From Perna viridis (lineage: Eukaryota), in NCBI GenBank assembly GCA_037379345.1, contig CM074519.1, forward strand, positions 124,001 to 188,000: a stretch of 64,000 nt of DNA, given 5' to 3'. Within the stretch, counting starts at the first letter, position 1. Each line of letters opens with the position of its first letter. Below, piece by piece: positions 1-64,000 of this stretch. The notes beneath the pieces were generated by a model that was not told the DNA's origin, ran no database searches, and saw only the letters and a list, made by a program, of their open reading frames with translations. The translations under genes were made by a program, and so were the position numbers.

Positions 1-740
1 CAATCATTTTGAAAATTTTGGCATAGGTCCGTCTCATGATGCTGAACAATATTATTCATGCCAGAAATTTGCTAGAGGCAATGGTTTTTGAGTTATTTGC
101 AAAAAACTGCAATCTGACCCCTATGTTCTATTTTTAGTAACAGCAGCCATTTTTTTTCGTGGATCAAAAATCCCAACCATTATTTTGTGCACAACACCCT
201 AAGGAACAATCATGCCAAGTTTAAAATCTGTCAGTTCAGTAGTTTCAGAGGAGAAGATTTTTTAAAATTTGTCCATGACGACGACGAATGCCAAGTGATG
301 GCATAAGCTCACTTGGCCTTCGGCCAGGTGAGCTAAATATAAAAAAAAAGTTGAAAAAGGGCAATAACTCTAACATGGCTTAATGGATTAAAACCAACAT
401 TTGACTACAGATAGATCTCATCATGCTGAACACTTTTACCCTGTCCGAATTGAGCTAAACCGAACGGTTTCAGAGATATATGTGAAAACTACTGTTCTAT
501 TTTAGTAACGGCAGCAATGTTTTTCGACAGATCAAAAATCCAAAAATCAGTTATGCACAACACCCCAAGGAGCATTCATACCAAGTTTGGTACCAATTGG
601 TCCAGTAGTGTCAGAGGAGAAGAGTTTTGAAAACTTATTAACAACGACAACAGACGCCAAGTGATACCATAGCTCACGTGTCCTTCGGCCAGACGCCAAG
701 TGATACCATAGCTCACGTGTCCTTCGGCCAGGTGAGCTAA
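1..740. mobile_element. Non-autonomous DNA-element-like repeat copies ending in the AGCTCAC...GGCC..GGCC...GTGAGCT hairpin (in a DENR intron)
   Basis: Hairpin end 'agctcacttggccttcggccaggtgagct' at about 307-335 and again about 710-738; internal subrepeats shared with 7780-8625 and the end at about 6240-6287. Superfamily not assigned. Confidence 0.6.
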
Positions 741-982
741 AAAACTGCTGACTGACCCTTATATTCTATTTTTAATAATGGCAGCCATATTGCTTGATGG
801 ATCAAAATTTCTCAAACCAGTTCTTTGCAGGATACACAAAGGAACATTCCTACCAAATTTGGTTCCAATTGGTCAAGTAGTGTCAGAGGAGAAGAGTTTT
901 GAAAAACTATTTAATAAATAAGATAAAATAAATATAAAATAATTGAAGTATTTATAAAGTTTTCATCTTACTAACTACATAC

Positions 983-1002
983 CTCTAGAGGCATACTGCA
1001 TT
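983..1002 (-). CDS. DENR: DENR coding exon 2 (20 nt; E-C-S-M-P-L-E); gene continues beyond the left edge
   Basis: ttgcag|AATGCAGTATGCCTCTAGAG|gtatgt; joins exon 1787-1877 in phase 1 to give YPLQVLYCGECSMPLE, matching the DENR zinc-binding motif YPLRVLYCGVCSLPTE. Confidence 0.9.
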
Positions 1003-1786
1003 CTGCAACAGAAAAATTCTTAATTATTTTCAGGATACTCTGATGGTTGATATGCAGTGATGTCTTCCTTCTTGACACACATATCAACATGTGATTAAAT
1101 GATTCAGTTGTCATGTTTGAACATTTTTGGAGTGCATTTTCTATTGATGCATGGTAAAAACACATTAACTTGAAGTTTCAGAAAAATCTACTGACATTTA
1201 GACATTCTTACCATGAATTGATCAACCCCATTCTTGTAGACATATTTTGTTCGCCTGTTAATAAAGAAGTTAGACGCAGGGACTTAATTAGGTTATTATA
1301 AAACACTTCCAGCTTATATACATCATCAAATTTTGTGTTAATCATGTATACATGTAGTTGTCCGATATTTATGGTTTCTTTTTCAAGAGTATTATGGCGG
1401 TCGTGTATCATTCTTGACTACTACATGTACCACCTTCTTAGCATTTAAACAAGAATTTAATAATTAACACATGCATACATGTACACATATCTTGACAAAT
1501 AATTGTGTGTACAAGGTATATCAAGTCACAGGACAGGTGTAAATGCCTGGCAAACTGGCAGAAAAACATACAATTGCTAATCATCTCTAATAACAATGTA
1601 AATATATAGAAAATGTCTCTGTGATATTAAACATGGAATCCCACAAGAGAGATATAAAAAATGTAAAGGATGGTCCAAATTAATCCTTTTGAACAATAGG
1701 ATATTGCTTAAGGAAATAAATACCAGTCTTTTACTCTGGTTCTAAGCCTGGCCTATCTTCAGAACAGAAACCTTGTAGAGACCTAC

Positions 1787-1877
1787 CTCCACAATACAGG
1801 ACCTGAAGAGGATATGTGACTCCTGGTTCCGCACAAGCTAGAGGGAGAAAACAACTTTCTGTCTCAGCTGCAGCCAT
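1787..1877 (-). CDS. DENR: DENR (density-regulated translation reinitiation factor) first coding exon, MAAAETESCFLPLACAEPGVTYPLQVLYCG
   Basis: Acceptor tttgcag before 1897, ATG at 1877, donor G|gtaggt at 1787; YPLxVLYCG motif. Confidence 0.9.
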
Positions 1878-2754
1878 ATCAGGTTCCCTTGAATTATCTG
1901 CAAATTAAATTATATTTAGTTATTGTTCAGGTTCAATTTCTTTTAAGAATAGAAAAGGTCTTTGTTTTTCACACCTCTACAATCTTAAGGTACAAGGACA
2001 CAATTAATTTCGTAGTGCATTTCAACAGACCCATCTTGACATATAAGAAAAATTCCACCGCTTCAAACTCATTCAAACTTGACCAATATGGAAACATGTA
2101 TAAAAGCAGATTTCTATAAGAGTGCCAGAAAAATTCACCATCATATTTTATTTTTAGCATCTTTGCTTCAGAAACCCTGTGGGCACGAAAAGTGACCACT
2201 ACCAAATGTCCTAAATTTTGACCTTTTTTGATAGGACCAAATCACAATTTCCACATAAAATTACAGGATGGAAAAAAACCTTGTAAATTTGATCCTTGCC
2301 CTAAATTTCTGCAGTTAATACTAAGCAATAAAGTTTATGACAGCAAAGAAAAAAAATCAGGAAGAAACACACTAAAAAAAGGAACTATATTCGTATACAA
2401 CGAAAAGTCGAGGGGAATTAATTGTGATCTCGTATCTTAAGTGATAGTAGTAGGTTACATGCATACGTATATTGAGCATGCTCTACACATGCTCATCAAC
2501 TACCCCAACGTTAGCACAAAAGGGTCTATTAATGTTTCTTCGGGAGCGTTAAAAGGTTTCACCTTCATCGTCTTATTATAATGACTAATGTAACAAAATA
2601 ATTTCTACTATACTATACATGTATTTACACTCGAGTTGTACTATCTAAGAGAGACAGGGTGGCATTAGAAATAATTTGACATCATACGATAAGATATTTT
2701 AACCTTAAAACCTTCAATGCAGTATGACATTATTATAATTTACATGTATTATAC

Positions 2755-2806
2755 CTTTGAAGAATGAAGAAGCAGCACTGGCAGCACACACACACACACC
2801 GGAAGT
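2755..2806 (-). promoter_or_regulatory. DENR: Probable DENR non-coding first exon and promoter with ETS-type motif
   Basis: Donor AAAG|gtataa at 2755; CCGGAAGT at 2799-2806; locally CpG-containing. TSS not determined. Confidence 0.55.
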
Positions 2807-3254
2807 TTACAAAATCAGAAAATGGATTGAGTAAAGGACTGATTTTTAGACATGACATCTCGTACCACGGGCCAGTCGGTACCTGCATAAAAAGGGTCGA
2901 ACAACGAAGTAATCTGTTAGAGGAAATATAGAGTTGTACCATAGGCTGTTCCAGGTATATATCCTTAATAAATATATATATATATATAATTTATAATATC
3001 TACGATCATGTTTTAGACCAACTATAGAAGAAGATTAAATTTTATTTATTAAAGGGACCCATATTATAAAATGTACGAAAAATCGATAAATAAATGTCCA
3101 TTTTATGCCGAGTACAAAAATGAATTTATTCTTACTTGTCTCGATACAGACGCAGGTGTAAGATTGAGAGAGACAATATAAGAATAGTATTCACAAAGAG
3201 TTCAGCGACTCTACGGGCTCAATGTCCCCCAAAACTTTTTTGAATCTGAGCAAT

Positions 3255-3835
3255 ATAGTAAGTAAGAAAGTAAGTAAGTAGGTAATTAATTTTTGTTTAA
3301 AGTCGGGTTAATGAGTACATACAACAAATAACATAAGACATGTAAGCTCTCAAGGGCTTTTTATACCGACTACATATAAACATACAAACATCATACAGGG
3401 ATGCAGACATATACAAACATAAAAACATGTAAATACACAATTAAAACATAGGGTAAAACATATAAAGCACTATTGTAATACACGCATAAAGGATAAAAAG
3501 AAAAATAAAGGCAGTCGACAGAAAAAGCAAACAAAACTGAACAAAACAAAGAAAAACAAGGATAATGTATATAGACATTCAGCCCTATGATTTACAGATA
3601 ATACATGAGATGTGCATGGGACCTGCCAATGTACCAAATGAGGGTCTTGAAATGATATATATTTGTCTGCTTTTTTAGTTCATCCGGGAGTCTATTCCAA
3701 ATCTTTTGGGCTGAATATCTGAAGGATTTCAAACCATACCTGGTGGTTTTTACTCTGGGTATTACTGCTGTGTTGGTATACATGAAGTTATAAGAGTAAT
3801 TCTTAATTGATACAAGGTCTTGTAAAAATATTGGA
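3255..3835 (-). mobile_element. CR1/L2-type LINE 3' fragment
   Basis: ORF2 C-terminal motif IPRVKTTRYGLKSFRYSAQKIWNRLP and a (TTAC)n-like tail at about 3258-3283. Confidence 0.7.
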
Positions 3836-4039
3836 CTTTCATTATTAATGATCTTAAACTAAAAACTAAAATTTGACATAATGAAATAATAGTAAATAGT
3901 AATCTTACTCAAACAGTTTAAGAGGTGGCCGATAAGCTTGGGAACATTAAGTTGTCTTGCTGCTTTCCTGCACATATTTGTAATTTGACAAAGTCTGATA
4001 TAAAATCAAATTGTTACAAGTAATTTGACTTCTTTTTCA

Positions 4040-4700
4040 CACTATGCATAGTTGTACAATGTAGATTCATTAACAAAACTACAGATGTCGTTGGGAAAAT
4101 ATAAAACATTATATGCAGATGATTTGGTATCCAGTCGTCCTTCTGGCCTACAAGGCAATCTTGATTTACTTAACAAATTCTGTTTGGACTGGAAACTGGA
4201 AATCAATATATCAATGTCAAAAGCTATGGTATTTAATTCTAATGGCAAATTATTTTGTAACTATTTCATGCTCAATGGATCGTATATTGAAACTGTTGAC
4301 ATATATTGTTATCTGGGAATAACTTTAAAATGCGATGGAAAGTTCAATTTAGCATGCATCTAATATTTTGATGGAAAAAAAACAAGAAAATCAATGTTTA
4401 AAGTCAAAAAGACCTTAGGATTAGGTGCCCCCCCCCCTTGCAAACGTCTGAACAATATGAAAAAAATTCATACCAAATTCATTTAAGAAATTTTAGGAGT
4501 TAACTGCAAAACTTCTAACAGTGCTTGTCTTTCTGAGCTGGGTCGTCTCCATTTGTCAAGTAAAAATATGTATTCAGTGAAGTTTCTAAACCTTGTTATA
4601 CTATCTATCGAGTAATGCCTTGGTGATTGCGATATTCTATATTTGGCAATGTTCAAAGTATTCAAAAGAATTACTCCTCACCAAGTTGTCTTCTATCTTG
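4040..4700 (+). mobile_element. Degenerate non-LTR retrotransposon RT fragment
   Basis: LYADDLV...LQGNLDLL..FC..WKLEIN..K..MVFN...YCYLGI motifs; stops and frameshifts follow. Confidence 0.7.
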
Positions 4701-4755
4701 AATATAAATTGTATCAACCTTGGTGGGGAAAAATCATTATATAATAATGAATACT

Positions 4756-5535
4756 GTCTACAGATGACAACCAGACCGAAGCTAGAAATCATTGCTAAAA
4801 CAAAGGGTCTACAAATGACAACCAGGCCAAAGCTAGAAACCATTGCTAAAACAATGGGTCTACAGATGACAACCAGACCAAGGCAAGAAGCCATTGCTAA
4901 AACAAAGGGTCTACAGACGACAACCAGGCCAAAGGTAGAAACCATTGCTATAACAAAGGGTTTACAGACGACAACCAGGCAAAAGCTAGAAACCATTGCT
5001 AAAACAATTGGTCTACAGACGACAAACAGGCAAAAGCAAGAAACCACTGCTAAAACAAAGAGTCTACAGACAACTACCAGGCAAAAGCATGATACCATCG
5101 CTAAAACAAAGGGTCCACCGACGACAACCAGGCCAATGCATGATACCATCCCTAAAGCAAAGGGTCTGCAGACGACAACCAGACAAAAGCTAGAAACCAT
5201 TGCTAAAACAATGAGTCTACGGACGACAAGCAGACCAAAGCTAGAAAATTAAACTATTTCTAAAACAAAAGGTCTACAGACGACCAGACAAAAGCTAGAA
5301 ACCATTGCTGAACAATGGGTCTACAGACGACGACAGACTAAAGCTAGAAACTTTTGCTAAAACAAAGGGTGTACAGACGACAACCAGGCCAATGCTAGAA
5401 ACTATTGCTAAAACAAAGGGTGTACAGACGACAACCAGGCCAATGCTAGAAACTATAGCTAAAACAATGGGTCTACAGATGACAACCGGGCCAAAGCATG
5501 ATACTATCGCTAAAACAAAGAGTCTACAGACGACT
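4756..5535. repeat. 51-bp minisatellite, about 15 copies
   Basis: Unit ggtctacagacgacaaccaggccaaagctagaaaccattgctaaaacaaag; explains ORFs 4593-5252, 4637-5200, 5295-5561 and 5305-5553. Confidence 0.9.
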
Positions 5536-6717
5536 AAAAATGCGGTCGCATGAAATTGCATGCCGAAGTCCTCCCAAGAGAAACGTTACATGTTCTTGGA
5601 GGTAAATGGTGGATATGTTGGAGAAAGAAAATAAAATCATTTTCAACTTTTAATTAAAATCAGAATACAAATGTAGTTCGTTTTATCCAGGTTTCAGGTT
5701 TCGCATGATCTAGACCCCGGTCAAACTTCTCCAGAACCAATATTCCGCTGTTGGTTATGAATACGCGTTTTGAACTTCGTTGCAACACGGCTTAAAATCG
5801 CCATTATACGGCACTTTCAAGGGCTATAACCTCAAGGAGGGTGAACAGATTATTTGACCTAATGCCTTATCATAATTATCGTTTCAACAATATTTTTTTA
5901 TCTATTATAGTTTTCAAGATATAGACTGAATCAAAACTGCAAAAAACGCCTTCCTAGGGAAAACTCTAACAAGAAGTCGCTCGACAACTTTGACCGAATA
6001 CAGACTGTTGTGGAGCTCTTCAAACTGAATACGGACTGTCACTTTTATTTCCCAATATCTCTCATAGTATTTGAGATATAAGTAGAAATTGGTGGGTTGA
6101 CCCCTGTGGTATAAATATAGCAATGGCGGACCTGTTTTACACTTGATACATATATACAATACAATTTCTAGTGTAGATACCCTAAGGACGCTGGAGACAC
6201 TCCACTTTCAGGTTGTTTTAGACACCGACGACGACGGACGCCAAGTGATGACAAAAGTTCACATTGTCTTTTAGGCCAGGTGAGCTTAAAAGGGAGACAT
6301 CATTCACTAGTAACGAATTATTTTCCAAAGTTTCATGAAAATGGGTGCAACCACTACTGAGCTGTAAGTCAGAAAACTAAAATTTCCCACACTTTTTTCA
6401 CCTTATTTTGTACGAACTAAGTCCCATAAGTCAAAAACGAAAAATCCGACATTCATAAAAATCAGACGGTAAGTTACATCAATGGAAAGAGAAAAATCAC
6501 CGAAGTTCGACAAAAAACAGTGACAGCATTTTTGAACAATGTACGGACACTGGTATACCATTATTATTTTTGTTAGACGGGCGTATAAAAAAGATGACTG
6601 TTTAAGCAGTCAAAAATCATTTGGAAGTAGAGGCAAACAAGATCTTCAGATACAACATTTTATTTTGTACAATAATTGTAACAAGAAACAAAATGAACAA
6701 ACCGAGTTATTGGTTAT

Positions 6718-7070
6718 TAAACAATGTCCATGACTGTCCACGTCTGGAGTAAACAATGTCCATGGCTGTCCCTGTCTGAAGTAAACAATGTCCATGGCTG
6801 TCCCTGTGTGGATTTAACAATGTCCATGACTGTCCCTGTCTGGAGTAAACAATGTCCATGGCTGTCCCTGTCTGGAGTGAACAATGTCCATGGCTGTCCC
6901 TGTCTGGATTAAACAATGTCCATGGCTGTCCCTGTCTGGAGTAAACAATGTACATGGCTGTCTCTGTCTGGATTAAACAATGTCCATGACTGTCCCTGTC
7001 TGGATTAAACAATGTCCATGGCTGACCCTGTCTGGAGTAAACAATGTCCAAGGCTGTCCCTGTCTGGAGT
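6718..7070. repeat. 32-bp minisatellite, about 11 copies
   Basis: Unit aaacaatgtccatggctgtccctgtctggagt. Confidence 0.9.
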
Positions 7071-7295
7071 AGAGAAGAGTCAGTAAAAAAGAGTACATTA
7101 CTTAAGACTATCAACCATTATATCTAGCTGAATGTAGCCAAAGATTAATTAACATTTGAATATCTCAATGATACACAGAAACTTCATGAAAGATTCTGTC
7201 AATTCTAGCAGTGTCTATAGCTGTAACATGACATATATGTAAATTTCTTTCAGTATCTACAAATTTCCTCCAAAAGAAGATTGATAGAAAATGAA

Positions 7296-8625
7296 ACAAG
7301 AGGCTTCCAGGAGCCTGAATCGTTTACCTGGTTAAATTTTTGCCTTTCAGGGGCAATAACTCCAACAAGGAGCTGTCCGACAATTTTGACTCCAAAAGAC
7401 TTTGGTAGGACTTGTCATAAGGATCATTTCATCTACTGAAAGTTTCATTCTATCTATTTTAGTTTTCAAGATATTGGCTGAAAACTGCAACAAACGTAAT
7501 TATTTGCCTTTCAAGGGCAATAACTCTTACATGGAGACTTTTGTAGGCCTTTTAATAAGAATCATTTCAGTAATTGAAATTTTCATTCCATCTATCATAG
7601 TTTTCCAGATATTGGCTGAAAACTAAAAAAAAGTCATGTTTCTCCTCTCAACTCTTACATGGAGTCATCTGACAACTTTGATCCCTTAGACACTATTGTA
7701 GGCCTAATAATAAGAATCATTTCAGCTATTGAAAAAAATTGGCTAAACCTAATGGTTTTGGAGATATATATGATAAACTACTGTCCCCAAACCCGTCCTA
7801 TGCAAGATACACCAAGAAACATTCATACCCAGTTTGGTTCTAATTGATCAAATAATGTCAGAGGAGAAGATTTCTGAAAAAAACAAAAATAACATTAAAA
7901 AAAGCAAAAAACCGTCAAAAAGGGCAATAACTCCAACATGGCTCAACGGATTAAAATTAATATTTGACCAGAGATAAATCTCATCATCCTGAACACTTTT
8001 AACTCCTGTCAGAATTTAGCTAAACCAAACGGTTATGGAAATAAAAGCGAAAAACTACTGTCTGACCCCTATATTTTATTTTTAGTAACAGCGGCCATGT
8101 TTTCGACATATCAAAAATCCCCTCATCAGTTCCATGCAGGATACCCCAAGGAACATTAATTACTAAGTTTGGTTTCAAATGGTCAAGTAGTGTCGGAGGA
8201 GAAGATTTTTGAAAGAAATAACATTAAAAATAGCAAAAATCATTGGAAAAGGGCAATAACCCCAAAATGGCAGAACGGATTAAAATCAAAATTTGACCAC
8301 TGATAGATCTCATCATATTGAACACTTTTACCCGTCAGAATTAAGCTGAACCTAATGGTTTTGGAGATATATGCGAAAAACTACTGTCTGACTCCCTATG
8401 TTCTATTTTTAGTAACAGTGGCCATGTTTTTCAACGAATCAAAAATCCTCACATATGTTCTATGCAGGATACCCAAGGAACATTTATACCAAATTTGGTT
8501 CAATTAGGTCAAGTAGTTTCAGAGGAGAAGAGTTCTACATAATTGATAAGGACGACAATGGCCGGCAACGATGACAGACACCAAGTGATGGCAATAGCTC
8601 ACGTGGCCTTTGGCCAGGTGAGCTA
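7296..8625. mobile_element. Internally repetitive non-autonomous element of the same family as 1-740
   Basis: Repeated 'gggcaataactc' and 'ggtcaagtagtgtcagaggagaag' modules; ends 'atagctcacgtggcctttggccaggtgagcta'. Confidence 0.65.
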
Positions 8626-9425
8626 ATAAAACAGGAGTAGCATAATAGGAACATGTCTATTTGTAACAAAGATTTTGTGAAAGTTTCATTTAATTTCATT
8701 TTGTAGCGAAGGAGTTACAGATATGAGATTGGTCCTACCTGTTACCGAAGAACAGACGGACGCCCTATCACTATATACCCCCACTTTGTGTGGGGTGTAA
8801 TAAGAAGTGGCTTTATCTCTAATTTCTATTAATAGACATGACAATTTTTTTTTAACAAATAAATAATCAAAATGCAATTCATGTGCTTGATACCCTAAAG
8901 AAAACCCATTTTATTTTTTGTTTAAATTTATCAAGGAGTTTCAGAGGACATGTTTAAAGAATTGTGAACATACAAAATGTATGATGATGGATGGAAAGTA
9001 ATAGCAACAACTCACATGGTCTTTTGGCAAAAATAAGCAAAAAAAATTGAAATCAATGTTACAAAGATATCAATCTCAAGTTGTCAAGCTTTAGTACTGG
9101 TGATTCATGGTGGTGAAAATCCCACAGAACAAATGATGCTTTTTTTGTGGTCTATAGACGCTATATCTTTATATAACAATAGTCCTTTTTGAATTTTTGG
9201 GAAAACCATACATCTTCCACTAAAATCAACCAAATCAAACATATTCAACAACAAAAAACTCTTCCTAAGTGTCTACTTTATACACAATCTATAAACAACC
9301 AAATGAAAAACTAAGCTGGTTTTGTAGTTTGTAAGTCTGAATTAGAAATAAAAGTAAATTTGATGGGTTTCTAACAAGCATGAATCATCTCCTGTCTGAT
9401 TTTCATAAATAGTGGTACTTAAAAC

Positions 9426-9615
9426 TATCTTTATCTAATTGGTCACTTCTTGTGGAGTTCCTTTGTAAGTTTTGACAATAATTGTTTATCTTTATCTGAC
9501 TGATCACTTCTTGTGGAGTTCCTTTGTAAGTTTTGACAATAATTGTTTATCTTTATCTGATTGGTCACTTCTTGTGGAGTTCCTTTGTAAGTTTTGACAA
9601 TAATTGTTTATCTTT
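9426..9615. repeat. 61-bp tandem triplication of the TRF stop-codon region
   Basis: tcacttcttgtggagttcctttgtaagttttgacaataattgtttatcttta starts at 9443, 9504 and 9565. Confidence 0.9.
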
Positions 9616-9824
9616 ACTGATGACTCTCCACCTATCCTTTAGTTGTACGCCAGTTCTAAATGTCTGTATATCATCTTTTATCTTGGACCAATTACCAACA
9701 CCTTGTCGCTGAAGAGCTTTGAAGAACACTACAGTCTCAGAATAATTCCATGGAATTCTACGACCTCTAACACTCAATATGGATGCAGTGTCAGACAAAC
9801 CTATTCGCTCACGTAAAGGAGAAA
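9565..9824 (-). CDS. TERF: TRF last exon: Myb/telobox DNA-binding domain
   Basis: tttttcag acceptor; RRIPWNYSETVVFFKALQRQGVGNWSKIKDDIQTFRTGVQLKDRWRVISK; TGA at 9565-9567. Confidence 0.92.
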
Positions 9825-12800
9825 CTGAAAAAGAAATTTGGCAATACAATTACCAAAGGAGAATGAACCTACAGATAAATTTGGCAATAAAATTACTATC
9901 AACATTATTATTACATGTACATTTGTAGCTGATTATACAAGAAATATAATCAGGGATGATTTTACAGGGTCAACAAAGCGGAAATTGACAAAATTGGAAG
10001 TAAATATACGATAAAAAAAAAAGAATCGTAACGGTAAAATCCGGATTTGAAACAGTGGAAATCCAATAAAAAACAAAAGAAAACATCCCTGTACAATATG
10101 AACTTGAAATACTGCAAGCAAACTCACAAAGACCTCTTAGTGGACTTAAATTATGTTAATCCTTTAATTAAATATTTATCAAAATGTCCAACTCTACTTA
10201 AATGGAATATATTCTTTATACTAGTGTTTGGCCCTGTTATTTACTTGAAATTGTAGCTTACCCACTAAGAAAGCTTATTGCCATTATTTTGTGTCAAAAA
10301 ATGACTAAACCCTGACAAAAAAGATAGATGAGTAATTACAACTACCAATCAAATAACATCACAAAGTATTATTTTATACAACTTCCAATAAATTCAAACA
10401 AAAAGTTAATGGTTTGTTGATCATTCACTTTTAGTCAAGTTATTGTCTACACCTCCTGAAAATGCTTTTTTTCTATGTGTATAGCCTTTTTTTGGCACCT
10501 AATTCCTAAACAGCTCAAGTGATAATCCCTCAAACCAATCCCAGCCATTCTTTTTTTTTTTTGATATGGCACATTTTGGTATAATTTCATGAAGATCAAT
10601 ACACTTATACCCAAGTTATTGTCTTGTGACTAAAATCATCTATAGATACCTGATGACGAAAACAGTAGCATATGTATTCGAATACAATTTGTTTGCAATC
10701 AAATAAGTATGGCATGCATCAATACTTGCTTTCTACAGACTGACAAAATGACCATAATTGTCTAACCAGATTTCCAGAGCCTAGTCAACACGATACATGG
10801 ATAGATGAACAAACAAAAAGACATATGTTCCTCCATACCCACCAAAATTTCATGGGGAAAATTTAATAAAACATTTAACATGTTTAAAAGTTTGCAGATT
10901 GGTAACAGAAGAATAGCTTTTCCTCACCCTACTGTTCAAGACAGAGAAATGCCTAAAGCTAAATATGCTCATTTATTTTCTTTTTAGTAAATATACAAAT
11001 GTATATTTGTTTTTATGGAGGATTTTTTGACATATGTAAATAATGTTATATTACTATGTTCATCAGGACCACTACCATCATCAGACAGCTCTCTTCTGTC
11101 CTTTACTTCCTGTAATTTTTCATTTGTACTGAAACAAAGAAAATCTGTATTAAGGCCTCAAACGTGAAACACTGAAGTTCAAGTTGGATTATCTCCCTTT
11201 GCAAGTATCCCACAAAAAATATCTTAATGCATGTCTATAGATGATACATAAGCTTCTGAAGTTTCATCTGAATTCATTGAAAGGTTGAGGAGGAGTAGAA
11301 CTTACGCCAATAAATGGAAGGACAAACAGACAAAAGGAAATGGTGCTTCCTAGGATATGCAATAATATAAATTGTCAGGCAAGTATCCGACATCATTTCA
11401 TCTTTGAAGGCATTTTATATGAATATGTCTACAGTTAATGAATCATGATCTTTTTGTATTATTCTTATGTTAAATAACCCTTAGGTACATGATAAAATCT
11501 TGCCTGGATATCAGCACACAGAGAGAACTACTATTTCTCATCATTTTGACTTATAATTTAATGATCATTTGGGCTAAGTTAGCCAAACACTTCCAATTCA
11601 ATACACACTGAAAGCATTGCAAGCATGTATTTAATGTGATCATTGGATACTTTACACTACTAGGGATTTGTCCTGACTCCATGACCAGGCAATTATAGAT
11701 ACCTTACACTACCGAGGCCTTTTCCTGCCCAGTGACCAGGCAATAATTGATACTATACACTAAGGTCTTGTCCTGCCCCAGTAACCAGGCAATAATCAAT
11801 ACTTTACACTACCAAGGCCTTGTCCTGCCCCTGTGACCAGGCAATAATAGATACTTAACAATACTGAGGCCTTGTCTGCCCCAGTGACCAGGCAATAATA
11901 GATACTTTAAAATACTGAAGCCTTGTCCTAACTGTCCAGGATACTTTACACACTACTAAGGCCTTGTCCTGACCCAGTGACCAGGCAATAATGGATACTT
12001 TACACTACTAAGGCATTGTCCTGACTGAGTGTCCAGGATACTTTACACACTACAAAGGCCTTGTCCTGACTCAGTGACCAGGCAATAATCGATAATTTAC
12101 AATACTGAAGCCTTGTCCTGAATGAGTGTCCAGGATATTTTAAACACTACTAAGGCCTTGTCCTACCCCAGTGACAAGGCAATGATGGATACTTTACAAT
12201 ACATGTACGGAAGCCTTGTCCTGACTGAGTGCCCAGGATACTATACACACTACAAAGGCCTTGTCCTACTCCAGTGACCAGGTAATAATGTATACTTTAC
12301 ACTACTAAGGCCTTCTCCTATCCCAGTGACCAGACAATGACTGATACCTTACACTACTATGGCCTTATTCTGCCCCAGTTACCAGGCAATAATGGATACT
12401 TTACTTCTGGTGTTTCTAGAAAAGCAGAGGATGCTTAACCTACCAGTGCACCTGGTCCATGCTCCCAGTTTTCAGTGGAGTTCATTTGCTCATTTGCTTT
12501 TGTTACTTTGTATGAATGATTTTAGTTACTTTATGTTCTTTGTTGTGTATGTCTGTTTTCCATGTCTGGTCTTTGTCCCTAGATTACCACTATAACCTTG
12601 GTTCCCTTGATTACTCTTACACTGCAGAGGCCTCGTCCTGACTCAGTGTCCAGGCAATAACAGATACTTTACACTACTGGGGATTTGTCCTGACTCAGTG
12701 ACCAGGCAATAATGGATACTTTACACTACTGAAGCCTTGTCCTGACTCAGTGTCCAGGCAATAACAGATACTTTACACTACTGGGGATTTGTCCAGACTC

Positions 12801-15800
12801 AGTGACCAGGCAATAATGGATACTTTACACTACTGAAGCCTTGTCCTGACTCAGTGTTCAGGATACTTTACACTACAGAGGCCTTATCCTGATTCAGTGT
12901 CCAGGATACTTTACACTACAGAGGCCTTGTCATGACTCCGTGTACAGGATACTTTACACTACTGAAGCCTTGTCCTGACTCAGTGTCCAGTATACTTTAT
13001 ACTACAGAGGCCTTGTCCTGACTCAGTGACCAGGCAATAATAAGACATGCCACAGTTTTATTGATGGATATAATAACAATACCTGGAGTTGTTCTCTGAT
13101 TCACTGACATCTGAAGAAAAAAAGAAGATATTCATTGGTAAAAAAAACCACTAAACAACAAGTATTAAGGCTTCTATTTCTCAAGTATCTGTTTTCTATT
13201 AATAAGGCAATCAAAACATTCTCAATAAATCACAAAATATAATCATACAACTTAATTTGTTACTTTTTATCAGGACCAATGTAATACATAGCCATATTTT
13301 CTTTACATGAAATTCAGGAAAAAAAATTGCCAGTGTATTTCAGTAATTGGACTGCTGGATTTTTAAATTAATGAGCATTTTAGAAGTTTGACGACATCTA
13401 ATATTTAATAAGGTACTGACATTAATGGCTTTTAGTTTGCATCCTGATAATCGTAGTGTGCTTGTCAGAATGGATTAGAGAAAAACTGAACAAACTGTGA
13501 GCAATGTTCACTAAATCTTTACCCTCCTACTCCCCCAAAAATGACCATTTACACAGAAATCTTAATTGTAAGCTAGGTACAGAGCAAAAAAAAAAGTAAT
13601 GCTTAAGCCATATACCATTCAAAGTGCAGTTAGCACTGGGGGGTTTTTGATTCTTGTGAAAATTGTACCATGAACAAAATTTAAAAGATTACATGATGTA
13701 AAAATAAAACTATAATTGTTACTACAACTATAATCATATTGCATTTCCTATATTATTTAGAACTGCTTTTCCTGATATATATAAGCTGAAAGTCAATAAA
13801 TTTCTGATTTCTGAATTAAAAACTGTAATTGATAGTAAAGTAGTATCCAACTTAACACATTTACAAATTTTATTCTGTTTCACCTTTTTCCCTATTTTTT
13901 AATTTGCAATCATACTCAAGAGTATTTCAACAGAGTATTATCCTACACTGTAGTCATACTCAAATGAAACTAATTTCTGATTAATTAGTAACAAGCATTC
14001 TGACAGTATTGCTGATGCAATACAGTGTCCCCTTTCGGCCTTTGAACTCACTGCCTTTATGAGATTTTTTTTATATATGTGAACTAACAATGGATGGTGT
14101 TATTTTTTGACAATCAAGAGAAAATAACTCTTGAACAGCAAAAGCAAATTCCATCAAAATCAAACCTGAGCTTCATTTTACAGTAAATAATAACATTTTT
14201 GCATTACAGAAAGCTGCATAAAGACATTCTCTGGAAAGTTGAAAAAAACTTCGTTATTATGAATTAAAGGGCAAATAACTCTAGAATGACTGCAGCAATT
14301 TGCATCAAAATGATGAAACATAAAATTTTATGTAATTTTCTATGTCCAAGGGACACAACTTCAGTAAAAATCATTCAACATCATTCGAACTTAACTTGTA
14401 ACTTGTCATGATAAGATTATATACCAAATATGAAATCAATTGGATGAGGCATTACAAAAAAAAGTCCGGAAAACCAAGTGTGACTGATGGACGGACAGAG
14501 TGCAAACGTAAGTCCCCTTCGGCATTTGCAGAAAGGGGACAATAAATAAATAATTTCCTTGATAAAAAAATATGTAATAATGATTTTTAAAACCAAGACA
14601 CTTTTTATCAATTTGAATTTTCGCCCCAATTTCACTTGGTGAAAATCAAAGCTCTTCACTCCCAGTTTATTACTCATAAAATATTGACGTTAGGATGGAG
14701 ATTTTGACTAATTGTTGTATTAAATGGAACATGCTTAGCACATTCAATGCTTCTTGGCACACTACTGCCAAAACTTAATTCCCTTAATGTTAATTTATAA
14801 ATAAACATCCAAAAAGTAGTCCCTGAAATTGTCAGTTCAATTTAAGACTTTATCTTAATTTTGTTTGCAGAAATAACAGAATATTATTGAGATGAATAAT
14901 CACCAGAAACATATTAACAGGTTATAGAAGAGATATTGAATGATATAAAAGGAATCACATTTGGACTATATTTTTGTGTAGTGTTCTGAAACAATGGGTG
15001 AGGAACCTGAAAAGTGGTGACACCGTACAAGGTGATTGCAATAAACCACCCCCCACTATAATGAGTAGGAGTATTATAAGTAAATAATGTTGGTAATGCT
15101 CAAAATACAGCGACCCCTCATGGATTATCCCTATTGGTAAGTGTATATTTCCCTACATATACATTAAATGTCACTTGTCTGTCAATGTGTTAAAAAAATT
15201 AAAGTCCCAGACTTTGAATCAGATGCACAGAATGACATTTAAGTTTATAAGAATCTTCGTGCAGTTTGAGTGCAGCACCTTCAGCAATCACGGAAAATTG
15301 GGGTACTACACCTGTGTAATCAAAATTGTTACATTTTACCTTAAGAATTTCGTAATTAAGAGAGATGGATTTGTTTATAATACCTTCACACAATGAATTG
15401 TTGTTGACACTATCAAGTTTTCGTCTTTTAGCCCTACAAGAGATTAATAAATTTGATTTAGTTGGCATGGCATGTTATACGAACAGTCCACTATAAATGT
15501 AAGTTGTTGTTGGGGCAATCAGAAAAAAAAATTGCAGAAGAAATATTGGATGTTTAGTCATGACATTAAAAGAGATAAATAATGATGAGAGGATTGAAAA
15601 CAAATACAACATTTACAACTTTTCATGAATACCAAACATCCAGTCATGGCGAAATTTGTCGGACCGTCAGACATGACAGGTACTTTAAACCGCTGGTCTA
15701 GTAAAATTTGTGTGATTTCCGTACCAGATGTCCAGTACTTTTTTTTATTAGACACCCCTCAACCGGAACTTCCAGAGATAGCTTCCAAATCGAGTAAAAA

Positions 15801-18800
15801 AGTAATGCAAATTTTTTTTTTTTCGGTCCAGCAGATTTTGTTAGGTTGCCAAACCAAATGTCCAACAGGTTGAAAAATGATTTCGCCAGGTTTGAACATC
15901 GTTCTAATTCTTAATCTTTCTTTCCAGACATTAAGCTTTGAAGAATAAGTATACATGTATCATTTTCATCTCTGGCAGTTTTCTGTTCATTAAACTTTCA
16001 ATAGTAATTTTGACTTTAAAAACTTCTGTGAATTACCTCGTGCCAATTTCCCTGACTGGACTCTTTTCTACAACAGAAAGTTTTCATGAATTTGACATAC
16101 AGATAGTACATGTATATAAGGAACAACACAGCTAATCATAAATACATCTTATGAGGAATAACACAGTGACTCCTAAATGCATCTAATGAGGAATAGCACG
16201 GTGATTCCTAAATACATCGAATGAGGAATAACACAGTGATTCCTAAATACACCTCATGAGGAATAACACAGCAATTCCTAAATACATCTAATGAAGAATA
16301 ACACAGTGATTCCTAAATACACCTCATGAGGAATAACACATCGATTCCTAAATACATCTAATGAGGAATAACACAGTGATTCCTAAATACACCTCATGAG
16401 GAAAAACACAGTGATTCCTAAATACATCTAATGAGGAATAACACAGTGATTCCTAATACACCTCATGAGGAATAACACAGTGATTCAAACACACTTTTAA
16501 TCAACACTTCTGAACATTTCTTTAAATAAAAAGAAATTAATAAAATGTCTATAAAACAGTAAAACTTAACATTTACACCTCATGTGTGGAATCAATGCCG
16601 TCAACAAACAGGAGAAAGTGAAAAACAGAAAATTGCAAGAACTTGCTTCTCTAATTTTGTTTCTTTTCTTTTTTTTTTCTTGGTGGAAAAGAAATTTCCT
16701 CGTCATTCATTGAACACCAATGGGTGGCCGTGGGCTGACATTCTAGGTTTTTGTCTCTTGGACATATACGCCATACCTTTTCTCATTATATTAAAACAGA
16801 CAATTTGTCAAAAATTCTAAATATAAGTACAACTGTGGTCAGACACAATAGTGTGTAGTAATAAAACACATGAGTGTACAATGAGGTATATTTATCTTGA
16901 GACATAGAAATTATATAATATACATTTTTGTAACATAGTTTACGTGTTAAAAGTGCCCTTTTAAAAATTTGCCCCCTTCTGCCCTTGAATCCTAGCTGAA
17001 CTTTTGTTGCTTATGCAAATAAGTTATTAGTGTTAAATCTAGGATTAAAAACGGGCATGGTAATTTTTTTTTTTCAAAAGGGAACTTTTTGCCACGATGT
17101 TTGATTTTTATGACACATTGATTGGTTTAAAAATCGACATATTATGCAAACTGTGTTGGTTTTACTGTAGTAATGTATGAATGAGACAATCACTATAGCA
17201 TTAAAGGGCCCCTTTCAGTTGAACAACATGTGCATTGCACTATTATAGATTGAAGTTTCTAAGCCCCCTATTTTGTGTTGGATTCCTCCAAATCTATCTA
17301 AAATTCTTAAGTTTTTTTTCAAATTAAAAAAAAAAAGAGAAAATTTATTTAAACTCAAATTCATTTCTACTATTTGAAAATTAATACATTGAATATTTGT
17401 TTTCTTCTTTCCATTAATGCCAGTTGAAGATGTCTTGAGTTAGTATTCATCATGTTCATATTGTGAACTTGAATTCTACAATTCAACAAGTATTTTTGGG
17501 TTAAATAAGTCTAAATTGGCTATTAAGACAGTATGCTGCTGTGTAGTATCGTGAGAACTTTCATTATTAAACATTATTTAATCTTTTACTTTTCATTAAA
17601 TGCTACCATGAGATGCAGTATATGAGGAAATGTAACAAATATTTAAGAATGTTGAAACTGAATTTCCAAAATCATCACTATTTGAAAGGAATAACATTCT
17701 TTTTAACTATTGCAAACAAAACTTTTGGGAAAAATACTGCATTGTTGAAATTACAGGAAATGTGAAGATTGCAAGGGAGGTAACACATTTTGTACAAACA
17801 TTTCTCATTTTAAAATTTGTTTACACACATGGTTCTACAAATTCAAGACCTGTTCAGATGACAGTATTGTCAAATTAATTAAGGAGTAGAATTTAATCTT
17901 TAAAAAATGATTGGATGTTCACAAAATTGTGGTAGATCCACTCGGGATTCATTTTCTAATTGTCAGACCCTAATCAGCTGATTGCTTCTCAGAGATTATT
18001 TTCCTGTCATAAAAAGTACCCTTAGGCCTTATCTATTTAGACAGCTATTAACACCATTTGTGAGATTAATGACTCTTTTAATTAAAGAAATGAGATTGAA
18101 ATGCGAATTACGGGTTTGATTACGGAGTTTTTAGGTAATTTTGACAAAATTTGACCTAAAAATCGTGTTAGGTAAACAGCAAAAATAGCGGTGAAGTTTC
18201 GTGGTTTCAAGAGGGCTAAAATTCTAACAGGGGCACATTTTCGCGACTGGAAAAGGCAATTAGTATGTTGGAAAAAGGGCATGGTGCCGCGCCATGCTAC
18301 TTAGCTTTAGATCTCACTAACCACTTCCGGGTCAAATGGCCACCCCCCTATGTAGTACCAAAAACACACTGAACCTAGACATATGCATTGTAAGTGCATT
18401 ATTTGTGTGTATTATGATTAAAAGTAGTCAAAATAAAGCTGAGAATGTGTACTTTAAAATCATATATGTAATTAACTACAAAAGTATATGAATATTGTTT
18501 ACATGTGTGAGTAATTTGCCTCCATGCTGTCAGTTAGCAGAACAGGTAAAAATGTGAATTTTCAGTATTATTTATTCAAGTAAATTTTGTGAAGAATTTC
18601 TACTATGATCGTACCATTAGCATCATGATTTTGGAAGCCTTATTTTCCAAGCTTCGCAACGGTATGCAGCTTTAAGATGTCATTTGTCCTGGGAATTCAC
18701 AGTGAGACTTTGAAAATTACTTTTTTAACATGTAAAGTAATGGCAAGGTTAGAAGTGGTTAGTGAGACCTTAGATTTAACCCTAGAGTTATTCTACTCTA

Positions 18801-21800
18801 ATCTTTGCATCAGTACAAATTTATTTTCTCACTACATAATAATATTTAGCTTGAATGAACTTGCTAACTGGTGATGTTTGGCATTAACTGACTAGAATGT
18901 ACTTACTGACTGGTGATGTTTGGCATTAACTGACTAGAATGTACTTACTGACTGGTGATGTTTGGCAGTTATTGACTATGATATACCTACTGACTGGTGA
19001 TGTTTGGCATTAATTGACTACAGTGTACTTACTGACTGGTGATGTTTTGCAGTTATTGACTAGAATGTACTTACTGACTGGTGATGTTTGGCATTAATTG
19101 ACTAGAATGTACTTACTGACTGGTGATGTTTGGCAGTTACAGGTTAAAATATACTGACTGGTGGTGTTTGGCAGTAATTGAGTAAAACAAAGATGTTTTT
19201 ACAAGGTCTGCAAACAAAGCAGCAAATGGGATTTAAACATAAAGGAAAACAAAGAATCATAACGGTAAATCCGGATTTGAAATAGCAGAATTCCCCTAAA
19301 AGGCGGAAAAAAATCATGTCTGCTAAAATATACTTACTGACTGGTGATGTTTGGCAATTCCTGACATGAGTGTTCTTACTGACTTGTGATGTTCGGCAGG
19401 TATTGACTTGACCTTTCTTTTTCTGAAAGAATTCAAACCATTAAAGTAATTTCAACCCAACAAACATGCATCTACATGTATTACCAGATATCAAGGAAAT
19501 AGATACTAAACAAAATATGTACCCTCTATCCAATACATTGGAGTACAATGTATAGTAATGGTGAAGTTCAACATGTTAGAAATGTAATATAAGAAATTTA
19601 TCAAAATTGTTTATAATAGGAGGTGCATATATATAAACACTGAGCCAAGTTTGAATAAAATTGAATTACAGTTGACTTAAAGTATGTTCCATTCATAGCA
19701 TATATGTTGTTGTGCACATCTTTGATGTGTATATAAATACTAAGTAAAGTTTGAATAATACTAAGAAAGTATTATTGCTCGTGAGGTACCAATTTTCGGG
19801 GATTTCGTTGGTTTGGTAAACCACGAAATTTAGTTCCCAACGAAAACAAAACTTTACGTTCATTTGTATGATAGAGCTATCAAATCCACAAATTCAAGAA
19901 TCCACAAACTGATCACATTCCCCATAACCATGAAAATTGGTACCCACGAATAAAAAGAATTTCACAGTATTGATTCATTTTTAGTTACAGATTACTCAAA
20001 AGTATGGACCCATATTCATGACAGGCAAAAAGAGTACAGTGGCAACTAAACTTGTCATCAACAGTAATGAGCACTCACATATCCCAATAAGGGACAACTC
20101 TGTACACTTTTCATATGTCCTGATGGCGACATGTACAAGCATTCAAGATTTTAATTGCATTGTAATCTTTGAACTCAAAAATGTTGAACTTGGTAAATAG
20201 GCACAAGAAATAAACTTGATTAACAATACATACTGCCTCTCGTATCAACTTGAGCTTCATTTCTAGGTTCTGTTGTTCTCTTGGTGACAACATCCTTATT
20301 CTATTCTTCTCTATGTAACGTTCAATAGTTTCGTGACTAAATGTGCTGAAATGTGACAAAATCACTAACGTAACCAACCAACCAAAGATTAGGTATTAGT
20401 ATTAGTTATCAAGTATACATGTAGTGAAAGCTTTGGTACTACATTTATTTTTTTTCCTTTTTATTGAGGTTCAAAATTATCGATACCCATGGTAAAGGAA
20501 TACTGCCATCTAAGGCATTTAAATATAAGATCTTTGTTTATGGCAGATATTTCATACATTTCAGGAAGAGAATCATTAACCAACGGAACAGATACTGCTT
20601 TGTACTAGATTGACATGTTGAACCAGATCTACATTGTACTAGCTCACAGAAACAACAGCTTGCAGGTAGTCATGCCATTCCACTCAATAACATTAAATTG
20701 ACTCAGCAAGGACTCTCTCTATCCTCTTAAATACCACACATTGGGGGTGAAGCAATGACTACCAATTTTGAACTCTTTGGTAGGACTCGGCTGGGTACTG
20801 AACCAGTGACCTCCACACTTGAGGCTAACACGCTACCTTTAGACCATCATGTCAGTTGTTACATCAGGGAAATTCCTCTCTTATTTAATATTGTATGAAT
20901 ACATGTAGTATGGTTTACTTTAAGAAAATTTATTTCTTGTTTTTATGTCATTGGAAGTTGCATGACAAATTTTTTACCTGTCTTTTTATGTCATTGGAGG
21001 TGTTGCATAACAATTTTCTAACCTGTGTTTTATGTCATTGGAAGTGTTGCATGACAAATTTTTTACCTGTCTTTTTATGTCATTGGAGGTGTTGCATAAC
21101 AATTTTCTAACCTGTGTTTTATGTCATTGGAAGTGTTGCATGAAAAATTTCTAACCTGTGTTTTATGTCATTGGAAGTGTTGCATGACAAATTTTTTACC
21201 TGTCTTTTTATGTCATTGGAGGTGTTGCATAACAATTTTCTAACCTGTGTTTTATGTCATTGGAAGTGTTGCATGACAAATTTCTAACCTGTGTTTTATG
21301 TCATTGGAAGTGTTGCATGACAAATTTTTTACCTGTCTTTTTATGTCATTGGAGGTGTTGCATAACAATTTTCTAACCTGTGTATCATGTCATTGGAAGG
21401 GTTGCATGACAAATTTCATACCTGTGTTTTTGTCATTGTACATTTTTGTACGCGTTGCATAACAAATTTCTTATCTGTGTTAAATGTCACTGGAAGTGTT
21501 GCATGACAAATTTCTTACCTGTGTTTAATGTCATCAGTCAAGTTACACTTCTTTACAATGTAGTCTGCTTGCTGAAATTAAAAGTAAGAATCTATACAAA
21601 TTTTTGTTACAAATTTATTTACAGATCTGCCAATTATTGGGTTGTCAATGGTGAAATGAACTATTACCAGACAATTAGTATCGAAACCTACCAAGTATTT
21701 CTAACTCCATTTCCACAGTAATTATTTTGCTGTGATACCAATAAATTCAATGCAATAGGTAAATTACTTTTCAAGTTCAATTGAAGATATTTATAGATTA

Positions 21801-24800
21801 AACAAGAATCCATTTACCACTTTGTGATTATTAGTAATAAAAATTGTGGTTTTAGAAAAAAAAAACTGCTCAAAGGGAAGAAACTCTATAGTAGGACAAA
21901 CATTTTTGGACAATTAAAATTGTTTATCAACTAATCAAATAAATTTTCTCCATAATTTATCATGAGTTTCAAACAAATTTCAAATTAAGTGATCCGCAGA
22001 TTGATATCCCAAATCATCAGTGACGTCTTAGTTCATGTCACAAGAGAAAAATGTTGTGACTTTCTGGTGGGACCCAGAGTTAAAAATAACTGAATTAATT
22101 TCACATGTGAATTATCATAGATTAAAACACAGTAATCATTTGTAAAATCTACTGCTATCAATATAGTACAAAATTCCTAATTCTACAAATCTTTAAACTG
22201 TAGATATAATTACTCTTAATTCTTTTCAGAAAGCAAATTAGTTTTTTTTTTTTTATTTTATTTATTTCCATAAAGAACTTCTACTATAAAGAAACTGACA
22301 AGTATTTGTTTTCCACACATAAACAACTTTTACCTGTAGTAAGTAAGGAATGGAGAATGTATTATGTATTTCTGTCAGACAGGAAACAGCTTTCTTCAGG
22401 AACTTGTTATAACTGTTAAAGTGAATATAATTGTGGTCTTTATCTAAGGACGCTAATACCATTGTAAGGTGTTCTACAACATTCTGAAACAAAAGCATTT
22501 AATGAATATGCTGGAACATATCTAGTACTTACAGGTACAAGGCCCTCATAAATACTGGAATAATTCAAACCTTTACTGGTAAAAGGCCCCTGTAAAAACT
22601 CGAATATTTCCATCCTTTACAGGTACAAGGCTACTACATATATACTGGAATACTCCATACTTTACAGGTAAAAGGTCCCCATAAATACTGGAATATTTCT
22701 AAACTATACAGGTAAAAGGTCCCCATAAATACTGGAATATTTCTAAACTATACAGGTAAAAGGTCCCCATAAATACTGGAATATTCCTAACCTTTACAGG
22801 TAAAAGGTCCCTGTAAATACTGGAATATTCAATACCAACAAGTAAAAAAATCTAGTTATTTTAATGAAAAAAATGTTTGCAAGAGCTATTAAAAGATCCT
22901 TTACAATTGTTTAAACGAATTTTATAAGAAGGACAAAAGTAAAAACCAAGGGTATTGTGGCTATTTTCTTTTATATTCAAATATTTCTAAGGGCATAACT
23001 GTTTATGAAGCAAGTGCAATGGTTCTTAAAATTCAAGTGAAAGTCACAAACTGTTATATTGAACTTGTATATATTTCATAGATCTATGTGGTTAATAAAC
23101 TGGTGAAGGTTGATGTTCTACTATACTTTAGAAAATAATATTAACTGTTAAGTTCAAAGAATTTAAGGCCTTATGAAAAATACAAATAACATAAATCAAA
23201 TGTTCCAAACCTTTAATTCATAGTTATTTGCCAATTCTTATCAGTTTGGTTATTTCACGTTTCATACATAAAAAATTGCGTCAGAAACATTTGATAGTGA
23301 TGTTTATTGTAATGCAGATTAGTTTCCTTGATAAATTCATTTTTTTTTTGTCGTGATCGGCAGTACGAATGAATAAAGAAACTTTAGTCATGGTTAATTT
23401 GGTGCTTTTGTCATGAACGTGATCCGTTTTTTTAAAACACAGTACTGATTCTGTATCACGGATTCCTTATGTGGGAAGTTTTAGAATCAATTCAACACTT
23501 CCGGTCATCATTGACCAAAGCATGTCATAGTGCAAGTACACAAAAATATTATCTGATTTTACTAAATAAGTGATAGATGGTGTGTATAAACAAATGTCAA
23601 CATCTTTCAATGACTTTATGTTATCTTTTAGGTGTGATCAGGCCAAACTCTTTTGTTTCACATAAAAAAAAAATAACATAGATTTTCAAATCTAAGCAGA
23701 ATGAGCTCAAAAAATGGGAATATTTGCATCAACAACAAGTGATCAAAATCTGCTCACAACAGCACAGATGCCACCTCCTGCACTCTAGATTTTCCAAATT
23801 TTCCGGACCCCCAACCTACCAAGCATGGCGCCACCTACTTTGTAACTTATTGAGAACCCTGTTCTATAAGGTAACTTTCAATACAACACCACTTTATTAA
23901 AGAATTTGCAAAAATGATTGAAAACCAACAATCACTTGAGTAAGTACAGTATACCATTGTGACTAACCTAAATACAATATATGAACTCACCCCCCCCAAA
24001 AAAAAAAAAATTTCCAGTGAGTGATGAAATGGCTATTTAGCTGCCATCCTGTCATCTGTAAATGGTAGTAAGGTTGAGTACTAACATACATGCACATATA
24101 GATACAAGACCTTTTCATTTTTATCTGTCTCCCACAGTCTGTTGAACACATCCTGTCCTGTGAGGAAATCATTGGCTCTGCAGCATACTAACACAGCCTA
24201 CAATATGAAGAAGTAGTTCATGTCATGGTAAGTTCACAACAGCCCTACTCATCATACTAACACAGCCTACAATATAAAGAAAACATTCATGTCATAGTTA
24301 GTTCATGACAGCCCTACATATAGCATTAACACCCCTACAATTTAAAGAGGATCATGTGATTGCAAGAGTAATCAAGGGAACCAAGGTTATAGCGGTAATC
24401 AAAAGAATGTAATCCAGAGACAAAAACCAGACATGGAAAACAGACATACACAACAAAGAACATAAAGTAACTAAAATCATACATACAAAGTAACAAAAGT
24501 AAATGAGCAACTTGGACTCCACTAAAAACTGGGAGCATGGACCAGGTGCACCGGTAGGGTAAGCGTCCTCTGCTTTTCTAGAAACACCCACCGAGTTGAT
24601 CATAAAAAGTCAAGTCCGGGGTAGACTAGATTAGATTAGGATAGCTCTGCATTTTAAATCTTAAAGGTTCAGCAGCAACAAATAAGCTGTTGCAAGCTAC
24701 GTCATGCAGGAAGATGATATGCGACAAACCTGAGAGAAAAAAACACCCTTCAAGTTCAAGTCATCATGCAAAAGCAATATACATGTTCATGTACCAAATA

Positions 24801-27800
24801 TCTAAGCATTTCTTTGATAGAAGCTAGTAAATTTCTTACAGAAATGTGTCACAAACAGACAAGGTCACTTAAGTGACTGCAATCAATATTTCATTCTGAA
24901 AATACCTTTTTCCAATTTGAAAGCAAGGGGCATACACTGTGTCCACCTTCATGAATGAATAAAACATGAAAAATGTAAGATTTTCTCCAAAAACTAAGAC
25001 CTTTTTATATAGGGGTTTTAAAAAAGAAAATGGATGGCTGTCAGATGTACATGTACATGTATGGACAAGGTAATTGCAAGACGCTCTAGTGAGTGGGAGT
25101 ATAGACAGAATGAAAAATTATTATACCTGTATTGTTTATACATGTACGTATCTACAATGCAACCTGATTATAATTTGTATGATAATAATATTGTCTGAAA
25201 TAATGTCTGGTTATCCTGTTAGGCTGATAGAGCAAGGTGTTACTTAGATGTAATCAGTTGCCCAGCCTAACTTGTGTTTTCCCCATTAAATGTGGAGAAT
25301 TTTGTTTTTACTTATTTCAGCTATCAAGACTTACACACTTCTTCTTTAAAGGATTTTTTTCTATTCCCAAGACTTTAATACATGAACTAGCTTTTTTTTA
25401 CTAATAAGTACATGTAGGTCTTCAGAGTCTCGCTCAATATGGCAATCACTTACTTGTTTTTTTACAGTAGTACGCAAAGTCTTCAGAGTCTCTATATGGG
25501 TCTCACTCACTAAGGACTCTATTACACTGACATTTTTCAGAGCTTCCTCTAGTGCAGTAAGGTCACTATTTAAAGTATATCTAGTCGTATGATCACAACC
25601 ATCAGACAAACGGCACAGAAACAATAAAATCTGGACCTTTTGTTTCCGTTCAGTTGAATTGGAATATGGTTGAGTGACCACACCTGAAATAAACATTAGA
25701 CAGTGTTGTGACCTGTAGAAATTTGTTTGTTGCTTGGTACTTGGTGGATGAGGGTCTCATTGGCTATCATACCACATCTCCCATTTTTATATGTCAGTTA
25801 CCTTCAACTTAAGTTACATGTACATGTACACACAAATGTGTACCACAACTTGGTTAATTCCTATACACCAGTACAGTACATACAGATGTGCAGCTGGAAT
25901 AGATTGGTTTTTCAGGAGTTGAATATATGACAGGGTCATGTAAAATGTGATTCTTGGTTGAAAGGCCTACATATTTTTATTTTTGTTATTTTGTTTAAAT
26001 TGTTATAGTTAACAGAAATTGACATGTGGTTTTTCATATAACCCGTGCTCATAGGAGATAAAAATTATATAGAATGCACTGTAGATTTCAAAATTAAGGG
26101 AAATAACTCTGTAAATGGCACTCAAATACAATAGAATCTACTGGAATTTCAATGTGGATGATCTCCTAAGAGCAGGTAGATTTGAATGAATAATTACACA
26201 TTTCATAGTATAGACCCATAAAACAACCTAATTACAAAAATAAAAATATGAAGTCTTTTTGGGGTGTATCACATTCTTCAGATTTTGCATGATTCGTACA
26301 AAGACAGCTACTTATATATATGGCATTTATTGCTTTGACAGACTTTCCCCATTAATCCTCAATTAGTGCCTGCTGCAGCATATGGCCATGAGAGAAAAGA
26401 TTTATTCAATTTATATTGATAAGGTGAAGACTACTTGTAGGTGATTTGGTCAAACGATTAAGGAATTATGTAATTTTCTGCAACCAGCTGGATACATACA
26501 TTTGCACTGTTTCTATTTATCTTTCTTTAATTCAAAATGATGTTAGTGTAGGTATATACATTGTATCTCTTCTATGTAGCCTTTTAATTTAGCAATGATT
26601 ATACCTTTTATGATAGTGATCAAGTGAAACCAGATTCTTATGGAGGAAGAACAGCATGTAATTGTAAACAAAAGCCAGCCATTTCATTTCGATACAATTT
26701 TATTGAACCCCATTAAGTTATCAGTATTTGGCCAGTTGGATTTGCGTTTCCACAGAAGAGCATCTTTAAGGTCAAAGGGTAAAAAGCGAAACTATACCAA
26801 CTGCCTTGTAAAAATATTTACAAAACTTACGCCGACTAAGGAGGTTAGTCATGACTAAGGGTGTTAGAAAGTTTCCATGACTTTTGTTATCCTAACAACC
26901 CTACCCTTAGCCATGCCGACATGACTAACCCCCTTGGTAACGGTTAGTTTTACAAATTTATTTTTGGTCATTTTCTTAATTTTAAAATAATTCCAAATTC
27001 AAACAATACCTTGTTTTCAGTTTCTTCATGCTGAAAATGCTGTTATATTCAACTTTAATTAAACTTTGCAGTTTAAAATAGCCACAAGTATTTGCCCAGG
27101 GTTGAGTTACCTTTAACTATAGTCAGTTTTGAAAGGCTCACATTAAATATTTTCATATGATTGACACTTACCCAAAAATTAATTTGGAGGGTAACTAATT
27201 AAGAATCTTATCGGCACTATCACAATTATCTTCTGATTGGCTTCAGTCATAAATATGTCACTGGTTTATATAAAATGAATCCCGAATTGATGGGTTTCTC
27301 ATGCATAAAATGAAAATTTTCTATGCTGATAATGGTAATAAAAGTTAACCATGGTGGGCAACAATTTTATCATGACCCAGACTTTTCAACCTTGGCGGCC
27401 CACCATGCTTAAACATCTCATGAAGTAACCTGGTAGCAGAGTCCGCGAAAACTTGTTTTGCCCTGTCAGTCATGGGACTGGCTGGTTAGATTGTCCAGTC
27501 AGTCCCACAGATATTTAGCCAGTCCCACTTATTTTCGTTAATTTACTGTTAGTGTATTAAAATTCTTTAATGATTTTATGGTATGCCAAGTTGCTTTTCA
27601 TTTTGTTGTATTGACTTGGTTGTAAAGTTTTTTTCTCAATCTGTTTTCAGAAATGGCTATTAATACAGGTTTCCCATTTTGCATGAGATTAGTTTAGTAA
27701 CTTTAGTTTGTATCAATATAATTATCTGAATATCAATAATTTTATTTTACCATAATCATTCAACAGCACATTTTTTTAATCCATGAAAAGTTTTCTGCTT

Positions 27801-30800
27801 CAATCTGCTCAAAGTCAAACTCATCACCACTGTCCATTTCCCCATTTGCTGCTAAATTGTAACTCTTGACTTTTTCTGTTTTTGTGATCTAACATTAAAT
27901 TAACAAAAAAAATAGATCGAGCTACATTTCACAGCTATTTTCCCATGACCATCATCATCTTTTATAGGCGTTGTATTATTAGTCTGAACATATGACAGTT
28001 GCATTGGCCATATGCCAGGAACGTCAGTGGTAAAGTATTGAATAGGCCACATAAGCACGATGTCGACAATCTGGTACCCAAAATTGAATCGGAAATGGAA
28101 TTACGTAAACCAGTCAACACCTAATAACTAAACAAATAATCCAACCAACAAAGCACTGTGACGGCCATTTTTTACTAACGGTCCTTGGACCTGCGCTCAT
28201 GATAAAAAAATCAGACAACCCTATTTTTTAACGGTCAGGACCGGCAGGACGGACTAATTTCGCGTACTCTGTAGTAGGTATACATGTAACTTGTTTTCCA
28301 TACTTCTTTTTTTGTTTGTTTTTGTAAATGTAGAAAGAAAAATGTAGTATGAACATGAAGCTAAGATATCATAAAATGGGAAAGGTTTATTTCGACATTA
28401 GCAATAATTTTTTTAATTGTGATAATTTTAAGTCAAGTTGTCATTGTTGATTAAGTAAGTACAAGATCTCATTTCACTCCATATAATGTGAGTTGCAAAT
28501 CTCTTTAATATTAAGCACCGTGAGTTCTATGGTTATAACCTGTAATACCTTAATTTCCCTTAAGGTTCCCCAATATACTAACAAAAAAAAAGTCATGCCC
28601 CGGAGGTAAAAAATTTACTGGCCTTACAGAAAAAACTCATTGTTTCCTTAAATAACACAATAAAGATAAAAAGGTTAAGGTTATGTTTCAATAAAATTAA
28701 CTTCATCTTTTCAAAAGATTAAAAAAAGGCTACTGGTTTTGATGAAATCTCACCTAAAATTCTGAAAATAGCTGCAACAGTAGTAAAACATCCAATTACC
28801 AACCTGATCAACATGGCTTTTGAAACTTCAGTTTTTCCAGACAAATTAAAAATAGCAAAGGTGGTACCAATTCACAAGAAAAACAGCACACTAGAAAAAG
28901 GAAACTACAGACCAGTCAGTGTACATGTACTACCAACCATCCCAAAACTTTATGAAAGAGCTATTGAATCTCAGATGTGTGAATTTTTTTATACCAAATT
29001 TAACATTTTCTTGTCTGCTTTTAGACCTGGCTACAGTTGTCAAGATATTTTGATCAAAATTATTGGACTGGTGTAAATCTTTAGATAAAAATAAGTTCAC
29101 TGCTGCTATACTGATGGATCTGTCAAAAGAGTTTGATTGTCTACCACATGATCTGCTCCTGCTGAAATTGATAAGTTATGGTTTGTCTGAAAATGCCCTA
29201 TCTTTATTAAATAGCTATTTTAAAAACAGGAAGCAGTGTGTTAAAATTGGTTCTATATGCAGTCCTTTTTTGGACATCTATAATGGGGTTCCAAAGGGGT
29301 CAATCTTGGGACCTGTCCTTTTTAATATCTTCATTAATGATATATTTCACTTTATTTCAAAAAGTGACTTACATAACTATGCTGATAACAATACTTTATC
29401 ATATAGCAGCAATGATCTACAAGATATTGTAAACACTCTGGAACAGGAGAGTAGTATTTTAATCAAATGGTTCTCAATAATCATATGAAAGCCAATCCTG
29501 ACAAGTTTTAGGCTATTGCGACTGGTGGTAAGACTCAAAAGAGTACATTTTTTTTAATTTAGATGGTAATGATATCCTCTGTGAGGATGAAGTAAAGCTA
29601 CTTGGTATAATATTTGATTTTAAATTGAACTTTAATAGCCATATCTCTAATATACATGTATGTAAAAAGGCAACACAACAATTAAATGTATTAAAAAGAA
29701 TTGGAAATCATCTCAGTAAATTTGGTAAACTTACAATATATTATTATTTTATACTGGCAAATTTCAACTATTGTCCATTAGTATGGCATTTTTGTAATGA
29801 AAGCTGTACAAAAAAGTTAGAAAAGATTCAAGAAAGGGCTTTATGCCTTATTTATAAAGATGATGAAAGTACATACATGTATGAAGAGTTGTTTTAAAGT
29901 CTAAGATGCCATCCTTAACAGTTAGACGATTGAGATTTTTATCTATACATGTACACGTATATAAAATAATAAACAAACTTACTCCTGTATACTTACATGA
30001 TATGATAACTGTTAAAGAAATTTCTTACCCTTAGGTATACAAACTTGGTGAACATACCAAGAGTAAACACAACCAATTATGGCCTGCACTCTGTCAGCTA
30101 TGGGGCAGCTAAACTGTGGAACTTTCAAATGAACTAACAGGGGACATGGGCCTTGATCAATTTAAAAGTTTGATCAATAAGTGGGAGGGGAAAGGATGTT
30201 CTTGTTCCTTTTGCCAATAGTTTGGCTTACCCAACTTGATAGATGCAACATCATCTCCTTAAAATCTTTCAATTTATTATTTTAATCTTGCTGGCATGTT
30301 AATTTTAATGTTTTTAGCTGCTTAATAACATCTGCTTTGAAATTTAGTCTGCATTGCTTTTATTTTAGTGCTTTTTTTATGTGTTTGATTACTTGCATGT
30401 TATTTATAATTTGTATGTCATATTGGGTTTCAGTTAATATGTCTTATGTTTTATTTATGTTGATTTTAAAAGAGCTATTGTATTGAATGATTTATATCAA
30501 CTTTAAATAAAGTTTACTTGACTTGCCTTTAAAAGAAGTATATAGAATGTAATACAGTACATGTATGATGTGTTTTTAAAACGTTTGGGAAAGCTGTGGA
30601 TGTACGTATGTGTATCTCCACTACTCCACTCTTGCTGTTGTCAAGAACCGAACCTGCCTCGGAAAAACTATAACTCCTATTGTATTATCCATCTAAAACC
30701 ATAGCTTTTCTAAGATAGGAAAGGCAATCATTTTCTTTTAGAAATTTACAGCTGTCAGTTGCATTTCAATTTAACATCACATGATATGCATAAAATATTC

Positions 30801-31314
30801 CCAACAAAAAATCTCTTCCGACCCCACCTCTCTGTGCCAAAGGGGTTTTAAATGTCCTATACTATTTTTATGAGTCTTGCACAGATGGTACATGTACATT
30901 GTAGCATTGTAGGAAAGGCTAATGATTCTCGCTGATTTAGGCAATGCCTACTCCATATTTACAGGTCTATGATTATATATGCCACAATTCATGTATACTA
31001 TACTACTCCTGTATGTGATTGTAAATGTATAAAGTTGATACTAAATCGAAATTAATCTATCTATCTACATGTACATGTATGTGTAACAATTGTGTCTGAG
31101 GATCGTTCAGAGGGAGCTTTACAATTACAATTTACAGATTCACTAACATAACTTTTACCCAGTCAAAACAATTACACTGAATAAAATCCCTGGTGGTCTG
31201 TAGATTGATTTCATTTGTTCTGCAGAATTCTTCCCATGCATAATGGTAGTAATAATCTAAGATCCAACTATTTGCTCTTTCCTCCACCAGTGTTTTTGTA
31301 TTTTCTCCCGCCAT
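9565..31314 (-). CDS. TERF: Telomeric repeat-binding factor (TRF1/TRF2 family), 12 coding exons, 418 aa: join(31176-31314, 25454-25683, 24111-24197, 22334-22483, 21519-21571, 20234-20345, 19380-19422, 16037-16067, 15384-15433, 13083-13110, 11055-11128, 9565-9824)
   Basis: All introns GT-AG with compatible phases; total 1257 nt open. TRFH: ANSWILDYYYH...LFLCRLSDG...TALEEAL...VKKQ|AVLVCC...DVFNRLW...FNSYNKF...YLLQ. Myb telobox: WNYSE...GVGNWSKI...RTGVQLKDRWR. Small linker exons are less certain than the domain exons. Confidence 0.88.
11055..11128 (-). CDS. TERF: TRF exon 11 (TNEKLQEVKDRRELSDDGSGPDEH)
   Basis: tttcag acceptor, A|gtaata donor, phase 2 to 1. Confidence 0.75.
11643..13042. repeat. 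52/43-bp intronic minisatellite, interrupted by a retroelement 3' fragment at about 12409-12617
   Basis: Unit gatactttacactactgaagccttgtcctgactcagtgaccaggcaataatg, with 43-bp variants. Confidence 0.9.
13083..13110 (-). CDS. TERF: TRF exon 10 (28 nt, DVSESENNS)
   Basis: Strong pyrimidine tract ttctttttttcttcag, AG|gtattg donor, phase 1 to 2. Confidence 0.7.
15384..15433 (-). CDS. TERF: TRF exon 9 (AKRRKLDSVNNNSLCE; basic NLS-like motif)
   Basis: cttgtag acceptor, G|gtatta donor, phase 2 to 1. Confidence 0.72.
16037..16067 (-). CDS. TERF: TRF exon 8 (31 nt, KSPVREIGT)
   Basis: ctgttgtag acceptor, AG|gtaatt donor, phase 1 to 2. Confidence 0.68.
16120..16487. repeat. 35-bp intronic minisatellite, about 10 copies
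   Basis: Unit gaggaataacacagtgattcctaaatacacctcat. Confidence 0.9.
18863..19410. repeat. 42-bp minisatellite derived from the 3' end and donor of TRF exon 7
   Basis: Minus-strand unit TCAGTTAATGCCAAACATCACCAGTCA-GTAAGTACATTCTAG; interrupted at about 19190-19320. Confidence 0.88.
19380..19422 (-). CDS. TERF: TRF exon 7 (KKKGQVNTCRTSQV)
   Basis: tctttcag acceptor, A|gtaaga donor, phase 0 to 1. Confidence 0.72.
19765..19969. mobile_element. MITE (same family as 60067-60277), left end degraded
   Basis: Subterminal inverted repeats cgtgaggtaccaatttt / aaaattggtacccacg; right end tttcacagta. Confidence 0.65.
20234..20345 (-). CDS. TERF: TRF exon 6 (STFSHETIERYIEKNRIRMLSPREQQNLEMKLKLIREA)
   Basis: catttcag acceptor, GCA|gtatgt donor, phase 2 to 0. 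Confidence 0.78.
20938..21535. repeat. About 44-bp minisatellite derived from the 3' end and donor of TRF exon 5
   Basis: Unit acctgtgttttatgtcattggaagtgttgcatgacaaatttttt; its first copy overlaps the exon end ATGACATTAAACACAG|gtaag. Confidence 0.88.
21519..21571 (-). CDS. TERF: TRF exon 5 (QADYIVKKCNLTDDIKH)
   Basis: aatttcag acceptor, AG|gtaaga donor, phase 0 to 2. Confidence 0.8.
22334..22483 (-). CDS. TERF: TRF exon 4 (C-terminal part of TRFH)
   Basis: tttcag|NVVEHLTMVLASLDKDHNYIHFNSYNKFLKKAVSCLTEIHNTFSIPYLLQ|gtaaaa. Confidence 0.85.
22505..22832. repeat. 44-bp intronic minisatellite, about 7 copies
   Basis: Unit tacaggtaaaaggtccccataaatactggaatatttctaaacta. Confidence 0.85.
24111..24197 (-). 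CDS. TERF: TRF exon 3 (AVLVCCRANDFLTGQDVFNRLWETDKNEK)
   Basis: ttgtag acceptor, AAG|gtcttg donor; aligns to TRF1 AIAVCMENGNFKEAEEVFERIF. Confidence 0.85.
24364..24626 (-). mobile_element. 3' fragment of the Penelope-like retroelement family
   Basis: Near-identical to 53324-53586; ends GGTTCCCTTGATTACTCTT. Confidence 0.8.
25454..25683 (-). CDS. TERF: TRF exon 2 (TRFH core)
   Basis: tttcag acceptor, CAA|gtaagt donor; QILLFLCRLSDG...DLTALEEAL...LRTTVKKQ aligns to TRF1 ICQFLTRIAAG...RITPLESAL...IQNLIKIQ. Confidence 0.9.
28720..30525 (+). mobile_element. 5'-truncated, degenerate CR1/L2-type LINE in TRF intron 1 (antisense to TRF)
   Basis: RT motifs KVVPIHKK, NYRPVS, MDLSKEFD, GVPKGSILGPVLFNIFIND, YADNN; frameshifts and stops; 3' end aataaagtttacttgacttg. 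Confidence 0.9.
31176..31314 (-). CDS. TERF: TRF exon 1 (MAGENTKTLVEERANSWILDYYYHYAWEEFCRTNEINLQTTRDFIQ)
   Basis: atcATGG start with in-frame TAG 21 nt upstream; T|gtaatt donor phase 1; matches the first TRFH helix (WxLDF/Y). Confidence 0.85.
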
Positions 31315-31590
31315 GATGATTGTTGTTCTGATCTATCATCTGGTGCATGTCAACTCGTCCCTGTTTCATTCGTACCCAGCAGTCCTCAGTGCCATTGGAC
31401 TCCTAACATTTTTGCTAAAAAGCAATTCGCAGCAAAATATAATATATATGTACTGACGGTATATAAAATAAAGTTTGAAAACTAAATAGTCCCAGTCACA
31501 ATTTAATCCCATTTGGAATTCAGTGTCCGGAGCTGTTTTCTTATGTGGTTCTCCAAACCCAAAAAGTTGAAAACTAACGCAATGGTCCTG

Positions 31591-31723
31591 CAGCCCTTTT
31601 CACAAAAAAAATCCAAGGAGTAAAATTAGCCATAAGTTGTGACGTCACAATACTTAACTTTATTATGACATCATAACTTATGACTAATTTTACACTTACG
31701 ATTTTTTGTGAAAAGGACCGCTG
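31591..31723. mobile_element. Palindromic MITE-like element about 280 bp upstream of the TRF start
   Basis: cttttcacaaaaaa...gtaaaattagccataagtt mirrored by aacttatgactaattttac...ttttttgtgaaaag; contains TGACGTCA at 31640-31647. Confidence 0.7.
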
Positions 31724-32149
31724 ACTTGGTACAGGTATGGTGTAAAATGCACGAGCATATTTCTGTTTCTCAATGGTGTCAAGAGATCCCCCGCAGATAG
31801 TGCCAGATGATTGCGTACTAATTTACACATATTGGGGGTTATTTATATCTACTTTCACTTTACAAAAAAACGTGGTCTTGTTGCACAGAAAATAAAAGGA
31901 GTTTTTTTGCCGAAAAGTTATCACTAAATAATTACACACACGCACGCACACTAACACGCATATATAAATAAATACTTTACTTCTTAATTAATGTAATATA
32001 TTAGATTGAAACACCGATTCATAGATATAATTATTATGCGAAGCCTTTTTTTATGTAAAAGTGAGAAACTTTAATTCTTAAGAGGTTCTCAGTAGATGAT
32101 ATAGATAGATATAAACAGCTTATAAAGGACAGTGTTTATTCTATCTGTA

Positions 32150-33130
32150 GGAACAAATACATATAGATCTGACAATGGGTTACCCATGGTAGGAGTAAAG
32201 ATATAGATATAATATTGGGTTAACAATGGTCCCGCATAGGAACAAACGTATAGATACAGCATTGAGTTACCCATGGTGATATATAGTAACATACATATAG
32301 ATATAATATTGGTTACCAATGGTCCTCTATAGCAACATAAATAAGATATAAAATTGGGTTGCATATGGTCCTCTTTAAGAACATACATATAGATATAACA
32401 TCGGGTTACCCATGGTCCTCTATAGATGCAAACATATAGATATAAAATCGGATTACCCATGGCCATATATGGGAACATACATATAGATATAGCATTGTGT
32501 TACCCATGGTTCCATATATGAACAAACTTATAGATATAACATTGGAATTCCTTTGGTACCCAATAGAAAATACAAATAGATATAACCTTCGGTTACCCAT
32601 GGTCCTCTGTAGGAACATACATATAGATATACAATTGGGTTACCCATGATCTTCTGTAATAACATACATACAGATATAACATTGGGTTACCTATGGTTCT
32701 CTGTAGAAACATACATATAGATATAACACGTGGTTACCCATCGTCCTCTGTAGGAAAATACAAATAGATTTAACATTGGGTTACTCATGGTTCTCTATCA
32801 GAACATACATAAGATATAATATTAGATAACCAATGGTACCTCATAGGAACAAACACATAGATACAATATCGGGTTACCCACGGTACACTGTAGGAACGTA
32901 CATAATATATAATATTGGGTTATCCATGGTCCTCTATAAGAAAAGACATATAGATATAACACTGGTTACCCGTGGTCCCCTGTAGGAACATAAATATAAT
33001 ATAGATATAACATATGGTTACCCACGATCCCCAGTTTGAACTAACGTTTAGATATAACATTGTGCTGCCCATGGTCCCCTATTGGAACATACTTGTGGAT
33101 ATAATATACTTATATAATATAGTGTTACCT
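32150..33130 (+). repeat. 47-bp satellite A (left arm)
   Basis: Unit gggttacccatggtcctctgtaggaacatacatatagatataacatt, about 20 diverged copies. Confidence 0.9.
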
Positions 33131-34599
33131 CAGAACCCCTTTTATATATTTTACAGCTTTCGTTGAATCGGTCAGAAGAAACTGGACAATGCGAACAATA
33201 TTCCAATGTCTATGTTTCAGACATCTTGACTTGAAAGACCGGGGAAGAACTAAATGATCAGGTATTGCTTTTTTATAACCACAAAGAATGAAACGTAATT
33301 GTGCTCCATTTTGATTTATAACTTTTTTTCTAATTTACTGTTTATTTACTCTTAGTGTAGCTATGCTATGCAAACACTATAATTTTAAAATGATAGAGTA
33401 AACTTCTATCACAATTACCAAAATTTATTTCAGATGTATATACGTGTATTAATCCTGATACATTTAGTTATAGAAAACAAGTATATCTTTACAAATCATG
33501 TTGTCTAGAAACGGTTTGGATTGTTATTGGCTGTATTAGTCTGTTTGGAGGAATGGGTTTGTCTTGTAGCATATGAAGTCAAAATTTTGTTTTTATATTT
33601 TGTGTGTTTCTGCAATCTTTCTATTTTTCGTTGTCGATTGTTTTTAGCTTATCCAGATAATCACTACCCATGCCTGGTTATTGACAAGAAGGTATGACTA
33701 AGTTAAACAGTTAGGTTTTAACATGCTTATTTACTTATATGAATGACGGGGAAGTACCCCGACCCTTGATTTTAGCGTACGCTAAAAGAAATGACAGCGT
33801 CTCCTGCCTAAAATTTTGAAACTTTACGCAGTGAATCCTGCGTACATGCTAAATTCAGGAATCTTGCGCCTGCAGAAGTATTGCTTACGCTCTAAAAACG
33901 AGCTGCGTAAAAAAGGGGGAGGGGTTACACACGCACAATGACATTTTTCATCACTGGAATCATGTTATTGATTCACGTTATGATTTTATGTTAAGTGTAT
34001 AAAGTTACAGTTCTCATTTGTAGGGTATTCAGATTCAGATTTGTCAATATATCAAGGTTTTGTCATTCTGAATGTCTACCTCAAATTAGGGTTCCAATGC
34101 TCTGTTTTTTATAATCAAATTATCTGCTTTAATTAGTTTAGGAGTGCTGTATCCTAAGTTGTCTATATTCTGTTTAGAAATGCTTTGTGCAATATTTCAG
34201 GTGGTCTTTTGCCTAAACAGTTATATTCTGACAGACATATGTAGGGGTAAGACTTCTGTAAAGTGGTCCAAAAAAGTACATTTTCACATTTGCTGCAAAA
34301 TCAAACATTAGAAAAATCTGGTTGGAAAAATGAAAGTGTCTTTATAAGTCTTGTGCAAAAGGCATTATAATTAAATTAACATCACTCAGATTGTACTAAT
34401 TACATCTAGATAAATACTTTGAATCAAATGATGTAATTTTAAATAAACATATCATAAATAATTAATTATTAAAAGGAGTAACTCCTTTATACACAAAACT
34501 TTGTACAGCTTAGATCATTTTCGCTCTACTGGTAAGGTGAGGTCCTTTCGGCTATTTGTTCTCCATCAGCTCTTGACATATTTGGTCGTTCGGAAAATA

Positions 34600-34968
34600 C
34601 ATCTCACAAGGATCTAGATACTCCTCTAATCTATCTATATATTTCTAACAAGCATCTAGTAATTTTGCAGACGCATCCAGTTGCTCCTTACAACCACCTA
34701 GATACTTCTCAGGAGCATATAGATGCTTCTCACAACTATCTAGGTACTTCTCACATGTATCTAGATGCTTTTTACAACTATCTAGATACTTCGCACAACC
34801 ATCTAGATGCTTCTCACAACACTATAGGTGCTTCTTACAACTATCTAGTTACTTTTTAAGGCTTCTAGATCCTTCTCAAAACTATCTAGAAACTTCTCAC
34901 AAGTATCTAGATGCATGCCTTATCCACATGTATCTAGATACTTCATACAAGCATTTAGACACTGCTAG
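34600..34968 (+). repeat. 21-bp satellite B (left arm)
   Basis: Unit tctagatacttctcacaacta. Confidence 0.85.
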
Positions 34969-35040
34969 AAATTTAATAAAATTACGCAAAACGGATAAAA
35001 AATTGGAATAATATTGACGTCTCCGCCAATAAAATTCACT

Positions 35041-35560
35041 GTTCCCGTGCAGGTCCGGGTGTTAAAAGAATAGGCCTGCAGCAGCGCTAAGTTTGTCGTA
35101 AAAGGCGACTAAATAGTGCTCAGAACCCTAGCCGGGGGCTATGGCGCTCTGCCCACAGAGCAACTGGGATGTGTACCCCAGGTGGTGGAATGGGGTACCC
35201 CTGGCGTGTTACATGCTGGGATTGTCAGGCTATAATACGGAAAACCTGACCGCAAACCATAGCGGTGCACCGTGTTGGGAAAGATGTCACGTTCCTCGCA
35301 CGTTAAAGAGCCCTGCTGTGGTGTTCTCCCGGAGTGGGAACCATGGGGTTCCGCCACAGGAGGCTAAATTGCCCGACACTGCCCACCTCTCCCTATTTCC
35401 AGTGGCAATCACAATTCGTCGACCCCATTGTCCTTGTGTCCCATCCCTTTTTCATTTCATCATCATTTCATGTTCATTTTATCATCAATTTCATGTTCAT
35501 TGTCTGAATATAGCTGAAATATTGCTGCTCGGACGTTAAGCCCCAACAAACAAACAAACC
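35041..35560 (+). mobile_element. GC-rich SINE-like retroelement with structured 5' head and (CAAA)n tail
   Basis: GC-rich block in AT-rich flanks; 3' end gctgaaatattgctg...cgttaagccccaacaaacaaacaaa; 5' pairings described in findings. Confidence 0.65.
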
Positions 35561-36159
35561 TTATTCTGAAAAATAAGCTGATGCAACTTGGTTATGCTGT
35601 CGTTAATATAACATGCCATGATCGCCATCACGAACTTATTGATATATGAAGGATCATATATCGATCGGCTATGAGGACAGACTTATTTGTTTCCTGTACC
35701 ACAGTTTTCCACTTTGGATCACTAACGGACTTGACATACGAGCAACTCGGCGAATGATGCAAAATAGCAACCCAGTAACACCAACCCCCCGAATTCACAA
35801 CCCTCTCCAAGACCGTCCGTAGAAGATCGTAGTGGAATCGTGGTAAAACAATGTACGCTGAGGCCAACAAAATACGACCGCAAACCCGTAATTTTGGGAC
35901 TAAGTCGGATACTCTATAATATTTTACGCATATTGAAAATGGCGGACTTTTTAGGCAACGACCATTTTTTATCCTGGGGGTGGGGGTTGGGTTAGGATTT
36001 GATGTCGGATAAGATTTTTTTTTCACGTAAACGCAAAATTGTTAAGCAGTGGCTATTTGATCGGAACCGGTTTAATAGCCTGTCGTTTATGGACATTCAA
36101 CCGGGGACTGAAAAAACAAACAAGTAGTATAATTAAGATATATGTATACTTCGCAAAAA

Positions 36160-36700
36160 CATGTAAATGCTTCTCACAACTATCTAAATATTTTTCACAC
36201 ATATATAGATAATCCTCACAATTATATTGGTACATGTACTTCACACGAATACGATACAACCAAATAATATCATCGATGTATCTTTGATAAGTATCTTCAT
36301 AGTTGTGACAAGCATTTACATGTAGATGCTTTTGCAAATACTTAGATACTTTTGATAAGTACATGTATCTAGATGCTTTTGCGAAGTATCTAAATATTTG
36401 TGAGAAGTATCTAGATTATACGTGCGAAGTATCTAGATACATGTAAGAAGTATCCAAATATATAATTTGTTAGAAGCATCTCAACAGTTGTGAGAAGTAT
36501 CTATATAGTATGAGAAGCATTTAGATGCTTTTGCGAAGTATCTAGATACTTTTGATAAGTGTCTAGATGTTTGTGAAAAGCATCTAGATGTTTTTTGAAG
36601 TATCTAGATACTCGTGAGAAATTTTTGTGTATCTAGGTACTTGTAAAAAGCAGCTAGATACTAGTTAGAAGTATTTAGATAGTTTAGAGAAGTACCTATG
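36160..36700 (-). repeat. 21-bp satellite B in inverted orientation (right arm)
   Basis: Unit ttgtgagaagtatctagatag, the reverse complement of 34600-34968. Confidence 0.85.
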
Positions 36701-37235
36701 TGTATGATCCTATATGGGGTCAATGTTCACCCAATGTTATATCTATATATGTATGTTCGTATAGGGACCATGGGTAACCCAGTGTTATATCTGTATGTAT
36801 GTTCCTATAGGGGACCATGGGTAACCCAGTGTTATATCTATATGTATGTTCCTATAGGGGACCATGGGTAACCCAGTGTTATATCTGTATGTATGTTCCT
36901 ATAGGGGACCATGGGTAACCCAGTGTTATATCTATATGTATGTTCCTATAGGGAACAATGGTCACCCAATATTAAATCTGTATATGGAGGTTCTTTTAGG
37001 GACCATCGGTAACCCAATGTTATATCTATAAATATTTGTTCCTACAGTGGACCATGGGTAACCCAGTGTTATATCTATATGTATGTTCCTATATGGGACC
37101 ATCGGTTACCCAGTGTTACATTTATATGTATGTTCCTACAGGACACCGTTGATAACCCAATGTTATATCAATATGTATATTTCAATAGGGGACCATGGGT
37201 AACCCAATGTTATATCTATATGTATTTTCGTATAG
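36700..37235 (-). repeat. 47-bp satellite A in inverted orientation (right arm)
   Basis: Unit gggaccatgggtaacccagtgttatatctatatgtatgttcctatag, the reverse complement of 32150-33130. Confidence 0.9.
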
Positions 37236-38228
37236 ATCATTGGTAAATGAATTAAAATGTATTAGTATATTTTTATAGTCAATTAAGAAATAAAATAAAA
37301 ATTATAATAATAATAATTAAAATAAAATCCAACCGTGGAGCTGCATTTAACAGGCTAATCTTCCGAAATCAGCCAACAAATGATATCATAATCATTCTGT
37401 AATATATATAACGTTGAGCTACAAGCACAGCTTCTGTTTGTAAAATTTATCATAAAATTTATTCAAAATTTCTCTTATTAGCAAGAACCATAAGAAGCCA
37501 CAGTGACTAAGGGCATTCAATCAACCTTCAAAACTTCGAAGGGTACATGTACATATCACTTTTGAATATAACAAGAATAGATCTTTATAATAGTAGCATG
37601 TCAAAGAAACAGTGACCCAACTATGGTAAAAATATCAGAATTTTATTGACTTTTTTAATCCCCAAAACTCTTTTTTCTGGTTCTGTACGTAGTTTACAAT
37701 TAAGATTTCTGTGTATATGGTCATTTTTCGGGGAGTAGGGCGTATAGATTTAGTAGGTAAAAAGCCCCCTTTCCCCCATTTCACTAGCATTTGTTAAAAT
37801 GAGTTGTACTGTATAGACAAATATGTGTAGTAAAAGTTTTAATTTTGACATTATGGCCATCAACCAAATTAAAACAAAGCTCTAAGACTTCTTCCATAAA
37901 GGACATTTCGTTTATACAAGTACTGCAATTAAACCCTTATTACAGAATGACTTTTATATTTTGTTCGGTCTGAGAGTAGTCAAGGGAACCAGGATTCCAG
38001 CGTAAATCACAAGAATGTAATCCAGGGACAAAGACCAGACATGGAAAACAGACACACATAGCAAAGAATGTAAAATAACCAAAATAATACGAAGCAACAA
38101 ATGTAAAAGCAACTCGGACTCCACTAAAAACTGGGAGCATGGACCAGGTGCTCTTCAGGCATTTTCCACAATACCTTTGTTTTACTACTGATTTACTGGT
38201 TTTTAAAACTTTATACATTACTTTCTAG

Positions 38229-38340
38229 ATATGAATGATTGTGCAAATACTCCATGTTTGAATGGAGGTACATGTATGGATAAGGTACAATGTATTTACG
38301 TGTCAGTATTTCCCGGGATTCACAAGGGACTAATGTCAAA
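38229..38340 (+). pseudogene. Isolated degenerate calcium-binding EGF-like exon
   Basis: ttctag|ATATGAATGATTGT... = (D)MNDCANTPCLNGGTCMDKV, then frameshift, FTCQYFPGFT, stop, CQ, A|gtaatg donor. Confidence 0.7.
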
Positions 38341-40076
38341 GTAATGCACTGGCGAAATTGTCACTTCTGTTTTGCTTGCCTCCCATCCTTAGCCCAACCG
38401 AATTTGGCAGTTAGCGTTTTGGTATATTATTTTATTTAATGAAGCATAACCAGTTTAGGTAGAAGGAAATTAATAAAGACGAGCAGTAATTTAGAATTTG
38501 CTTTCAGATCTGGTAAAACAGAAAACAATGTTCATAATCTACTTTAAGAAAATGCTAAAGCAAATTGTATTAGAAATTTAACACTTCATAAGGGAATCAA
38601 TCTAAACCTTAACTATATCAACATCAACAACAAAACAAAGCCTTTTACAAGTACCATATAACGGCGAGTTACACACCAAGAAACAAACATTTTCTTGCAT
38701 CTGTAGTATAAAGATTTTAGTGACAGTATAAACTAACGATAATGTCAATTATGAATGTAAGTGTACATTGAAGTGTTTTATAGTGTAGATAGAAGCTTGA
38801 TGAAACTAACATTGTTGCAACATCCAAGTATTGATTCATTTCTTTATTTTCACCTAAATATCTTAATTCAGCTAAATCTAAATCTAAATACTAAGAGCTT
38901 GTCAATATATGCAGACTTTGTATGGCGCTCGACATTTAAGTCGTTACTACAGACGTTGTGGTCGTCATTATGAACTCGTAGATTGTTACGGTGTATCCAC
39001 AGGTCCATGCTCTCAGGTAATAATGGAGTCCGAGTTGCTCATTTACTTTTTTATTTGTATGTACTATTTTGTTTATTTTATGTTCCTTGTTGTGTTTGTC
39101 TGTTTTCTATGTCAGGTCTTTGTCCCTTGAATACATTCTTTTGGTTTCCGCTAGAATCTTGGTTCTCTTGATTACTCTTATATTTGTAAGATCTGCTAAT
39201 CTAGTATCAGCTTAAGAAAAACGCATATTTTGTGAAAACTGCACTGATTTAAAAAAGTATTCTGATGTTGTTAAAAAGTTAAATTTTGAACAATAATTTT
39301 GTCGAACTTGGAGAATAGTTTTTTCAGCAGATCATTTGACTACCTAATGGAACCAATTTTGAACAACTCTTCGTTGATTTTTTTAAATTTTTGTATGAAA
39401 TCAGGTTTCGCTATTTTACTAGGGTTACTACAGAAAAAGGAGAAGTTAGTCCTAGTTTTTCAATTTCAGTTTCCGTCATATAGACAGATACATGTAATCA
39501 TATCTGAAAAAAAACATTATTATCAGGATTACTTATATTTTATTTTTCCAAACGAACGACATTAATCTTCTTCTGTTTCATACCGCATAAAGTTATGATA
39601 AACATAATGATTTTGAATTTCAAGCCTCAATAGTCACATTACAAGTGAGTAAAATCTGGTAAGTATTAAGTTCGGTTGGTTGTCAAATCGAGACGATATG
39701 AAATCTGACTGCAGATGTCTTTTCTCATTTGTTAGATAATTTTCATTTTGATCAAGCAAATTGTTATAACGACCAGAAAACTTCTGTAGTATTGATATCA
39801 ACAAAAGGTTCAACATACCACTACCAGCTTGTTAATTTGACCGTGTCCTGGTTCTATAAAAAGTCAGTATACATATTCCAGGCAATACAATAACGGATCA
39901 AATGTAGTATTGACTTGAAATGTTGATTTAATGCCACGAAGATAGGGAAAACCCAGAGGACAAAATCATCATGTTCGTCATAGCTAACATAAAGGTAGTT
40001 GAGTATGCAAAATATTGTTTTACTATCATGAAGCTTCATAAACAGGAATAATGTATTTATTTCATATTCTTCTTGT

Positions 40077-42424
40077 TTATGCGATACAGCAGTAACAGCT
40101 ACCACAATAAAGCAAACAAGGGCAGCCTATACAATAAAAAAAATGAAAGTTAGTAGCATTGCATATGAGACTTAAAACTAAGTAAAACGTCTGTTGATAT
40201 GCTAATTATAACAACCTTCAAACTAAAGAAACATGTGTCTCCTTATTTTGATAAATGGAATGTATTTGAAAGAACAGCTCCTAAAATCAAATACCTTTTT
40301 TAAACACAGTTTGAATTATAAAGAACGATTTGTAGAAAACGCATAATTACTTGTACTTGATAGATGGAATCGAAGTTTTTAAACTACTCCTTCGGTTTGC
40401 CGAAATGTTATATACTTACTACAAAAAGGTGTATTTATTGCTAATTCAATATAAAATGTATTATGGCATTTATGGAAATAACTTAAATACAGAGGCAATG
40501 GTGATTAGTAAAAATATGGCGATACTGAATTATTCGTTTTAAATAACAAAATTTTTGCATTTATATTGTTGAATAAAATCTCGAGAAGATGTTATGTCGC
40601 ACGAGCTTGCGAGCGAGCAATATCATGTTCTGTGAGGGGAAATATTAACCAATATAAATGCAATACACCTTTTACTGTATAGTACGAATATTCCAAACAT
40701 TACTATGCCTTTTTATTATCCTTTGGAGAGATGTATGGGCAATAAAACCAGGTAAAACACGTTTGTCTCTACTCTGTCACTTTTATACTTCCAGTAGTTA
40801 CAATATTTACGATGAAAGATTTATTATAATTGTTAATTTCTGTACACTGAGAAAGGCTACTTTAACAGTGATAGGTTTCGGGAAGGTGATGGCAATAGTT
40901 CCAGGAAACCCCCTGAATCCGGAATTGATTCTTTTACAAATTTATTCAATATTGAACATATCTACTAGTACTTCACATTTCAACTAGTTTAATATATGTA
41001 ACACTACCATTTTTTCTCTCATTCGTCCATTAACTCTAAAATTAATGTCAGTTAAAATTAATCTCAACAAATGAAATGCATTTTATCATGATCGGCATCC
41101 GAAATTTTTCGTTGACATTTGATAACAATGCTATATTATCTGAGGAAATTTCGGATCGGAACGCACATGTACAAGGACTTGTTATTCGAGGGCTAATATT
41201 GGACAAGTGATACAGTAAACAATGGGAGAGTATAACGGCACACTCGGTTTTTTATCAAGTACTTTTTTTATATCGTGAAGATTTGTACAATTTTATTTGG
41301 CTGTATTTTCTGTACAAAACTGAAAATCTTGGTATGCTCTGTATTTGTATACATACAATAAACAGATATACACGTCCAAATGACCGCTTGATTGTCTGAT
41401 TGTACAAACTCTCCGAGAAATCCAGCAACGAAATGATAGAGAATTCCAAGAAAGGATGTGAGTAAAGTTAGCAATGTGATAAAGGATGTGATATCAAAAT
41501 GTTTGATACAAGTCAAATATTTTTTAGTCTTTATTAGACATTCAATACTTCTTTATTACACTACTGACTATATGATAAAATAATATATATTGCACGGTTA
41601 TTACTTCAGATTTGTTTTTTGAAATTAAAAAGCAAATTATTGTAATTCAATATATTGGTCAATTTTAAACCTGCACATTTACCAATTGTAAGTTAAGAGC
41701 AAATATGGAAAGACAATGTTACAAATAAATGGTTATGTTGATGATTGTACTAACCTATAGTAGGAATATCTTGAGTTTTAGCTGGTGAATAGCAAATGAC
41801 CAGAATGATACTGAAATAAAGACTCATCGTCATAACCAAAACCATTAAATTCCTCAGCAATTCGATAACCTATAAAATGAGTAATTTAGAAGACTTTGGT
41901 GATATATATATTCAAGTTATTTCATGTAATAATTATGGTTTTCAAACTCGTTTGTATAATTTGTTTTACTTATAAAAGATTTTTTTTAAAGAATAATATT
42001 ATATGATTTCCTGAATTAAATTTTAAAAGTTTTCGCTTTGGATTATCTGTATTGAGTCTTATGGATTTTTTTAGATTGAAAGCAAAATATTGAATTTCCT
42101 TTTGACACAAGGACACATAAACTTGAATAAAGACCCTCTGCGAACAGATGTGAAAGAAAGGAATTCATTAAAAAGCAGTTTTTTTGTATTCATTTGTTAG
42201 CGAAAAAAATGCTTTAAGTACTGAAACTTGAAATTTTTTACACTCCAAAATGTTTAAATCTTTTTTAACCCGTACATGAAAAAAAAATACACTCCGGATG
42301 ATTTTTTTTCTTTATTTTAAAGTACACAAGTAGAAGTGTCAAGATTACTAACAATTTCGATAGAAATGTATTAAAGTTACTAGAGTGCCAGCTCTTTTAC
42401 TTATATAATCTGTTTACTTACCAT
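40077..42424 (-). CDS. Small secreted cysteine-rich peptide gene 2, 55 aa: join(42422-42424, 41755-41869, 40077-40126) = MVIELLRNLMVLVMTMSLYFSIILVICYSPAKTQDIPTIGCPCLLYCGSCYCCIA*
   Basis: accATG|gtaagt; ttttatag|115-nt hydrophobic exon|gttagta; ttttttttattgtatag|Cys exon with TAA; AATAAA at 40056-40061; same architecture as gene 1. Confidence 0.82.
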
Positions 42425-44462
42425 GGTTTTTCAGATATTGAGCAACTTTATCTAAACATAGATATAAAACTCCGTTATTCTTGTCTACATACACAAATGT
42501 AATTATGTACTTATTTAAACTATTTAAATAGTTTCTGAACATGACTGTTAGACTGGATGGGCAAGCAACATATTTAGTTCTTAAAATGACAGAGCAACTC
42601 GGACTCCACTAAAAACTGGGAGCATGGACCAGGTGCACCGGTAGGGTAAACGTCCTCTGTTTTTCTAGAAACACCCGCCGAGTTGCTAATAAAAATCAGA
42701 TTCGGGGTAGACGAAACAGGAAAGGAAAACTATGACACATTGAACAAAACCAAAATGACAAAGGGTGCACTATACAATTACTTTTAGGCGCACTGTTCAT
42801 ACATCAAGTTGACTCGGTCTAATTTAATAAAACTTGAACTTTGAAATTTGTTAGACTTATTGATGAAATGTATTTAGCATTTATGCATATACTGATGTAA
42901 TATATGTGATGGTAAACAAGTCAAATTTAAATGAAGAAATGTATTTGATATGCTTTAGAACCCAGCAGTATTAGATTTGCTCCTCAAAAACAACCAGCTG
43001 ATTTTCAAAATACCTTATTTTGCATGAACTTTAGGAACTAAAATTGCGAGAAAATGAATTCAAAAGGGTGTTATTATTTTTACATTTTTTAACCTCCTCA
43101 AAACATGCTTTCATCCTTTGCTGGTTTCTAAGTATGTGGTATTTTAAAAAAGCAGAGTATTTGGCTGCTAATTTTTGAAAGGCACCCTTGATTTGAACTA
43201 AAACTCAGATATATTTTTCGGATTTTTATGACAATATTCACTCATGTATTTACAGATTATTTGAACATCCGCACACCAAGGTTGAGTCAACTGTGTACTT
43301 TTGATGCAAAAAGCAAAAAAACTTGAAATTTCTGTTTTGACTGCCTCAAAACAGCTTTATTTCAACAAATTGAGACCACATTTCCAGAACTGACCTAACC
43401 GTATAGTACTTTCAAAGTCCATTTTTTGCTATGTGAAACATAAAATTGGTTTGCATCAAATTCTAGGATAAAAGATGCAAAATGGGAACATGTTATGAAG
43501 ATTCTGGGAATATTCATCCAATTTTTATTACATGGTATAAGAGAAGTGACGGATAAGAGATGAGTCCCCCATGTCCCCGTATTAATAAATGATTAAGCTC
43601 ATGTTTTTCTATGTAAATCCGCCAAATTGACTGGGATCAACATCTTAAAAAGGAGGAACAAAATGGGAGCAGGTAATAAGGATTCTTGGAAAGTTTCATC
43701 CAATTTTCAATATATGGTAGGGGTGACCGATAAGAGATGGGTCCGCCCCCTGTGTAATGGAAAGAAGAACGAATGGAAGGACCATCGGATGGACACCTCT
43801 ATTAATATTTACCCCTTATTTTGCAAGCAGGTATAAAAAGGCGACAAAGAATAAATCAGCTCCCAATAACAGACTGATCGGAGCATACGTTCATAGTTAT
43901 CGAGTAAGTTGCAGGCTTTTTATGATCTTCTGTGGCAATTATTTTAGTGTTTAGCTTGTGCCCAAACCTTATGCTGATGAGACACAGTTCTTGTGTGTCC
44001 TTTATCTCGTTTGTTCTATTACAGATGCATATTACAGACCTCAATGGGAATTGTAACTATAAATACTGCACTTCTTGCATTGAAATCTTCAAACGGTGAT
44101 GCTTTAGAACTGCTTTCTGGAAAACGAGCAATTTTATCATGAATGTAACATAGTTTACCGGAATGGAAAGTAACCACATTTTTGCATCTCTTTTGACATA
44201 ACTGGGGCAAAGACTTGACCTTTTATTCCCAATCTTTCCTTGCATTTTAGTATATTGAAAGTCGCATGGTCATAGTTAATATCGAATTGAAACTAGTGTA
44301 CTGCTGTTCATGAAATATAATTTGATGTATGCAGTAAATGTAGGAATTTGCGAAATGAAAAATGTACCATTAGAAGTTATCTTACCTGTGAAAAGCTAGT
44401 GTTCTTAATAGAATAAATACGCAGGACACGTCATCTGTTCCTTTGTATGGTATTGAAATAAC

Positions 44463-44464
<2 letters not shown>

Positions 44465-44526
<62 letters not shown>
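44465..44526. repeat. (AT)n microsatellite
   Basis: Uninterrupted AT run of about 62 bp. Confidence 0.95.
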
Positions 44527-44529
<3 letters not shown>

Positions 44530-45506
44530 GTATGCTAATCGATGTAAAATAACAACATACCTTTCTGCAAAAAGAAATTATAATTCTATATAATTTACTA
44601 GAAAATTCAATATAGCTCAAGTTAATACCAGATTATGTTTTTTAACTTAAAGATTTACGTTTCAGTGTATAAAGGCATATTTTCTTAATTCTCGGTTTAG
44701 TTTCAGTATTCGATAATAAGTTTTTTTAAAAATCTCACTACCAGGTTGTGTATCAACATTGTCATAATGACTCAATAGTAATGGTCGTCACTATAGACCA
44801 TTTAAATGACCTTATCAATAGGGTTTTCTATAGTAAAATATGCACTCGAGCGGAGCATCTGTGAGGAGCAGTTTCCAACACAAACAACTGTTTTTGCATT
44901 GTGATGACTATAATTGATTTTTACCCGTTATAACTGTTGTACATGAAGAGGGTTTTACCTTTTATGACAGCATCTGTTATAATTTGATTGATGTATTTAG
45001 TTCAGTTATCTATCTTTCGATAACAACGCGTCTAAAGAGTAATCAAGGGACCCAAGGTTGTAGCGGTAATCACAAGAACGTAATCCAGGGACAAAGACCA
45101 GACATGCACAACAAAGAACATAGAGTAACTAAAATCATACATACAAAGTAACAAAAGCAAATGAGCAACTCGAAATGATAGAGAATTCCAAGAAAGGATT
45201 TGAATAAAGTTATCAATGTGATTCAGGGATTTGATAAATGATGTGATATCAAAATGTTTGATACAAGTCAAATATTTTTAGTCTTTATCAGACATTCAAT
45301 ACTTCTTTATTACACGACTGACTATATGATAAAATAATATATATTGCACGGTTGTTACTTCAGATTTGTTTTTGAAATTAAAAAGCAAATTATTATAATT
45401 CAATATATTGGTCAATTTTAAACCTGCACATTACCAATTTTAAGTTAAGAGCAAATATGGAAAGACAATGTTACAAATAAATGGCTATGTTGATGATTCT
45501 ACTAAC

Positions 45507-45618
45507 CTATCGCAGGATTATCTTGAGTTTTAGCTGGTGAATAGCTAATGACCAGAATGATACTGAAATAAAGACTCATGGTCATAACCCAAACCATTTA
45601 ATTCCTCAGCAGTCTGGC
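45507..45618 (-). pseudogene. Third copy of the cysteine-rich peptide signal exon (ARLLRN*MVWVMTMSLYFSIILVISYSPAKTQDNPAI)
   Basis: 45171-45610 closely duplicates 41428-41860; TTA to TAA at 45598-45600; no cognate ATG exon or Cys exon found; flanked by retroelement fragments. Confidence 0.75.
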
Positions 45619-46154
45619 CTATTTATATAATACAAAAAAACAATTTATTTTTTTTAAACAAGGCGAAAACAATTAATTGTTATGCAACATTTCAATTTGT
45701 TTTATGTTTTCTTATTTATGAGAAATTCCCAGAGAAAATACAAGATATTTTGTCTTAAATAGGAGAGATTCATCATGGTTTCTTTTCAGTACAAAATAGG
45801 TATTACAGTAAAACGTGAATCATCCAAAAACCTGTCTAAAGCAACACCTTCAAAATTAAATTTTTGTACTTTTTGTCAATATGAACACATTTTGGAACTT
45901 GGAAAGCCGAATACTCGTCTAAACCGAACCTATTTTGAAGTTCAATATGTTGATGTCCACTTTGTATGTATGTTTTTAGTTACTCTGTGTTCTTTGTTGC
46001 GTGTGTCTGTTTTCCATGTCTGGTCTTTGTCACTGGATTACATTCTTTTAATTACCGGTATAACTTTGGTTCCCTTGATTACTCTTATTTATAGAACATT
46101 TATCGATTTTGTTCTCCTTTTTCTGTCGTATGGTTAACAATTGTTTCTTCCGAA

Positions 46155-47289
46155 AGAGGACAGGAACACTATGACACGTTGAACAAATCAGTTTTCATGT
46201 GCAGATAGATACACCGTAACGATCCACGAGTTCATGATGACGACCATAAAACTTCTATAGTGATGACTTCAAACTTGTAGCAACATAACCCTTTTCCAGA
46301 AGCCTAATTGTAAGGGTTTAGCGCGATATAAAAAAGTCTGTGCAGTTATGGCAAGCGCTGGCATAACGTATGAGTTGTGATATGAAAACTCTATACACAG
46401 GTGCTGAAAGATGTAGCCAGGGATGAAAGGAAAGTTTCCAATTCTGAATGAAGTCATCATGTATGTCGTAAAGTTTGGTCAATTGTTTTCGTTTATCATC
46501 GATCTCTAAGTATAGGTCAATATATGAGGCTGACTTCACAGTATCTGTAATCCTCTATCTCAAGTTTTTTTGGGGGAAATGCGATGTATAAAATCCCCGA
46601 AACTAGGACTATATAAAGATAATACGTCATTTATATAGCGGAAACTCAGATTAAAGGATATAATTAAAGGGTAGTTCTTCTTTCGTATCAGATCAGCCAT
46701 AAAGTCAGTCTCATAAGAGCGAAGGAATAGGTCAGCATATTGAGGAGCACAATTTGTTCCAATCGGAATGTCGACCGTTTGTTGAAAACGCATCCACCAC
46801 ACTGGACAAATATGTTGTCGATAAAAAATTCCAACATTTTGCAAAGCGTCTACTTCTGTATATTTGGAAGATGATTTGGAATTATTTCTTAAAAAGTAAG
46901 AGGAATCTCTACCACGAACTATATATTTGCATATAGGTTTGTCGTCTTTTCTAGAGAAACAACGATGAATGATATTTTTAAGTCGGGATTTGAACTAAGT
47001 ATGGGGAATAGAAGTACACATTGTTGAAAAATTGTAGGTTTTAATGCTATTACATTCTGATAATAATCTTGAATAGGGGGTCTCCAGAAGATTTTTCGGA
47101 CTTTTCAGGATCCACATTGCATTAATACCACTACGGGAGTAACAAGTGTTGTGGCAGTACTGGAGACCCTCTACGACAGCTGTGAGTATAGCCGTTAAAA
47201 GCTTTGAAAGAGGTTTTGTGGTACATTTTGCAGTTCCAGCTATGTATCGTTGTTTTTATGGATTCTTGAGGAGTTTAGGAATCCAGTAA
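46155..47289 (-). mobile_element. Degenerate Penelope-like retroelement RT
   Basis: YWIPKLLKNP*KQRYIAGTAKCTTKPLS, QQTVDIPIGTNCAPQYADLFL, FRYINDVLSL, SASYIDL..TKLYD, FISQLIRYA, KFYGRHHELVDRY; several frameshifts. Confidence 0.85.
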
Positions 47290-47903
47290 TTCACAATCAT
47301 CGTCAAAGAGTGAGTAAGAGCGTCAAGTTATAAGACTGTAAATGCGGAAAGACGTGAAATATAATAGAAGATATATTGCCTTCCTGTGAGAAAGAAACTT
47401 CATATCTGTAAACCAATTTGTAATAATAGAAGCAAAGGCGTAAAACATCCCTGTCAAAAAGATTGTCTTTGGTATAAAATAAAACATTGATAATTCCTTT
47501 GTACTCTGTAATTTATGATAGTCGTATCAAATTTGAAAATTTGATGTGTTCATAGTATTCCCAAATATATATTTACAATAGCATAATTAGAATACTCTTT
47601 GTTTGATTTGTCGAAAACGTGATTGTATTCTATGTTAAGAAACAATTTTTTTTTTCGGTTTTAAAGCGCTTTGATATAAGTTAAACATGATGTAACAGCC
47701 GTCAATCACAAACATGACTTAACACATGTTTTAAAAAGTCTATATAAAATGTAGTTGACACATACACTAATCCAAATACATAAAGAGAATACAATTGGAG
47801 TATTAGAGGAATATCCGTATGATTATTGTTAATTGGCTTTATGATGGAGATATCTTACTACCACGCCTGAGGACTTACTTACAGAACATTTTCAACTATA
47901 AAC

Positions 47904-49500
47904 ATGCCTGTAGTTCAGTGCCCGGTACCAGATTGCGAGTATGAGACAGTCGATCTCGACCAACTGTTTCTGCAGCGGGTTCTAGTGAAGATTGGACTTA
48001 TTTCCTTTCTCGGTGGAAAGACTATGTTGAAGCCACTAAAATACAAGGCAAAGACCTCGTCATTCAGCTTCTTGAGTGTTGTGATGAATCTTGTCGTCGG
48101 GACTTCACAAGATCTGCTGGTGGTTCACTTGTTGATAAACCTGAACAAGACGTTCTTACAGCCATGCGTACACTAACAGTGAAAATACAATGGTTGCACG
48201 TGTAGCTCTCCATGGCATGACTCGGGATTGCGATGAGACAGTTCGATCATTTGGTGCAAGACTTCGAGGTCAGGCGGGGGTATGTAAATTAACAATGACA
48301 TTCTCGGGATGTGATCGTGATTTTGACTACACTCAAGCCATTTTACGAGGCGTACTAACTCGTGGATTAAGTGACCCAGATATACAATTAGATCTCTTGG
48401 GATACCAGGATATGACGCTGGAACAAGTCTATAAATCTGGCCAAGCAAAGGAATCTGGCAAACGCTCAGCCTCACGTCCTCTTGACACTCGGAGAGTAGA
48501 AGCCACCTCGAGCACATATAGCAGGAGGAAAATTGGTAATATGACCAAGGATACCCAAAAAACTGAAAATAAGGTGGAAGTATATGGATACTGTGGGAAA
48601 AAAAGGACACGGCAAGAATGCCCCATACATCGCATCAGGTGATGGGAACACAAGAAGGTTTGATGAAATACTGTCAATATATCCAGTATATCCTTTTCAG
48701 TGCGTCTGTGCTGATTATTTTCAATACAAAGGCGTCAATTATCTGATGGTTGTAGACAGGTATTCAAATTGGCCGATTATAGAACGGGCTCATAATGAAG
48801 CACAGGGCCTCATCGACTGCTTAAGGAGGACGTTTGTTACTTATGGAATACTGGATGAACTCTCTTCATCTGCTACGAGACAATTTCTTAAGACCTGGGC
48901 AGTGCATCACCGTCTGTCATCTGTCGCCTTCCCGCATAGTAATTGCAGTGCCGAAGTTGGTGTGAAGACAGTTAAAGGACTTATAAAGGACAACACTGGC
49001 CCACATGGCGAACTAGAAACCGATGCCCTACAGAGAGCAATATTACAATATCGCAATACTCCGGATAGAGATACAAAGAAAGCTATCCCTAAAAATGAGT
49101 GTGGTTGGACGTCCAATTCGCGATTTCATACCCATACTCCCAGGACGGTACCAACCGCATGATACTTGGCGTGATACTTTATTGAAACGAGAGGAAGCTC
49201 TAAGACATAGACACACGAAAGTTGCCGAGAAACTATTTGAACGTACCAAACAGTTACCACCTCTAGTCATCGGGGATCATGTGCGCATTCAAAATCAAAC
49301 TTGATCAAGTCCGTTGAAATGGGATAAATCAGGTCAAGTGATTGAAGTACGCCAATTCGACCAATACGTAATACGCAATGATGGATCTGGAAGGGTTACT
49401 CTTCGCAACCGAAAATTTCTCCGGAAATATGAGCCTGTTAACCGACAACATGAAAAGATATCTATTGACAATGACCTTAAATTTCGTGCCGCTCAAAGGA
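47904..49500 (+). mobile_element. Internally deleted Ty3/Gypsy LTR retrotransposon remnant (gag fragment joined to integrase)
   Basis: Gag-like ETVRSFGARLRGQAGVCK and CGKKGH knuckle remnant, then integrase [11 protein letters not shown]...VVDRYSNW...[13 protein letters not shown]...ILQYRNTP; no protease, RT or RNase H. Confidence 0.85.
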
Positions 49501-50557
49501 GTCAGATACTTATGTTTTTGTTGTGTTTAGATTCGCCTTTGTAGTACTAGTATTTCATCTAATTATTGCTTCTAGAAATTAAAAAAAATGGATTGTAAAC
49601 TAGAAGCTAAAATGATAACGGAATGAGTGGAATTCGAAATAAGAAATGCTATCACACCAGTCAAAGAAAATGATAAAAGATACTTTTAGACCAATCAAGA
49701 TTATCTGAAGAAATCGGTTTATCCCAAAAACAAACTGATTTTCATTGCAAGACCATTTTACTCAGCTCAAACTCTGATCAGTTGCCATAGAGTATTATGC
49801 TCATAAATTAATGCCCTTGCAAATATTTTACTTACTTTATGATAGCTGTACAACAAATAAGCCATATACAGAATATTTTTTATAACATTGGTAGCTTCTT
49901 ATTAGTTTCACGTTTTGTTTATATTATGACATAACACTTTGCTCTGTTTTATTACATCTTGATTTTATTTTAAGCATATTGGTTTCATCATATTACTTTG
50001 GTATATTTGTGCTATTTGAGATGTCAGACAGCCATGAGAATATGCTAAATATGTTAGGATTAAGTTGGTATATTTCCAATGATATGAATTCATTCTTCAA
50101 AATATTCAATTTGTATGTATTAATCTGTACCGATTTATTATTATTATTATTTTTTCGGAGTATTAGGGATGGACAATGGTGGATGGTGATACTTTCACGA
50201 AGGCGTAGCAATGTCAAATAAAAATAAATTTTGATTATTCATAACTTTAAGCTCCTCGTAGTCTTGCCCAAGGAATTTCGTTATTTCGCATCTTCGCTGT
50301 TACTAGCTTTTTTTTAATTTTAATTTTTTTCAAATTATGCTAATTATCGGAGCTAAGTGTCCGTTTAATCTGTCCCTATAGCAACCATCAAAATACGGAT
50401 GTGTTCTACTTATTCATAAAATGGGGCCACACTTTAATGATCCTTGTTGAGATTGTAACAGATAATCTGTTGCAAAATGAAAACGTCACGCACATGAATG
50501 GTCAAGTATATGTAAAATTCTGATTTTATTTCATTTCCTTCGGGAAATATTCCGTCT

Positions 50558-62800: not shown

Positions 62801-62993
62801 TTTAAAGATTTCAGCCTAAACTGTTGACAATATTGACTTATTCAACTTCCGGACAACTTGCAAACCGAAAGAAAATGAGAACTGAATTTTGATTGGCTTC
62901 CTTTGTTATTATCCAATCAGAGCAACTTTAACACTAACTCCGCGAAACATCAACAATGTGATTGACAGACGATTTTTAGCAACTGAATTGAAA
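62801..62993. promoter_or_regulatory. Bidirectional VPS29/RAD9 promoter (193 bp between start codons)
   Basis: Divergent ATGs at 62800 (-) and 62994 (+); ACTTCCGG (ETS-type) near 62845; oppositely oriented CCAAT boxes (gattgg near 62891, ccaatc near 62913). Confidence 0.75.
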
Positions 62994-63027
62994 ATGAAAT
63001 GCGTCATTCCTGGTGTAAACATCAAAG
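62994..63027 (+). CDS. RAD9: RAD9 (9-1-1 checkpoint clamp) first coding exon, MKCVIPGVNIK; gene continues beyond the window
   Basis: aaaATG...AAAG|gtgtgt; resembles the RAD9A N-terminus MKCLVTGGNVK; head-to-head with VPS29 as RAD9B is in human. Only 11 codons are visible. Confidence 0.72.
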
Positions 63028-64000
63028 GTGTGTTTAGGTATTATCTAAAACAAGTGTATATGCTGATGACTATATCCTCTGCAGATAAACTTGTCAATCC
63101 ACTCAGAAAAATGTATCGCACTCAGTGTCTCAATCGCGATGCAACTTCACACGATCTTCAAATCAAACATAGCATAAGCATAAAAGAGCACAAAAAGATT
63201 TATTTAAAGTCGGTTTTACGTAAAACAATACAACATAAGCTCCGTAGAGCTTTTATCCGACGTACATATATGACAAGCACAATACATAAAACAGTAAGCA
63301 AATCGTGCAAAGAATAAATAATGTTTTTTTTTTAAGCACAGCAATTCATAAGCTAAATTAAACATTGATGTCATTAAGTTTTGAAGTATCAGGAGATTTG
63401 TTTAAAGTAACAGGAGAGGTTGGTTTTGGGGGTCCCCCCCCAGAAAAATTTTAAAATCAAGATGCAAAATCCTGCATTCTGGTGCATTTGAGGGGTTTTA
63501 TTTTGTTTCGCAATCGATAGATATTTATACATGTATTTCAGCAAATATCACACTTTAACAGTATTTTATGTGCCTGACAAATTTATTTCGAGTTTAAAGA
63601 ACTTTGGCTTAATTCAGAGAGTTTGGTACTCCAAACACTGAGTACTGTGCTCTTGCATGCTTAAAATCCTTCTTTTTTGGTACTCGGTACTCCAAATTGT
63701 CAAAGCCATGAAAAAACTATTTCAAACTCAGTACTTTAGGCTAAATTTTAGTAGTTTGGTACTTAAGAATGTTTATCTTGAAGGACTTGACCAAATTATA
63801 TTTATTTGCAAAGGTTAGGTACTGAAGAAATGGCCCTGCCCAAAATTTTTTAATTCAACATTGTGAAAATTATGTAATCTGGTCAACTTTTGTCCACCTC
63901 TGACTTATATTTGTTTATCTCTGTCTAACTCTTATTAATACTTCAATCTGACTTGAGTTAATTAAAAATCAGACCCTAGATTTGTCCCCTTGACAGCCAC

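What the first reader, a model, noticed from the sequence alone, without database searches (positions are those of the whole stretch)
28922..29953. Recurrent CATGTA insertions at TA sites create TACATGTA in a dead LINE
Seen: TACATGTA at 28922, 29653, 29874 and 29946. Removing CATGTA restores typical LINE ORF2 text: NYRPVS-V[HV]LP, HISNI[HV]CKKA, STY[MY]EEL. So the motif looks inserted (TA to TA-CATG-TA), not mutated in place. Known: TA-CA-TG-TA is a described excision footprint of Tc1/mariner elements with CA...TG ends. Inference: four events in about 1 kb imply very heavy insertion/excision cycling or another templated mutational process.
Basis: partly seen in the sequence, partly recalled or inferred. 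Interest (0 to 1): 0.75.

Follow-up and report, generated by a model that had tools for sequence, protein, structure and literature searches.

The report
Six-letter transposon excision scars, locally clustered
A dead retrotransposon copy carries three, perhaps four, identical six-letter scars of the kind left when a cut-and-paste jumping gene leaves a TA site, and the same scar is spread across this animal's genome in about 230,000 copies.

Summary
All four TACATGTA octamers are at the stated places. Against 21-28 sister copies of the LINE, three (28922, 29653, 29874) are private 6-bp insertions at a TA. Their junctions are unique in the 723-Mb genome. The fourth (29946) is already in the family consensus; the window copy instead has a private 6-bp CACGTA directly after it.

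The octamer is not special to this LINE: there are 40 in the window (2.3 expected) and 232,827 in the genome. In two unrelated repeat families, 6-bp insertions are mostly TA to TACATGTA or one letter off. The +4 and +5 scar forms described for Tc3 and Sleeping Beauty are not in excess. Sites show a mirror-symmetric purine-TA-pyrimidine preference.

The genome holds young Tc1-like and pogo-like elements with TA|CA...TG|TA ends. Scars cluster: 15 lie in 6.1 kb around the LINE (2.0 expected).

Best reading: excision scars of TA-targeting cut-and-paste elements, with both 2-nt overhangs kept. No occupied allele was seen, so the responsible family is not identified. Reads did not resolve polymorphism at the LINE sites.

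The scan noted this motif before on other pieces of this genome (17 notes, one followed up, same conclusion).

The parts
28721..30531 (+). 5'-truncated, decayed LINE copy (reverse transcriptase fragment) that hosts the four sites
   Evidence: RVT_1 hit on ORF 29063-29485. 51 matches in the own genome. Its extent comes from sister alignments (L001 1522-3332 = window 28721-30531). It has 48 substitutions in 1526 aligned bases against the family consensus.
28924..28929 (.). private 6-bp insertion CATGTA at a TA (GTG-TA-CTA becomes GTG-TACATGTA-CTA); placement is ambiguous within 28922-28929
   Evidence: Absent from 21 of 21 covering sisters. The 27-nt junction is unique in the genome at up to 3 mismatches.
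29655..29660 (.). private 6-bp insertion CATGTA at a TA (ATA-TA-TGT)
   Evidence: Absent from 28 of 28 covering sisters. The junction has one other genomic match at 3 mismatches, which is not a LINE copy.
29876..29881 (.). private 6-bp insertion CATGTA at a TA (ACA-TA-TGA)
   Evidence: Absent from 23 of 23 covering sisters. The junction is unique in the genome.
29946..29953 (.). ancestral TACATGTA of the LINE family (not an insertion in this copy)
   Evidence: Present in the family consensus and exact in 16 of 23 covering sisters.
29954..29959 (.). private 6-bp insertion CACGTA at the second TA of the ancestral octamer, one transition away from CATGTA
   Evidence: Absent from 23 of 23 covering sisters. 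The 14-mer TACATGTACACGTA occurs 398 times genome-wide. 3 of 3 other instances fetched lie in DNA unrelated to the LINE.
25048..25061 (.). double scar TACATGTACATGTA in the same hot zone
   Evidence: Present without difference in a single-copy contig of another sample (X2 record 9).
25815..25828 (.). double scar TACATGTACATGTA
   Evidence: Covered without gaps by X2 record 11.
31066..31079 (.). double scar TACATGTACATGTA
25001..31100 (.). hot zone: 15 TACATGTA in 6.1 kb, including the four in the LINE
   Evidence: Sliding-window maximum. 15 seen against 2.0 expected at the genome mean of 0.322 per kb. The zone was chosen after seeing the data.

Best explanation
The hexamers are excision scars. 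A cut-and-paste DNA transposon of the Tc1/mariner/pogo kind integrates at a TA and duplicates it. Such elements target TA and have ends 5'-CA...TG-3'.

When the element later leaves, the transposase cuts the non-transferred strand two bases inside the element. Each flank then keeps TA plus a 2-nt 3' overhang (CA on the left, TG on the right).

The host's end joining keeps both overhangs and joins them end to end. TA becomes TA-CA-TG-TA, a net gain of six letters.

Shown here:
- The events are insertions at TA.
- The inserted letters are the same at unrelated sites.
- They dominate the 6-bp insertion class.
- The sites share a mirror-symmetric purine-TA-pyrimidine context.
- The genome holds young elements with TA|CA...TG|TA ends.
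- The scars are clustered.

Inferred:
- An element once sat at each site.
- The stagger is 2 nt.
- Both overhangs are retained by the host's joining machinery.
- The cluster of 15 scars in 6 kb, with 3-4 in this LINE, reflects repeated local hops along this chromosome's line of descent.
For: **Insertion at TA.** Three of four sites are private 6-bp insertions. Their junctions are unique in the genome.

**Share of insertions.** LINE family: of 65 insertions against the consensus, 7 are 6 bp long. Four are exact TA to TACATGTA and three are one letter off. There are only 2 five-bp and 1 seven-bp insertions. Second family (21 copies): 2 of 4 six-bp and 2 of 8 seven-bp insertions are CATG-type, one of them with a filler T. 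Further filler variants at TA (CATTG, CAGTTG, CATTTTG) appear in the extended LINE alignment.

**Specificity.** In 164 kb there are 63 TACATGTA against 6-9.4 expected under Markov orders 1-3. Of the 16 palindromes TA-XY-rc(XY)-TA, only this one and TATATATA are in excess.

**Genome scale.** 232,827 copies, against 94,142 of the reversed word.

**Target context.** In 74 non-redundant sites, position -1 is a purine in 55 and position +1 is a pyrimidine in 55. Half-site chi-square is 29.7, p = 1.6e-6. Tc1 has a symmetric target consensus CAYATATRTG (passages of PMC9635669).

**Agents present.** 113 DDE_3 and 118 DDE_1 matches, many with open frames. One Tc1-like family has copies 97-98.7% alike and ends TA|CACTC...GAGTG|TA, with 66 ends in the genome. 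A pogo-like family has ends TA|CAGT...ACTG|TA.

**Literature passages.** Tc1/mariner excision leaves 2- or 3-nt 3' overhangs and scars, and Sleeping Beauty and Tc1 hop locally (PMC3878927; 10.1101/659086).

**Clustering.** Bin counts are overdispersed (D = 2.3-4.6, p about 1e-5). The window copy has 4 six-bp insertions per 48 substitutions, against 3 per 1738 in the 29 sisters (Fisher p = 2e-5).

**Age.** There are 0 scars in 15.9 kb inside young elements, against 5.1 expected.
Against: - No occupied allele was seen at any site. None of the 29 sisters has an element at these TAs. The public-run contigs did not bridge the LINE sites.
- The scar forms named in the passages I read (TACATA/TATGTA for Tc3, C(A/T)GTA for Sleeping Beauty) are not in excess: TACATA 102 against 92-126, TATGTA 101 against 85-113, TACAGTA 15 against 14-20, TACTGTA 22 against 15-23. 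I found no passage that names TACATGTA as a scar.
- No resident TA|CA...TG|TA element was detected in the window by my inverted-repeat scan, against 37 scar loci. The one young Tc1-like family has only about 33 copies.
- Enrichment in flanks of resident elements is not significant: 9 against 4.9 expected, p = 0.064.
- Some TACATGTA arise by point mutation. L006 and L027 gained it by T to C from TATATGTA.
- The clustering statistics for the LINE and the hot zone are post hoc, on a place picked for its cluster.
Confidence: 0.75

Rival explanations
1. The scars come from an unidentified family whose ends are CATG...CATG and whose transposase cuts with a 4-nt stagger, as recalled for Minos. The two CATG overhangs are self-complementary. 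They anneal and are ligated into a uniform TA-CATG-TA.
For: The product is very uniform. Only the +6 form is in excess, and the +4 and +5 forms are at expectation. Non-complementary 2-nt overhangs would be expected to give mixed products.
Against: A scan of the window and all loci then held found TA-flanked inverted-repeat elements starting CACT, CAGT, CATA and CAAA. It found none starting CATG apart from chance pairs of scars. Filler variants (CATTG, CAGTTG, CATTTTG) fit two separately joined ends better. The 4-nt stagger of Minos is recalled, not checked in a call.
Confidence: 0.12
2. The octamers arise in place by point mutation from near neighbours such as TATATGTA, or are kept by selection as a binding site. 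No insertion is involved.
For: Two sister copies (L006, L027) gained TACATGTA by a T to C change at the site homologous to 29653. One octamer of the four (29946) is simply ancestral.
Against: Three of the four in the window are length changes of exactly 6 bp against 21-28 sisters. A dead LINE is not a place for selection on a motif. The excess over third-order Markov expectation is 6.7-fold.
Confidence: 0.03
3. Replication slippage or another locally templated repair process duplicates or copies nearby letters. An example is snap-back synthesis at a break.
For: Double units TACATGTACATGTA occur 3 times in the window. The event at 29954 sits next to an existing TACATG. The flanks of the three sites partly resemble the motif (TAC, TATG).
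Against: At 28922, 29653 and 29874 the ancestral sequence has no TACATG or CATGTA to copy. The inserted letters are identical although the flanks differ (GTG|CTA, ATA|TGT, ACA|TGA). Other TA-XY-rc(XY)-TA palindromes, which snap-back would also give, are not in excess.
Confidence: 0.04
4. Assembly or sequencing artefact.
For: None found.
Against: Single-copy contigs from other samples carry the octamers, without gaps, at 25048/25054 and 25139 (X2 record 9), 25409 and 25815/25821 (X2 record 11), 28281 (X1 record 3, X4 record 28) and 30558 (X2 record 16). The motif appears in many unrelated contexts.
Confidence: 0.01

Closest known systems
Tc1/Tc3 excision footprints in Caenorhabditis elegans
   Same: TA target that is duplicated. 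Element ends CA...TG. 2-nt staggered cut leaving 3' overhangs (passages of 10.1101/659086 and PMC3878927). Symmetric target preference around the TA (CAYATATRTG; passages of PMC9635669).
   Different: The commonest Tc3 scars named there are TACATA and TATGTA (+4, one overhang kept). Here those are at expectation and the +6 form with both overhangs kept is the one in excess. Beyond the TA, only positions -1/+1 (purine/pyrimidine) are significant here.
Sleeping Beauty / Frog Prince footprints
   Same: TA target, scar made of overhang letters between two TAs, local hopping (Table 1 and passages of PMC3878927).
   Different: Their scar is C(A/T)GTA (+5, from 3-nt overhangs that pair with a central mismatch). 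TACAGTA and TACTGTA are not in excess here.
Minos 6-bp footprint (recalled, not checked in a call)
   Same: Net gain of six letters: TA plus four element letters.
   Different: There the four letters come from one end through a 4-nt stagger. Here the four letters CATG could equally be two from each end. No CATG-ended element was found.

Membership tests
Excision footprint of a Tc1/mariner/pogo-type (TA-targeting, DDE) transposon | Extra letters lie between two copies of a TA that was single before | tested here: met
   Sites 28922, 29653 and 29874: sisters have one TA, the window copy has TA-CATG-TA. The same holds in L017 and L057.
Excision footprint of a Tc1/mariner/pogo-type (TA-targeting, DDE) transposon | The extra letters are the terminal letters of the element's two ends | tested here: met
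   Resident Tc1-like (TA|CACTC...GAGTG|TA) and pogo-like (TA|CAGT...ACTG|TA) families end in CA...TG. This shows compatibility. It does not link the scars to one family.
Excision footprint of a Tc1/mariner/pogo-type (TA-targeting, DDE) transposon | An element-occupied allele exists or existed at the same TA (in a sister copy, another individual or a related species) | tested here: inconclusive
   No sister copy is occupied at these TAs. Contigs of four public runs did not bridge the LINE sites and listed no 6-bp length difference anywhere in 25001-31000. No related genome was available.
Excision footprint of a Tc1/mariner/pogo-type (TA-targeting, DDE) transposon | Scar form matches a form described for the family (+4 TACATA/TATGTA for Tc3; +5 C(A/T)GTA for Sleeping Beauty) | tested here: not met
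   Those forms are at expectation. The form in excess is +6. I found no passage naming TACATGTA as a scar. The older Tc1 papers were not held.
Excision footprint of a Tc1/mariner/pogo-type (TA-targeting, DDE) transposon | Mirror-symmetric sequence preference around the target TA | tested here: met
   Purine at -1 in 55 of 74 sites and pyrimidine at +1 in 55 of 74. Half-site p = 1.6e-6. Positions -2 to -8 are not significant.
LINE retrotransposon (host sequence) | Reverse transcriptase domain and many dispersed, 5'-truncated, diverged copies | tested here: met
   RVT_1 E = 2.1e-12. 51 matches at 80-93% identity on many contigs. No clade assignment was attempted.
Hexamer microsatellite / slippage product | New unit is a tandem copy of a unit already present at the site | tested here: not met
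   There is no pre-existing TACATG or CATGTA at the three sites. For 29954-29959, next to the ancestral octamer, it cannot be excluded.

The most novel reading that the evidence does not exclude
In this animal nearly every germline excision of a TA-targeting element is repaired to one identical 6-bp scar. The genome therefore carries a countable fossil record of roughly 2 x 10^5 past excisions. That far outnumbers resident elements. Kilobase-scale hot zones, like the 15 scars in 6 kb here, would be trails left by elements hopping locally again and again along one chromosome lineage. Scar counts per substitution could then measure cut-and-paste mobility through time and along chromosomes, even where the elements themselves are gone.
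Probability: 0.45. Interest if true: 0.7.

Novelty: new variant of a known kind. Interest (0 to 1): 0.55.

Why it matters
Excision scars of Tc1/mariner elements are textbook knowledge from genetic assays. They are normally treated as rare and heterogeneous.

Here one uniform scar is the dominant 6-bp insertion class. It makes one octamer about 6-8 times too frequent across a 723-Mb genome, adds in-frame dipeptides to coding sequence, and clusters strongly.

If the reading holds, three things follow:
- Scars give a direct, datable record of DNA-transposon turnover, which is otherwise invisible once elements leave.
- Their uniformity says something about how this animal's germline joins non-complementary 3' overhangs.
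- Their clustering gives a natural read-out of local hopping.

The result also warns annotators that this octamer's excess is a mutational signature and not a regulatory motif.

Tried and rejected
**Resident culprit in the window.** Scans for TA|CA...TG|TA inverted-repeat pairs gave only chance pairs of scars and hits inside nested tandem arrays at 32.2-37.2 kb. The 3.8-kb inverted-repeat element at 53324-57103 does not end in TA|CA. No ORF of 130 aa or more in the window was longer than 219 aa, and I did not test the ten listed for transposase similarity.

**Other enriched 8-mers.** GCCTTGTC, CCAGGCAA, TACAGACG and TACAGGTA belong to tandem arrays and are not scars.

**Split sister copies.** Those I inspected, L020, L023 and L026, hold a 128-bp MITE with other ends or unrelated DNA. 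None has a TA|CA element.

**First target-site table.** The table was contaminated by two ancestral LINE octamers present in many sisters. I discarded it and recomputed on 74 clean sites. The apparent signals at -2, -3 and -6 fell below significance.

**Reads.** The LINE is covered only by short, high-depth family contigs. Polymorphism at the three LINE sites therefore stayed unchecked.

**The CACGTA variant.** I asked whether the window copy inherited it from a subfamily. Three other places holding the same 14-mer turned out to be unrelated DNA. Its 398 genomic copies fit decayed double scars. The tool's reversed control (335) also contains ACATGTAC and is not neutral, so I draw no enrichment claim.

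**Flanks of resident elements.** 9 scars against 4.9 expected, p = 0.064. I do not count this as support.

**Age.** One-letter neighbours of the octamer total 192 against 164 expected, while exact copies are 63 against 8.9. This is too noisy for more than 'many scars are not brand new'.

**Literature.** No paper in the held library ties TACATGTA to transposon scars or reports a genome-wide excess. Searches: (listings and abstracts only, except the passages cited). Supplements were not consulted and could hold scar tables. I did not try to name the organism.
Full report
**Observation.** The four TACATGTA octamers are at 28922, 29653, 29874 and 29946. They lie in a decayed LINE fragment, about 28721-30531 on the + strand. 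One of its ORFs hits RVT_1 at E = 2.1e-12. The fragment has 51 matches elsewhere in the same 723-Mb genome.

I aligned it with 29 sister copies.
- At 28922, 0 of 21 covering sisters carry the six letters.
- At 29653, 0 of 28 carry them.
- At 29874, 0 of 23 carry them.

In each case the sisters have a single TA where the window copy has TA-CATG-TA. The flanks differ between sites: GTG|CTA, ATA|TGT and ACA|TGA. The 27-28-letter junctions of these three sites are unique in the genome at up to 3 mismatches. The single extra hit for the second site is unrelated DNA. So these are three private insertion events and are not inherited from a subfamily.

The fourth octamer is different. It is in the family consensus and exact in 16 of 23 covering sisters. 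What is private there is a further 6 bp directly behind it (CACGTA, 29954-29959), absent from 23 of 23 sisters.

**More than chance, and not special to this LINE.**
- The window has 40 TACATGTA. The mean of 100 shuffles was 2.34 and the maximum 8.
- The contexts are unrelated to one another.
- It is the top 8-mer that is not a simple repeat.
- Ten arbitrary 10-kb pieces from ten contigs hold 23 against 3.5 expected, ranging from 0 to 6 each.
- The whole genome holds 232,827, or 0.322 per kb. The same letters read backwards occur 94,142 times, and that control is itself inflated by overlap with scars.
- Markov models of order 1-3 on 164 kb predict 6-9.4 where 63 are seen. About 2 x 10^5 copies genome-wide are therefore in excess (my extrapolation).

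**Is CATGTA over-represented among insertions?** Yes. In the LINE alignment there are 65 insertions against the consensus. By length they are 40 of 1 bp, 4 of 2, 4 of 3, 3 of 4, 2 of 5, 7 of 6, 1 of 7, 2 of 8, 1 of 9 and 1 of 13.

All 7 six-bp insertions are TA to TACATGTA or one letter off:
- 4 exact: three in the window copy and one in L017.
- 3 one letter off: CACGTA in the window copy, CATGTT in L017 and TATATG in L023.

A second, unrelated family serves as a replicate. It is about 840 bp long, sits at window 27430-28272, and I aligned 21 copies covering 17,887 bases. In it, 2 of 4 six-bp insertions are CATG-type (L057 exact, L067 one letter off). So are 2 of 8 seven-bp insertions (L066 exact after realignment by eye, and L066 TA-CATTG-TA). 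The other two six-bp insertions, both in L070, are not. The extended LINE alignment adds TA-flanked variants with filler letters: CATTG, CAGTTG and CATTTTG. Its 5' part is full of tandem repeats, so I use it only for these examples.

**What kind of process.** The inserted letters are constant while the flanks vary, so they are not copied from the site. Of the 16 palindromes TA-XY-rc(XY)-TA, only TACATGTA (63 against 8.9) and the microsatellite-like TATATATA (80 against 18) are in excess. CA/TG is therefore specific.

The ancestral sites share a mirror-symmetric context. In 74 non-redundant sites, -1 is a purine in 55 and +1 is a pyrimidine in 55. Half-site chi-square is 29.7, p = 1.6e-6. Positions further out are not significant. 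My first table was contaminated by ancestral LINE sites and is withdrawn. A two-fold symmetric preference centred on a TA is what a transposase dimer gives. Tc1's consensus is CAYATATRTG (passages of PMC9635669).

The genome has the agents:
- 113 matches to DDE_3 (150 of 176 candidates scored), many with open 360-aa frames.
- 118 matches to DDE_1 (150 of 158 scored).
- No match to the mariner model. That search also found nothing in its control genomes, so it shows little.

One Tc1-like family has copies 97-98.7% alike with ends TA|CACTC...GAGTG|TA and 66 ends genome-wide. A pogo-like family ends TA|CAGT...ACTG|TA. Other small TA|CA...TG|TA elements turned up in the sampled loci.

Review passages state that Tc1/mariner excision leaves 2- or 3-nt 3' overhangs, that end joining turns these into scars between the duplicated TAs, and that Sleeping Beauty and Tc1 hop locally (PMC3878927; 10.1101/659086; PMC7827188).

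**Where it departs from the described cases.** The same preprint names TACATA and TATGTA as the two commonest Tc3 scars. The review's table gives C(A/T)GTA for Sleeping Beauty. Here those forms are at expectation:
- TACATA: 102 against 92-126.
- TATGTA: 101 against 85-113.
- TACAGTA: 15 against 14-20.
- TACTGTA: 22 against 15-23.

Only the +6 form, with CA and TG both kept, is in excess. I found no passage that names TACATGTA as a scar. The classic Tc1 papers are not held.

Two sub-models remain:
- **(a) 2+2.** Two non-complementary 2-nt overhangs are joined end to end by the host. Why this animal would do so uniformly is inference. A role of family X polymerases, which C. elegans lacks, is my conjecture and was not tested.
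- **(b) CATG ends.** An unknown family with CATG ends and a 4-nt stagger has self-complementary overhangs that simply re-anneal.

The filler variants and the absence of any CATG-ended element in the DNA I scanned favour (a). The uniformity favours (b). I put (a) at about 0.6 and (b) at about 0.12.

**Clustering.** Scars are unevenly spread. Window bins of 2, 4 and 8 kb have variance/mean of 2.3, 3.3 and 4.6 (p about 1e-5), although TA density is flat. There are none in 39.5-56.1 kb.

The stretch 25001-31100 holds 15 against 2.0 expected at the genome mean. The 1,032 bp of the finding hold 4 against 0.33. Both places were picked after seeing the cluster.

The window's LINE copy has 48 substitutions and 4 six-bp insertions. 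The 29 sisters together have 1738 substitutions and 3 (Fisher p = 2e-5). The second family gives about 4 per 1668. So this neighbourhood has taken scars at some 40 times the family-wide rate per substitution.

All three double scars of the window lie in the hot zone. A scar offers two TAs with favourable half-sites, G-TA and TA-C. This fits repeated local hops along one chromosome lineage, which is an inference.

Scars are absent from 15.9 kb inside young resident elements, against 5.1 expected (p = 0.006). The flanks of those elements hold 9 against 4.9 expected (p = 0.064), which is not significant.

**The fourth event.** TACATGTA followed by CACGTA is one transition from a double scar. The 14-mer occurs 398 times in the genome. 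The 3 other instances I fetched are in DNA unrelated to the LINE. It is therefore a recurrent sequence and not a subfamily marker. I read it as a second scar at the ancestral octamer's TA followed by T to C, or as a variant junction. Slippage cannot be excluded for this one.

**Reads.** Contigs of four public runs from other samples were laid on 25001-31000. No 6-bp length difference was listed. Single-copy contigs carry the octamers unchanged at 25048/25054, 25139, 25409, 25815/25821, 28281 and 30558. Those scars are real and are not private to the assembled individual. The LINE itself is covered only by short high-depth family contigs, so polymorphism at its three sites stayed unchecked.

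**Plausibility of the numbers (inference).** About 2 x 10^5 neutral scars accumulated over roughly 0.05-0.1 substitutions per site. This needs on the order of one scar-leaving germline excision per hundred gametes. That is high but within what is recalled for active elements. It agrees with scars greatly outnumbering resident elements: 37 scar loci and no detected TA|CA...TG|TA element in this window.

**Verdict.** The excision-scar reading is the best supported (about 0.75). The responsible family, the stagger and the repair route are not shown. The mechanism is of a known kind. The uniform +6 product, its genome-wide scale and the kilobase hot zones are the new aspects. The scan had already noted the motif on other pieces of this genome: 17 notes, and one follow-up with the same conclusion.

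Noticed in passing
window 32201-33104 and 36696-37235; 34597-34912 and 36365-36620: Nested inverted structure. There is an outer pair of 47-bp tandem arrays in opposite orientation and an inner pair of 21-bp arrays, about 5 kb overall, like a foldback-type element. No ORF of 70 aa or more listed inside exceeds 132 aa. Four TACATGTA sit in the inner array region (36231-36445).
   Followed up: partly
window 18306-18779: An element of about 470 bp with inverted ends. It has dispersed copies 97-99% identical on many contigs. It also forms a long tandem array of period 1047 bp on contig C8 (about 46.96-47.03 Mb; dozens of units listed). It looks very young.
   Followed up: no
window 53324-57103: A 3.8-kb unit bounded by inverted repeats of about 135-190 bp (92% complementary). 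The ends are not TA|CA.
   Followed up: partly
window 4900-5550, 11700-13050, 22530-22800: Several unrelated minisatellite arrays (units of about 44-52 bp). They account for other over-represented 8-mers (TACAGACG, CCAGGCAA, TACAGGTA).
   Followed up: partly
window 25932-26315: Very high-copy short repeat. The first look gave 9033 candidates for window 25600-28700, and copies of this part are 93-95% alike. The contig depths in public runs are enormous.
   Followed up: no
L020:1373-1500: A 128-bp MITE with GGCCCTTTTCACAAAAAA... inverted ends is inserted in a sister LINE copy. The target duplication is not TA.
   Followed up: no
L006 and L027, site homologous to window 29653: These two sister copies gained TACATGTA by a T to C change from the consensus TATATGTA. 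Point mutation therefore also feeds the octamer count.
   Followed up: yes
window 39500-56100: No TACATGTA at all in 16.6 kb, the stretch where other notes place small cysteine-rich peptide genes. The cause (constraint, chromatin or chance) was not examined.
   Followed up: no
G000:C3:15780778-15799157 and G000:C5:41349690-41376683: Tc1-like elements or fragments repeated at regular spacing (about 8.5 kb and about 2.6 kb). Transposon copies are carried inside larger tandem duplications.
   Followed up: no
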